From the NCBI GenBank assembly GCA_016199805.1, contig JACQGC010000013.1:1-51826 (forward strand): a DNA stretch of 51,826 nucleotides, in the 5' to 3' direction. Both the position numbers and the translations under genes were made by a program. The notes under the pieces were generated by a model, which ran no database searches, was not told the DNA's origin, and was given only the letters and a program-made list of their open reading frames with translations. The stretch comes from Candidatus Nomurabacteria bacterium (GTDB lineage Bacteria; Patescibacteriota; Minisyncoccia; Phycocordibacterales; UBA9973). Each line of letters begins with the position of its first letter. The first letter of the stretch is position 1. This document shows, piece by piece, positions 1 to 51,826 of this stretch.

Positions 1-155
1 AACGGCAAAACCGCCGCAATACATCTTTTCAATACAAAACCTTTCTTCGTCTCGCAAATGATGATATTTCATATGACAATTAAAATTAATTTTGCTAATG
101 CATTAATTCTAACTGTCCTACTTCAAAGGTAACTAACTACAAAAAGGAGTTTTAA

Positions 156-434
156 ATGCCAGATTATATACCAGCAATAGACTTAGACAACTGCCCATTG
201 AATATTGAAGAAATAAGCGCGGCAATTCTTGCAATTCCGGGCGCCGAGACATTTGGAGGGCGTGCGAATTACTCGAGGGCCTTCGCACTCAAGAATGGAG
301 GCATGGTGCTACTTGCTATGGTTCCCAGAATGCCCAACAGGATCAACATGACCTGCGCTGAAGGCCATCCCGAAGAATTCGGAGAAGTCGCCACTGCACT
401 TGCCCGGCTCAGCATGTCACTGTCTCCCGCTTAA
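156..434 (+). CDS. hypothetical small protein (GC-rich unit A)
   Basis: 92-codon ORF. AAGGAG at 144-149 lies 6 nt before the ATG. Candidate promoter is ATGACA (73-78), N17, TGcTAATGC (93-101). A hairpin plus T-run follows at 476-516. Clearly more G+C-rich than surrounding DNA. No recognisable domain. Confidence 0.45.
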   Translation: MPDYIPAIDLDNCPLNIEEISAAILAIPGAETFGGRANYSRAFALKNGGMVLLAMVPRMPNRINMTCAEGHPEEFGEVATALARLSMSLSPA

Positions 435-475
435 AGCTCCGCACGTGGCCGATACCAAACGTGCACATCAATAAA

Positions 476-516
476 GGCTAGCCCCGCGACAGCATCAACG
501 GGCTAGCCTTTTTTAG
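476..516 (+). terminator. intrinsic terminator of unit A
   Basis: GGCTAGCCCCG (476-486) pairs with CGGGCTAGCC (499-508), followed by TTTTTT. Confidence 0.6.
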
Positions 517-650
517 TTTTAGGTTCCACGTTTAAAGCATGCTATTCTAAAAGGGAATTCGCACCCTTTGACAAGGAGTAGTAACCAATGAAAGCAGTGG
601 TTTTTATGCTTGTTTCTTTTTTCGCTCTCGCTGCCCAGGAAGTTACAATT

Positions 651-1634
651 ACTTTGAATTACGAAACAAGCAAACTCCAATTTTCCCCAGCCACGTTTAA
701 ATACCTTCAGTCGTCTGAATTTTAGAAACAAAATTTAGTTTTTCTCAAAAGCAACTTCTCTACCTAAGCACATAGGCGAGAATCGAATAAATATAATTAG
801 CAAAGTAACCGTCAATGGATCTCGGAAATGAGGTCAGAAAAGCATATAACATTTTAAGATTTCGGAAGTTTAACTCAATCAGCATTCGGGTATTGTAGAG
901 CTGATATTGGAATTCAGTAATAATCTTTTTCATACTCTTCAGTGGTTTAGCAAACAGAATTTTTTTGTTTTCAACATAGAATTCTTTTTCCAAATCCTTT
1001 GAAAAATATCCCGCATCCGCTACGAATATGCCATCGATATTTTTGTTCATTTTCTGAAATGTTTTTCGGTCACTTGAATTTGCGGAGGCAAAGGAAATAG
1101 CCAGGACATTTCGATTCAAATCAGACGTTAATGACATTTTAAGCCCATAGTAGAAGCTTTTTCCAGAATGTCCCCACGATGACAATATTTTCATAATCTT
1201 GTTGTGTTTTGCGTTTTTGTTCAGACAAACTGGAACATCAGTGGAATCGGTATGCTTCACAATGTGAGCATTTTTCTGATTCCATTTTAAGATCATGTTC
1301 AGGACTATGAGAGCTTGAAGAGCGAATCGATTCATCTGCACACAGAGTGTTTTGTAACTTTCTTTCGGATTGAATATTTCAAAGATCGCTTTCTTGGTAG
1401 GAATACCGACGGTCTGTTTGAAGATGGCCAGAGCGATTGTTTCTTCTCCTAGTAAGGCTAACTTTCGACCAGTGCTTTTGTTTAATTTCAGTTGTAATTG
1501 TTTTGAGAAAAACTTAACTTTTGCTAGAATATTGGAGTGTAATTGAATATGGGTATTCATACAAAAAGCACCTCAGGGTGCTTTTTGTATTTTACCTCAT
1601 TTTGGGGAAAATTGGGAGTTTCGTAATTCAAAGT
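651..1634 (-). mobile_element. IS982-family-like insertion sequence (984 bp)
   Basis: Imperfect terminal inverted repeats: actttgaattacgaaac...ccaattttcccca at the left end, and its reverse complement at 1604-1634. Flanked by the direct repeat ACAATT at 645-650 and 1635-1640. Carries a single DDE transposase ORF. Confidence 0.75.
760..1560 (-). CDS. DDE transposase, IS982-family-like
   Basis: 266 aa. Motifs HTDSTDVPVC and FVADAGYFSKDLE resemble the IS982-type DS..P.C and DKGY blocks. Lies inside the IR-bounded element. Confidence 0.75.
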   Translation of the reverse strand: MNTHIQLHSNILAKVKFFSKQLQLKLNKSTGRKLALLGEETIALAIFKQTVGIPTKKAIFEIFNPKESYKTLCVQMNRFALQALIVLNMILKWNQKNAHIVKHTDSTDVPVCLNKNAKHNKIMKILSSWGHSGKSFYYGLKMSLTSDLNRNVLAISFASANSSDRKTFQKMNKNIDGIFVADAGYFSKDLEKEFYVENKKILFAKPLKSMKKIITEFQYQLYNTRMLIELNFRNLKMLYAFLTSFPRSIDGYFANYIYSILAYVLR

Positions 1635-1959
1635 ACAATTAAGTATTTCCATCCAATCACCGGCGCAGCTCAGCAGTTCAACGTAGTGCAGGGCAAACCA
1701 CTCAGCCTGCCCTTGGGCGATTGTGACCCTCTCCAGGTCCCGGAAGTGGTGGGAGGTGGCCAGGTTACGGCCAACTGTCTCATAAAGACCAAAGGAAAGT
1801 TTAGCGCCCGGAAGATTTTCAACGGCCGCCTAGTGAGAAGGGCAACCGGGTTTACTATCCGCTGGAGCAGAAAGTCCTTCCGGCGTCTACAGAAGGAGGC
1901 CAGCGAGTAAGCCTTCTAAAGCCGTCCACCAACGACAATCGCGCAACAGCGCACAACGC

Positions 1960-2003
1960 CCGCCAGCACGGAGAATATCTGTGGTGGCGGATTTTCTTTT
2001 CTT
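1960..2003 (+). terminator. intrinsic terminator of unit B
   Basis: CCGCCAGCAC ... GTGGTGGCGG is an imperfect stem, followed by ATTTTCTTTTCTT. Confidence 0.5.
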
Positions 2004-2040
2004 CATTAAATATTCATTTTTATTTTAGAAGATAAACGGT

Positions 2041-2520
2041 ATGGAACCTATAAAAGAAGTTGTTTTAGAAAAAACATACGGTGCTCCACTAGAAACAGTC
2101 TGGCAGGCTTGGACTGATCCGGAAATTTTAAAAAAATGGTGGGGGCCGAATGAAGTCAGCATCCCTGAATGCGAGGTTGATTTGCGAGTCGGCGGAAAGT
2201 TTTACATTGTCATGGAAGCAGGAGAAGGCATGGGTCCGCACAAAGGCACCAAGTGGCCGATGCTGGCGGAGTTTACTGAAATTATTCCAAACGCAAAGAT
2301 TGCTTACAAAGCGCAAGCTTGGACGGAAGGAGACAAAGATGAAACATTGATTGACCAAAGCACGGAAATTACTTTAACGGAAGAAAAAGGCAAAACAAAA
2401 GTGAAAGTCGTAGCAGATATTTATAAAACAGGACCAAAAGCCAAAATGGCCGTGGAGGGTATGCAATACGGTTTCACTCAACAGCTGGAAAAGCTAAACG
2501 ATTTTCTGTCCGCGCGCTGA
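2041..2520 (+). CDS. SRPBCC / AHSA1 (Aha1-like) domain protein
   Basis: 159 aa. The WQAWTDPEILKKWWGP and VGGKF motifs are typical of the Activator-of-Hsp90-ATPase-homolog-like SRPBCC family. Confidence 0.85.
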   Translation: MEPIKEVVLEKTYGAPLETVWQAWTDPEILKKWWGPNEVSIPECEVDLRVGGKFYIVMEAGEGMGPHKGTKWPMLAEFTEIIPNAKIAYKAQAWTEGDKDETLIDQSTEITLTEEKGKTKVKVVADIYKTGPKAKMAVEGMQYGFTQQLEKLNDFLSAR

Positions 2521-2570
2521 CCTTTACAAATAGAAAATATTTAGTATAGTAATTTTAGAGGTCCTTCTAA

Positions 2571-2768
2571 ATGAGTACATCCATAACCATGACGGAAAAA
2601 GTTAGGCTCTTTCTGGACACCAACGCCGTTGTTCGACAAAGCCGGCTCGCTAAGGCCTACGCCGAGGCCATTGAAGCAAAGGTCGAGCCGAAGTGCCCTG
2701 ACCCAAACTGTGTTGGCGACCTGGTCAACAGCGGCGACTCAATCCACTGCACCGTTTGTGGCAATTAG
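2571..2768 (+). CDS. hypothetical small zinc-ribbon-like protein (GC-rich unit C)
   Basis: 65 aa with CPDPNC...CTVC. Candidate promoter TTTACA (2523-2528), N16, TATAGT (2545-2550). AGAGGT Shine-Dalgarno. Terminator at 2794-2835. GC-rich. Confidence 0.45.
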   Translation: MSTSITMTEKVRLFLDTNAVVRQSRLAKAYAEAIEAKVEPKCPDPNCVGDLVNSGDSIHCTVCGN

Positions 2769-2793
2769 CCGCACAACATGGGCGCCATCAACA

Positions 2794-2835
2794 GCCGCGG
2801 GAGTCTCTGGACTTCCCGCGGCTTCTCGTTTTATA
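2794..2835 (+). terminator. intrinsic terminator of unit C
   Basis: GCCGCGGGA ... TCCCGCGGC stem, followed by TTCTCGTTTTAT. Confidence 0.55.
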
Positions 2836-2846
2836 TATTCAAGTGC

Positions 2847-2852
2847 TATAAT
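2847..2852 (+). promoter_or_regulatory. -10 box (TGcTATAAT) 6 nt upstream of the ATG at 2859
   Basis: gtgcTATAATaattttATG. No Shine-Dalgarno. Leaderless-type arrangement. Confidence 0.5.
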
Positions 2853-2858
2853 AATTTT

Positions 2859-3107
2859 ATGAAAAAGTATCTAAATTTTAACGGGTTGATGCAGGTTTGC
2901 GTCGTATTTTTTACCATGCTGGGATTTTTGCTTATCGCTTTGAAATTACCCGGATGGGGACTGGTTAGTAACTTAATTTCGGAACCTTTTTGGCTATATA
3001 GCTCATACAAATCTTGGAAAAATGCGGACCAAATCGGCGCTTTTATTACTACACTGATGATTACGGCTATTTTACTTTTCGGCGTGCTTAATTATTTTGT
3101 TTTTTAA
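2859..3107 (+). CDS. small integral membrane protein, hypothetical
   Basis: Start chosen at the internal ATG (MKKYLNF...) because a TATAAT lies 6 nt upstream. Three hydrophobic segments. Confidence 0.5.
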   Translation: MKKYLNFNGLMQVCVVFFTMLGFLLIALKLPGWGLVSNLISEPFWLYSSYKSWKNADQIGAFITTLMITAILLFGVLNYFVF

Positions 3108-3112
3108 TTTAA

Positions 3113-3859
3113 ATGAAACTCATTGATTTAAATGCGGAATGCGGAGTTCACCTTGAGCCGCTTTTAGAATTCATCAGGACGCAATCAGCTGATACTGATA
3201 TTTTTTGCTTTCAGGAAGTTTTTCATAAAGGTATTGTAAAGAGGTGGTTCTTGGGTGAGGCTAGGCCGGAGCTTTTTTCCGAGATAGAGAAAGTTCTGCC
3301 GGATTTCAATAGTTACTTTTGCGCCCCATCGGAAAAAGACGTCGGCGGTTTGGCTATTTTTATTAAAAAATCTTTTACGGTAAACAAGGTAGAAAATATG
3401 GTTCTCTTCCGGGAAATGAACGAAACGACAGATGAAGACGATAAAAGCTATTTTGCCATGGGTAGAAATCTCCAGTCTGTTAATTTTACTAAAGACGGCA
3501 AAACTTATACTATTTTTAATTTCCACGGCATGTGGACGGCAAAAGGGAAGATAGATACTCCGAAACGACTAGAGCAATCGGAAAAAATTAAAAAGATATT
3601 TGATGTCACAAAAGGCGCTAGAATACTCTGTGGGGATTTGAATTTGGAACCGGACACCCAAAGTTTAAATATTTTAACCGGAGAAAATAGAAATTTAATT
3701 CAAGAATATAAAATAACTTCCACTAGAAGTTCGTCTTATGCCAAGCCATCAAAACTTGCCGACTATGCCCTAATCTCGCCGGAGGTGGAAGTAATAGATT
3801 TCAAAGTTCTAAAAGACGAAGTTTCCAACCATTTGCCACTGTTTTTGGAATTCAAATAA
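3113..3859 (+). CDS. endonuclease/exonuclease/phosphatase (EEP) family protein
   Basis: 248 aa. Contains FCFQEV, NFHGMW, GDLNLEP and SNHLPL, the typical EEP catalytic blocks. Confidence 0.8.
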   Translation: MKLIDLNAECGVHLEPLLEFIRTQSADTDIFCFQEVFHKGIVKRWFLGEARPELFSEIEKVLPDFNSYFCAPSEKDVGGLAIFIKKSFTVNKVENMVLFREMNETTDEDDKSYFAMGRNLQSVNFTKDGKTYTIFNFHGMWTAKGKIDTPKRLEQSEKIKKIFDVTKGARILCGDLNLEPDTQSLNILTGENRNLIQEYKITSTRSSSYAKPSKLADYALISPEVEVIDFKVLKDEVSNHLPLFLEFK

Positions 3860-3872
3860 ACTGCCTCTGTGC

Positions 3873-3878
3873 TATAAT
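3873..3878 (+). promoter_or_regulatory. -10 box (TGcTATAAT) 6 nt upstream of the ATG at 3885
   Basis: tgtgcTATAATttatccATG. Confidence 0.5.
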
Positions 3879-3884
3879 TTATCC

Positions 3885-4343
3885 ATGAAAAAGTTAATTA
3901 TTATACTGATTTTGATTACGCTTGGAATATCGGCTTTTGTTGGGAGCAGGACATGGGCACCTTTGCCTCAGACCCAAAACACAAACACTAATACAGAAAA
4001 TCCAAAATCAGACCTTATCCGTGTCGAAACTCCGCAACCTGGCGAAAATATCAGCAGTCCGGTTGTCATAAAAGGAACCGCCCGTGGGTCTTGGTTTTTT
4101 GAAGCCAGCTTTCCGGTGGTACTTGCCGATTGGGATGGGCTCATAATCGCGCAAGGCACAGCTAAAGCAAAAGGCGACTGGATGACTGCAGATTTCGTGC
4201 CCTTTGAAGCCACGCTCACATTCAAAACTTATGCTAAAAATTATAGCAATAAAGGCACTTTGATTTTAAGAAAAGATAATCCATCAGGATTGCCAAAGAA
4301 TAATGATTCCCTGGAAATACCCGTATTTCTCATCAACCAGTAG
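3885..4343 (+). CDS. secreted Gmad2 immunoglobulin-like domain protein
   Basis: Signal/TM N-terminus. ISSPVVIKGTARGSWFFEASFPVVLADWDG...DFVPFEATLTF matches the Gmad2 Ig-like pattern. Confidence 0.65.
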   Translation: MKKLIIILILITLGISAFVGSRTWAPLPQTQNTNTNTENPKSDLIRVETPQPGENISSPVVIKGTARGSWFFEASFPVVLADWDGLIIAQGTAKAKGDWMTADFVPFEATLTFKTYAKNYSNKGTLILRKDNPSGLPKNNDSLEIPVFLINQ

Positions 4344-4442
4344 GGTGAAATGGTCTTCATTTTTGCTTCATAAAATTTGAATACAATTTATTTTGGCACG
4401 AGATTGCTCTTGTGTCCTTATTAGCCTAACAAATCAAATCAC

Positions 4443-4940
4443 ATGAAAAATAAAATTGCATTTTTGGTTGTTTTACTTCTTGTTGTTTTTGGCACAGGTC
4501 TTGCAAATTTGAACGTCGCAAACGCGCAAGTTTCCAATTTCCCCGCGGGCTGTGTTTCAGCGCTCGGGTATAGCATCACCACGGGCATTCCTTGTAGTGG
4601 CACAGGCACAGCTACAAATGGCCCTTTGCCGGGCTGTACTACACCTCTCGGTTACAGCATAACCAATGGTGTGCCTTGTAGCGGAAGCTCTGTGGTTTTG
4701 CAATATCTAGCAGGGTGTACCTCTACCAGTGGTTATAGCACGATAGACACGAGCCGGTTGTGTAATGGCACAGTCGCTTCATCTATACCGGTCACGATAC
4801 CAGGAGGAACGACTACGCCGGGCTTGCCCAGGACGGGCGCCGGAGGAAACGCACTCGGCAATATTTTAGTTCTCTTGGTTTCAGGACTCGGAGCGCTAGC
4901 GGGCACAATATATCTCGTTCGCAAACCTAATGTCGCTTAG
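4443..4940 (+). CDS. LPxTG-anchored surface protein with three Cys-bounded GYS..TG..C repeats
   Basis: Signal peptide. C-terminal LPRTG, then a hydrophobic stretch and RKPNVA tail, which is a classic sortase sorting signal. Three repeats of GC....GYSI..G.PCSG. Confidence 0.8.
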   Translation: MKNKIAFLVVLLLVVFGTGLANLNVANAQVSNFPAGCVSALGYSITTGIPCSGTGTATNGPLPGCTTPLGYSITNGVPCSGSSVVLQYLAGCTSTSGYSTIDTSRLCNGTVASSIPVTIPGGTTTPGLPRTGAGGNALGNILVLLVSGLGALAGTIYLVRKPNVA

Positions 4941-5529
4941 CAAGGGCAGCAAAAGATTTCTCGTAAAAATAGCCACGGTTACAGCATTATTGATTTTTAC
5001 TGTGACCTTAGTAGGAGCGGTTTATTATAACCCGGACGGAATACCCCTGCCGAAGGGGTCTTCGTCTACCACAAAGAGGAGTGCGTCCTTGTATCCGGTG
5101 CATATTTCCATACCTAAGATAAAAGTAGATACAAGCGTGGTGCAAGTGGGCGTTACGCAAAAAGGCAACATGGCCACGCCGAGTGATTTCTCGGAAGTGG
5201 GTTGGTATAAATACGGCACCATCCCCGGGCAAAAAGGCAGCGCCATCCTCGCCGGACACGTGGACAATGGGTTGGCTTTTCCCGCTGTTTTCAGTAATTT
5301 AAAAAATCTCAAAAATGGGGACTCCATCTATGTGACGACGAAAAAGAATAAACGTTTGCGTTTTGTGGTGACCGGAGCTAAGGTTTACGACTTCAACGCT
5401 TCAGCCAAAGCAATATTCAACGACAAAAGCGGCACCTTACTAAAGCTGATAACCTGCTCGGGTAATTGGGTGAGTGAATACAAGACGCACGACAAGCGGC
5501 TCGTAGTCACAGCCCAATTGGTAAAATAA
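4930..5529 (+). CDS. sortase family transpeptidase
   Basis: N-terminal TM segment. His in ILAGHVD, Cys in LITCSG, Arg in KRLVV. Overlaps the LPxTG substrate gene by 11 nt. Confidence 0.85.
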   Translation: MSLSKGSKRFLVKIATVTALLIFTVTLVGAVYYNPDGIPLPKGSSSTTKRSASLYPVHISIPKIKVDTSVVQVGVTQKGNMATPSDFSEVGWYKYGTIPGQKGSAILAGHVDNGLAFPAVFSNLKNLKNGDSIYVTTKKNKRLRFVVTGAKVYDFNASAKAIFNDKSGTLLKLITCSGNWVSEYKTHDKRLVVTAQLVK

Positions 5530-5539
5530 GTCGACGTGG

Positions 5540-5545
5540 TATAAT
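5540..5545 (+). promoter_or_regulatory. -10 box TATAAT 7 nt upstream of the ATG at 5553
   Basis: ggTATAATtagctttATG. Confidence 0.5.
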
Positions 5546-5552
5546 TAGCTTT

Positions 5553-6335
5553 ATGAAAACATTAAGAATATTTTTGCTTATTTTAATAATTATTGGAATT
5601 GGTTTGTTACTCACGCAAAAATCTTGGGTGCCGAAGTTGGTGGATTTTATTATTTCCCATGACACCCCCGAAAAAGAAGTTGTTTTAAAACCGACACCAA
5701 AAAAAGAAGAAGCCAATTCTATTACAATTACCAGCCAAAAAATTACCGAAGAAAATTTCACGGGTACTGCGGCGGTGATTTCCGGCTCGAGTCCGCTTGC
5801 CACTAAAATGCAAAACTACATAGATGGAGTGGTCAGCGATTTCAGAAAAGATGCCAACACAGAAGTTCCCGACATTAGGGCAAAATTCGGCAAGGATAAC
5901 CCAACTGCCAATTACGAAATAGACATAAATTCAAAATACATTATGGGAGGGAAGACGGAATCCATCGTCACGGATGTTTACACTTTTACCGGTGGCGCTC
6001 ACGGTAGCACGATATATAAAGTCATGACTGCAGATCAAAAGAGCGGAAAAATTCTAGCTCTTTCGGATATAGTCAAAAAAGAAAAACAAACCGCTTTTAC
6101 GAATCTTGTCAAAAAAGAATTAAACAGTTGGATTCCCGAAGGCAGCACGGCGCCTGTCGTCTTTGCCTACGATGTCAACAATCTAACCTTTGCTGACTTT
6201 ACTAATTGGTCTTTAGACGGTCAAAACATGATTATATACTTTGATCAATATTCTATAGGTCCGGGAGTCCTAGGAGCGACGGCTTTCCAAATTCCACTTT
6301 CAAAAACAAGCGAATTTCTCGACTTAAATTACTAA
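5553..6335 (+). CDS. membrane-anchored DUF3298/DUF4163-like protein
   Basis: 260 aa. The YTFTGGAHGST motif is the DUF3298 (RsiV/PdaC-like) hallmark. Confidence 0.65.
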   Translation: MKTLRIFLLILIIIGIGLLLTQKSWVPKLVDFIISHDTPEKEVVLKPTPKKEEANSITITSQKITEENFTGTAAVISGSSPLATKMQNYIDGVVSDFRKDANTEVPDIRAKFGKDNPTANYEIDINSKYIMGGKTESIVTDVYTFTGGAHGSTIYKVMTADQKSGKILALSDIVKKEKQTAFTNLVKKELNSWIPEGSTAPVVFAYDVNNLTFADFTNWSLDGQNMIIYFDQYSIGPGVLGATAFQIPLSKTSEFLDLNY

Positions 6336-6353
6336 TATTTGATTGCTTTTGAA

Positions 6354-7367
6354 TTAGTAGACAGTCACGTAAATCGTACTGCACGAATAGTTTCCGCTTT
6401 GGCAAAAAGTGATGGTATCCGAGCCCGCAGAAGCCGCCAATATTTGCACGGAATTACTGATATTGTTATAACCGTTGTATCCGCCACCCGCATAGCAAAG
6501 TTGGCCTGTCAGATAGCTGTAAGTAGATGTCGCCGTGCATCCGGGAATTGAAGAATACCCACCTCCATATCCGCCGCCGTAACAAAGCTGCCCTGTGATT
6601 GTGTTGTATGTCGCACCCGCGGTGCACCCCAGAGTGTTTGATGTATATGACGTCACGGCTACGGCCGGATTGGAATTACTGGACACAGTCAAACCGTTTG
6701 AATTGGAAGAGGTCAATGTGACTGCGCCACCGACGGGCAAAGTTAGAGAGGAAAGATTTATGCCCGTATTTGTGCCAACAGGCGGATACACGCTGCTGCC
6801 GGTGACATTGACGTAGATAGTTCCGCAGTAACTCGTGTTGTTGTTCATGCAAACCACGATGCTGGCCGAGCCGTAGCTGTTTCCGTAAATTGAAATTGTA
6901 TTGCCACTCACATATGCTGTGGCCACACTGGAATTCGAATTACTGGAAACATATAGAGTCCCATAAGAATATGAGTTGTATGCAGTCACCACAGAAGTCT
7001 GCCCGACGGTAAGCGAAAGACTGGTCTGGCTTAAAGACAGCGTGCCGGAGCTACCGCCACTCACTGTGATGTAAATATTGTTGCAGGAACCATTATTGTA
7101 TTCGCATATTGTGGCGGTAGTAGTACCGGACATAACTGCATAGATATTTACATTTGTGCCACTGATGGAGACAGTGGCCACGTTGCTATTGGAATTGTTG
7201 GATAGATAAATAGAATTCAAAACGTTGTAGGCGTATACCGTCATAGATTGGCCGACGGTCAAACTAACACTGCTCTGGCTCAATGTTGCCGCCCGCGCCT
7301 GACCGACAAACAATACTAATGCTACTGCGACCAAGGAGATAATAAATACTTTTTTAAGGGATTTCAT
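6354..7367 (-). CDS. secreted repeat protein (three Big_2-like Ig repeats plus two Cys-bounded TG..C motifs)
   Basis: Signal peptide. Three ~95-aa repeats (LS.S.VSLTVGQ...V.AYN...SNNSNS.VATV.ISGN...IY...G.A.I..C). C-terminal GCTAGATYNTITGQLC and GCTATSTYSYLTGQLC. Confidence 0.7.
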   Translation of the reverse strand: MKSLKKVFIISLVAVALVLFVGQARAATLSQSSVSLTVGQSMTVYAYNVLNSIYLSNNSNSNVATVSISGTNVNIYAVMSGTTTATICEYNNGSCNNIYITVSGGSSGTLSLSQTSLSLTVGQTSVVTAYNSYSYGTLYVSSNSNSSVATAYVSGNTISIYGNSYGSASIVVCMNNNTSYCGTIYVNVTGSSVYPPVGTNTGINLSSLTLPVGGAVTLTSSNSNGLTVSSNSNPAVAVTSYTSNTLGCTAGATYNTITGQLCYGGGYGGGYSSIPGCTATSTYSYLTGQLCYAGGGYNGYNNISNSVQILAASAGSDTITFCQSGNYSCSTIYVTVY

Positions 7368-7454
7368 GTGATTTTTTATAGTTATTTCTAATATGGCTGC
7401 GACTTTTAGCCATAATTGTTATATTACAACAAACTCTAGTATAATGTCTATATT

Positions 7455-8135
7455 ATGAATATTGAATTAAAAACAACCAGAGAGCCGGAGGATGTCGCAA
7501 CTCTCATTGCTTCTTCTATCTTAAAACAACTAAAATCCGGCCAACATGTTTTGTTTTTTGCGACTGGCGGCTCGTCGATATACATTTGCACAAAGATATC
7601 GAAAATACTAAGAGAATATCCCGATAAAAATTTAGTGAAAAATCTGACTGTTACTCTGACCGACGAACGCTATGGGGCAGTCGGACACTTGGACTCAAAT
7701 TGGCAGCAACTCATGGACAGAGGGTTTTGTTTACCGGAAGCAAAATGCATACCTGTTTTAAATGGAGAAGAAAAAGACGCTACAGTTCGAGAGTGGAATA
7801 ATACTCTTAATCAGGAATTAATGACGAAGGGATATAAAATAGGAGTATTCGGCGTCGGCGCGGATGGACACACGGCCGGGATATTGCCGGAAAGTCCGGC
7901 AATAGACTCGGAAGATTTTGCCTGTGGTTATGATACCCCGACTTTTTCACGCATTACTATCACATCTAAAACTATAGAGAAATTGGACGAAGCCGCCGTC
8001 TGGGTGCAAGGCATAGGTAAATGGCCAATTGTAGAAAATTTATTAAAAGAAAATATTCCGATAAACACGCAACCGACGCAGATATTAAAAAAAGTTCCAT
8101 TATTAACAATCTTTAGCGACTACAACGCACAATGA
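7455..8135 (+). CDS. pgl: 6-phosphogluconolactonase
   Basis: 226 aa. ATGGSS, LTDERY and GVGADGHTAGILP motifs of the 6PGL/NagB family. First gene of the pgl-gnd-zwf operon. Confidence 0.8.
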   Translation: MNIELKTTREPEDVATLIASSILKQLKSGQHVLFFATGGSSIYICTKISKILREYPDKNLVKNLTVTLTDERYGAVGHLDSNWQQLMDRGFCLPEAKCIPVLNGEEKDATVREWNNTLNQELMTKGYKIGVFGVGADGHTAGILPESPAIDSEDFACGYDTPTFSRITITSKTIEKLDEAAVWVQGIGKWPIVENLLKENIPINTQPTQILKKVPLLTIFSDYNAQ

Positions 8136-9037
8136 AAATAGCAATAATAGGTTTGGGGAAAATGGGGAAGCAGATTGCGAGAAAACTTCACGAAAGTGGG
8201 CACTCTGTCATCGCGCACAACCGAAGCAGAGAGTCAGTGGATGATATGGCGGCCCTTGGTATGACGCCCGCTTACACAAGAGAAGACGTCGTAAAATCAT
8301 TCGGTAGAGAGCCAGTGATACTTTGGATAATGGTTCCATCCGACGCCGTAGACCAAGAACTGGCTGAATGGCTGAAAATTGTGCCAAAGAAAAGTATTTT
8401 GATAGACGGAGGCAATTCTGATTTTCGTTTGACGAAGAAACGCGCAGAATTCGTTTCGAAAAATGGTTCGATTCTCCTGGATATAGGCACCAGCGGCGGA
8501 GTGTGGGGTTACCAGAACGGTTTTTGCATGATGGCGGGCGGGGACAAAGAAGCTTTTAGAGCTGTTGAATCTGTTTTAAAAACACTTTCATTGCCCTCTG
8601 GTACGTATCACCATTTCGGAGAATCCGGTTCGGGCCACTATGTAAAAATGACTCACAATGCAATTGAGTATGGAATAATGGAATCCTTGGCAGAAGGATA
8701 TAGAATCTTAAAGGAAGGTCCTTATCAAAATCTTGATTTGGCGGCGGCGGGTGAAGTCTGGCAACATCATAGCGTCATTACTTCTTGGTTAAATGAGCTT
8801 ACGAAAGACGCCATAAAAGAAAATCCGCAACTGGAAGGAGTCAACGGCAAAGTCGCCGAATCAGGCGAAGCGCGCTGGGCCTTGGAAGTGGCCAGAGATT
8901 TTAAAATAGAAACTCCGTCCATTCAATCCGCGTTTGATGTGCGGCTGGCATCCCAAAAAGGAAATGTAAACTTTGCAACTAAATTACTCGCCCTGATGCG
9001 TAATGCTTTTGGTGGACACAAAATTAATGAAAAATAA
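8132..9037 (+). CDS. gnd: 6-phosphogluconate dehydrogenase (decarboxylating), short ~300-aa form
   Basis: MKIAIIGLGKMGKQIA Rossmann N-terminus. GGNS, SGGVWG and GSGHYVKMTHNAIEYG motifs. ATGA overlap with pgl. Confidence 0.85.
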   Translation: MKIAIIGLGKMGKQIARKLHESGHSVIAHNRSRESVDDMAALGMTPAYTREDVVKSFGREPVILWIMVPSDAVDQELAEWLKIVPKKSILIDGGNSDFRLTKKRAEFVSKNGSILLDIGTSGGVWGYQNGFCMMAGGDKEAFRAVESVLKTLSLPSGTYHHFGESGSGHYVKMTHNAIEYGIMESLAEGYRILKEGPYQNLDLAAAGEVWQHHSVITSWLNELTKDAIKENPQLEGVNGKVAESGEARWALEVARDFKIETPSIQSAFDVRLASQKGNVNFATKLLALMRNAFGGHKINEK

Positions 9038-10064
9038 TACGGCAAACTACATAATTTTTGGCGCTTCTGGCGATTTAGCCAGACGTTATTTGTTGCCGGC
9101 CATTGAAAATTTGCAGAACACAAATGACGTGGGCACTGTCACGCTCGTGTCCCGCCGGGATTATGAAAATTTAAAAAATCTCATTATTGGAGATAATGAA
9201 AAAATTTTTCACTTAGCAATCCCACCCACCGGAGTGCCTTATGCTATCGAAGTAATCAGTAAAGCTTTCGGCCGGGAAAATATAAAAATAATGCTGGAAA
9301 AACCTTTTGGCAATGATTTAAAATCCGCAGAGGCGCTGATAGAGCATATCGATAAATATTTTTCCGAGAATCAAATTTATCGAATTGACCATTACTTAGC
9401 CAAACAATCTTTGCAAAATATTGCAAGTGGAGAATTCGAAAGAAGTGACATTGCCAAGATAGAAATCGTTGCCAGTGAAAAAATAGATATCGAGGGTAGG
9501 GCTGATTTTTATGAGCAAACCGGGGCCTTGAAAGATTTTGTGCAGAGCCATCTCTTGGAAATGGCAGCGGTGTTCCTATCCGGTTCGTTTGAATCCATAA
9601 AACGATATAAAGCCCTAAAGGACTTGGAGATTGTGTGCGATGCGAGCAAACATGAATGTGTCAAAAGAGGCCAATATACAGGCTACCGCGCAGAAGTGGG
9701 CAATGACAAGAGCATGACCGAAACGTTTGTCTCCATAAATATTATTTCAAAATCGCCGGCCTGGCGGGGGATACCAATAACCTTGACCACCGGCAAGGCC
9801 CTGGCAGAGAAATTTACTGAAATAAAAATCAAATATAAAAACGGTCAAGACAAAATATTTAAAATAGAGCATGAGCCGGACACGTATGAAAGGGTGATGC
9901 GAGAAGCAATAGCAGGGAAACATGATTTTTTTGTTTCCAGTGGTGAAATATTAGAGTCCTGGAGAATCCTGGACAACATCCAAAAAACTTGGGAAAAAAA
10001 CGGGGACGATTTAATCATTTACCCCAAAGGAAGTTCCGTCGAAGAAGTGATGAACATAAAATAA
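9027..10064 (+). CDS. zwf: glucose-6-phosphate dehydrogenase, unusually short (345 aa)
   Basis: IIFGASGDLARRYLLPA, EKPFGNDL and YRIDHYLAKQ motifs. Start placed at the MKNNTANY ATG, with an 11-nt overlap with gnd. Confidence 0.8.
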   Translation: MKNNTANYIIFGASGDLARRYLLPAIENLQNTNDVGTVTLVSRRDYENLKNLIIGDNEKIFHLAIPPTGVPYAIEVISKAFGRENIKIMLEKPFGNDLKSAEALIEHIDKYFSENQIYRIDHYLAKQSLQNIASGEFERSDIAKIEIVASEKIDIEGRADFYEQTGALKDFVQSHLLEMAAVFLSGSFESIKRYKALKDLEIVCDASKHECVKRGQYTGYRAEVGNDKSMTETFVSINIISKSPAWRGIPITLTTGKALAEKFTEIKIKYKNGQDKIFKIEHEPDTYERVMREAIAGKHDFFVSSGEILESWRILDNIQKTWEKNGDDLIIYPKGSSVEEVMNIK

Positions 10065-10065
10065 T

Positions 10066-10482
10066 ATGTCGCCACAGGAAGCTTACAATGAATTGGCCTT
10101 GTACACCCTCTCAAAAGGGGACAGCAACTTTATTCATCAATATATTGTGGACGCATTTTGCGCGCAGAATGCAAACGAAAACACCAAACCCGTCGCCATT
10201 ACTTTTGCTTTGGTTGGCTTGTATTTACATCTAGAAAAAAATTACACAGGCAGGGAAGTGCAGTTGGCGCACATAAAATTGGCCGAAAAGCGTAAAGAAT
10301 GGATAAAATTTGATATTCCGAAAGACACAGGTGGTATAATAGTATTTGACGTATTAAAAGCTAAAGAAGGAGACGATAGAGACAATATGATAAACAAATG
10401 GTCGGTATCTGTTTGGCAAGCATACAAAGGGAGCCATAGTAAGGTTGCGAACTGCGTAAGAACCGTTCTTGCGCAGTTGTAA
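10066..10482 (+). CDS. hypothetical protein
   Basis: 138-aa ORF beginning 1 nt after the zwf stop. The last 10 codons are encoded by the REP-like hairpin at 10450-10478. Confidence 0.6.
   Translation: MSPQEAYNELALYTLSKGDSNFIHQYIVDAFCAQNANENTKPVAITFALVGLYLHLEKNYTGREVQLAHIKLAEKRKEWIKFDIPKDTGGIIVFDVLKAKEGDDRDNMINKWSVSVWQAYKGSHSKVANCVRTVLAQL
10450..10478. repeat. REP-like palindrome, copy 1
   Basis: AACTGCGTAAGAAC-C-GTTCTTGCGCAGTT, with one mismatch in the stem. Closely related to the copy at 11175-11203. Confidence 0.6.
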
Positions 10483-10503
10483 TTATTTTTTTATAATACA
10501 AAA

Positions 10504-11172
10504 ATGTTTCGCAAGGATCCATTTATTACAGGCGAATATTATCATATATATAATCGCGGAGTTGATAAGCGAGTAATTTTTAAAGCCTCTAAAGACTATG
10601 AGCGATTTATGATGCTTTTATATCTTGCTAACTCAGAAGAGTCTTTTCGTTTAGAAGAAATTTTAAGCAGGCAGCATAAAACATTTGATGAAATATTGGT
10701 TTTAGAAAAAAGTGAGCCTATTGTTTCGATAGGTGCTTGGTGTTTAATGCCAAATCACTTTCATATGTTAATAAGACAAGAAGTTGATGGAGGAATTACT
10801 AAATTTATGAGAAAATTAGGCGTAGGGTATTCAATGTTTTTTAATATAAAATACAAAAGAATGGGTGCTTTATTCGGTGGATTGTTCAAATCAAAATTGA
10901 TTGGAGTTGATGACAATTACATGAGACAGTTATTTGGGTATATTCACATCAACCCCTTGGAATTAAAATTCCCTGAGTGGAAAGATAAGATTAGTAAACC
11001 TTCTATTGAAATGAGAGATTTCTTAGAATCATATCGATATTCCAGCTATTTGGATTATCTTGGAAAAAATAGAGTAGAAAACAATATAATTAAAGTTGAA
11101 AAATTTCCGGATTATTTTCAAGGTCATCAAGAATTTAAAGATTTCGTCGAGAATTACTTTAAAGAAACATAA
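10504..11172 (+). CDS. REP-associated tyrosine transposase-like (RayT / IS200-like Y1 transposase family)
   Basis: 222 aa. YHIYNRG..., WCLMPNHFHMLI (HUH motif) and a later Y-containing helix. Flanked by two similar palindromes. TATAAT (10492-10497) lies 6 nt before the ATG. Confidence 0.8.
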   Translation: MFRKDPFITGEYYHIYNRGVDKRVIFKASKDYERFMMLLYLANSEESFRLEEILSRQHKTFDEILVLEKSEPIVSIGAWCLMPNHFHMLIRQEVDGGITKFMRKLGVGYSMFFNIKYKRMGALFGGLFKSKLIGVDDNYMRQLFGYIHINPLELKFPEWKDKISKPSIEMRDFLESYRYSSYLDYLGKNRVENNIIKVEKFPDYFQGHQEFKDFVENYFKET

Positions 11173-11174
11173 GA

Positions 11175-11203
11175 AACTGCACGAGAACGGTTCTCGTGCA
11201 GTT
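11175..11203. repeat. REP-like palindrome, copy 2
   Basis: AACTGCACGAGAAC-G-GTTCTCGTGCAGTT, a perfect 14-bp stem beginning 3 nt after the transposase stop. Confidence 0.6.
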
Positions 11204-11243
11204 GATTCTATTCATTGTTTAAAATCTTTGTTATAATAAATTT

Positions 11244-11678
11244 ATGCAAAAAGGAGTTGATTATCCGGCGGTCGCTGTGGGATACCTGGTCCATGACGGA
11301 AAAGGTAATTTTCTTTTTAATAAACGGAGCGTAAATTGCAGGGACGAGCATGGTACTTGGGATTTTGGTGGAGGCGGCTTGGATTTTGGGATGTCGGTTG
11401 AAGGAGTAATGTTGAAAGAGCTGAAAGAAGAGTATTGTGTTGAACCAATTTCATATGAATTTCTGGGGTACGAGGATTTATTCAGAGAAATGAATGGCGC
11501 AAAAACACATTGGATTTTGATTGATTTTCTGGTTTTAGTAGACCGCAACAAAGTGAAAAATGGTGAACCGCACAAATTTGATGAGCTTGATTGGTTTCGT
11601 TTAGACAAACTACCATCGCCATTGCATTCTTCAGTACCGGGAATTTTAAAAAAATTTAAAGATAAATTAAAAATTTAA
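11244..11678 (+). CDS. NUDIX hydrolase
   Basis: Nudix box GGGLDFGMSVEGVMLKELKEEYCV. TATAAT (11232-11237) lies 6 nt before the ATG. Confidence 0.85.
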   Translation: MQKGVDYPAVAVGYLVHDGKGNFLFNKRSVNCRDEHGTWDFGGGGLDFGMSVEGVMLKELKEEYCVEPISYEFLGYEDLFREMNGAKTHWILIDFLVLVDRNKVKNGEPHKFDELDWFRLDKLPSPLHSSVPGILKKFKDKLKI

Positions 11679-11685
11679 AATAATT

Positions 11686-12180
11686 ATGGACATTCCAGAA
11701 TTCGGAATCAAAAGAGAAAACGAGGAACGACGGGACGGGGGTTGCGGGGTTGTTTTTGACCCTGCGACTCAATTATATGCCGTGGGTGAGGATGAGATTG
11801 GGCGACTCCGTCTATTTTCCGGAGGCGTAAATCCGGGTGAAGATATCAAGGATGGCGTTTTGCGAGAAGTAAGAGAAGAAAGCGGACTTTATGATTTTGA
11901 ATATGTCGAAAAAATCGCCGAGGCTTTGTGCCATTTTCATAATACTTTGAAAAATGTGGACCGGGTTGCATATGCGACTTGTTTCCTAGTGATATTGAAA
12001 AGCGCTAAATTAGTGCCCACAGAGCTCGAAGAACACGAGAAATTTGTACTGGTATGGAAGACTCCGGAAGAAATTATGAAGGATTGGGAGCTCCGAAATG
12101 GACAAAAAGATTTAGACCACTGGGTTTATTTTTTCAAGAAATCTATCGAGCGCATAAAGGAATTGGGTTATATAAAATAA
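11686..12180 (+). CDS. NUDIX hydrolase
   Basis: Nudix box GGVNPGEDIKDGVLREVREESGL. Confidence 0.8.
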   Translation: MDIPEFGIKRENEERRDGGCGVVFDPATQLYAVGEDEIGRLRLFSGGVNPGEDIKDGVLREVREESGLYDFEYVEKIAEALCHFHNTLKNVDRVAYATCFLVILKSAKLVPTELEEHEKFVLVWKTPEEIMKDWELRNGQKDLDHWVYFFKKSIERIKELGYIK

Positions 12181-12183
12181 ATT

Positions 12184-12211
12184 TTGCAAAGCTAAAAAAC
12201 AGTAGTATAAT
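12184..12211 (+). promoter_or_regulatory. promoter TTGCAA-N16-TATAAT, -10 ends 5 nt before the ATG at 12217
   Basis: TTGCAAagctaaaaaacagtagTATAATacggcATG. Confidence 0.55.
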
Positions 12212-12216
12212 ACGGC

Positions 12217-13959
12217 ATGTTAATTTTTTATCATTATTTAAAACGATATTGGAAACTTTGTGTTTTGGTTGTCATCCTCGCTTCTGTCAACCAGGTTTTT
12301 TCCCTGCTTGACCCCATTATTTTCCGCCATGTCATAGATGATTACGCTACCAAGTTTGATTTATTTACTCTCGCGCAATTTTTGAAAGGAGTTTCTTTTC
12401 TTCTTTTGCTCGCCGTCGGCGCGGCTTTTATTTCCCGTGTCGCCAAGAACTTTCAGGATTATTATCTGAATACAGTCACCCAGCGCCTCGGCGCCAAGAT
12501 ATACAACGACGGCGTGCAGCATTCGCTCGCTCTGCCATACGCCGTGTTTGAAGACCAGCGTAGCGGGGAGACGCTCGGCACATTGCAAAATGTACGTTTG
12601 TCTAGCGAGACATTTATCACGTCTTTTATAAACGTATTTTTTGTTTCCTTGATTGGATTTGTATTCGTCACCATTTACGCCATCCGTATATATCTCGGCG
12701 TGGCGCTCGTCTTTGCTCTCACCATACCCATCATCGGCATTGTCAGTTATGTGTTGACCAGCCGGGTAAAGAAAATTCAGAAAATAATTTTGGGCGAAAC
12801 TACCGGCCTGGCCGGAGCCACCACGGAGTCCTTGCGGAACATTGAACTGGTAAAAAGTCTCGGACTTGTGGACCAAGAAATCCTGCGACTAAACACCACT
12901 ACCGATAAAATTCTGGCTCTGGAACTGAAAAAGCTCCGATACATACGCAGCATCAGCTTTGTGCAGGGAACGCTCATAAACCTTTTACGGACGAGCATAC
13001 TGGCATTTCTTTTGTACTTGGTATTTGCGCGTGCCATCACTTTCGGACAATTTTTCTCCCTTTACATATATTCTTTCTTTATTTTTGGACCCCTGCAGGA
13101 ACTGGGCACTGTCATAAACAATTACCGTGACGCACAGGTGGCGCTTATAAAATTCAAAGACATTATGTCTGCGCCGATAGAGCCGACACCTCTTCACGCT
13201 AAAGATATCCAAAAGATAAACTCTCTCCAGTTTAAAAATGTAAGTTTCAAATACAGCAGCGCGGACAGGCCAGCTCTTAAAGGCATTTCATTTGATGCGC
13301 GCGCCGGAGAAACGATAGCCTTCGTGGGACCTTCGGGTGCCGGCAAGACTTCCTTGGTAAAATTGTTGGTTGGTCTATATGAGCCCAAGGAGGGAGAAGT
13401 TTTGTATAACAATATAACTACTCAAGAATTGAATTTGAATATTTTGCGCGCGCAATTTGGCTTTGTCACCCAAGACACACAGCTCTTCGCCGGGTCCATC
13501 AAAGAAAACTTACTTTTCGTCAATCCCAATGCCACCGATGCGGAATGCTTGGATGCCCTGCAAAAAAGCGCTGCAAATTCTCTCCTTGAAAGAGCAGACA
13601 AAGGCATAGACACACTCATCGGTGAAGGCGGGGTGAAAGTTTCCGGCGGAGAAAAGCAACGCCTGTCTATAGCCCGCGCGCTGTTGCGCAAACCGACAAT
13701 TTTAATTTTTGACGAAGCGACTTCATCGCTGGATTCCATCACCGAAGAAGAAATTACAAAGACGATTCGTGATGTATCTACAGGAGTATCCAGAATCACA
13801 GTGCTCATAGCCCACAGACTTTCCACCATCATGCATGCAACAAGAATCTATGTATTGGAAAAAGGGCAAATCACCGAAGTAGGCACCCACGAAGAACTCT
13901 TAGCCAAAAAAGGTCTGTACTATGCAATGTGGCGCCAGCAAATAGGGGAGAGGATATAA
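12217..13959 (+). CDS. ABC transporter, fused permease/ATPase (MsbA-like exporter)
   Basis: 580 aa. Six-TM N-terminal half. Walker A GPSGAGKTS, signature SGGEKQR, Walker B ILIFDEATS, H-loop AHRLST. Confidence 0.9.
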   Translation: MLIFYHYLKRYWKLCVLVVILASVNQVFSLLDPIIFRHVIDDYATKFDLFTLAQFLKGVSFLLLLAVGAAFISRVAKNFQDYYLNTVTQRLGAKIYNDGVQHSLALPYAVFEDQRSGETLGTLQNVRLSSETFITSFINVFFVSLIGFVFVTIYAIRIYLGVALVFALTIPIIGIVSYVLTSRVKKIQKIILGETTGLAGATTESLRNIELVKSLGLVDQEILRLNTTTDKILALELKKLRYIRSISFVQGTLINLLRTSILAFLLYLVFARAITFGQFFSLYIYSFFIFGPLQELGTVINNYRDAQVALIKFKDIMSAPIEPTPLHAKDIQKINSLQFKNVSFKYSSADRPALKGISFDARAGETIAFVGPSGAGKTSLVKLLVGLYEPKEGEVLYNNITTQELNLNILRAQFGFVTQDTQLFAGSIKENLLFVNPNATDAECLDALQKSAANSLLERADKGIDTLIGEGGVKVSGGEKQRLSIARALLRKPTILIFDEATSSLDSITEEEITKTIRDVSTGVSRITVLIAHRLSTIMHATRIYVLEKGQITEVGTHEELLAKKGLYYAMWRQQIGERI

Positions 13960-13995
13960 AATATCTTTATAATATTGAGTTTCCTGCTATTTTAC

Positions 13996-14025
13996 TTGAC
14001 AAAATCACTTTTGGCATGCTATAAT
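13996..14025 (+). promoter_or_regulatory. near-consensus sigma70 promoter of GC-rich unit D
   Basis: TTGACA (13996-14001), N18, TGcTATAAT (-10 at 14020-14025). AAGGAGA Shine-Dalgarno about 7 nt before the ATG at 14076. Confidence 0.6.
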
Positions 14026-14075
14026 TCACAAGAATTCAGACGCAATAAATTCAGTTCATCACAAGGAGAAGTTAG

Positions 14076-14534
14076 ATGGTAGCCAACTTGATTATCGGAA
14101 CCGTGGCCGGGTTCGTCCTGGTCATCGACCCCAACAACGAAAAGGGTAAGCGCGAGCGCATCGAGTACAATGATGCCGTCGAAATGAACACCAAACAGCA
14201 CGGCATCTGGCTCGAAGAGGTGCGACGCTTCAACGCTGATACCAAGAACTACGACATGATGGTGATGCAGTTCTTCACACAGTACAAGCGTGAAGACAAC
14301 GGCATTATCACCGAAGAGGAAGGGTTCTCCCAGTCCGGCGATGTTAAGGTCGGCGACGCCACCCATATCGCAAGTTGCGGTTGCGGTAAGACCTCGTGGT
14401 TTAAGATTAACAAGGACTCTGGTGCCTATCTCACCGGCAAATACACCTGCGAAGACTGCGGCGACAAAGAGGATAGGGAAGACAGTCGCTACGATCGCAC
14501 CAACTACGACGGGAGCCAGGAGCGGGAGTATTAG
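14076..14534 (+). CDS. hypothetical small membrane-anchored Cys protein (GC-rich unit D)
   Basis: 152 aa. N-terminal hydrophobic MVANLIIGTVAGFVLVI. CGCGK...CEDCG zinc-ribbon-like pairs. Strong G/C-ending codon bias. Own promoter, Shine-Dalgarno and terminator. Confidence 0.5.
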   Translation: MVANLIIGTVAGFVLVIDPNNEKGKRERIEYNDAVEMNTKQHGIWLEEVRRFNADTKNYDMMVMQFFTQYKREDNGIITEEEGFSQSGDVKVGDATHIASCGCGKTSWFKINKDSGAYLTGKYTCEDCGDKEDREDSRYDRTNYDGSQEREY

Positions 14535-14562
14535 ATTCCACTTCTCGGCGACAGCCAATCAC

Positions 14563-14610
14563 AATCCGCTCTTCACGGCAAAGAATCCGTGAGGGGCGGA
14601 TTTTTTGTTT
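14563..14610 (+). terminator. intrinsic terminator of unit D
   Basis: AATCCGC..TCACGG..CCGTGA..GCGGATT is a long imperfect hairpin, followed by TTTTTTGTTTT. Confidence 0.65.
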
Positions 14611-14850
14611 TATTACAGTATTATCAAACTTGACAGCCGTCACAAAGTGATAATATCCAACATCCCATTTCAGCCATGGCGTAAATGGGGATGGCATAAA
14701 AAATATAGTTTCTACCATCTCGAACATATGTAAAAGATAGTGGAAAATTAAATAACTCATAAATATGCCTTTTTCTTCACAATTCTTTCATATAAGAATT
14801 TCATAATCATTGAGGTTGTAAATTATTATTAATATTTTAATTATTTTTTT

Positions 14851-15360
14851 ATGAGCAACAAAGCGATTATTTGGTTATTAGTTATAATAGTGGTTATTGT
14901 CGGCGGTTATTATTTGCTTATGGGTAATAATAGCTCTTATGTCGAAGAATCGAGTACGCCAAGCTTGGACACTCAGACATCTCCGAGCGCCGCAAGTGAA
15001 AACCCCACCACTCCGGCACCTGCTCCTACTACGCCAGTTGTCACGGTTTCTTCGGACCCTACTCTGGGCAGTTATTTAGTAGCCCCAAACGGAATGACTT
15101 TATACACTTTCAAAAGTGATACTGCTGGCACGAGCACTTGTTATGGAGGATGCTCCACTCTCTGGCCCGCGTATTCTCCTGCAACACCGTTGACAGGAGG
15201 TAACGGTGTTGTGGGAGACCTTTCTACAACTACTCGCACAAACGGCACAGAGCAACTCACCTATAAAGGCATGCCAGTTTACTTTTATAGCAAAGACAAG
15301 AAACCCGGCGACACATACGGACAAAATTTCGGCAAGTTGTGGTTTGTCGTTAAACCATAA
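14851..15360 (+). CDS. secreted COG4315-type (Lipoprotein_15 repeat) protein
   Basis: N-terminal TM/signal segment. MTLYTFKSDTAGTSTCYGGCSTLWPA and GMPVYFYSKDKKPGDTYGQ repeats. Confidence 0.75.
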   Translation: MSNKAIIWLLVIIVVIVGGYYLLMGNNSSYVEESSTPSLDTQTSPSAASENPTTPAPAPTTPVVTVSSDPTLGSYLVAPNGMTLYTFKSDTAGTSTCYGGCSTLWPAYSPATPLTGGNGVVGDLSTTTRTNGTEQLTYKGMPVYFYSKDKKPGDTYGQNFGKLWFVVKP

Positions 15361-15378
15361 TACTGATAGAATGGGAAG

Positions 15379-16479
15379 ATGCTTATAGTAGAACCTATAC
15401 GAAACTGGTATGGCAAATACGAGAGACCAATTTCTTCTCTATCACTCATAGCCGGGTTTGCCTTTGATGCATTTACTTTGCGCAGAGTAGATACTCTTTG
15501 GGAAAACATTTGGATTTTGGGACACCTCATAATTGTGGGCACATTCATAGTACTTATACACGCGCATGAAAGCATCGAAGGTGATGAGAAAAATCCCAGC
15601 AAGGCGCACTTTTGGTATGTGAACATATTGCAGTTTTTCTTCGGAGGAATTCTCTCCACTTATCTGGTTTTTTATTTCCGGAGCGCGGACATTTTTTCCA
15701 CTTGGCCATTTATCTTGGTCCTGGCTTTGGCATTTATAGCCAATGAATCCCTAAAACGCCACTATGTACGTTTTAGTTTTCAGATAAGTTTATTTTTCCT
15801 TTCGGTTTATTCTTTTGCCATTTTTCTGGTGCCGGTTTTGATGCATCAGATAGGTCAAAAAATATTTCTGCTTTCCGGGCTCGCCAGTCTTATCTTCATC
15901 ACAATCTTCACTGTCATTTTGCTTTACGTCATTAAAGATAAATTTAATAAAGACGAAAATGAGAGCAAGAAAATGATTGCACTTCTGATTGTGGGCATCT
16001 TTGGTCTGGTCAATCTTTTATATTTTACAAATCTGATTCCTCCGATTCCGCTTTCTCTCAAAGATGCGGGCATATATCACTCCATCCAAAAAAATGCTGA
16101 TGGGAATTATGATGTTACTTACGAAGACCATGACTGGAGGGAATATTTCAATTTATATCCGGATTTTAATGAAACTCCCGGCTCGCCGGTGTATGCCTTT
16201 AGCGCTATTTTTTCTCCAAAATATTTAAATATTACAGTTGTGCACGAATGGCAGTTTTACGATGAAGCAAAAGGGCAGTGGCAGACAGGTAGTATCGTAA
16301 ATTTACCGGTGATAGGCGGAAGGGATGGGGGATTTAGGACGTATTCCACGAGATATAATTTACAAGCAGGAAAATGGCGAGTCTTGGTAAAAACTCAAGA
16401 TGGGCAAACCATCGGCAGCATAAGATTCAAAATAATACCGACTGACACAGAACCTGTCGTAAAAGACGAAATAAAATAA
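15379..16479 (+). CDS. polytopic membrane protein with C-terminal DUF2914-like domain
   Basis: 366 aa. About 7 TM segments, then WQFYD...GQWQT...GGRDGGFRTYS...GKWRVLVKTQDGQTIGSIRF. TAGAAT (15367-15372) lies 6 nt before the ATG. Confidence 0.65.
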   Translation: MLIVEPIRNWYGKYERPISSLSLIAGFAFDAFTLRRVDTLWENIWILGHLIIVGTFIVLIHAHESIEGDEKNPSKAHFWYVNILQFFFGGILSTYLVFYFRSADIFSTWPFILVLALAFIANESLKRHYVRFSFQISLFFLSVYSFAIFLVPVLMHQIGQKIFLLSGLASLIFITIFTVILLYVIKDKFNKDENESKKMIALLIVGIFGLVNLLYFTNLIPPIPLSLKDAGIYHSIQKNADGNYDVTYEDHDWREYFNLYPDFNETPGSPVYAFSAIFSPKYLNITVVHEWQFYDEAKGQWQTGSIVNLPVIGGRDGGFRTYSTRYNLQAGKWRVLVKTQDGQTIGSIRFKIIPTDTEPVVKDEIK

Positions 16480-16482
16480 AAA

Positions 16483-17133
16483 TTATTTTAAAGTAAGAGT
16501 TAGGGTGTCTAAAACATTTTTACCAACGGTCTGGTCATCCGAATGCCGGGTGACTACCGCCAAGAAATATTTATTGTCTGGGCGGGTAGTAAATGCCCAA
16601 TCATATAGCTCGCCGTCTGCACCGAGAACTTTACTTGCCAGAACAAACCCGAGGCCTGAAGCATTTTTTGTTTCTGAAATATTTTTTGAGCTTAGGAATC
16701 CTCCATCCATTAAATTTTGCAAAATTTTTGCCACATTTCTATTTGGCACTACGGGCTCAAAGAGCAAGGTCGCTTTGGCGCCTTCGGCTATGGTGCCTTT
16801 GGCGTATTCGTTGATGACAAAATACCAACCTCTTGGTGTTATCTCTATACTGCCATCCTCTGGAAAGAGGCGATTGGGTAGTATACAATATTCTTTGGGT
16901 ACCGAAAAAGAATAGCCAAATTTGCTTGCAGTAAAATTATTCGTGCCAAAAGCGCAATCTTTGACGAGTTCAGTTTGCCTGTCTATCAATATGTACGGGT
17001 AAGATACTGTGCCAGTAAAAGCCATATAGATAAATGAAATCATTAAAATAATAAAGAAAAAGGTCAGTAATTTGTGTCTTTTTGTAAAGGCAATTGATTT
17101 GTCCATATAATCTTTTCTTAACAATTTCTTCAT
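16483..17133 (-). CDS. hypothetical membrane-anchored protein
   Basis: 216-aa ORF with one N-terminal TM segment. TATTAT (17140-17145, minus strand) lies 6 nt before the ATG. Confidence 0.6.
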   Translation of the reverse strand: MKKLLRKDYMDKSIAFTKRHKLLTFFFIILMISFIYMAFTGTVSYPYILIDRQTELVKDCAFGTNNFTASKFGYSFSVPKEYCILPNRLFPEDGSIEITPRGWYFVINEYAKGTIAEGAKATLLFEPVVPNRNVAKILQNLMDGGFLSSKNISETKNASGLGFVLASKVLGADGELYDWAFTTRPDNKYFLAVVTRHSDDQTVGKNVLDTLTLTLK

Positions 17134-17158
17134 TATGTTATAATATTATGAAGATATT

Positions 17159-18493
17159 ATGAATTATGCAAGTAATAAAATTAAAGTAGTGGTAATTGGA
17201 CTCCTTGTAATAGGAACTCTGGCAGCGGGCGCAAGAACAATAAGTATTTTACACAACAATCAACTAGTATTAAGCAAAGTCGGCTACCTAAAAGGAACTA
17301 CTCCAGTAGTGGCACCTACCAACCCAACACCCACAAAAACTACGACAAAAAAACCCGCCCCAACTCCAGCAACAACTCCGGCTAAAAATAATGACGACAG
17401 CAACGACAACAGTGATGATTCTCAGATTACTCCCGTAGCTTCCGGAACAACTTTTACTCTCACTATCACTCCTTCGACCAGTGGCATAGTCATTAGCAGC
17501 CCTTCCGGCATTGCTTGCGGCTCTAGTTGCTCGACTACTTTTAGTCCGGGAACTTTAGTAACACTGTCAGCTGCGGCAACTTCGGGATACACTTTCTCAG
17601 GATGGAGCTCCACTTCATGCCCGGGAACAGGAACTTGCGCAGTCACCATGAACTCTAATCAGACAATACTAGCCAGCTTTACTTTGGGTCAAAATCCTTC
17701 ATCACCGGCTTCGGGCGGCTCTGGATATACAGCATCTCAAGTATCTGCTCACAACTCTCAAGGTGATTGTTGGCTCATAATCTCTGGCAAAGTTTATAAT
17801 GTCACCAGTTTCATTTCCCAACATCCCGGCGGAGTAAACGCCATAGTTTCAAGATGCGGCACAGATGCCACCACCGCTTATACCACAAATGGCAACGGTG
17901 GACACGCACACTCGGCGTATGCGCAATCGCTCCTGCCGACTTATTATGTGGGAGATTTAACCACTGGTTCCAGTAACAACAATCCTCCTCCGGTGACAAT
18001 TTATACTTTGTCGGTTACTAAATCTGGAACCGGCTCCGGCAGTGTCTCTGGTGGTTCTATCTCCTGCGGTACTACTTGTTCAACAACAGTAAATGCCGGA
18101 ACATCTGTGTCCCTTACAGCAGCAGCGACTAGTGGTTCTACTTTTGTATCTTGGGGTGGAGCTTGCTCGGGAACAGGAACTTGTTCGTTAACATTGAATT
18201 CAAATCAAAGTGTAACAGCGACATTCAACACCACAACAACCACACCGCCACCGCCTGGAACTTTCACACTTTCTGTAACTTCAATAAACGGCACCGTGAC
18301 CAGCAATCCCTCGGCTATCTCTTGTGGTTCCACCTGCTCTGCAACCTTAGGTAGTGGTACATCCGTAATACTGACTGTTATCCCGAGCTCTGGTCACACT
18401 TTTACCGGCTGGAGTGGAGCTTGCTCGGGAACGAGCACCAGTTGCACAGTGCAAATGAATACGGACAAAACTGTGACAGCTAATTATAATTAA
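17159..18493 (+). CDS. secreted protein with a cytochrome b5-like heme-binding domain and three InlB-B-repeat-like modules
   Basis: 444 aa. N-terminal TM segment and a Pro/Thr linker. CWLIISGKVYNVTSFISQHPGG matches the cyt-b5 core. Three ~75-aa modules of the type TL.V..SG.G.V.S.P.GI.CG..CS......GT.V.L.A....G..F.GWSG.C.GT..C.V.M....V.A.F. Confidence 0.75.
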   Translation: MNYASNKIKVVVIGLLVIGTLAAGARTISILHNNQLVLSKVGYLKGTTPVVAPTNPTPTKTTTKKPAPTPATTPAKNNDDSNDNSDDSQITPVASGTTFTLTITPSTSGIVISSPSGIACGSSCSTTFSPGTLVTLSAAATSGYTFSGWSSTSCPGTGTCAVTMNSNQTILASFTLGQNPSSPASGGSGYTASQVSAHNSQGDCWLIISGKVYNVTSFISQHPGGVNAIVSRCGTDATTAYTTNGNGGHAHSAYAQSLLPTYYVGDLTTGSSNNNPPPVTIYTLSVTKSGTGSGSVSGGSISCGTTCSTTVNAGTSVSLTAAATSGSTFVSWGGACSGTGTCSLTLNSNQSVTATFNTTTTTPPPPGTFTLSVTSINGTVTSNPSAISCGSTCSATLGSGTSVILTVIPSSGHTFTGWSGACSGTSTSCTVQMNTDKTVTANYN

Positions 18494-18503
18494 TCTAAAA
18501 CAT

Positions 18504-18653
18504 ATGAACGAACCACAAAATAATTCTATAGCATCCACAATTATTTTTCTTTGTGCAACTGCGATTCTCGTATTTGCGATAACTTTGCTTGGAGAAAATT
18601 TTGTAACTACGCCGTCGAACAATATTAACAAACAGCAAACACAAACAGAATAA
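18504..18653 (+). CDS. hypothetical small membrane protein (49 aa)
   Basis: ORF below the track cutoff: MNEPQNNSIASTIIFLCATAILVFAITLLGENF... Its TAA overlaps the ATG of the next gene (TAATG). Confidence 0.35.
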   Translation: MNEPQNNSIASTIIFLCATAILVFAITLLGENFVTTPSNNINKQQTQTE

Positions 18654-19063
18654 TGAAAATCTCATTGCACATTCGCGGGACAACTTTTTTACGCATAGGT
18701 ATCTCTATAGTTATTTTGTGGTTTGGGGTACAGCAATTTTTGGACCCTACTATGTGGGTAGGTTTTATTCCGGACTTTATTATTAAACTCTCTCCAGTGA
18801 GCCCAACCACTCTGGTCCACCTAAACGGGGCACTTGAGCTCGTATTCGGTTCAGCACTACTTCTTGGATTTTTCACGCGTATCAGCGCGCTTATCTTGGC
18901 GCTGCACTTATTGGATATCACTCTCACCATAGGCCTAGACAGCATAGGTATGCGAGACCTGGGCCTCACCCTGGCCACCTTTGCCATATTCCTGAACGGA
19001 GCAGATTACATAAGCTTGGACAGAATTTTCTTTTTTAAACCGGAAGAAGAAACTAGAATTTAA
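18653..19063 (+). CDS. DoxX-family-like membrane protein
   Basis: 136 aa, four hydrophobic segments. LRIGISIVILWFGVQQF resembles the DoxX N-terminus. Confidence 0.6.
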   Translation: MKISLHIRGTTFLRIGISIVILWFGVQQFLDPTMWVGFIPDFIIKLSPVSPTTLVHLNGALELVFGSALLLGFFTRISALILALHLLDITLTIGLDSIGMRDLGLTLATFAIFLNGADYISLDRIFFFKPEEETRI

Positions 19064-20351
19064 TTATTTTCTCAAACTCTTTTTCAGTCAGGTAATTTTC
19101 GCCGACAACTATATCACGCAGGCTTTTTTTAGTTGTTGTTGATTTTTTTACTATTTCGGAGACTTTGTCGTAACCTAAGCGGGGAGACAGCAGAGTGGCA
19201 TAGGCCGTCGAAACTTCGAGATGCTTTTTGCATTTTTCTTTGTCGGCTTTTATTCCGGCTACACACAATTTATCAAACTGATTTATTGTTTCCGTCGAAA
19301 GTATTATAGATTCAATCAATCTGTCCACCATTATCGGTATCATCACGCCGAGCTCCATCTGCGCTCCCTCTACGGCTTTCTCTATGGACACATTGTTCCC
19401 GGAGACCAAAAAATAAAGCTGGTTTACCGTCTCGGGCAAGACCGGGTTTACTTTGCCCGGCATAATAGACGAACCTTTTTGTATTTCGGGTAAGATTATT
19501 TCTCCTATTCCGCCATTTGGCCCAGAAGACATAAATTTAAAATCATTGGCAATTTTTGATAAATCCACACACAACGTCGTGATGGTTTGTGAAATTATCA
19601 GGAAATCCGTCTGCCCACTGGTTTTGGACATCAGATTTTTAGCTTTATGAAACTTCTCACTGGTTAGTTTATTTAATTCTTTATAAACTTGCTTGATGTA
19701 AGCAGGGGAGGCATTTATGGAATTTCCGACAGCAGTGCCGCCTAAATTCAGCACTTTACATAAATCTTTTGCATTTTTTATTTGCTTCACATGCTCATTC
19801 AAACTGTCCGCGTAAGACATAAATTCCGCGCCCAAGGTTGTAGGCACGGCGTCTTGCATATGGGTACGACCAAGCTTATTTATATTTTTAAATTCTTTGG
19901 ATTTCTTTTGAAAGGTTTTTACCAGCGCGGAAAGTTTAATTTCCAAATCCTGAAGCAGAAAGAGTGAAGCCACTTTCAAAGCTGAAGGGTTCACATCGTT
20001 TGTAGACTGTGAAGCATTCACATAGTCGTTCGGGTGAACCTTGACTCCTGAAATTTCTGAAGCTCTATTCGCTACAACTTCATTCACATTCATATGTATA
20101 GCCGTACCCGCTCCGCCCTGAAAACTGGAAAGAGGGAATTGGTCATTGCGTTTTCCCGAAAGAATTTCATCGCAAGCTTTTATAATTGCGTTTTTTATTT
20201 CCTTGCTGATGTTTCCAGCCGCAAAATTGGCTGAAGCCGCAGCTTTTTTAATCTTAACGACAGCAAAGATAAACTCCACCCGAACTAAATGTGTGGAAAA
20301 AGGGAAGTTTTTAAGAGCCTTTTCCGTCTCAGCACCGTAGTATTTCTTCAT
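19053..20351 (-). CDS. aspA: aspartate ammonia-lyase / class II fumarase family lyase
   Basis: 432 aa. YYGAETEKALKNFPFS N-terminus. Signature GSSIMPGKVNP. TNDV block. Confidence 0.75.
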   Translation of the reverse strand: MKKYYGAETEKALKNFPFSTHLVRVEFIFAVVKIKKAAASANFAAGNISKEIKNAIIKACDEILSGKRNDQFPLSSFQGGAGTAIHMNVNEVVANRASEISGVKVHPNDYVNASQSTNDVNPSALKVASLFLLQDLEIKLSALVKTFQKKSKEFKNINKLGRTHMQDAVPTTLGAEFMSYADSLNEHVKQIKNAKDLCKVLNLGGTAVGNSINASPAYIKQVYKELNKLTSEKFHKAKNLMSKTSGQTDFLIISQTITTLCVDLSKIANDFKFMSSGPNGGIGEIILPEIQKGSSIMPGKVNPVLPETVNQLYFLVSGNNVSIEKAVEGAQMELGVMIPIMVDRLIESIILSTETINQFDKLCVAGIKADKEKCKKHLEVSTAYATLLSPRLGYDKVSEIVKKSTTTKKSLRDIVVGENYLTEKEFEKIIKF

Positions 20352-20387
20352 AATCTATATGGTACTCCAAGTATATAAATTGGCAAG

Positions 20388-21167
20388 ATGAAGAAAGAGG
20401 TATATTATACAAGAATGAATACTGGAAGCCTAGAAAATCCGAATATATCTTTTAGAAAAAATACCGGAAAGGAAACAATAGTAAAAATAATCAGTGAGAT
20501 TCCTATCGCGGAAGGGAGTTTTGGAAAGATTTTTGATACTGTTATTGAAAAAGGTGGTCATCAAAAAAGGTTTATAGTAAAAAAATATTTTAACTACACA
20601 CCAGACCTTCCAAAATATAATTACATGGTTAAAGAAAGCACCCAGCGAGCATTTCATAATTATATTTTAGCAAAAAATGCTGGATTAAAAGTATTTCCAA
20701 CATTTAGAATAAGTGAAGATGGAGAAAGCATATTAATGACCACTGGTTTTTCTGAGAATCAGACATGTGTGGGTAGTAATGGTGGTTTAAATTTGAGCAC
20801 TCTTGAACAACTTCCCATTGAAGAAATAGAGAATCTTGATAAATTTCTGACGGATTTTTTTGCTGAGGGCTTAAAGGCAGCTCAAAAAGGTATTGACGTT
20901 TTTCGTGATGTTTTCTTTTTTATTTTAAGTAATGACGTACCTACGAAAATAGATTTTGTTATTGGTGATTTAGATAATTTAAAAAAAGTCGAGCCAACGA
21001 AAAATCTTGCGAGAAAAAACACAGAGCAGATAAAAATTTCCTTGATTGATTTTTGTGATCATAATGTTGCACATATTGCGCCTAATTTTGCAGAAACTTT
21101 TTTAAAAAGAGTTGAATATTACTACAAACAGAGCGTTAACAGTGTAAATAGCAGCGGATTAAAATAG
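20388..21167 (+). CDS. hypothetical protein (weak protein-kinase-like features)
   Basis: 259 aa. AEGSFGKIF ... FIVKKY resembles a Gly-loop plus Lys. A later FVIGDLDN is present. TATAAA (20374-20379) lies 8 nt before the ATG. Confidence 0.55.
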   Translation: MKKEVYYTRMNTGSLENPNISFRKNTGKETIVKIISEIPIAEGSFGKIFDTVIEKGGHQKRFIVKKYFNYTPDLPKYNYMVKESTQRAFHNYILAKNAGLKVFPTFRISEDGESILMTTGFSENQTCVGSNGGLNLSTLEQLPIEEIENLDKFLTDFFAEGLKAAQKGIDVFRDVFFFILSNDVPTKIDFVIGDLDNLKKVEPTKNLARKNTEQIKISLIDFCDHNVAHIAPNFAETFLKRVEYYYKQSVNSVNSSGLK

Positions 21168-21183
21168 TGTATAATACAAATAT

Positions 21184-22254
21184 ATGCGAATACTAGATGA
21201 CATAAAGTTGGATTACCAGGATGTGTTGTTGCGGCCGAAAAGGAGCACTCTTATGTCCCGAAAAGACGTTCTGTTGGAACGGTCTTTTACCTTTTACCAT
21301 TCTCCGAAAACTTGGACGGGGTTGCCGATAATGACAGCAAACATGGCCACCTGCGGGACTTTTGAAATGGCCCGTATTCTTTCCGAATATAAAATGATTA
21401 CCACTTTTCATAAATATTACACAGTGAAAGATTATGAGAAATTTTTCAAGACTTTCAAAAACCCGGATTATATTTGTTACACCCTCGGCATCCGCGAGCA
21501 AGATATGAAGCAATTGAAGCAAATGAAAGCAAAAAAACTTTTGGAGAAATTTTCTTTCATTTGCCTGGACGTGCCAAACGGCTACCTGCAAAGATTTTTG
21601 GAAGTAATCAAGGAAGTCCGCAAGATGTGCCCACAGCATATCATCATCGCCGGCAATGTCGTCACCAATGAAATCACCGAAGAAATTATTTTAGCCGGAG
21701 CGGATATCGTAAAGATTGGTATCGGCCCGGGTTCCGCTTGCACCACCAGGCGCATGACCGGTGTGGGCTATCCGCAACTCTCGGCAGTGATAGAATGCGC
21801 CGATGCGGCGCACGGCATAGCCAATGAACAGGGAGTGGGAAGAATAATTGCCGACGGCGGACAACAACATCCTTCCGACATAGCCAAGGCTTTTTGCGGC
21901 GGAGCGGATTTTAATTTATTCGGTTCCATGTGGTCCGGCTTTGAACAAAGCGGCGGCGAGACGGTGATAAAAGACGGCAAAAAATATAAAGAATATTTTG
22001 GTTCCTCTTCCAACAAAGCCATGGAAGAATTTTACGGTAAAAAAGACGCGCACCGGGCAAGTGAGGGGCGCTATACGCTCATTCCGCATAAAGGCGATAT
22101 TCATGTCTTCATCCAAGACCTGCTCGGGTCGCTCCGCAGCACGGCCACATATATAGGCGCCAGACAGCTAAAAGAATTTCCAAAGAGAGCGACTTTCATA
22201 AAAGTAAACCGTCAACTCACTTCTTATCTTGAGAAATACGACAAAGGAGAGTAA
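21184..22254 (+). CDS. guaC: GMP reductase
   Basis: 356 aa, collinear with the E. coli GuaC pattern: MRI..D.KL...[41 protein letters not shown]. Confidence 0.9.
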
Positions 22255-22263
22255 AATGAGAAA

Positions 22264-22539
22264 ATGCTCCAGAGAATTTTAGCTTTTTTCTTACTTTTGT
22301 TTTCCGTGCTCTTCATGCCGCTTTGGGTGACGGCCATATTGGCGCTCGCGGGAATAATATATTTTAAAGTTTTTTTTGAAGCAGTCTTGATATTCATCCT
22401 TTCGGATTTACTTTATGGAATCAAGGAAACGAAAAATTCACCCATGCTTTTTATTTCATTTTTTATTTCGGTATTAGTTTTGGTAATGATAGAAATTTTT
22501 AAGAAAAGAATCAGATATTATGATAACTCGAATTACTAA
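22264..22539 (+). CDS. small membrane protein (possibly MreD-like)
   Basis: 91 aa, three TM segments. Overlaps the start of the PBP2 gene. The functional guess is from position only. Confidence 0.45.
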   Translation: MLQRILAFFLLLFSVLFMPLWVTAILALAGIIYFKVFFEAVLIFILSDLLYGIKETKNSPMLFISFFISVLVLVMIEIFKKRIRYYDNSNY

Positions 22540-24214
22540 AAAAAATAATTTAAGAAACAAAAATTCCTTCGTCGAACCCGACGAAATTTTTTTAGACTCT
22601 TCAAATATACAAAATTTTGACCGTCAGCAGTTTGAAGGACGTATCGAAAAACCAATTCACAAGAGCACTATTTTGTCTCTCGGGGTTTTGTTTTTATTTA
22701 TTGTCGGTATTTTCGGTGTGCGGCTCGTCTATCTGCAAATACAAAAAGGAGACGCCTACATGAAACGCAGCCAAAACAATATCCTCCAGAAAGCCATTCT
22801 CTTTACCGACCGGGGCATAATTTACGACCGCAATAAAGTGGAATTGGTCTGGAATAAAAAGACAGAAGGGGACACTATTCCCACCCGCGCCTATATAACA
22901 CCGGGTTTTTCGCACCTTTTAGGCTATGTCAGCTATCCGTCACGAGATAGTACAGGCAACTTTTGGCAGGGCGACTTCATAGGAAAAGACGGCTTGGAAA
23001 AACAATACAACGACAGCTTAAAAGGAGAAAACGGTTCAAAGATAATAGAAACAGACGCCCTCGGCAAAGTATATTCGGAAAATATTGTGGATGCGCCCAA
23101 GCAAGGCACAGACCTGGTCACGACAGTAGATTCCAGAATCCAAAAAGAATTATTTACTCTGATTCAAAATGTTTCCGCCAGCCGCACATTCACTGGCGGA
23201 GCTGGAGTGATAATGAACGCCCAAAATGGAGAAGTACTAACTTCCACCAGCTTCCCGGAATACAATTCGGAAATTTTATCATTTGGAAAAGACGCCACAA
23301 CCATAAAAAATTACCTGACTGATTCCAGAAAAGTTTTTATGGACAGAGATGTTTCCGGGCTGTACACTCCCGGCTCCATCGTCAAGCCTTTCTTTGCCTT
23401 GGGGGCGCTGAACGAAAACGTGATTGACCCAAACACAAAAATTCTTTCCACTGGTTCCATTTCGATTCCAAACCCATATTTCCCCGACCAAAAAACAGTT
23501 TTTAAAGACTGGAGAGTAAACGGTTGGGTGAATATGATGCAGGCCATAGCTGTGTCTTGCGACGTTTATTTTTATGAAATAGGCGGAGGATATCTAAACC
23601 AAAAAGGACTTGGTATCGTCAACCTCGAAAAATATGCCCGGCTTTTCGGTTTTGGCGACCAGACCGGAATAGATTTGCCGGGCGAAAAGCAAGGAACGAT
23701 TCCAAGCCCGGAATGGAAAGCTGTAAACTTCAAAGGCGACCCTTGGCGCATTGGAGATACTTATCATACCGCCATCGGGCAGTACGGCTTTCAGGTCACT
23801 CCGATGGAAATGGCACGCGCCACGGCCGCTCTTGCTAATGACGGAAAACTTTTGACTCCACACTTGGTTTTGGGCGACACGGTAAAAGAAAGCGAAGTCG
23901 CCAACGTGAATCTGCCAAAAAATTATTTCGATGTTGTGCAAGAGGGGATGCGGGAAGCGGTTTCCACGGGAACTGCACTATCCTTGAATGTACCTTATGT
24001 CAAGGTCGCTGCCAAGACCGGTACCGCCCAACTCGGCGTCGCCAAAAACAAAGTGAACTCTTGGGTCATTGGCTTCTTCCCGTACGAAAATCCAAAATAC
24101 GCGTTTGCTATAATGATGGAAGCCGGGCCAAACACAAACAGCGTGGGCGCCTCGTCCGTAATGCGGCAGCTTTTGGACTGGATGAGCATAAACACACCGG
24201 AATATTTTAAATAA
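22520..24214 (+). CDS. mrdA: penicillin-binding protein 2 (peptidoglycan D,D-transpeptidase)
   Basis: 564 aa. N-terminal TM segment. SxxK (GSIVKP), SxD (SCDVYF) and KTGTA motifs. Confidence 0.9.
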   Translation: MITRITKKNNLRNKNSFVEPDEIFLDSSNIQNFDRQQFEGRIEKPIHKSTILSLGVLFLFIVGIFGVRLVYLQIQKGDAYMKRSQNNILQKAILFTDRGIIYDRNKVELVWNKKTEGDTIPTRAYITPGFSHLLGYVSYPSRDSTGNFWQGDFIGKDGLEKQYNDSLKGENGSKIIETDALGKVYSENIVDAPKQGTDLVTTVDSRIQKELFTLIQNVSASRTFTGGAGVIMNAQNGEVLTSTSFPEYNSEILSFGKDATTIKNYLTDSRKVFMDRDVSGLYTPGSIVKPFFALGALNENVIDPNTKILSTGSISIPNPYFPDQKTVFKDWRVNGWVNMMQAIAVSCDVYFYEIGGGYLNQKGLGIVNLEKYARLFGFGDQTGIDLPGEKQGTIPSPEWKAVNFKGDPWRIGDTYHTAIGQYGFQVTPMEMARATAALANDGKLLTPHLVLGDTVKESEVANVNLPKNYFDVVQEGMREAVSTGTALSLNVPYVKVAAKTGTAQLGVAKNKVNSWVIGFFPYENPKYAFAIMMEAGPNTNSVGASSVMRQLLDWMSINTPEYFK

Positions 24215-24220
24215 ATATTC

Positions 24221-24308
24221 CACCCCGTCTCGCAAGCGAGATACCCCTCAAGAGGGGAATCAAATCCCCTCGCCAGTATTCTGGAGAGGGGTAGGGGTGA
24301 GGCAGAGG
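24221..24308. repeat. GC-rich multi-hairpin intergenic element R1
   Basis: Hairpins TCTCGC-AA-GCGAGA, CCCCTC-AA-GAGGGG and CCCCTC...GAGGGG, with tail GGGGTAGGGGTGAGG. Shares modules with R2 and R3. Confidence 0.55.
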
Positions 24309-24335
24309 AATTTGCTTTTGTTTCTCTTTTTTTGA

Positions 24336-24341
24336 TATAAT
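24336..24341 (+). promoter_or_regulatory. -10 box (TGaTATAAT) 6 nt upstream of the ATG at 24348
   Basis: ttTGaTATAATgaggctATG. Confidence 0.5.
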
Positions 24342-24347
24342 GAGGCT

Positions 24348-24563
24348 ATGAGCAAACCACGAATACTTTTGGTTTTGGGAACTTGGGTGACTATCTTGCC
24401 TTACCTCGGCTTTCCTAATTCCTGGAAAGATGTCTTGTATACTTTGACCGGGCTCGGGCTGGTTTTTATCAGCTATCTGATGTACCGGGAACGTAAAGCC
24501 AAAGCGGACCAGGAAAAAACTTTTGATAATTTCAGCGAGAATAGCGACTTTGGTGTAAATTAA
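24348..24563 (+). CDS. small membrane protein, hypothetical
   Basis: 71 aa with two TM segments. Confidence 0.5.
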   Translation: MSKPRILLVLGTWVTILPYLGFPNSWKDVLYTLTGLGLVFISYLMYRERKAKADQEKTFDNFSENSDFGVN

Positions 24564-24573
24564 AATTTAAAAC

Positions 24574-25785
24574 ATGGAAAAATTTTCTAAAACAAAACAA
24601 TACACCGTCACGGTCTTGCTTATAGTTTTATTTTTCGGCTTTGGTGTTTTTGTCGGAGACAGAAACCGTCCAGCAATAGATAAAATCACCGGCATCGCCA
24701 ACAAAGAAACCCAAGTCACCACTACGGCCGACTTTGCTCCTTTCTGGAAGGTCTGGAACACAATGAACGAAAAGTCTCCTAGTATCTCCAAAATATCCGA
24801 CCAAGACAAGGTTTATGGGGCTATTTCCGGCCTCGTAGGCTCTCTAAATGACCCATATAGCGTGTTTTTTCCACCTGACGAGACGAAGTCTTTCCAAGAC
24901 GAAATAGCCGGTAATTTCACCGGAATAGGTATGGAAGTCGGCATAAAAGACAAGGTCCTTACAGTTGTAGCTCCGCTCAAAGATACGCCGGCTTTTAATG
25001 CGGGAATCAAGCCCGGAGATAAGATTTTAAAGATTGACGCGAAGGTGACTTCAGATTTGACCATAGAAGAAGCCATCAAGCTTATACGCGGAGAAAAAGG
25101 CACGACAGTCACCCTTACGATTTTCCGTGATGGTGAAAAAACCACCAGAGAAGTAAAAATTGAGAGAGACATCATAAATGTGCCCACACTGGACACGGAA
25201 AAAAGAGCGGATGGAATTTTTGTTATCAAGCTTTACAGTTTTTCCGCCAACTCCGCCAATCTCTTCCGCGATGCCATGAAACAATTTGTGGATTCCGGAG
25301 ACGGCAAACTTCTGCTTGATTTGCGGGGCAATCCGGGCGGCTATCTGGATGCGGCCGTAAACATGGCCAGTTGGTTCTTGCCAAACGGCAAGACAATCGT
25401 TACCGAAGATTATGGCGGAAATAAACCTCAGGAAATATTCAGGAGTAAGGGCTATGATATATTTACAGATAAATTAAAATTTGTAATTTTGATAGACGGT
25501 GGTTCGGCTTCCGCTTCGGAGATATTGGCCGGCGCCATGCAGGACAACGGCATCGCCAAGCTCGTCGGCGCGCAAAGCTTTGGCAAGGGCACGGTACAAG
25601 AGCTCGTAAACATTACTCCTGACACAGTTCTGAAGATTACAGTGGCAAAATGGCTCACCCCAAAGGGAACATGGATTTCGGAAAAAGGTTTGACCCCTGA
25701 CTATCCGGTAGACATTTCAGCCAAAGACATGGCAAATAAAGTGGATACGCAGTTGAATAAGGCAGTGGAATTATTAAACAAGTAA
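24574..25785 (+). CDS. carboxy-terminal processing protease (S41) with PDZ domain
   Basis: 403 aa. GIKPGDKILKID (PDZ), DLRGNPGGYL and GGSASASEILAGA motifs. Confidence 0.9.
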   Translation: MEKFSKTKQYTVTVLLIVLFFGFGVFVGDRNRPAIDKITGIANKETQVTTTADFAPFWKVWNTMNEKSPSISKISDQDKVYGAISGLVGSLNDPYSVFFPPDETKSFQDEIAGNFTGIGMEVGIKDKVLTVVAPLKDTPAFNAGIKPGDKILKIDAKVTSDLTIEEAIKLIRGEKGTTVTLTIFRDGEKTTREVKIERDIINVPTLDTEKRADGIFVIKLYSFSANSANLFRDAMKQFVDSGDGKLLLDLRGNPGGYLDAAVNMASWFLPNGKTIVTEDYGGNKPQEIFRSKGYDIFTDKLKFVILIDGGSASASEILAGAMQDNGIAKLVGAQSFGKGTVQELVNITPDTVLKITVAKWLTPKGTWISEKGLTPDYPVDISAKDMANKVDTQLNKAVELLNK

Positions 25786-25790
25786 AAAAT

Positions 25791-26234
25791 ATGAAAGTTA
25801 TTTTTCTACAAGACATGCCGAGGGTCGGCAAAAAATACGACATCAAAGAAGTAAATGACGGCTATGTCATGAACTTTCTCATTCCGAGAAAGCTTGCCGA
25901 ACCGGCGACCGCCCAAGCCGTGGCCAGCCTGGAAAAAAGAAAAAAGAATATAGAGATAGAGAGGGAAGTGCAAGACGACCTTTTAATGAAAAACCTGGAA
26001 GCGATAAAAGGCAAAGTCATAACCATCAAAGGCAAAGGGAACGTTAAAGGCAGTCTCTTTAAATCCATCCACAAGAAAGAAATTGTGGAGGAAATGAAAA
26101 AACAAAATAATGCCGACATCAATGAAGAATTTATAGTCCTCGAGAAACCAATAAAAGAAATAGGGGAGTTTGATATTCCGATTGCCATAAAAGGCAAAAA
26201 GTCTTCGTTTAAACTTGTCGTAGAGAAAATATAA
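25791..26234 (+). CDS. rplI: 50S ribosomal protein L9
   Basis: MKVIFLQDMPRVGKKYDIKEVNDGYVMNFLIPRKLA is a typical L9 N-domain. Confidence 0.9.
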   Translation: MKVIFLQDMPRVGKKYDIKEVNDGYVMNFLIPRKLAEPATAQAVASLEKRKKNIEIEREVQDDLLMKNLEAIKGKVITIKGKGNVKGSLFKSIHKKEIVEEMKKQNNADINEEFIVLEKPIKEIGEFDIPIAIKGKKSSFKLVVEKI

Positions 26235-26557
26235 TGGATTACTTAACAGTACTTTTGAGTGGAATAGTTATCGGACTCTTGCTGAATATGCTTTTTGCTT
26301 ATTTATCCAGAAAAGTGGTAATTACCGAAAAAGGCGAGCCTTTGGCTACTAAAAAAGATGTCTCGAAAATTTCAAGTGAGATTGAAAACCTGGTGTATCT
26401 TTATAAAACCAAAGAAAACGTTGTTAAAAATATTCCTGAAGTAAAAAAAGAAACCGAAAAAATTACCGAAGAGGTTCCTGAAGTGGAACCTGAAATAGAT
26501 GAAGTCTCTGAAGCCGATAAGGAATTCTATGACAGCGTCTCCGGAATTTACGAATAA
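26234..26557 (+). CDS. hypothetical membrane-anchored acidic protein
   Basis: 107 aa. One TM segment. Start overlaps the rplI stop (ATAATG). Confidence 0.5.
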   Translation: MDYLTVLLSGIVIGLLLNMLFAYLSRKVVITEKGEPLATKKDVSKISSEIENLVYLYKTKENVVKNIPEVKKETEKITEEVPEVEPEIDEVSEADKEFYDSVSGIYE

Positions 26558-26565
26558 AAAATAAT

Positions 26566-26841
26566 TTAGATTACGACGTTGACTACTTTTTTGACTACGG
26601 TTTTGCCATTGAAAGATGTTTTTCTTTTCGAGCCGAATTTAACCATACCGGGTTTGAGGGCGAAAAGGGTATGATCTTTACCCAAACCTACATTGGTGCC
26701 AGCCATGACGTCTGTACCTCTCTGGCGGACGATAATGGAGCCGGATTGAGCCATTTGGCCGTCGGCAACCTTCACACCCAGGTATTTTGGGTTTGAGTCT
26801 CTTAAGTTTTTTGCGGTCCCGCCGGCTTTTCTATGTGCCAT
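26566..26841 (-). CDS. rpmA: 50S ribosomal protein L27
   Basis: [24 protein letters not shown]...IIVRQRGT is the canonical L27 sequence. Confidence 0.95.
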
Positions 26842-26919
26842 TGAATTAGGTTTTAGGTTATAGCTTTTAGTAGCTAGCTGTCATATAATTAAGACAACGA
26901 AATCAGTATAAACAATTTT

Positions 26920-27312
26920 ATGGAAAAAATCAAGCTTTTTGTGGGGGAGACATTGCAGAGCGATAAAGGGAAAGATATTTTGACGATTATTATCGTAATT
27001 TTGGTGGGTCTGGGGTCATTTGAGTTAGGTAGACTATCCAAAGAAAGCGACCCTGAAGGCATTAAAATAGAGTATCCGGGCCAAAATGCGGGTCAGGCCG
27101 CAAACGTCATTTCAGCGATTTCTGATGTCCAAAGACCGACAAGTGATACAAGTTCATCAACAAAAACTTTCTTCGCCTCAAGTAAGGGGAAGAAGTACTA
27201 CACGACCAGCTGCTCCGCGGGCAAAACTATCAAACAAGAAAATAGAATTTATTTTACAACAGGGGAAGAGGCAGAACAAGCCGGCTATACATTATCTAGC
27301 GCATGTAACTAA
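26920..27312 (+). CDS. hypothetical membrane-anchored protein with a C-terminal Cys motif
   Basis: 130 aa. One TM segment. C-terminal YYTTSC...IYFTTGEEAEQAGYTLSSAC. TATAAA (26907-26912) lies 7 nt before the ATG. Confidence 0.55.
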   Translation: MEKIKLFVGETLQSDKGKDILTIIIVILVGLGSFELGRLSKESDPEGIKIEYPGQNAGQAANVISAISDVQRPTSDTSSSTKTFFASSKGKKYYTTSCSAGKTIKQENRIYFTTGEEAEQAGYTLSSACN

Positions 27313-27379
27313 TTATAGTACACAACATATATTGTGCGACACTACTATATAAACAATATAAGGCTAAAAAGCCCTTCCC

Positions 27380-27715
27380 TCACTGGGTCGTCTGTACCTG
27401 CACACTCTTGGCGGCATTGTCGAAGTCTGTCGGCTTGCCATCGCGGATGCGTTCCATGTTGGAGATAAAACCTTTCCAAAAAATATTTACCCAAACATCT
27501 TGCCAGAGGTAATGCGCTGGAGTAGCCAGATACTTGTCCCAGACGTTTTGACTAGTCCCCTTCACATAACCGATATTCTCTTGTCCGGTAGGGCTGTCGA
27601 CTACCGCTTTGATGCTGATATTAAAATAACTCAACACTAGAATTAAAATAAAACCAAAAACAAGAACTCCTAATATACTTATGCCGTCCTGTTTGTTTTT
27701 ATTAAAATTTATCAT
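27380..27715 (-). CDS. hypothetical membrane-anchored protein
   Basis: 111-aa ORF with an N-terminal TM segment. Confidence 0.5.
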   Translation of the reverse strand: MINFNKNKQDGISILGVLVFGFILILVLSYFNISIKAVVDSPTGQENIGYVKGTSQNVWDKYLATPAHYLWQDVWVNIFWKGFISNMERIRDGKPTDFDNAAKSVQVQTTQ

Positions 27716-27719
27716 GAGT

Positions 27720-27881
27720 TTATCTCAAAACACTTCTAAAAAATGACACAAACCAATTAAAGACTCCGGTGACGGTTATCCCGTAATATTTCATTATGAG
27801 TAAAGCGACAATAATAAGAATTATAATTGTAATAAAACCGCCCTCTTCTTTATTGTTTATATTTTTTGTAACATTTTTCAT
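27720..27881 (-). CDS. hypothetical small membrane protein (53 aa)
   Basis: ORF below the track cutoff: MKNVTKNINNKEEGGFITIIILIIVALLIMKYYG... Its stop lies 4 nt upstream of the next gene's start. Confidence 0.3.
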   Translation of the reverse strand: MKNVTKNINNKEEGGFITIIILIIVALLIMKYYGITVTGVFNWFVSFFRSVLR

Positions 27882-28004
27882 CCCATTAAAAATTTTAATT
27901 AATAAATATTCATCTTGATGTTCCGTTCGTTGAATTTCTAACGGGACAAGTACGTATATATTTTACCACAAATTTTGAAACTGTGGCAAATGCCTTCTTC
28001 TGAG

Positions 28005-29303
28005 TTACTCTGTCGTTTTGTTGTTAAGTAAAGTCTGATTGATGACATAAGGAGGCAGATAGTCCAGGACATTTAAATAAGCATTCACGGGAGCTACCGG
28101 CAACCTGTAGATACGCCCGTCGCAAGCCACACTCGCCTTGGAAGCCATTTTTGCCGCTTGGGACGCATACAAGGACACATGCAGGTGTGGACCCGTGACG
28201 TGCCCTGTGGCCCCGCTATACCCCACCACATCCCCCCTTTTTACGACTTCCCCTTCGTAGGCCTTTATGAGCGATAGGTGCCCGAAAGCGCTAGAGAGGC
28301 CATTGTTGTATTGAATGAAAACAAATTTTCCAAAAGAAGCCCCGTCGCAAGTCAAATCTGTGTCTCCGATACCCATGACAATACCGTCGGACATAGACAT
28401 CACCGGAGTACCGACAGATGCGCGGAAATCCACCCCGTTGTGCGTGCCGGAGGCATACAGCCGCACAGAGTCTACTGTCTTACCAAAGAGTTGGGTGACA
28501 TACACTTTATCTAGTGGCCAGCTCAACACCCGTCCACTGGGCAATTTGGAAGGGTCCAAGATGAATTGCAATTGAGACTCGTAGTCGCGCAATTCTTTTT
28601 CGAAAGCATCTCTCTTGGCAATTCTGTCTTTCAAAAGTTTCTGATAATTGGCTTCGCTATTTTTCGTCTGTTTCAAGAGCTCGTTTTTATCATTCGTGTT
28701 TTGAACGACAATTTTTTGCTGGTCCGAAAGTTGAGAGCGGAGTTTCATAAGCTCATTCTTGGCAGTAATAGTAGTACTTCTTGTATCCTCCAAAGCCCCT
28801 TTCACCTGCCTTAGTTTGAGTATGTCTGCTCGCACACTTTCCCGCACAGAAGAGATGTTTTCTATATCGTTCCAAACAGAGGAAAAACTTTCCTCGGAAA
28901 ATATGTTCACCATCAAGCTGGTCTGCTCCAGTTCGTTTACATTTTTTATGCCGAGGGCGATAGAGTGGATGTTATTTTCTATCGCTCCTTCCTTGGTGAC
29001 GATATCAGTACTTAAATTTTGAATTGTCAGGTTGGTTTTATTTATTTTATTTTGCGTGACGGCAATATCCGCGTTTAATTTTTTCCTAGTGATATCGAGC
29101 GCTTTTATAGAGCTGGCCAGAGAGCTTTTCTGCTGGCCGATGCTGTCCAGCTCGGCTTGATAAGCCGCAATTTCCTGCTCCAAACTTTGAATATTTATAT
29201 TGTTCTGGTTGATTTTATTTTGAACATCTGTAGCCGTCTGCGCAGAGGAAAAAACCGTAGGAATCAGGAAAATTGCCAGCAAAAAAAAGCTAATGGAGCG
29301 CAT
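28005..29303 (-). CDS. M23 family metallopeptidase with N-terminal coiled coil (EnvC-like)
   Basis: 432 aa. Signal peptide and a long heptad-rich region. HNGVDFRASVGTPV and GATGHVTGPHLHVSLY motifs. Confidence 0.85.
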   Translation of the reverse strand: MRSISFFLLAIFLIPTVFSSAQTATDVQNKINQNNINIQSLEQEIAAYQAELDSIGQQKSSLASSIKALDITRKKLNADIAVTQNKINKTNLTIQNLSTDIVTKEGAIENNIHSIALGIKNVNELEQTSLMVNIFSEESFSSVWNDIENISSVRESVRADILKLRQVKGALEDTRSTTITAKNELMKLRSQLSDQQKIVVQNTNDKNELLKQTKNSEANYQKLLKDRIAKRDAFEKELRDYESQLQFILDPSKLPSGRVLSWPLDKVYVTQLFGKTVDSVRLYASGTHNGVDFRASVGTPVMSMSDGIVMGIGDTDLTCDGASFGKFVFIQYNNGLSSAFGHLSLIKAYEGEVVKRGDVVGYSGATGHVTGPHLHVSLYASQAAKMASKASVACDGRIYRLPVAPVNAYLNVLDYLPPYVINQTLLNNKTTE

Positions 29304-29321
29304 GCTCCTATAATAACATAT

Positions 29322-29693
29322 TTACTTATTATTTATCGTCAGGTAACCGGTGTAGATGGTGTTCCCTTCGTAATTTAATTTTATTTTTTGAGTCAGTTCG
29401 CGTGGAATCTGGTAGCCGACAATCTTGTAGACCCAGTTGCCTTTGCCGTTGGTGCCGATATTTATCTTGGCTGGAAGTTTCAGTATTTCCGCTTTTTCAT
29501 CCAAGAATATGAGCTCAATATCGTAAATACCCGGATTGTTGTTCTCAAATCCGACGACTACACTCATGACAGGGTGCATCACCGGGAAGCTCTGAGCGTT
29601 CAAATTCTCAAAAATACCGATAATTGATAAATTGCCGGTCCCCTGCTCTACTATCGCATTTTCGCAAACGTGAAAGAAATTTACTTTTAACAT
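29322..29693 (-). CDS. hypothetical protein
   Basis: 123-aa ORF in an operon-like position downstream of gltX. Confidence 0.55.
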   Translation of the reverse strand: MLKVNFFHVCENAIVEQGTGNLSIIGIFENLNAQSFPVMHPVMSVVVGFENNNPGIYDIELIFLDEKAEILKLPAKINIGTNGKGNWVYKIVGYQIPRELTQKIKLNYEGNTIYTGYLTINNK

Positions 29694-29700
29694 ATATTTA

Positions 29701-31278
29701 TTATAACAAATTAGTTTGTAGTTGTAAAATAGCTTTATCTATTCTCCTTAGAGTGGCATCTTTCTTTATTATTTTCATTATTTCAAACGGGTCGGGAGAT
29801 TTCATCTCACCGGACAAAGCAACCCGGAGCGGCCAAAGCACTTTCCCCCTACCCTCTTTGCTGGCGTATGCCCACAGCGCGCTCTCGTCGTTTTTTTCTA
29901 TAATCTTTTCCCAATCGTTTTCTTCTGCCAATTTTTTAACTTCTGCTAAATATTTTATTGTGGTATAGCCATCAGAATCTTTTGGAATTAATAATTTTAT
30001 ATCTTGGTATGTCGGATCTTTTAATGAAATCAAATAGTCATTTGGGCCAGAGACTAATATAACTGTTTTTTCTTTTTTGTTTGAGGTACTTGAAGCGATG
30101 TTTGTGTTGTCCACCATGTGTCTGGTCAAGCCGACCACAGAACTATTTATGTTGGCCCCTTTCATAAATTCGTTTAAGTCGCTGAATTTTGTAATTCTGT
30201 CTCTGAAAGTAAGAATCAAGTTTTCTAGCTCTTGCTCACTTATGGGGCTAATGAAATCAATGTGCTGTCTGGCTTTTTCTATAAATTCCGTGTCGGAAAG
30301 TTTTTTAATATGTTCTTTGTTAAACCAATCCAACTTTTCTTCATTAAACTGAGCCCCGGACTTTTGTATCCTGCTAATATCAAAAAGGCTTATGATTTCT
30401 TCACGGCTCATGATTTCTTTTTCTCCTCCCGGATTCCAGCCCATAAAAGCCAAGAAATTAAACATTGCTTCGGGTAAAAATCCATCCTTCTCGTAATCCA
30501 AAATATCTTTTGCGCCGTCACGCTTGCCAAGTTTCTTTTTCCCTTCGGCTCCCATGATATGCGGAACGGTGACATAAATAGGCTGAGCGACTTCTAGCGC
30601 TTCATACACAGCAATATAGTTTGGTGTCGAAGAAATAAATTCCTGTCCACGGGTTATATGAGTCACCCCCATTTCTATATCGTCCACAATATGCGCAAAA
30701 TTATATGTCGGGTACCCATCGCTTTTTATCAAAATAAAATCATCCAATGCTTCCGGCCCGGCGGTGAGTTCTCCACGAACCGCATCTTGCCATGTCGTGC
30801 GTTTTAATTCTCTAATCTTAAAGCGAAGTGGCATTCCGGGTTTCCATGTGGGCGGATTTTCCGGTCTATGGTCACGAAATAAAAATGCTTTCTTTTCCGC
30901 CTCGGCTTGATCTCGTAATTTTTGGACTTCTTCTTCCGAACTTACATCAGCATAAGCAAAACCTTTGGCGATTAATTTCTCCGCATATTTTTGGTATATA
31001 TTTAATTTTCCCATTCTTTCGGATTGAATATATGGAGCATGCGGTCCGCCTACGTCCGGACCTTCATCCCAATCCAGCCCCAGCCATTTCAGAGTTTTTT
31101 TTATGTGTTCAATAGAGCCCACCACTTCTCTTTTCTTATCAGTATCTTCGATTCGTAATATGAAAGTACCCTTATTTTTCCTAACCCAAAGCCAAGCATA
31201 AAGAGCAGTGTGAATATTACCCACATGAATAAGCCCAGTAGGACTCGGCGCAAATCTGGTTACAACTTTATTTTCCAT
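29701..31278 (-). CDS. gltX: glutamate--tRNA ligase
   Basis: 525 aa. RFAPSPTGLIHVGNIHTAL (HIGH motif) and KLGKRDG (KMSKS-like motif). Confidence 0.95.
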   Translation of the reverse strand: MENKVVTRFAPSPTGLIHVGNIHTALYAWLWVRKNKGTFILRIEDTDKKREVVGSIEHIKKTLKWLGLDWDEGPDVGGPHAPYIQSERMGKLNIYQKYAEKLIAKGFAYADVSSEEEVQKLRDQAEAEKKAFLFRDHRPENPPTWKPGMPLRFKIRELKRTTWQDAVRGELTAGPEALDDFILIKSDGYPTYNFAHIVDDIEMGVTHITRGQEFISSTPNYIAVYEALEVAQPIYVTVPHIMGAEGKKKLGKRDGAKDILDYEKDGFLPEAMFNFLAFMGWNPGGEKEIMSREEIISLFDISRIQKSGAQFNEEKLDWFNKEHIKKLSDTEFIEKARQHIDFISPISEQELENLILTFRDRITKFSDLNEFMKGANINSSVVGLTRHMVDNTNIASSTSNKKEKTVILVSGPNDYLISLKDPTYQDIKLLIPKDSDGYTTIKYLAEVKKLAEENDWEKIIEKNDESALWAYASKEGRGKVLWPLRVALSGEMKSPDPFEIMKIIKKDATLRRIDKAILQLQTNLL

Positions 31279-31284
31279 ATTTTT

Positions 31285-31293
31285 ATTCTAGCA
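31285..31293 (-). promoter_or_regulatory. -10 box (TGcTAGAAT) 6 nt upstream of the gltX ATG
   Basis: Minus strand reads aaTGcTAGAATaaaaatATG. Confidence 0.5.
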
Positions 31294-31297
31294 TTAA

Positions 31298-31375
31298 ATT
31301 CTCCTCTTGAGGAGTACCCTTTAGGGGGAGGTGGATGCACCCTCCCCTCCTTAGTGAAGGAGGGGTTAGGGGTGG
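31298..31375. repeat. GC-rich multi-hairpin intergenic element R2
   Basis: Hairpins CTCCTC-TT-GAGGAG, CCCT-TT-AGGG and CCCCTCCTT-AGTG-AAGGAGGGG. The 42-nt core (31298-31339) equals the reverse complement of 34816-34857 at 41/42 positions. Confidence 0.6.
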
Positions 31376-31388
31376 TAATTTAGAATAT

Positions 31389-32549
31389 TTATTTCCCCTC
31401 GTGGCTCATGGCAATGTCCACCAACTCTTGGGCAATTTTTTCCGCTGCGCCGGGTTTGTTGAATGCTTTGGTGCTTTTTTTCATTTTTTCGTATTCAGCT
31501 TTGTCGTTCAAAATTCTTTCGATTTCTCCGCTCAAAATGTTGGCTGTCATGTTTGCTTCTTCCACTACGCTGCACGCCCCGGACCGCGCATAACTAAAGG
31601 CATTTTTCCTAGCATGATCTGCGTTTGAATTAGTAAAAGGAACTAAAATCGACGGCACACCCCAAGCAGCTATTTGAAATATAGTTGACCCAGAGCGGGA
31701 AACTATCAGCGATGCGGCGCCGGAAGCCATTTTCATCTGCAGCGGACTCAAATAAGGAATAGTTGTATATCTCGATTTGTGTTTATTGTTTCCAAGTATG
31801 ACCCTAGCCTGCCCGGAAACTGTAGTAAAATTTTTAATACCTGTTTGATGAATAATCTGATAATTTTCTATCAACCTCGGCAAAGCATCCAAGATGGTAT
31901 TATTTATCAATTCCGCGCCCTGTGAACCGCCCAAGATAAAAATGACCGGCGAATTTGATTCGAATTTGAAATATTCCAGAGCTTCATCCCGCACAGTCGG
32001 ATACAGTATCTCTTGAATTATCGGCTGTCCTGTCCAAGCGGTTGTTTTCTTCGGAAAGAATGCTGCCGATTCCGGAAAAGAAATCGCGACTCTTTTGGCG
32101 AAATGTCCCGCCCATTTATTTACCCGCCCCGGCGCGGAATCCGATTCGTGAATCACTACAGGAATGCTCAAAATCCTGGCCGCGAGAATTGTCGGGAACG
32201 AAGCATATCCACCTTTGCCGAAAACCACGTCCGGATAAATAGTAAACACCTTATATATACTGTTGATGGTTCCGAAAAAAGTTTTAAACACATCCAAGAA
32301 ATTTCTGAGTGAAAAATAAACCCGCATCTTGCCGGATTTAATTTCCTCAAAAATTAGCCCATTCTGCAAAAGCATCTCCTTGTCATAAGGGCTATCCGAA
32401 AGATAATAAAGTTTTGGGCTTATGATATGTTCTTTGTCTATTATTTGATTTACTTTTTGAGCGACGGCGATGATTGGGTAAAAATGTCCTCCAGTCCCCC
32501 CGCCCGCGAATACTATTTTCATGTGATTTAGCGAAATCATGCCGCGCAA
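31389..32549 (-). CDS. murG: undecaprenyldiphospho-muramoylpentapeptide beta-N-acetylglucosaminyltransferase
   Basis: MKIVFAGGGTGGHFYPIIAVA N-terminus. An internal ATG at 32522 is an alternative start. GT28 C-terminal pattern. Confidence 0.9.
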   Translation of the reverse strand: MRGMISLNHMKIVFAGGGTGGHFYPIIAVAQKVNQIIDKEHIISPKLYYLSDSPYDKEMLLQNGLIFEEIKSGKMRVYFSLRNFLDVFKTFFGTINSIYKVFTIYPDVVFGKGGYASFPTILAARILSIPVVIHESDSAPGRVNKWAGHFAKRVAISFPESAAFFPKKTTAWTGQPIIQEILYPTVRDEALEYFKFESNSPVIFILGGSQGAELINNTILDALPRLIENYQIIHQTGIKNFTTVSGQARVILGNNKHKSRYTTIPYLSPLQMKMASGAASLIVSRSGSTIFQIAAWGVPSILVPFTNSNADHARKNAFSYARSGACSVVEEANMTANILSGEIERILNDKAEYEKMKKSTKAFNKPGAAEKIAQELVDIAMSHEGK

Positions 32550-32572
32550 TCGTCCATTAAAGCGCGGCGCTT

Positions 32573-33679
32573 TTAATTATTCCTCCTTTGAAATTTTGAC
32601 ACATTAAGCACTATGCCTATAGCCATCAGGTAAATGAGAAGTGAAGTTCCTCCATGGCTCATAAAAACCAGTGGCACCCCAGTGAGCGGGAAAACTCCCG
32701 TCACCGAAGCGATGTGCATAAAAGACTGAACCAGAACCAGTATAACAATTCCGGAGACTAAAAGTCCACCGAATAAGTCCGGCGCCCGGTTGGCAATACG
32801 AAACCCGCGCATGACAAAAAGTATGTATAAAAATATAGTGAAAAAAGCTCCGGCAAAACCGAGCTCCTCGCCGATAACCGCGAAAAGTGAATCCCCTTGC
32901 GGCTCCGGCAAGTAGCTGAATTTTTGGATGCTTTGTCCATACCCCCGGCCCAAAATGCCACCGGAACCGAGAGCAATCATTGACTGTTGAATTTGATAAG
33001 AAGACCCTGCCGCGTCCACACTAGGGTCTATAAAAGTTTTCACCCGGCTTTGCAAGTAAGGTGTAAAATAAACCAATGTGCCAAGCAATATCACTGACCC
33101 CACACCCACACCCAAGATATATTTAAAAGGAACACCGGAAATAAAAAGCATAGATAATCCAGTAATGGTAATGATGATAAAACTTTTTGTATCTGGCTGT
33201 TTAAATAAAACAAAAGCGATAATCGCCAGCATTATGCCAAACGGTAAAATTCCAAATTTAAAATCTTCCACTCGGTTTTTTGCCCAAGACAACCATGCCG
33301 CAAAATAAATCACAAAACCGAATTTTAAAAACTCCACCGGCTGAAAAGAAGGAATCGGTCCCCACTGTATCCACCTCTCCGCCCCGCCATGGCTCCAGCC
33401 CACACCGGGAATGAAAACCGCCGCCGTCAACAATATGGACCCGATAAAAATCAGAAAAGAATATTTACGCCAAACTTTGTAATTTACTTTTGTGCATACG
33501 TACATACCCACCAGCCCCAAGCCGAGCCCCAAGATGAGCTGACTCTTCAAGACCGAGTAAAAAGTCTGCTGATTCCTGACTAAAATTCCCAAAGACGCGG
33601 AAACAAACATCGCCACGCCGAACGCAAGCAAAACAAATATAATTATTAAAAAAAATCTATCTACTTTTTTTCCCTTCAT
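32573..33679 (-). CDS. ftsW: SEDS-family peptidoglycan glycosyltransferase FtsW/RodA
   Basis: About 10 TM segments. PEPQGDSLFAVIGEELGF motif. Start set at MKGKKVDRFF (33679) to avoid overlap with mraY. Lies between mraY and murG. Confidence 0.85.
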   Translation of the reverse strand: MKGKKVDRFFLIIIFVLLAFGVAMFVSASLGILVRNQQTFYSVLKSQLILGLGLGLVGMYVCTKVNYKVWRKYSFLIFIGSILLTAAVFIPGVGWSHGGAERWIQWGPIPSFQPVEFLKFGFVIYFAAWLSWAKNRVEDFKFGILPFGIMLAIIAFVLFKQPDTKSFIIITITGLSMLFISGVPFKYILGVGVGSVILLGTLVYFTPYLQSRVKTFIDPSVDAAGSSYQIQQSMIALGSGGILGRGYGQSIQKFSYLPEPQGDSLFAVIGEELGFAGAFFTIFLYILFVMRGFRIANRAPDLFGGLLVSGIVILVLVQSFMHIASVTGVFPLTGVPLVFMSHGGTSLLIYLMAIGIVLNVSKFQRRNN

Positions 33680-33690
33680 ACAAAGCGCGG

Positions 33691-34746
33691 CTAACGGCTT
33701 ATAATCGCCAAAATTATCCCGATAATGGCAAACACGATTGAAAGAATCCAAAAACGCATTGTGACTTTGTAAGATGGCCAGCCAAGAGCTTCAAAATGAT
33801 GATGGATGGGCGCGAGTTTGAATATTCTTTTTCCACCTCTGAATTTTTTTGAAAGCATTTGTAAAATGACTGACCCCGAGGTGATGACGAGAGGCAACGC
33901 CACAATCGGCAAAATCAAAACCGAATCAGTGAGAAAAGCAATCGTCGCGAGCGTAATAGTCAGCCCCATGATACCGGTTTCTCCCATGTAAAACCTTGCT
34001 GGTGGAATATTGAACCAAAGAAATGCCAAAATCGCCCCAGTGATTACTCCGCAAAATGCCGCCAGGTCTATCTGATTATTAGCAAAGGCTATCGCCGAAT
34101 AGGCGAGGAAGATGGAAGCCAAGACTCCGCCGGAGAGCCCGTCTATACCGTCTATCACTCCTCCGGAAAAAGTCGCCAGCGCCACGATTATAAAAAATGG
34201 AATAATCAGTAAACCCAAATACATTTCTCCGCCAAAAGGAATATGAATTCCGGTCATACCGAGTTTGTAATAAAACCATCCTCCTATCAAAAGGGACAAA
34301 AGTCCCACCAGTAACGCTTTCCATATACGCCAAGATTTATCATCCTTGGCAAAAATTTCATTGCCATATATTTGGATAAGGTCATCCCATAATCCAATGA
34401 TTGAGCCCAAGATAAGTGTGAAAAATGGAATTAAAGTTTGGCTACGGCTAAAGAAATTCATTTTTTCTGTATCGGGAGAAGACGAAAAAACAGAAACCAA
34501 ATAAAATACCAGAGTCGTCAACATAACAGATAGCCAAATTATTATTCCGCCCACGCGGGGTGTCTTCAATTCGTCAGTTTCATTGTGTATTTTAGAAAAG
34601 TCTGTCGTAGAGGCGCTGGCGCTACGAGAATATTTCTTCCACATTTTGTATTTAAAGAAAAAGTGAGTGGCTATGGGAGTGAGGAGCAGGCCCAAAAAAA
34701 AGGCAAAAGCCGTGGGAATCGTAATTTTAACCAAGTTTAGAAGCAT
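33691..34746 (-). CDS. mraY: phospho-N-acetylmuramoyl-pentapeptide-transferase
   Basis: 351 aa. WDDLIQI, VIDGIDGLSGG, FYMGETG and APIHHHFE motifs. Confidence 0.95.
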   Translation of the reverse strand: MLLNLVKITIPTAFAFFLGLLLTPIATHFFFKYKMWKKYSRSASASTTDFSKIHNETDELKTPRVGGIIIWLSVMLTTLVFYLVSVFSSSPDTEKMNFFSRSQTLIPFFTLILGSIIGLWDDLIQIYGNEIFAKDDKSWRIWKALLVGLLSLLIGGWFYYKLGMTGIHIPFGGEMYLGLLIIPFFIIVALATFSGGVIDGIDGLSGGVLASIFLAYSAIAFANNQIDLAAFCGVITGAILAFLWFNIPPARFYMGETGIMGLTITLATIAFLTDSVLILPIVALPLVITSGSVILQMLSKKFRGGKRIFKLAPIHHHFEALGWPSYKVTMRFWILSIVFAIIGIILAIISR

Positions 34747-34777
34747 AAAGTTATTTTAACACATTTTATGTTTTAAT

Positions 34778-34857
34778 TCCCCTCTTGAGGGGTGGCGCTT
34801 GCGCCGGGGTGGAAATGCATCCACCTCCCCCTAAAGGGTACTCCTCAAAAGGAGAAT
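34778..34857. repeat. GC-rich multi-hairpin intergenic element R3
   Basis: Hairpins CCCCTC-TT-GAGGGG, GGCGC-TT-GCGCC, GGTGGA-AATGCA-TCCACC, CCCT-AA-AGGG and CTCC-TCAAAA-GGAG. Inverted copy of the R2 core. Confidence 0.6.
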
Positions 34858-34861
34858 AATA

Positions 34862-42539: not shown

Positions 42540-43355
42540 TTATGGGAGAACTAAAAAAGATTTTACTTCTTTGAACAGTTTCGCTTTTGTTGAACATGCA
42601 TCCTTTGGTGTTTTAAAAATTTTTTTATTTAAAAGACTCACAATCGTTTTCTCATAATCGTTTTGATGGGTTTTGTTTCCAACACTAGATTGATATTTTA
42701 TTTTTGCTGCATATGCTAAAAGATCAGCAACCTGTTCTTCAGTATCGTGATTCTTTTTAGTTACAAAAGAAACCGAAGTGAGGGTATCTTGGACTTTTTC
42801 GTGCCCTACTCCCAAATTCTTTAGTCCGTCACCAAGAAAGAAATTTAATGAATTTAGAAAATGTACGTCTTTTGAAACAGAAGATGATTCTATAATTATT
42901 TCTCCCATTGAATCATTTGTAAGAAGTATTAGTAGAAAGTTTCTTATTAAAGAATCCGCTGTGTCTTTATAAACCTTAATATCGTCCCATCCAGCAGCAG
43001 TGGCTTTTGCTTTATCTACAATAATAAAAAACATTTTAATTTTTGAATTGGAAATAAAATTTTCTAAATCTAAAATAAATTCTTTGAAGATTTTATCATC
43101 CTTAAATATTGCGAAGTCATTTTCCTTTCTTCCTATTTCGCGAGAGTGAAAAACTATATTTGTTCTTCCCCAATATTTAAATTTAATTTGATCTGCTCGG
43201 GTTTTGAAATTTTCACAATCTTTTTTGTTTATAGAGCATCCAGATAAAATATAAACAGTAGAAGTAATATCTTTAGGACTGGCTGTTCCGAGTTCATCTA
43301 TGTAAAGACGATAGTGTTCTTGGAATTGTGGTTGAATTTTTTTTACCATACCCAC
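42540..43355 (-). CDS. DUF3800 domain protein
   Basis: 271 aa. N-terminal YRLYIDELGTAS (Y.DE.G) and C-terminal EEQVADLLAYA (..ADL.A) are the DUF3800 hallmark blocks. Confidence 0.7.
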   Translation of the reverse strand: MGMVKKIQPQFQEHYRLYIDELGTASPKDITSTVYILSGCSINKKDCENFKTRADQIKFKYWGRTNIVFHSREIGRKENDFAIFKDDKIFKEFILDLENFISNSKIKMFFIIVDKAKATAAGWDDIKVYKDTADSLIRNFLLILLTNDSMGEIIIESSSVSKDVHFLNSLNFFLGDGLKNLGVGHEKVQDTLTSVSFVTKKNHDTEEQVADLLAYAAKIKYQSSVGNKTHQNDYEKTIVSLLNKKIFKTPKDACSTKAKLFKEVKSFLVLP

Positions 43356-43369
43356 TAATAATATACCAT

Positions 43370-44770
43370 CTATTTGTATTCTTCAATAAATTTATAAAGT
43401 AACCGCACAGGAGAACCTAGGGCGCCCTGGGCTAGGTTTTCTCCTGCCATCGCGGTCATCCTCGGCGCCATATCTATGTGCGCCCACTTCATATTTTTTT
43501 CGCCTTCGGCTTGGCCTTTTATAAATTGATACAAGAAAATTGCGCCGTAAATCGCTCCGCCATAGCGTGAGTCTTTGTTGTGAATGTTTGTGTAGTCACC
43601 TAGTGACCCCTTGATTTCGTTTTCATATTCTTCCCACATCGGCAAGCGCCAGACGTAATCCCCTGTTTTTTCTCCTGCCACCTCTAAATCTTTTGCCAGC
43701 TTATCGTCGTCGGTAAAAATCGCTGAAGCTCGCTCGCCGAGTGCCACCAATGCCGCACCTGTGAGCGTGGCAATGTCTATCACCACTTCCGGATTATATT
43801 TTTTCGCATAAGTAAGCGCATCGGCCAAAATCACCCGGCCTTCTGCGTCGGTGTTCAGGACTTCAATAGTAATGCCTGACATCGAACGAATCACGTCCCC
43901 AGGACGGTAACTTTTCCCCGAAGCCATATTTTCCACAGACGGTATGAGTCCGATAATGTTCTTTTTCAATTTCAACTTAGCTGCAAGGGCAATCGTATGT
44001 ATTACGGCCGCACCTCCGGACATATCCATATTCATACCTAGGAGTGAGGAAGAAGGTTTTAAGTTTATCCCGCCTGTGTCAAAAGTCACGCCCTTGCCGA
44101 CGAGCACTACCGGCTTTTCTTTTTTGGAAGCGCCAAAATATTCCATAATTATGAATTTTGATTCTTCGTCCGAACCGTGGCCCACAGAAAGAATGGCCCG
44201 CATATTTTGTTTCTCCATTTCTTTTTCACCAAGGATGGTTACTTTCACCGGCAAGTTTTTCACCGCGTCTTTAGCGCTCTTGGCCAAAATTTGTGGGGTC
44301 ATATCCCCGCCAGGTATATTTGAAAGCGTTCGGGTTTTGTTCACTTCTTGCGCCACTGCATGACCTTTTAAAATCGCCTTTTGTGTTTCCCTATCTGCAC
44401 CGGCTATAATTATCTCTTCAATAAAATCAAATCCTTCTTTTGGCGGAGTTTTATACTCCACAAATTCGTAGTTTGCAAAATCAAGTTGCGTGCCTATAAT
44501 TTCACCTAGCTCGACGTCGCTCACTCCTAAATTCTTGAACTTGAAATCAGAAAAATTAAAACTTATCTTCTTCGCTTTTGCGCCTTTTGCAGACACAACC
44601 ATCTTACGCACGAGTAAATATAGCTTTCGCAAATTCATCTTTTCTTGCTCGTCACATTTTAAGTATAGAGTTTTTATACCTTTCTCCTTCTCAATTTCAT
44701 CCTTATTTTTAGGGCTTACAGACACAAATAATACTTTCTCCTCTATTTTGTTTCCAAATGTTATTTTCAT
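43370..44770 (-). CDS. pepA: leucyl aminopeptidase (M17)
   Basis: 466 aa. VGKGVTFDTGG, NTDAEGRVILADAL and the metal-ligand pattern. Confidence 0.9.
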   Translation of the reverse strand: MKITFGNKIEEKVLFVSVSPKNKDEIEKEKGIKTLYLKCDEQEKMNLRKLYLLVRKMVVSAKGAKAKKISFNFSDFKFKNLGVSDVELGEIIGTQLDFANYEFVEYKTPPKEGFDFIEEIIIAGADRETQKAILKGHAVAQEVNKTRTLSNIPGGDMTPQILAKSAKDAVKNLPVKVTILGEKEMEKQNMRAILSVGHGSDEESKFIIMEYFGASKKEKPVVLVGKGVTFDTGGINLKPSSSLLGMNMDMSGGAAVIHTIALAAKLKLKKNIIGLIPSVENMASGKSYRPGDVIRSMSGITIEVLNTDAEGRVILADALTYAKKYNPEVVIDIATLTGAALVALGERASAIFTDDDKLAKDLEVAGEKTGDYVWRLPMWEEYENEIKGSLGDYTNIHNKDSRYGGAIYGAIFLYQFIKGQAEGEKNMKWAHIDMAPRMTAMAGENLAQGALGSPVRLLYKFIEEYK

Positions 44771-44799
44771 AATATTTTAATGTTCTGATTATATCATAC

Positions 44800-45402
44800 A
44801 TGGAGTATAATGAGATAATAATGAAAACTGTAAACAACAGAACGACCAAGTACCCGATTGAGGATATTTTCCTTAAGCGGTTTTCTCCTCGGGCGATGTC
44901 CGCCGAAATTATTTATAAAGACGAGCTCATGACTCTATTTGAGGCGGCTCGCTGGGCTCCTTCGGCTTCCAACATTCAACCATGGAGATTCATTTATGCC
45001 ATGAAGGGAACCCCGGAATTTGAAAAGTTGATTTCCATAATGATTCCCTTCAACAAAGAATGGTGCATAAGAGCAAGCGTTCTCGTTTTAGTCGTCTCTC
45101 ATAATTTACTCAAGGACACGAAAATTTCCGTCAGTCATTCTTTTGACACGGGAGCTGCCTGGGAGAACCTGGCCTTGCAGGCTTCAATGACCGGATTCAT
45201 AGCCCACGGCATGGCCGGCTTCAATTACGCAATAGCAAAAAAAGAGTTTAATGTCCCGGAAGATTACAGCGTAGAGATGATGATAGCCATAGGCAAACCC
45301 GGGAAAATTGTAGACCTCCCCGAACCCCTGCGAGCCAGAGAAACCCCAAGCGACCGAAAACCCCTTGAAGAAATTGTTTTCGAAGGAAAATTTCCTAGTT
45401 AA
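44800..45402 (+). CDS. nitroreductase family protein
   Basis: RFSPRAMS...AARWAPSASNIQPWRFIY. An alternative start at 44821 is preceded by TATAAT (44806-44811). Confidence 0.85.
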   Translation: MEYNEIIMKTVNNRTTKYPIEDIFLKRFSPRAMSAEIIYKDELMTLFEAARWAPSASNIQPWRFIYAMKGTPEFEKLISIMIPFNKEWCIRASVLVLVVSHNLLKDTKISVSHSFDTGAAWENLALQASMTGFIAHGMAGFNYAIAKKEFNVPEDYSVEMMIAIGKPGKIVDLPEPLRARETPSDRKPLEEIVFEGKFPS

Positions 45403-45430
45403 GTTTTAACTATTCGCCTATTCGCGCGAA

Positions 45431-45898
45431 TTAGAGAAGAGCCAATCCTAGCGCAGCCAGAGCTGCTTCGCCACCAACATGCAGTCTGACTTTGGCTTGT
45501 TTTAGATTGTTTACTGACAGAACCCCAAATCCGACAGGAATATTGTCCTCCAACATTACTTTCAAAATCCCTTCTTGTGCCATTTTGCAGACATAATCAA
45601 AATGTGGGGTGTCGCCACGGATGACACAACCCAGAGCCACCATAAAGTCGTACTTTTTTGCCATTTTATGCAAAGCAAAAGGCAGCTCCACCGCCCCGGA
45701 AACATGTACAATTTTTATATTTTTGTCGCTAAGTTTGCACTTCTTGAGAGCCAGAAGCGCGCTCACCAAAAGCCCGTCAGTGATTTCACTGTTCCATCTG
45801 GTCAGCACGACACATGCTTTTAATTTGCTCCCGTCCAAATATGTAGCTGTAATGTTTTTTTGTTTATTTTTTGTTTGCATACTTAGCCAGTATATCAA
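45431..45898 (-). CDS. ribH: 6,7-dimethyl-8-ribityllumazine synthase
   Basis: 155 aa. VVLTRWNSEIT and GCVIRGDTPHFDYV motifs. Confidence 0.9.
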   Translation of the reverse strand: MIYWLSMQTKNKQKNITATYLDGSKLKACVVLTRWNSEITDGLLVSALLALKKCKLSDKNIKIVHVSGAVELPFALHKMAKKYDFMVALGCVIRGDTPHFDYVCKMAQEGILKVMLEDNIPVGFGVLSVNNLKQAKVRLHVGGEAALAALGLALL

Positions 45899-46436
45899 AT
45901 TCTAAGTTGACCGCATCCCCTGCTTTTTTAGGTTTCAAATTGGTATGTTCCAGAGTATGGGGAATTATTTTCACCACAAAAGAGTCGTGTGTTACTTTGA
46001 CTACTGTCAAACTGATACCCTCCACGGCCACAGATCCTTTATAAACCAAAAATTTCATGAAATTTCTAGTAGGAACTTTTATTTCAAACACTTTTGAGTT
46101 TCCTTCTTTTTTTATAGAAATTATTTTGCCACAGGTATCAATGTGTCCCAAAACAATATGCCCATCTAGCCTGTCACTCATCCGCATTGATTGCTCTATG
46201 TTTACAATATCCCCTTTTTTTAAAAGGCTGACGTTGGAGAGTTTTAATGTTTCCGGCATATATTCAAAAGAAATATTTTTGCCGGTCTTTTTTACAGTAG
46301 AACAAACGCCATTTATGCTGATACTTTCTCCTAATTTTATTTTCCCCAGATTGTTTAAAATATCAATCGAAAAACCTCCCTTTGGGAATTTTACATCTTG
46401 CACTTTTGAAGTTTTTTTGATTATGCCCGTGAACAT
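45864..46436 (-). CDS. ribE: riboflavin synthase alpha chain
   Basis: 190 aa. MFTGII N-terminus and two lumazine-binding repeats (SI.INGVC.T, S.AVEGISLTV). Confidence 0.9.
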   Translation of the reverse strand: MFTGIIKKTSKVQDVKFPKGGFSIDILNNLGKIKLGESISINGVCSTVKKTGKNISFEYMPETLKLSNVSLLKKGDIVNIEQSMRMSDRLDGHIVLGHIDTCGKIISIKKEGNSKVFEIKVPTRNFMKFLVYKGSVAVEGISLTVVKVTHDSFVVKIIPHTLEHTNLKPKKAGDAVNLEFDILAKYANKK

Positions 46437-46483
46437 ATTTCTATATCTTTTTTAATCTGCTCAATCAATTCTTCTTCTTTTTT

Positions 46484-47770
46484 TTAACCCTCTATAAACA
46501 CCGGCTTCTTTCTCACCGTCACCGTAATAAAGGCAGAGCCGTTGGTGCAGTTTACTGTGTAAGTGGTGGTGGAAGTGGGACTGATGGTAATAGTGCCGGA
46601 GAGAGCTCCACTAGTACTGAAGTTTACCCCGCCGCAAGATTGACTGCAAGCACCCCAGGCGCTCCAGGCTGTCCAGCCACCATTTACTGTGGTGGAGCAT
46701 TTGGTGCCGTCCCAGCCGGTATTGGCGGCGCAAGTGACAGAAGAACCGGCTATTGTGTTTTGAGCGAGCAAGACAGCATTGTTGTAAAGATAGAAAGTTT
46801 CACCGCCCCATTTAATGGCAAATGGCACACTGCTTCCTGAGTTTCCACTTCCTACGGTTACATTTACAGGTTTGGTTACAGCAGACGTAGCTACGGGGTT
46901 CGTGGTAGTCCATGAGTAGTTTATGTTACAAGTGCTTGCATTTAAGGCAATCACACAAGATGAAACGGCAGGAGTGAGAGTACCAGACATGATGCTTTCT
47001 GAACAAGAAGCGTTGGTTCCGCCATTTGAACCGTTGCAGTTCCAAGTCCAAGCTGAAGCCCCACTCGCGTTGTTGACGCTTGTGCCGACACTACAACTGT
47101 AGTGGGTTGTCGCGCAAGAACCATTGACGGGAGCAGATAAATTCGCGCTGCAAAAATCATCAGAGTGTCCAAAACCGGAACCGGCACAAGTCCAAGACCA
47201 TGGACCGGAGCCGGAGACGGCACTCACATCGCCTGAGTTACAGAGTCCAGAACTTGGAGCAGAAGAATAACTTCCACCGTTGGCCGGACCACAAGAGCCA
47301 CTGTATTGCGGAATACTACAATAATTATTGCAATTTGAAACACCCCAAGCGCCGGAGGCATTTGGGACACAAGAACTGCCACTGCAAGTGTACAAACAAT
47401 CTTGTGGACAATTTCCGGAATTTTCTCCGGCTGAACAAATACCGTCACCACAGACTGTTGCAGAACAAAGGTTTGTACAATTATTTTGACTATTGTCGAC
47501 AGAGGTACAACTTCCAGGGGAACCTTCGGTGTGAACCCCAGGATACTGACATTGTCCTTCGGTATAGCCACAACCAACACCTTCGATACAACCAGAATTA
47601 TGTACACACATAAGTGTTCCACAAACCCCACAATCAAAATTACCCACATCACAGGGAGGAAGAGTAGATCCAAACGCAAAACTTTTTTGTGGCGTAAATA
47701 AAAACAAACTGAAGGAAAAAACGAAAATAATTATAAGGAAAATAATATTTTTGCTGTTTTTAAATTTCAT
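46484..47770 (-). CDS. secreted Cys-rich repeat protein
   Basis: 428 aa. Signal peptide and about 45 Cys. Repeated CG.ANGG...P...LC..G.......GPWSWTC.G and SAWTWNC.G..GG..ASCS modules. Confidence 0.7.
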   Translation of the reverse strand: MKFKNSKNIIFLIIIFVFSFSLFLFTPQKSFAFGSTLPPCDVGNFDCGVCGTLMCVHNSGCIEGVGCGYTEGQCQYPGVHTEGSPGSCTSVDNSQNNCTNLCSATVCGDGICSAGENSGNCPQDCLYTCSGSSCVPNASGAWGVSNCNNYCSIPQYSGSCGPANGGSYSSAPSSGLCNSGDVSAVSGSGPWSWTCAGSGFGHSDDFCSANLSAPVNGSCATTHYSCSVGTSVNNASGASAWTWNCNGSNGGTNASCSESIMSGTLTPAVSSCVIALNASTCNINYSWTTTNPVATSAVTKPVNVTVGSGNSGSSVPFAIKWGGETFYLYNNAVLLAQNTIAGSSVTCAANTGWDGTKCSTTVNGGWTAWSAWGACSQSCGGVNFSTSGALSGTITISPTSTTTYTVNCTNGSAFITVTVRKKPVFIEG

Positions 47771-47775
47771 GAAAA

Positions 47776-48345
47776 TTATTTAATTTGTGATGGGGATTCC
47801 ACCACAATATTGATAATGGCATTTTGATCATCGGCTTTTTTGAAATCTAGAACAGCTTTATAATTGCCTTTTGTTGCCAAGAATTTAAGTTCAGTTTGGT
47901 CTTGTGGTTTAGTTTTAGCGTTTGGCGTAATGACTTCCATAATCCCCCATCCTTTTCTAGTCAAATAGTCTTTAAATACATAATGGGCAGTGTATATATC
48001 ATATTGGCTACTTTCGTATTCCCTGGTGGCTGTCTGATTATTTCCGTCCAGAGAATATTCTGTCTTGTTTGTCGTTGGCACAACTTTTGGTTCCAACATC
48101 AAATCTACAGGGAAACCAGGAGTAGGCAGAACTATGCCGGCCGGATTTTTGTCTACTATATTTGATACGACGACTGGCTTGGTGGTGTTTACCATTCCGT
48201 TGTCCGGCACTGTTTGTTTGGCAGGTTTTTTCTGAATGATTAGTACGCAAACTCCAACAGCAAGCAATAAGATAACTAAAATATAAACAACAACTTTCTT
48301 TGACACACTTGATAGTTTTTTTATCTCTAAATTTTGCTCATCCAT
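47776..48345 (-). CDS. hypothetical membrane-anchored protein
   Basis: 189-aa ORF with one TM segment, 5 nt upstream of the Cys-rich gene. Confidence 0.6.
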   Translation of the reverse strand: MDEQNLEIKKLSSVSKKVVVYILVILLLAVGVCVLIIQKKPAKQTVPDNGMVNTTKPVVVSNIVDKNPAGIVLPTPGFPVDLMLEPKVVPTTNKTEYSLDGNNQTATREYESSQYDIYTAHYVFKDYLTRKGWGIMEVITPNAKTKPQDQTELKFLATKGNYKAVLDFKKADDQNAIINIVVESPSQIK

Positions 48346-48485
48346 AGTTTTTTTTGTTAAAAATAAAAGCTGGTTTAATTATAAATTGGCTGTAGAGATA
48401 ACACAAGGGAAGTGTGGATAACTTTAATAAGACCCTTTAAATATAAGCACAAAAACCATGCAGGTGCTCTTAAATAGTATCATGC

Positions 48486-48514
48486 TTGACAAATGGGTTG
48501 GGCTATGCTATGCT
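48486..48514 (+). promoter_or_regulatory. promoter of GC-rich unit E
   Basis: TTGACA (48486-48491), N17, TGcTATGCT (-10 at 48509-48514). The ~85-nt upstream block is duplicated at 48790-48874. Confidence 0.6.
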
Positions 48515-48534
48515 TTTGTGTAGGAGAGATTGCC

Positions 48535-48666
48535 ATGACTACGTTCATTATTTTAGTGACTATGATTTTCGGAGGGTGGGTATGGGCTCCGCAGCCCAAG
48601 CCAGTGAAGGTGGACTGCCACGCCACAGGAACGTGCGTCAAGCACGTCCCCCCTTCCCAGCAGTAG
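48535..48666 (+). CDS. candidate secreted/membrane micro-protein (43 aa, unit E)
   Basis: AGGAGA then 7 nt then ATG. MTTFIILVTMIFGGWVWAPQPKPVKVDCHATGTCVKHVPPSQQ. Below the ORF-track cutoff. Confidence 0.4.
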   Translation: MTTFIILVTMIFGGWVWAPQPKPVKVDCHATGTCVKHVPPSQQ

Positions 48667-48687
48667 GCACGCGATGCGTGCCATCGA

Positions 48688-48735
48688 GACCGATTTCGCT
48701 TGCTGTCAGCAACGCGGGATCGGTCTTTTTATTTT
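48688..48735 (+). terminator. intrinsic terminator of unit E
   Basis: GACCGAT..CGCTTGCTG-T-CAGCAACGCG..ATCGGTC, followed by TTTTTATTTTT. Confidence 0.65.
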
Positions 48736-48845
48736 TATGCCAAAATTTTTTTAATTAAATTTAATTTTTTAAAAAATTCTCTATCCTCTTTAAAATCCTT
48801 TAAATATAAGCTTAAAAACATATATACACCCTAATAGTATTTGGC

Positions 48846-48874
48846 TTGACAAATAGGTTGGGCTATGCTATACT
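48846..48874 (+). promoter_or_regulatory. promoter of GC-rich unit F
   Basis: TTGACA (48846-48851), N17, TGcTATACT (-10 at 48869-48874). Near-identical to the unit E promoter. Confidence 0.6.
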
Positions 48875-48892
48875 TCTCTACGAGGTAATCAA

Positions 48893-49048
48893 ATGTTCTT
48901 CCTAGCTAAGGTATTCTTTTACGGGGCATTGTATTTTGCCCCCGAGCAGATGGTTGAAGGCGGTCGCGGGTTTCGTACCCCTCCGCCCCAGCATACGCCG
49001 GTGGTTTGTGACACCTGCCGCCCTACGGCTCCCCCGAAACGCTACTAA
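48893..49048 (+). CDS. candidate secreted/membrane micro-protein (51 aa, unit F)
   Basis: GAGGT then 6 nt then ATG. MFFLAKVFFYGALYFAPEQMVEGGRGFRTPPPQHTPVVCDTCRPTAPPKRY. Below the ORF-track cutoff. Confidence 0.4.
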   Translation: MFFLAKVFFYGALYFAPEQMVEGGRGFRTPPPQHTPVVCDTCRPTAPPKRY

Positions 49049-49071
49049 TAAGTTGCGTGCGGGGAAAATCA

Positions 49072-49125
49072 AACCGGAGTTCGTTTGTTGCCATGCAACA
49101 CGACCTCCGGTTTTTCTCTTTTTAT
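49072..49125 (+). terminator. intrinsic terminator of unit F
   Basis: AACCGGAG..TGTTGC-CAT-GCAACA..CTCCGGTT, followed by TTTCTCTTTTT. Confidence 0.65.
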
Positions 49126-49472
49126 ACCAAATTTAAATCTTTTTTAATTTGCTCAATCAACTCTTCTTCTGTGTCAAACTTTTTGAATTCCCGCAAAAAT
49201 TTATTTATCTCAAGTGTCACTTCTTTGCCGTACGCATCACCCACATAACCAATCATATGCGCTTCTATTCTATTATTTGGGCCAATTACAATACCTGCGC
49301 GATAAATTTTTCCTTCCATGGTTGCCGTTCCCGCGTAAACTCCGTCACGTGGAAATTGTTTACCCTGAGCTTGCCGAAGGGCTTCGTCCACTTCAAGATT
49401 CACCGTAGGAAAACCGATTTTCCTGCCGTAGCCGTCTCCTTTTATTACTTTACCGGAAATTATATATAACAT
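49122..49472 (-). CDS. riboflavin kinase (monofunctional, RibF C-domain only)
   Basis: 116 aa. GKVIKGDGYGRKIGFPTVNL and FLREFKKFDTEEELIEQIKKD. Start overlaps the aspS stop. Confidence 0.85.
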   Translation of the reverse strand: MLYIISGKVIKGDGYGRKIGFPTVNLEVDEALRQAQGKQFPRDGVYAGTATMEGKIYRAGIVIGPNNRIEAHMIGYVGDAYGKEVTLEINKFLREFKKFDTEEELIEQIKKDLNLV

Positions 49473-50848
49473 TATTTACCAATTTTTATATTTAACTCTT
49501 TGAGTTGTTTTTCTTCAAGTGGTTTTGGTGCGTTCATGACTGCTGTTTTTCCTCCGCGTGTCATTGGAAAAGCCACAACTTCACGAAGATAGGATTCGTT
49601 TGTCAGGTTCATCAGGTTGCGTTCTACGCCAAGCGCGATGCCTCCGTGCGGTGGCACTCCATATTTGAAAGCTTTTAGCATATGCCCTATTCTGTCTTCA
49701 ATTTCCTCTTCGGAATACCCCATGACTTTGTATGTGGCTTTCAAAATCTCTGGCTTATTGGCGCGGATTGAACCACCGCCCGCTTCGTAACCATTGCAAA
49801 CCAAATCGTATTGAGTGGTTAAGATATTTTCTATGTTTTCGCCCTTCATGAGCCATTCTATATGCTCGGGTATTGGCATAGAAAACGGATTATGCGTAAA
49901 GGTCCATTTTCCATCATCTGTTTTTTCAAAAAACGGAAAATTTACCACCCATGCATACGCAAGCACATTGTTTTTCTTGTCTTCTTCTGTGCGCATATCA
50001 AATTTATCAGCGCCATATTTTTCCATGGCATCTTTATAGGTAATCCTGGGGAAAGGTTTTTGCTTTATGGTAAATCCCATGGATTCTACAACTGTCGTCA
50101 TAATTTCCTCCACCATATTCATGACATCGGGCATTTCCACAAAAGACATTTCTAAATCTACTTGCGTATGTTCAAAGCCTCTGTCAGCCCGTAGATCTTC
50201 ATCACGCATGGCGCGGGCAATTTGAAAATATCTTTCCATTCCGCCCACCATCAGAAGCTGTTTATATTGTTGTGGAGATTGGGGGAGAGCATAAAAATTT
50301 CCCGGGTTTAGACGGGAAGGCACTACGAAGTCTCGAGAACCCTCCGGTGTGGATTCCGTCAGAAGCGGGGTTTCAATTTCGACAAACATTTTTGAAAATA
50401 AAAATTCTCGGACTTTCTTCACAAATTCGCTTCGCATTCTGATATTTTTCTGCATTCTTTCTGAACGCAAATCAAGATAACGGTAAGCCAAGCGAGTTTC
50501 TTCGTTGACCCCACTAGTATCGGTCGAGATATCAAAAGGCAAGGTTTCCGCCTTGTTTAAAACTTCAATATTTAAAACTTCTATTTCCACATTCCCGTTT
50601 GCATTCTTGTCCGTGCGTTTGTTAACCATTCCTTTAACCTCAATAACCCATTCTGGACGAATCTCTTTCGCTTGAATAATGGCTTCCGGATGAATCGGCA
50701 AAGTTACGCATTGCATTTTGCCCGTCATGTCGCGCATATCAAAGAAAACCATCTTACCTTGGTCCCGACGCACATCCACCCATCCGGCAATAACTACTTC
50801 CTTGCCGACTTGTTCTTTTAAATCTTTTATATATATTCTGTTTTTCAT
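49472..50848 (-). CDS. aspS: aspartate--tRNA ligase, bacterial-type sequence lacking the GAD insertion domain
   Basis: 458 aa. FYALPQSPQQYKQLLMVGGMERYFQIARAMRDEDLRADRGFEHTQVDLEMSF (motif 2 region) and GGGSIR (motif 3 region). Only about 12 residues lie where E. coli AspRS carries the ~130-aa GAD domain. Confidence 0.95.
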   Translation of the reverse strand: MKNRIYIKDLKEQVGKEVVIAGWVDVRRDQGKMVFFDMRDMTGKMQCVTLPIHPEAIIQAKEIRPEWVIEVKGMVNKRTDKNANGNVEIEVLNIEVLNKAETLPFDISTDTSGVNEETRLAYRYLDLRSERMQKNIRMRSEFVKKVREFLFSKMFVEIETPLLTESTPEGSRDFVVPSRLNPGNFYALPQSPQQYKQLLMVGGMERYFQIARAMRDEDLRADRGFEHTQVDLEMSFVEMPDVMNMVEEIMTTVVESMGFTIKQKPFPRITYKDAMEKYGADKFDMRTEEDKKNNVLAYAWVVNFPFFEKTDDGKWTFTHNPFSMPIPEHIEWLMKGENIENILTTQYDLVCNGYEAGGGSIRANKPEILKATYKVMGYSEEEIEDRIGHMLKAFKYGVPPHGGIALGVERNLMNLTNESYLREVVAFPMTRGGKTAVMNAPKPLEEKQLKELNIKIGK

Positions 50849-51030
50849 CTTTTTTTGTGAGAAGCAAAAATCGCCTCTTCAAACTTATCATTAAATTGAT
50901 AAATTTGCAGGGGCGATTTTTGTTCGCGGTGCCACCCTACTTTGTGCTCATTTAAAACCTCTAGCCTCTTCACCCGCCAAATTTTGACGGCGGGCCCAGT
51001 TGTCAGCTGGCTCAACGGCTATATTTATAT
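50849..51030 (-). promoter_or_regulatory. T-box-like leader (Asp specifier) upstream of aspS
   Basis: The minus-strand RNA contains GUAGGGUGGCACCGCG (plus coordinates 50925-50940). The antiterminator is GGG/UGGCACC bulge/GCG...CGC CCC. The competing terminator is AUCGCCCCU...AGAGGCGAU followed by UUUUU (50866-50920). GAC followed by A sits in a 7-nt hairpin loop (around 51002-51004). Confidence 0.7.
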
Positions 51031-51057
51031 ATTAACATAATTTTTTTCACAGTAACC

Positions 51058-51086
51058 TTGACATACCCTTATATTTATGCTATTTT
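51058..51086 (+). promoter_or_regulatory. promoter of GC-rich unit G
   Basis: TTGACA (51058-51063), N17, TGcTATTTT (-10 at 51081-51086). AAGGAG then 6 nt then the ATG at 51115. Confidence 0.55.
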
Positions 51087-51114
51087 GTGTAAAATTCACT
51101 GCAAGGAGTTCTTT

Positions 51115-51465
51115 ATGAGTATGGCAAGAAGGCCATTTAACGAGACAGTAGTAGGAATGATACAATCTGCGTCAACGAGCGATCTCGAGTTGATTGCGAG
51201 CTTTCTCGTCAACACTATAATGGAGAAAAACCACGACGCAATCGTGGAAGCATGGCGGGTCAGAGGCGCTCAGGATAAGTACGCACGGGAGTGGGTGGAG
51301 CACGTAGCGCAAATTGTCTTGCGCTACAAAGCGGAGATCGAGGCGACGGCGAACCATCCGCAGCCTGTCGTCAGTGGAGGTCGCGCTGGTGCAGCCTTCG
51401 TGAACGATGTTATTATGCTCATCCCCTTCGGCGACGAAGATGGAGACGATTTCGTCCGTCAATAG
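51115..51465 (+). CDS. hypothetical protein (GC-rich unit G)
   Basis: 116 aa from the Shine-Dalgarno-preceded ATG (MSMARRPFNETV...). The longer track ORF would start inside the promoter. GC-rich. No recognisable domain. Confidence 0.45.
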   Translation: MSMARRPFNETVVGMIQSASTSDLELIASFLVNTIMEKNHDAIVEAWRVRGAQDKYAREWVEHVAQIVLRYKAEIEATANHPQPVVSGGRAGAAFVNDVIMLIPFGDEDGDDFVRQ

Positions 51466-51826
51466 CGAGTCCTCTGGGCCGAGAGTCCCGACGATCACTC
51501 TCACAATCGGAATAGCCGCAACATCCGGGAGGAAGTTACGGCTATTTTTGTTTTGGCCACGGCTATCTTACACCGTGGCCCGATTAAACCAATCCCATGC
51601 TCCCATGAATCGGCCTCCTTTCACAAAGAACAAATCTGCGTCGGATTCCTACCACCCCGAATCTTTTTGTGGCGCAGATGTTTTGTATGCCAAACGGACA
51701 ACGCCGCCTGACAGAGTAAACACCTCGTTTGTGGTAGGAGAATTCTTGAGGAATTCCTCCAACAACTTTTGCAACTCTTCTCTCTTCTGACGCATAATCA
51801 CTCCGAAGAACAAAAATACCAACCAT

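Follow-up and report, generated by a model that had tools for sequence, protein, structure and literature searches.

Seven G+C-rich units among the native genes of the window

The window, by which we mean the whole 51,826-nucleotide stretch analysed here, contains seven short G+C-rich genes (c1-c7) among its native genes, each with a Shine-Dalgarno (SD) motif and a terminator and most with a promoter (Table 1). The open reading frames (ORFs) of all seven predicted segments are present, at corrected coordinates. Three of the units lie within 1-2.8 kb and three within 48.5-51.5 kb, at both ends of the window, and c5 and c6 run antiparallel to both of their neighbours, an arrangement that had been proposed for some of the segments. 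The neighbours of the cassettes are housekeeping genes, and no integrase or phage gene was found around them in the window.

Table 1. Positions of the units and their parts in the window
Feature	Position	Strand	Description
c1	73-516	+	SD AAGGAG; ORF 156-434 (92 aa); terminator 473-516; promoter unconvincing
c2, 5′ part	520-649	+	Extended -10 TGCTATTCT; SD AAGGAG; ORF start 588-649
c2, first 20 codons	within 520-649	+	Signal-peptide-like MKAVVFMLVSFFALAAQE
Insertion sequence (IS) inside c2	650-1635	-	DDE transposase ORF 760-1560; Pfam DDE_Tnp_1_3 at 2.5e-21
c2, 3′ part with terminator	1640-2003	+	ORF part 1640-1910
c3	2523-2835	+	TTTACA-N16-TATAGT; weak SD AGAGGT; ORF 2571-2768; terminator
Stretch without counterpart in sister genome	13960-14802		c4 unit and about 190 bp of AT-rich DNA
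c4 unit (focal)	13996-14610	+	Promoter, leader, ORF 14076-14534, terminator
c4 promoter	13996-14025	+	TTGACA-N18-TATAAT with TG extension (TGCTATAAT); 12/12 match
c4 leader	14033-14075	+	About 44 nt; two ATTCAG motifs; SD AAGGAGA 7 nt before ATG
c4 ORF	14076-14534	+	152 aa; acidic zinc-ribbon protein (CxC...CxxC); C-terminal tail ..TNYDGSQEREY
c4 intrinsic terminator	14563-14610	+	16-bp stem, then UUUUUUGUUUU; -32.2 kcal/mol, z -5.4
c5	48486-48735	+	TTGACA-N17-TATGCT (TG-extended); SD AGGAGA; ORF 48535-48666; terminator
c6	48846-49125	+	Tandem sister of c5; ORF 48893-49048 (51 aa, CDTC); terminator
c7	51058-51545	+	TTGACA-N17-TATTTT (TG-extended); SD AAGGAG; ORF 51115-51465; terminator

The IS within c2 ends in perfect 18-nt terminal inverted repeats (650-667 and 1618-1635), with CAAT duplicated on either side. 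Joining the two ORF parts in frame across it reconstructs a 110-aa basic protein of secreted type. The c3 product (65 aa) contains a zinc ribbon (CPDPNC..CTVC) and the c5 product (43 aa) a single hydrophobic helix and the motif CHATGTC; the promoters of c5 and c6 are 96% identical over 28 nt. The 116-aa helical product of c7 is an ORFan, for which an AlphaFold2 (AF2) model run without an alignment reached a pLDDT of 56.8 and was unusable. All four Cys motifs of the original prediction (CPDPNC..CTVC, CGC..CEDC, CHATGTC, CDTC) are present as described. Of the four signal-peptide-like or transmembrane-like N-termini proposed, those of c2 (signal-peptide-like) and of c5 and c6 (one hydrophobic helix each) were recovered, but that of c4 is predicted to form two beta strands of a globular domain (pLDDT 83-95).

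An Rfam T-box alignment extends into the c7 promoter; because it is convincing in its 3′ half only, the T-box and the c7 promoter were taken as back-to-back features.

Expression signals separate the units from native genes

The seven units were compared with the 56 native genes of the window. An SD motif precedes 7/7 units, in agreement with their description as SD-led (that of c3 being weak, AGAGGT), versus 1/56 native genes. A leaderless appearance, with a -10 box 4-11 nt before the ATG, was seen in 24/56 native genes and 0/7 units, and at 7% of random ATGs.

A near-consensus sigma70 promoter had been proposed for every unit. A TTGACA -35 box is found in c4, c5, c6 and c7 only, while c3 has TTTACA-N16-TATAGT, c2 an extended -10 alone and c1 no convincing promoter. 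The promoters of c4-c7 are the four best TG-extended TTGACA promoters of the window, and that of c4 is the best promoter match within positions 1-20000. The promoters of the cassettes are of one type, (A)TGCTAT together with a -35 box; no conserved imperfect inverted repeat common to the cassettes was found. Leader lengths, counted to the ATG from 7 nt past the end of the -10 box, were estimated at about 12-44 nt in c2-c7, the six units where a -10 can be recognised, so that the 20-55 nt given originally holds in part. All seven 3′ regions fold as a hairpin followed by a T-run (z -3.4 to -6.0), as had been anticipated. Judged by these predictions, all units have their own terminator and most their own promoter, and they may be transcribed autonomously, the promoters of c1 and c2 being weak. 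The predicted signals therefore split the window cleanly into native genes that are leaderless and SD-less and putatively imported genes with a leader, an SD and a terminator.

Base composition and codon usage of the units

GC3 ranges from 0.51 to 0.75 in the units (reconstructed c2, 0.67; c4, 0.75) versus 0.416±0.077 in native genes (maximum 0.553), and it exceeds that of all 56 native genes in 6/7 units (Mann-Whitney p=3e-8); that of c1 is modest at 0.51. NNC/NNY usage also separates the two sets (Fisher p=5e-13), and the deviant codon usage proposed for the units is thus significant. In the annotated frame of every cassette GC3 is higher than GC2. The G+C counts on which the proposal had been based are exact (38/60 in 14101-14160, 15/60 in 14761-14820), but the genome, described as AT-rich, is at 41% GC not extremely so, and several native stretches reach 50-54%.

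The shift is not confined to synonymous positions: GC1/GC2/GC3 are 0.551/0.421/0.646 in the cassettes and 0.457/0.367/0.415 in native genes, every codon position being richer in GC. The cassettes have a dinucleotide signature distance of 0.109, where native samples give 0.054±0.017 (p about 0.012); one cassette entered this comparison shifted by one base from its frame, to which dinucleotides are insensitive. Both C-ending and G-ending codons are enriched. NNG/NNR is 0.56-1.0 in 6/7 cassettes and 0.25 in c1, compared with 0.24 in native genes and 0.13 in the gene for ribosomal protein L27. This gene and that for L9, the two ribosomal-protein genes of the window, favour C over T at third positions but A over G. 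Since the cassettes are rich in C and G alike and GC-shifted at three positions, they are unlike these genes, and the idea that they form a distinct class of highly expressed native genes was set aside as less likely. Their composition, as read from the sequence, looks foreign rather than highly expressed.

GC skew in the window has its maximum at about 27 kb and resembles that of a terminus region.

c4 encodes a conserved zinc-ribbon protein

The AF2 model of the c4 protein has a pLDDT of 84.7. Five close homologs (51-72% identity) were found, and a profile search returned 33 clusters among 1.84 billion representatives, making the family rare. Its members share four invariant Cys residues and a conserved C-terminal ..YDG.QEREY tail. 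Among homologs dN/dS is 0.18-0.65, with dS saturated in most pairs. Taken together, these data show that the c4 ORF encodes a real, conserved, soluble zinc-ribbon-containing protein under purifying selection; among the seven units, such conservation is shown for c4 alone. Every copy has a GC3 of 0.66-0.83 and an SD, in flanks of 0.41-0.60 GC. This includes the homolog in a metagenome-assembled genome (MAG) of 52% GC, whose native genes mostly have no SD.

The c4 protein and its family gave no Pfam, PHROG or PADLOC match, nor did any other cassette protein scanned in the same way. Comparison of the c4 model with the PDB (by sequence and Foldseek) and with BFVD (by Foldseek) gave nothing significant, the best fold having an E of about 0.1 and a TM-score below 0.5; a resemblance to ERH (E about 0.1, TM about 0.3-0.4) was accordingly discarded. 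Two giant repeat proteins that matched the c4 profile (P0019 and P0035) contain P_proprotein and PPC domains, and their match was judged to be acidic-linker similarity, not homology. The c4 protein and its homologs make up a new family of small zinc-ribbon proteins.

c4 occupies an insertion that is missing from a sister genome

The sister contig L010 and the window share the gene order pgl-6PGD-G6PD-..-ABC-Lipoprotein_15-DUF2914, with a neighbouring gene 91% identical. Close homologs of the neighbouring ABC transporter have source names that place the host among the Patescibacteria, as a Nomurabacteria/Paceibacteria-like bacterium. The gap between the ABC transporter and Lipoprotein_15 genes measures 891 bp in the window versus 117 bp in L010, and the alignable part is limited to some 45 nt directly ahead of the lipoprotein gene. 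c4 is thus an insertion polymorphism, absent from the syntenic site, and in c4 only, among the units, did we find insertion between two genes that lie next to each other in a relative. In the AT-rich DNA that follows c4 there is a further TTGACA box, at 14631, as well as a hairpin at 14661-14693. The site shows neither a target-site duplication nor an att-like repeat. A Logan contig, assembled independently, reproduces the ABC transporter-c4-lipoprotein junctions, and an assembly chimera was therefore rejected. No such unit was found in the 21.7 kb of L010 or in the 21.7 kb of a further relative, L012.

c4 relatives in a mobile element and in gene arrays

Homologs of c4 occupy unrelated sites in other Patescibacteria-like contigs. 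In L002 a distant relative, flanked by prfB and rpsP, stands alone as a unit of promoter, SD, ORF and terminator. In contig L014 a promoter of the c5/c6 type precedes a three-gene GC-rich operon with a c4 homolog, followed by a terminator. This operon lies within an AT-rich island integrated at tmRNA, where a terminal large serine recombinase overlaps the 3′ end of the tmRNA gene, and it is a moron in the strict sense, in its classical setting. It gives a first indication that these genes are connected with an integrative element at tmRNA.

In two further contigs (L004 and L006) the c4 homolog belongs to arrays of small SD-led genes. Between the genes lies a conserved intergenic element whose structure has 18 pairs, 12 of which show compensatory changes. 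A covariance model of this element (R1) found no copy in the window; part of the c4 leader, AAATTCAG..TTC..AGGAGA, aligns to the 3′ part of the element upstream of the L004 and L006 homologs. When the co-module genes were scanned, the known SLFN_AlbA_2 domain was recovered, and otherwise nothing beyond weak matches below threshold (for the Zn-finger and L014 187-aa proteins).

Searches for phages, structured RNAs and integrons

A tblastn search of INPHARED phages with c1, reconstructed c2, c3, c4 and c7 found none, a c3 match at E=0.9 being ignored. IMG/VR contained no member of the c4 family (searched with two alignments), no intergenic element and neither of two co-module proteins; the matches L008 and L016 lie inside phage structural and terminase genes and were dismissed as chance. 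Nothing in INPHARED, IMG/VR, PHROGs or PADLOC pointed to a phage, a plasmid or another donor replicon. Rfam covariance models gave no gathering-score match, and relaxing the threshold to E≤1 brought none within the cassettes either, and the proposal that the segments might instead be known structured RNAs thereby lost its ground. The units are not integron cassettes, as they carry their own promoters and terminators and have no attC and no integrase nearby.

Discussion

We consider it probable, at about 0.72, that the segments are horizontally acquired, self-contained accessory units of a moron-like kind in a Paceibacteria/Nomurabacteria-like chromosome, most native genes of which have neither leader nor SD. 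This reading follows from the c4 insertion missing from the sister genome and from the c4 relative in an integrated mobile element; of the seven acquisitions originally proposed, that of c4 is the one shown. Each unit would import signals that native genes do not use, namely a promoter of sigma-70 type (complete with its -35 in four of the units), a terminator and a short leader with a strong SD. Such signals would give an insulated mRNA at any landing site, even head-on to neighbouring genes. The high GC at three codon positions would stem from a GC-richer gene pool (about 52-60%) moving between Patescibacteria-like genomes and the integrative elements found in them. Relatives of c4 are carried along in polycistronic GC-rich modules, one of which lies in the tmRNA island with its large serine recombinase. 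The promoters, SDs and terminators are presumed to work in this cell. Insertion may have come about by decay of an integrated element or by illegitimate recombination after DNA uptake. The products of c2, c5 and c6 are candidate small secreted or membrane peptides, and those of c3 and c4 candidate acidic zinc-ribbon proteins, a kind that mobile elements often use against host or competitor functions. The role in host interaction or as effectors that was first suggested for the peptides is purely speculative.

It is possible, if doubtful, that the units are remnants of decayed prophages or integrative elements, self-expressed morons that, useful or neutral, outlasted deletion of the backbone. 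The island at tmRNA, with its moron operon and serine recombinase, would represent the intact state; the cassettes cluster at both ends of the window, one of them struck by an IS, and the terminus-like GC-skew maximum would mark a usual sink for such elements. However, the surroundings of the cassettes show no remains of a backbone, no att site and no pseudogene, and both c4 and its relative between prfB and rpsP stand alone between housekeeping genes. Moreover, such decay is a route to horizontal acquisition rather than a true alternative to it.

A native, specially expressed class appears unlikely: a small SD-led regulon, strongly promoted and terminated, whose GC-rich codons are selected, for example for mRNA stability or against spurious internal -10/ATG leaderless starts, as an 'orthogonal' channel beside the leaderless bulk. 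The common promoter type is consistent with such a class, as are the high GC3 and the SD kept throughout the c4 family at saturated dS and host GC of 0.41-0.60, and the SD of the homolog in the 52%-GC MAG. On the other hand, codon selection would not shift GC1 and GC2, c4 is missing from the syntenic site of its sister and two 21.7-kb stretches of relatives have no cassettes; c7 is an ORFan, the c4 family is very rare, and one of its members lies in an integrated mobile island. Far less probable still is that the segments as a whole are structured non-coding RNAs or assembly artefacts. The elaborate terminator hairpins would fit RNAs, and the ORFs of c5, c6 and c7, which have no detectable homologs, are putatively coding; yet GC3 exceeds GC2 in the frame of every cassette and Rfam has no match for any cassette. 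For c4 this explanation is refuted by protein-level conservation, a dN/dS below 1, invariant Cys ligands, a confident fold and junctions reproduced in an independent assembly.

Horizontal acquisition from a recent common donor does not by itself account for the composition, because GC3 remains high although synonymous sites are saturated between nearly all c4 copies sampled; in-situ selection for GC-rich codons may contribute. As GC-rich codons and SDs are both kept despite saturating synonymous divergence, one could speculate that selection maintains these SD-led, self-terminated modules in Paceibacteria as an orthogonal system for expressing mobile accessory genes, an idea we regard as improbable.

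Morons of lambdoid phages such as HK97 and lambda are independent promoter-ORF-terminator units of deviant composition, placed where a relative has two genes side by side. The definition is said to go back to Juhala and Hendrix in 2000. The units resemble them in autonomy, composition, insertion between a relative's adjacent genes and a product dispensable for the neighbours, and L014 resembles them in having its c4-family operon inside an integrated element. Unlike phage morons, the units of the window lie between housekeeping genes outside a recognisable prophage, and so fail one defining feature; no carrier phage was found, and the recipient's native genes initiate differently, being leaderless and without an SD. 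The original reading of the units as morons thus stands for their autonomy, their distinct composition, the c4 insertion and the L014 homolog in its island, but not for a phage source or a location in a prophage.

Patescibacteria (CPR) are ultra-small, mostly uncultured symbionts. To our knowledge, next to nothing has been described of their accessory genes and how these are expressed. Horizontal transfer among Patescibacteria, genomic islands and prophages of Paceibacteria have been documented (PMC12455944). The units resemble the islets and single-gene acquisitions reported there in being strain-specific, deviant accessory DNA, in a setting of exchange mostly among Patescibacteria and of islands and prophages in Paceibacteria; that study, in contrast, found islands of 2.7-45 kb and genes identified by phylogeny, not sub-kilobase units with a -35/-10 promoter, SD and terminator. 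The split in signals seen here offers an easy sequence criterion by which recently acquired genes could be picked out in such genomes. According to Tsurumaki et al. (2022; PMC9297842), the 16S rRNA of many such lineages may have no anti-SD. If it is truly absent in this lineage, the translation signals of the cassettes could not work conventionally in the carrier cell. The cassettes offer a concrete case in which to test SD-dependent initiation where the anti-SD has reportedly been lost.

Two analogies concern parts of the system. The first, with type I toxin-antitoxin systems, was considered for c5 and c6 alone, which may recall them as tandem duplicate loci with strong, nearly identical promoter regions and 43-51 aa peptides of one hydrophobic helix; their Pro-rich, Cys-containing tails are atypical, however, and neither a gene nor a promoter for an antisense RNA came to light. 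Early operons of the phage T7 type have processing hairpins between their cistrons. The arrays of small SD-led genes in L004, L006 and L014, split by a stem-loop with compensatory changes, appear analogous; here, in contrast to T7, stem-loop processing is putative, the element is absent from the window, and no similarity to T7 emerged in sequence or protein. The intergenic RNA element is conserved and structured and accompanies the c4 family outside the window.

Seven G+C-rich units differ in architecture from native genes

All seven short G+C-rich units of the original prediction (cassettes c1-c7) proved to be real, with slight corrections to their ORF coordinates, and its G+C counts of 38/60 in 14101-14160 and 15/60 in 14761-14820 were exact. 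A Shine-Dalgarno (SD) motif was located 4-20 nt upstream of the start codon in 7/7 cassettes, compared with 1/56 of the other genes in the window (native genes), and the 3′ regions of all seven contain long GC-rich hairpins followed by T-runs (z of -3.4 to -6.0, folding versus shuffled sequences). A near-consensus promoter had been proposed for every unit; this was confirmed for c4-c7, which carry a full TTGACA -35 box, and did not extend to c3 (TTTACA-N16-TATAGT), c2 (extended -10 only) or c1, where no convincing promoter was found. The c2 ORF is split by an insertion sequence (IS) of ~986 bp encoding a DDE transposase (Pfam 2.5e-21), with perfect 18-nt terminal inverted repeats and a duplicated CAAT, and removing the IS in silico yields an ORF of 110 aa with a signal-peptide-like start. 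The c7 product is an ORFan. No additional intergenic units were detected in a window scan for SD-led ORFs with high GC at third codon positions (GC3), and no mobile-element genes were found adjoining the cassettes in the window.

Coordinates of the cassette ORFs and of the copies of the conserved intergenic element in outside contigs
Feature	Sequence	Coordinates
c1 ORF	window	156-434
c2 ORF	window	588-649 joined to 1640-1910
c3 ORF	window	2571-2768
c4 ORF	window	14076-14534
c5 ORF	window	48535-48666
c6 ORF	window	48893-49048
c7 ORF	window	51115-51465
Intergenic element	L004	70-195; 652-765
Intergenic element	L006	1689-1792; 2066-2200; 2560-2676; 3151-3272
Intergenic element	L014	3477-3600; 4045-4170

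Native genes look leaderless, because in 24/56 (~43%) a -10-like hexamer (mostly TGnTATAAT) has its end 4-11 nt upstream of the ATG; the same placement was observed at 7% of random ATGs and in 0/7 cassettes. These genes, the ribosomal-protein genes of L27 and L9 included, lack both a -35 box and an SD, and the organism appears to rely mainly on mRNAs without leaders, these two among them. The contrast between cassettes and neighbours is sharper than originally described.

All seven cassettes lie on the + strand, and c5-c7 are head-on to their neighbours. Cumulative GC skew (window 1-51826) peaks near 27 kb, where gene orientation flips from + to -, as expected for a replication terminus; given their strand, c5-c7 are also head-on to replication.

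Cassette composition points to a higher-GC donor

GC3 was 0.51-0.75 in the cassettes versus 0.416±0.077 in native genes (maximum 0.553, n=56), and 6/7 cassettes exceeded every native gene (Mann-Whitney p=3e-8), bearing out the predicted difference in codon usage. The shift extends beyond synonymous sites to all three codon positions (pooled GC1/GC2/GC3 of 0.551/0.421/0.646 versus 0.457/0.367/0.415). Pooled, the cassettes also had a dinucleotide signature displaced from that of native genes (distance 0.109, versus 0.054±0.017 for length-matched native samples; p about 0.012), in agreement with a foreign composition. The two ribosomal-protein genes of the window favour C over T, yet A over G, at third positions (A 0.34, C 0.31, G 0.18, T 0.18), whereas C stands at 0.35 and G at 0.27 in the cassettes; the NNG/NNR ratio was 0.56-1.0 in 6/7 cassettes (c1, 0.25), compared with 0.24 for the native genes and 0.13 for L27. 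Based on these two highly expressed reference genes, the composition is suggestive of a higher-GC donor and not of the host's own translational selection.

c4 is an insertion relative to a sister genome

The ABC transporter gene beside c4 has a 91%-identical ortholog on L010, a 73-kb JGI contig with the same gene order as the window (pgl, 6PGD, G6PD, NUDIX, ABC transporter, Lipoprotein_15, DUF2914). Somewhat remoter orthologs of the transporter carry source names that put the host among the Patescibacteria, near Candidatus Nomurabacteria or Paceibacterota. The gap between the transporter and lipoprotein genes measures 117 bp in L010 versus 891 bp in the window, and only the last ~45 nt align. 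The synteny comparison that had been proposed thus found c4 missing from L010, and an independent Logan assembly (L003) has the same junctions as the window. As judged from these alignments, c4 is an insertion relative to the sister genome. No target-site duplication or inverted repeat was seen at its ends, and no cassettes were found in 21.7 kb each of L010 and of L012, which is less closely related.

Window positions 14611-14800 accompany c4 and are likewise missing from the sister genome. Another TTGACA box is found here at 14631, poorly spaced from a TGATAATAT, together with a hairpin (CATCCCATTT..AAATGGGGATG); the segment could be left over from a second unit, or could be a small RNA.

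c4 belongs to a rare protein family

Four close homologs of c4 (51-72% identity) were present in a large protein database, and when 1.84 billion representatives were searched with a profile the family came to 33 clusters, nearly all of 120-160 aa. The family shares an N-terminal motif (G.VAGFVL.IDP.N..G..ER.E), a central motif (FT.YRRDDNG..EE.EG), four invariant Cys (CxC...CxxC) and a C-terminal tail (DFTNYDG.QEREY). Pairwise dN/dS was 0.18-0.65, with dS at about 1 or more in every pair and saturated in nearly all. This conservation, looked for at the protein level as originally suggested, indicates that the c4 product is a genuine protein, from a family that is rare and uncharacterised; among the seven units, only c4 is documented as both conserved and an insertion. 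An AlphaFold2 model (24 sequences, pLDDT 84.7) predicts a beta-beta-alpha-beta-beta domain, then a zinc ribbon, then an acidic tail that is disordered. In this model the hydrophobic N-terminal part consists of strands and not of a membrane segment. No significant Pfam, PHROG, PADLOC, PDB or BFVD match was obtained for c4.

Relatives of c4 in other contigs

Every c4-family copy has a GC3 of 0.66-0.83 and an SD, irrespective of flank GC (0.41-0.60). A distant relative on contig L002, with only the N-terminal 40 residues in common (58% identity), stands alone between prfB and rpsP, is GC-rich versus its flanks, and has its own promoter (TTGACT-N17-TGATAAATT), SD (AAGGAGG) and terminator. On contig L005 a terminator and then a leaderless AT-rich gene come after the family gene, and on the 60%-GC contig L015 two tandem paralogs, of the same composition as their surroundings, lie beside an asparagine-synthetase-like gene. 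On the Patescibacteria MAG REEB161 contig (L001), tandem heptamers (CTCCATT)n adjoin the c4 homolog at 6690-6790; further copies occur in other parts of the locus, and in several ORFs they read as MENGEWR/SILHSPF repeats.

On contigs L006 and L004 the family gene occurs together with other small, GC-rich, SD-led genes, one of them for a CxxC-rich zinc-finger protein, downstream of a single TTGACA/TATAAT promoter. These genes are set apart by an intergenic element of ~110 nt, in which a variable GC hairpin is followed by CUCCUG, another hairpin, CAGGAG, UUCUUU and the SD, with CUCCUG and CAGGAG closing the second stem; across eight copies, 12 of its 18 base pairs show compensatory changes. It had no Rfam match in L014, the one locus scanned, and was not found in IMG/VR by exact-pattern search. 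The window c4 leader keeps the end of the element (AAATTCAG..TTC..AGGAGA), and a covariance model found no full copy in the window.

On contig L014 the c4 homolog is part of a three-gene operon (51-55% GC) with a terminator at its end and a promoter (TTGACAAATG...TGCTATGCT...TAGGAGA) of the window c5 and c6 type. The operon sits within an island of 38-42% GC, which ends in a large serine recombinase gene whose 3′ end overlaps the tmRNA gene, with smpB next door; the operon qualifies as a classical moron. The same tmRNA-integrated island carries a LOOT RNA (RF03000, 70.5 bits, above gathering score) at 1862-1978 (+).

Origin of the units

Four features define a phage moron: autonomy, deviant composition, insertion between two genes that a relative has side by side, and prophage location. 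The original assignment of the window units to this class holds for the first three features, with autonomy predicted from sequence and insertion shown at the c4 site, and fails for the fourth: they lie outside any prophage, a location that the L014 family member does have. By analogy, the units may work like phage morons.

On the best-supported reading, the seven are accessory transcription units that are self-contained and were acquired horizontally. Their source would be a higher-GC gene pool moving among Patescibacteria-like genomes and their integrative elements, and a promoter with a -35 box, an SD leader and a terminator would make a unit independent of the place and orientation of its insertion. 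Element decay, or DNA uptake followed by recombination, may have placed the solitary units where they are; no phage or plasmid that could have donated the cassettes was found. The promoter, SD and terminator signals are predicted to work in this cell. For Parcubacteria, Tsurumaki et al. (PMC9297842) report an anti-SD motif as detectable in only 48%. One pattern in the c4 family is not fully accounted for by simple recent transfer: nearly all of the sampled copies are saturated against one another at synonymous sites, yet GC3 and SD persist across hosts of very different GC. The family may reside mostly in GC-rich replicons, as hinted at by contigs L015, L007 and L009, or its GC3 and SD may be maintained by selection. 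Horizontal transfer, islands and prophages are documented in Patescibacteria (PMC12455944); the word 'promoter' is absent from the main text of that study, and no description of a split between leaderless and SD-led genes surfaced in a literature search.

Other features of the window

The window has a GC content of 41%; no rRNA or tRNA genes were found in it, and no Rfam family reached its gathering score. A possible eighth unit, convergent with c7, lies at 51580-51826 (-), where a small ORF (MRQKREELQKLLEEFLKNSPTTNEVF...) follows GGAG and the upstream region is beyond the window end. Back-to-back with the c7 promoter is a probable T-box leader (50906-51040, -), upstream of an Asp/Asn-tRNA synthetase gene (49472-50848); its T-box sequence AAAGUAGGGUGGCACCGCGA and terminator/antiterminator are convincing, its Stem I alignment is weak, and its score of 31 bits is below the Rfam gathering score of 93.

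Near-identical 29-nt perfect palindromes at 10450-10478 (AACTGCGTAAGAACCGTTCTTGCGCAGTT) and 11175-11203 (AACTGCACGAGAACGGTTCTCGTGCAGTT) flank a low-GC (0.30) ORF at 10504-11172 encoding an IS200-like Y1 transposase (Pfam Y1_Tnp, 8.5e-6), an arrangement resembling a REP/RAYT-type or IS200-type unit. Finally, an AT-rich intergenic region contains, at 42330-42405, a perfect inverted repeat with a 26-bp stem (cagtgtcgggagtaaaatttcttcac ... gtgaagaaattttactcccgacactg) just past a TTGACA-N17-TAAAAT box, and at 42457-42560 a second box (TTGACA-N17-TATTAT) precedes a short GC-rich hairpin; neither segment has an obvious ORF.

Follow-up and report, generated by a model that had tools for sequence, protein, structure and literature searches.

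Probable tandem mini-genes with a conserved expression frame and unrelated short open reading frames in a Candidatus Nomurabacteria chromosome

Overview

Close to the end of a 51,826-nucleotide stretch of Candidatus Nomurabacteria DNA, the whole of which is referred to here as the window, two units lie in tandem on the plus strand: E (48428-48738) and F (48791-49125). The reading favoured here, with a probability of roughly 0.58, is that these units are autonomous mini-genes, predicted to be highly expressed, whose orphan open reading frames (ORFs) of 43 and 51 codons would specify single-pass membrane peptides. Each unit is laid out in the same order: a species-specific upstream element, a near-consensus extended -10 sigma-70 promoter, a Shine-Dalgarno (SD)-like leader of ~13 nt, an ORF and an intrinsic terminator. 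The arrangement may have originated in the tandem duplication of a unit of ~360 bp inside a 2.7-kb accessory insert, which itself splits an aspS-ribF-ribE-ribH operon. The promoter block and the terminator have been preserved, and the cargo between them has been either replaced or has diverged past recognition.

A duplicated promoter block

The two units have in common a promoter block of ~85 nt (TTGACA-17-TATGCT/TATACT with a TG extension) that is absent elsewhere in the 753-kb genome. The first-pass annotation of this DNA had described the block as present in two copies 360 nt apart, and the repeat analysis agrees: one family of direct repeats spans 43 nt at 88% with an offset of 360 nt, and another spans 29 nt at 86% with an offset of 363 nt. 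The window contains exactly 2 copies of the 30-nt core, CTTGACAAATRGGTTGGGCTATGCTATRCT, where 100 shuffles give an expectation of 0, and these 2 copies are the only ones across the entire genome. The repeat is genuine and beyond chance. A search for further copies of the block, which the first-pass annotation had proposed as a check, returned none in this genome, and the promoter-core pattern has no further copy in 212 genus genomes or in public genome, metagenome and viral collections. A DNA search with the units in 60 relatives yielded nothing beyond AT-rich or promoter-consensus fragments. A third core-like site, at C7:71867, carries 5 mismatches and is located upstream of a cold-shock-like (Csp-type) ORF, named by eye only; the -35 region CTTGACAAATRGGT is common to this promoter and to those of E and F.

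The promoter of E (48486-48514, plus strand) reads TTGACA-17 nt-TATGCT and that of F (48846-48874, plus strand) TTGACA-17 nt-TATACT. A promoter scan, which scores consensus match only, assigns their sigma-70 hexamers 10/12 and 11/12 matches, respectively; both have a 17-nt spacer, identical at 16 of 17 positions, and a TG extension, and both represent the strongest promoter type of the host clade. Orthology between the E promoter and one found on a 905-bp metagenome contig was considered and rejected, as the shared bases are the clade's generic strong-promoter consensus and are encountered 5' of unrelated genes as well. Just 5' of the -35 box, at the position of an UP-element, is a conserved A/T block, AATAGTAT, at 48473-48480 in E and, by repeat comparison, at 48833-48840 in F: all 8 of its 8 bases are identical, and the bases flanking it differ. 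Further upstream, an identical 15-mer, CCTTTAAATATAAGC, lies 37 nt 5' of the -35 box in E (48434-48448) and 34 nt 5' of it in F (48797-48811). The alternation of conserved motifs and diverged spacers throughout the block suggests that the promoter signals are old and under selection, and not the product of a recent copy.

The composite of the CCTTTAAATATAAGC motif, 30-45 nt and TTGACA occurs 3 times in this genome versus 0 times in 120 genus genomes. A role of the 15-mer as a clade-wide regulatory site was rejected, since its frequency in 400 genomes of the order is at chance level. A third cassette, on contig C1, shares the upstream element with E and F, and is adjoined by the gene for an 84-aa TrmB-type winged-helix protein (C1:26135-26389).

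Homologous terminators and unrelated bodies

Both units had been credited with a strong terminator of their own, and RNAfold bears this out. Unit E closes with an intrinsic terminator at 48686-48738 (plus strand), in which a ~19-bp interrupted stem (48686-48727) is followed by CUUUUUAUUUUUAU. In unit F the terminator occupies 49071-49124 (plus strand) with its stem at 49071-49113, and was recovered both as inverted repeat I4 and by RNAfold. The two hairpins are long and GC-rich and each precedes a U-run; a consensus terminator scan called neither because it permits loops of 3-8 nt only. The terminators are homologous (z about 9 against composition-preserving shuffles), and 7 of the 19 aligned stem pairs are altered on both sides and still pair, that is, the changes are compensatory. 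The U-run of the F terminator overlaps the stop codon of ribF (49122-49124). This hairpin (-25.6 kcal/mol) precedes UUUGAUUUU when read from the minus strand, and the F terminator is probably bidirectional; the E terminator has no U-run on that strand.

Measured against composition-preserving shuffles, the promoter blocks of E and F resemble each other at z=18, and the bodies, from start site to stop, at z about 0, which is no more alike than shuffled sequence. Thus the units have kept a common expression frame around unrelated cargo, and the original description, in which a conserved 5' regulatory module precedes short cargo without homology, is upheld. The fold z-scores of the whole units are -4.4 and -4.7; those of the bodies of E and F are -1.9 and -1.7, so slightly better than shuffles that the bodies are not obviously structured RNAs. 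In a comparison of two sequences only, the base pairs that E and F have in common and that carry double changes cluster in the terminator. A small GC hairpin, GGCACGC-GAU-GCGUGCC, is predicted by RNAfold directly 3' of the E stop codon (48667-48683, plus strand). Rfam returned no match at gathering score, and at E<=10 two chance-level matches on the wrong strand; a search for tRNA and tmRNA found none, and a genome-wide scan for complementarity to the units found no stretch beyond 13-14 nt.

Open reading frames and predicted peptides

ORF E comprises 43 codons and a TAG stop at 48535-48666 on the plus strand (MTTFIILVTMIFGGWVWAPQPKPVKVDCHATGTCVKHVPPSQQ), with its ATG at 48535. ORF F comprises 51 codons followed by TAA TAA at 48893-49051 on the same strand (MFFLAKVFFYGALYFAPEQMVEGGRGFRTPPPQHTPVVCDTCRPTAPPKRY); the ORF proper is 48893-49048 and a second TAA follows. 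The lengths of 43 and 51 aa given in the first-pass annotation are correct, as is the peptide that it had listed for E. The hydrophobic N-terminal segments measure 16-18 residues, which is short for a membrane span, and the 15-residue Kyte-Doolittle means peak at the N-terminus, with maxima of 2.1 in E and 1.6 in F. AlphaFold2 models E with a helix at 2-16 and a hairpin at 25-28/34-37 flanked by Cys28 and Cys34 (pLDDT 75.5), and F with a helix at 3-15 and the remainder as coil (pLDDT 64.6). The tails are Pro-rich, have a net charge of +2 and contain one Cys pair each (C-x5-C or C-x2-C).

These hydrophobic heads had been taken for cleavable secretion leaders ending in A-P. That proposal finds no support: E begins with the uncharged MTTF and has no positively charged N-region, and in both peptides the proposed Ala is directly followed by Pro, a residue that blocks type I signal peptidase when it stands at +1. 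The segments read better as N-terminal membrane anchors than as cleavable leaders. The products would most likely be small single-pass membrane peptides in which the N-terminal hydrophobic helix serves as an uncleaved anchor and, by the positive-inside rule, the Pro-rich tail would be cytoplasmic. Part of this pattern is explained by composition, as a U-rich 5' portion and a GC-rich 3' portion would alone give a hydrophobic head and a Pro-rich tail.

Neither peptide matches Pfam or NCBIfam, and neither has a homologue in 60 relatives. A word-indexed protein search with F found no homologue among 5.8 billion protein clusters, and an exhaustive phmmer search with E retrieved only spurious tandem-repeat proteins among 1.8 billion representatives. 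Paralogues are likewise absent among the genome's 1786 SD-preceded small ORFs. ORF F is missing from the public protein collection and has therefore apparently not been called by gene callers. Homology between the E and F peptides was entertained and dropped: their similarity is marginal (p about 0.05) and not reading-frame-specific.

Translation signals

The claim that the two ORFs are translated is likely, but unproven. In its favour, an SD-like AGGAG, as read from the sequence, lies where the E transcript is predicted to begin (48522-48526, plus strand), 8 nt before the ATG, and a GAGG precedes the ATG of F by 7 nt (48882-48885, plus strand). The SD-like motif and the ATG are placed at about equal distance from the -10 box in both units, amid otherwise diverged sequence: the ATG follows that box by 20 nt in E and 18 nt in F, with a leader of ~13 nt. 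The chance of meeting such a motif and an ATG in a shuffled 40-nt 5' end is 0.035 for E and 0.010 for F, and that of a frame open up to the terminator, as each is, about 0.2 for either. Composition points the same way. GC3 amounts to 0.70 in E and 0.63 in F versus 0.43 in core genes, and exceeds GC2 in both frames. SD-like motifs in this genome are tied to GC3-rich ORFs: they precede 4-6% of ORFs with GC3 below 0.55, 19% of those at 0.55-0.65 and 5 of the 6 at or above 0.65. E and F fall in this class. Among its other members are a receiver-domain protein confirmed by Pfam, an ORF of 702 aa whose N-terminal segment is signal-like, and further cassettes of promoter, SD, ORF and terminator encoding 46-152 aa.

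Codon usage was dropped as proof of coding, for its outcome is ambiguous. In three-periodic Markov scoring E obtains +0.05 and F -0.04, whereas for real 45-codon windows the median is 0.21 and the 5th percentile 0.0; one antisense frame of E outscores the ORF itself, and on both strands of the units there are several open frames. The other small cassettes of the genome are GC-rich like E and F and have equally low coding scores. As the two ORFs are without homologues, conservation cannot confirm that they code. Translation itself is less secure than the first-pass annotation had assumed.

The host genome adds a complication. The tail of its 16S rRNA reads GGAAUAAUUCAAUU, the usual bacterial sequence being GGAUCACCUCCUUU, and the canonical anti-SD appears to be missing; core genes exhibit a leaderless signature and are not enriched in SD motifs. 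Taken together, these features mean that the SD-like motifs of E and F may not act by classical pairing.

An insert between ribF and ribE

The units reside in a lineage-specific insert of 2.7 kb (46437-49121), delimited by genus comparison, that separates aspS-ribF from ribE-ribH; the four genes are identified from Pfam. In 5 of 16 genus relatives ribF directly adjoins ribE-ribH, and the content of the insert is present in 0 of 16. The idea that the ribF junction is a general variable slot was dropped, because none of the 16 relatives carries cassettes there. Besides E and F, the insert harbours two orphan envelope-protein genes on the minus strand: one for a 189-aa N-terminally anchored protein (47776-48345), divergent from unit E, and one for a 428-aa Cys-rich secreted protein (46484-47770). 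Unit F is flanked by ribF (49122-49472, minus strand). As described at first, the units are opposed to minus-strand genes on either side and have no processing or immunity genes next to them: their neighbours within the insert are orphans without a Pfam or NCBIfam family.

Searches for the 189-aa protein in 100 relatives and in metagenome, genome and viral collections recovered one homologue only, of 53% identity and located on the 905-bp metagenome contig mentioned above. The gene of this homologue, too, faces a strong divergent promoter, and behind that promoter lie GGAGG, a GTG start and an ORF that was gene-called and has a hydrophobic N-terminus. The 428-aa protein has only partial, modular database matches; it lacks a Pfam match of its own, and thrombospondin type-1 (TSP1) repeat annotations (PF00090/PF19028) are attached to some of the proteins with which it has 16-64% of its length in common. 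The genes around the insert are housekeeping genes, and neither BLAST of the complete insert against phages and plasmids nor a viral-contig search produced a match. If the E and F peptides are made, they would probably modulate envelope proteins, or serve as small partners to them, the two orphan envelope proteins of the insert being an example. Promoters of the same type also occur in relatives, where they stand before GC-rich stretches; a long SD-led ORF was not found in these stretches, and at three such loci they have no Rfam match.

Relation to known systems

The closest analogue of E and F is a phage moron-like autonomous cassette that carries a small single-pass membrane peptide; the units are comparable to this type and not members of it. 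Phage morons are autonomous promoter-gene-terminator units located between conserved genes (PMC3594210). Like them, E and F each have their own promoter, their own terminator and a single small gene, separate two genes that are neighbours in relatives (here ribF and ribE), and differ in composition from the surrounding genome (GC3 of 0.63-0.70 against 0.43). Unlike morons, they belong to a bacterial chromosome, phage genes are absent from their surroundings, phage, plasmid and viral collections contain no match to them, their promoter is the host clade's own strongest type, and the two share one frame around unrelated cargo.

At the level of the product, a likeness exists to MgrB, AcrZ and CydX of Escherichia coli, which are small single-pass membrane proteins. 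As in the predicted peptides, these have 40-50 residues, one hydrophobic helix near the N-terminus and a short tail, which in MgrB contains two functionally important Cys, and they are encoded by stand-alone genes that are often missed in annotation. In contrast, E and F have no sequence similarity to them and no known conserved partner gene, their tails are Pro-rich and basic, and their topology is predicted. Type I toxin-antitoxin loci, such as Hok/Sok, TisB/IstR and Fst/RNAII, resemble the units in having an intergenic ORF for a small hydrophobic peptide with its own promoter and terminator. E and F differ in that no antisense or divergent sRNA promoter was detected, the leader is very short where type I loci have a long, translation-blocking one, the Pro-rich tails are long, and there are no further copies in the genome.

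Alternative explanations

It is possible, though doubtful, that E and F specify non-coding sRNAs of about 215 and 245 nt. The ORFs would then be compositional by-products, the U-rich 5' portion yielding Phe, Ile, Leu and Val and the GC-rich 3' portion Pro, Ala, Gly and Arg; the variable bodies would be functional and target-specific, and the frame would provide expression and 3'-end stability only. A strong promoter and a terminator without a downstream gene is the classic sRNA layout. The ambiguous coding statistics, the several frames open on both strands, the 16S rRNA without anti-SD, the leaderless signature of core genes, the E-F peptide similarity that is not frame-specific and the absence of ORF F from protein databases all accord with it, as do the GC-rich stretches without a long SD-led ORF behind same-type promoters in relatives. 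However, Rfam offers no family for the units even at E<=10, folding of the bodies hardly surpasses that of shuffles (z -1.9 and -1.7), the structure common to the two units seems confined to the terminator, and complementarity to other genome sites is limited to 13-14 nt. Moreover, an SD-like motif and an ATG occur at the matching position in both units, each frame covers the entire body, and both frames have GC3 above GC2, a trait that they share with GC3-rich protein genes of this genome. An improbable reading holds the units to be (nearly) functionless: decaying remnants of captured cassettes, or promoter-terminator pairs kept only for their effect on neighbours, in that convergent transcription and a bidirectional terminator would shield the T-box-controlled aspS-ribF unit from ribE-ribH and the inserted genes. 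The overlap of the apparently bidirectional F terminator with the ribF stop codon, the opposition of both promoters to aspS-ribF read-through, the lack of detectable constraint or homology in the bodies and the restriction of the units to this genome fit such a role, for which one bidirectional terminator would nevertheless suffice; two near-consensus promoters, two SD-ATG pairs and two open frames exceed the needs of insulation, and conserved motifs amid diverged spacers argue for long-term selection on the expression of both units.

Very improbable are the functions suggested in the first-pass annotation, namely secreted or bacteriocin-like peptide precursors with leaders cleaved at A|P, or type I toxins. 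They draw on the small size of the peptides, the hydrophobic N-terminus and Cys pair, the envelope or secreted proteins encoded by neighbouring genes of the insert, and the resemblance of a conserved 5' module with variable cargo to fast-evolving secreted peptides. Cleavage by type I signal peptidase is incompatible with Pro at +1, E has no charged N-region, and a bacteriocin-like locus finds no backing either: a Pfam or NCBIfam match, a transporter, and immunity and processing genes are all absent. As regards a toxin, a consensus promoter scan of 48300-49200, beyond whose reach are weak non-consensus sites, found no minus-strand promoter within the units, the ~13-nt leader leaves no room for a long structured 5' UTR, the genome has no paralogues, and a strong constitutive consensus promoter unopposed by an antitoxin would be lethal. 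A wider interpretation, which appears rather unlikely, regards E, F and the C1 cassette as slots of a standardised expression frame into which unrelated GC3-rich ORFs would be captured or swapped. The frame would consist of the species-specific upstream element, the clade's strongest promoter, the SD-like leader and the shared terminator; its accessory mini-genes would be translated by a regime unlike that of core genes and perhaps be co-regulated via the upstream element, for which the 84-aa TrmB-type protein is a possible regulator acting through the candidate site CCTTTAAATAT(A/T)AG.

Implications

Under the favoured reading of E and F as membrane-peptide mini-genes, their translation would add two orphan micro-proteins to the surface and accessory repertoire of an ultra-small symbiotic bacterium, from a kind of gene that automatic annotation apparently overlooks. 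The layout shows that a frame made of a strong promoter and a terminator can outlast its cargo, which turns over completely; this logic is known from phage morons and is met here in a cellular chromosome, within a housekeeping operon. A side observation may matter more: core genes look leaderless and the 16S rRNA appears to have no canonical anti-SD, yet SD-like motifs occur on GC3-rich accessory genes. Their concentration on these genes raises a testable question on how such genes are translated in these bacteria.

Two transcription units with a common frame

Two short transcription units, E and F, lie in tandem on the plus strand at 48428–49125, each consisting of a promoter block, a short ORF and a terminator. 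They are marked by two direct repeats, one 43 nt long (88%) and the other 29 nt (86%), spaced 360 and 363 nt apart, and a 30-nt core, CTTGACAAATRGGTTGGGCTATGCTATRCT, is present exactly twice in the window, compared with an expectation of zero from shuffles, and also twice in the entire genome (753 kb, 19 contigs, 41–42% GC). A promoter scan disclosed near-consensus sigma-70 promoters in both units, with a 17-nt spacer and a TG extension. ORF E (48535–48666) specifies 43 amino acids and ORF F (48893–49048) 51, with a second TAA after the stop codon of the latter; the twin promoters and paired ORFs described in the first-pass annotation are thereby borne out. Its proposal that each unit has its own terminator also holds: RNAfold places a long GC hairpin with a U-run at 48686–48738 (E) and 49071–49124 (F), both on the plus strand. 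These efficient-looking terminators had escaped a simple scan because it allowed only loops of 3–8 nt. The promoters belong to the strongest type in the clade, the units are autonomous, and the -35 region, CTTGACAAATRGGT, is common to the promoter preceding a cold-shock-like (Csp-type) ORF. The same clade-wide strong promoter (CTTGACAAA-N13-TGCTATRCTT) is also found 5' of GC-rich stretches of about 280–450 nt in two relatives, G118 and G039 (plus strand; about 1533–2000 in locus L107 and about 1538–1830 in locus L002). No long SD-led ORF was found in these stretches, which have no Rfam match at gathering score and may be unclassified RNAs.

Alignment of the whole units revealed that the terminators, and not only the promoters, are homologous. 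When similarity was scored against composition-preserving shuffles, the promoter blocks gave z = 18 and the terminators z about 9, whereas the bodies, from start site to stop, gave z about 0. In the terminator stems, 7 of 19 aligned pairs differ on both sides with pairing intact, the frame being available in two copies only, which limits tests of covariation and selection. Within the promoter block, diverged spacers are interspersed with the fully conserved motifs CCTTTAAATATAAGC, AATAGTAT, GCTTGACAAAT and GGTTGGGCTATGCTAT, and the duplication therefore appears to be old, with the signals kept and the cargo not. The peptides display marginal similarity (BLASTP E = 0.07; global-alignment p about 0.05), and wrong frames do at least as well as the real ones. 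The cargo is therefore either unrelated or diverged beyond recognition, in agreement with the earlier description of non-homologous ORFs behind a shared promoter.

Distribution and a third cassette

Neither the DNA of the units nor the two peptides have a relative in 60 related genomes. Further copies of the promoter block, for which the first-pass annotation had proposed a search, are absent from the genome and from 212 genomes of the genus, where the core retrieves only generic promoter look-alikes driving other genes. Searches of species-representative genomes, JGI metagenomes, viral contigs, and phage and plasmid collections likewise returned no relative; Pfam and NCBIfam contain no match to E or F, Rfam none to the units, and large protein collections nothing related.

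A composite of CCTTTAAATAT, 30–45 nt and TTGACA occurs three times in the genome and in none of 120 other genomes of the genus. The third copy (C1:26005–26063, minus strand) belongs to a cassette in the region 25620–26389 of contig C1 (locus L095). This cassette comprises the upstream motif TCCTTTAAATATTAG, TTGACA-17-TATACT, AGGAGG, a GC3-rich orphan ORF of 93 aa and a terminator with an identical UUUUUCUUUUUAU tail at its end. A leaderless gene runs divergently from it and encodes a stand-alone TrmB-type winged-helix protein (PF01978, E = 1e-16) of 84 aa, compared with 250–280 aa for homologues in relatives; the upstream motif is 36–38 nt away from the -35 box of the cassette and from that of this gene. 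The 15-mer alone is no commoner than chance in 400 genomes of the order, so the motif is best regarded as a species-level element; that it has a regulatory role is speculation.

Genomic neighbourhood

The units are flanked on the minus strand by aspS, encoding a class II synthetase, and by genes for a 116-aa riboflavin kinase, riboflavin synthase and lumazine synthase. The aspS-ribF synteny is kept in all 16 genus relatives examined, with ribE-ribH directly after ribF in five of the 16. In the window this cluster is split by 2.7 kb (46437–49121) harbouring F, E, an orphan membrane-anchored protein of 189 aa and a Cys-rich secreted protein of 428 aa, whose database matches are only partial and modular, some being annotated with TSP1 repeats. 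As none of the 16 relatives carries cassettes at the ribF junction, the comparison points to a lineage-specific insert and not to a general slot. At unit F, the U-run of the terminator and the stop codon of ribF overlap, and in the minus-strand reading UUUGAUUUU comes after the same hairpin; the F terminator thus probably ends the aspS-ribF transcript too.

Only one homologue of the 189-aa protein is known from the searches, 53% identical and encoded on a JGI metagenome contig of 905 bp (L079). There, reading 200–1 on the minus strand, it is paired with a divergent strong promoter, TTGACA-17-TAGGCT, after which come about 45 nt of leader, GGAGG and a gene-called ORF with a GTG start, MQKTSILNFVALFVAAFTLSAADYDY..., cut by the contig end; its hydrophobic N-terminus looks like a classical Sec signal peptide. 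Among the 16 relatives (L062–L077), aspS falls into classes of 82–86%, 57–61% and 26–39% identity to the window enzyme and the adjacent ribF shows 54–73% throughout. Such sharp classes beside a steady ribF suggest that aspS has been replaced while its pairing with ribF was conserved.

Are the ORFs translated?

We put the probability that E and F are translated at about 0.6. Each has an SD-like motif (AGGAG in E, GAGG in F) and an ATG equally far from the -10 box, with differing surrounding bases; chance would produce this arrangement with probabilities of 0.035 and 0.010 for the two units. Both frames remain open to just before the terminator (chance about 0.2 each), and GC3 reaches 0.70 in E and 0.63 in F versus 0.43 in core genes. 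Throughout the genome an SD-like motif precedes 4–6% of ORFs with GC3 below 0.55, 19% of those between 0.55 and 0.65, and five of the six at 0.65 or more. Among the members of this GC3-rich SD class are a receiver-domain protein confirmed by Pfam, an ORF of 702 aa whose N-terminus has a signal-like segment, several promoter-SD-ORF-terminator cassettes of 46–152 aa and other mini-ORFs with one hydrophobic segment. In a three-periodic Markov model these small cassettes have scores just as low as those of E and F. Translation is further favoured by weak folding of the bodies, which hardly exceeds that of shuffles (z -1.9 and -1.7), and by AlphaFold2 without alignment, which predicts N-terminal helices for both peptides and, at moderate confidence, a hairpin flanked by two Cys in E. 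SD-preceded GC3-rich mini-ORFs of 48 and 50 aa, each with one hydrophobic segment, lie at C18:30837–30983 (minus strand) and C7:32758–32910 (plus strand); the former contains VIFWGGWVAYDQ, similar to MIFGGWVWAPQ of E at a non-significant phmmer E-value of 0.68.

Against translation stand the coding scores (E +0.05, F -0.04), which fall where the lowest-scoring real genes meet the highest-scoring wrong frames. ORF F is absent from the public protein collection, and the head-and-tail pattern of the peptides arises in part because the sequence is U-rich in its 5' part and GC-rich in its 3' part. Two features of the genome point the same way. The 16S rRNA (contig C2, about 134498–135236, minus strand, outside the window; 299–1037 of locus L109), aligned to the last position of the Rfam SSU model (522 bits), ends in GGAAUAAUUCAAUU in place of the bacterial consensus GGAUCACCUCCUUU, so the canonical anti-Shine-Dalgarno CCUCC is missing at its expected place; alternatively, the tail may contain a short inserted hairpin (GGAAU...AUUCC) with AGUCCUUUGA after it. 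In a genome-wide survey of 356 well-delimited starts, all from ORFs of at least 200 aa, core genes were not enriched in SD motifs: 6% have an SD core, equal to the figure for random ATGs. Their starts carry T(-15) G(-14) T(-12) A(-11) ... T(-7) and TATAAT-type words directly 5' of ATG, an extended -10 signature that marks leaderless mRNAs. SD-like motifs concentrate instead on GC3-rich, mostly accessory ORFs.

Nature of the putative products

The first-pass annotation favoured secreted or bacteriocin-like precursors with a leader ending in A-P, or type I toxins; none of these gains support. Cleavage of a signal peptide is disfavoured because the proposed site has Pro after it and a charged N-region is missing from E, a type I toxin because the promoter scan found no antisense promoter, the leader is only about 13 nt and the promoter is strong and constitutive, and a bacteriocin because accessory genes are lacking. 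Phage morons are inserts of foreign composition that form autonomous promoter-gene-terminator units (PMC3594210). In function E and F resemble these; they are also similar to small single-pass membrane proteins of model bacteria, but belong to neither group by sequence or location. The analysis covered the conservation of the frame, the lack of kinship between the cargoes, and the insertion. In the proposed scheme, the promoters would yield abundant short mRNAs, each translated into a peptide held by an uncleaved N-terminal helix, with a Pro-rich tail of net charge +2 and one Cys pair, probably facing the cytoplasm. Such peptides may serve as small modulators acting on envelope proteins, perhaps on the ones from the same insert.
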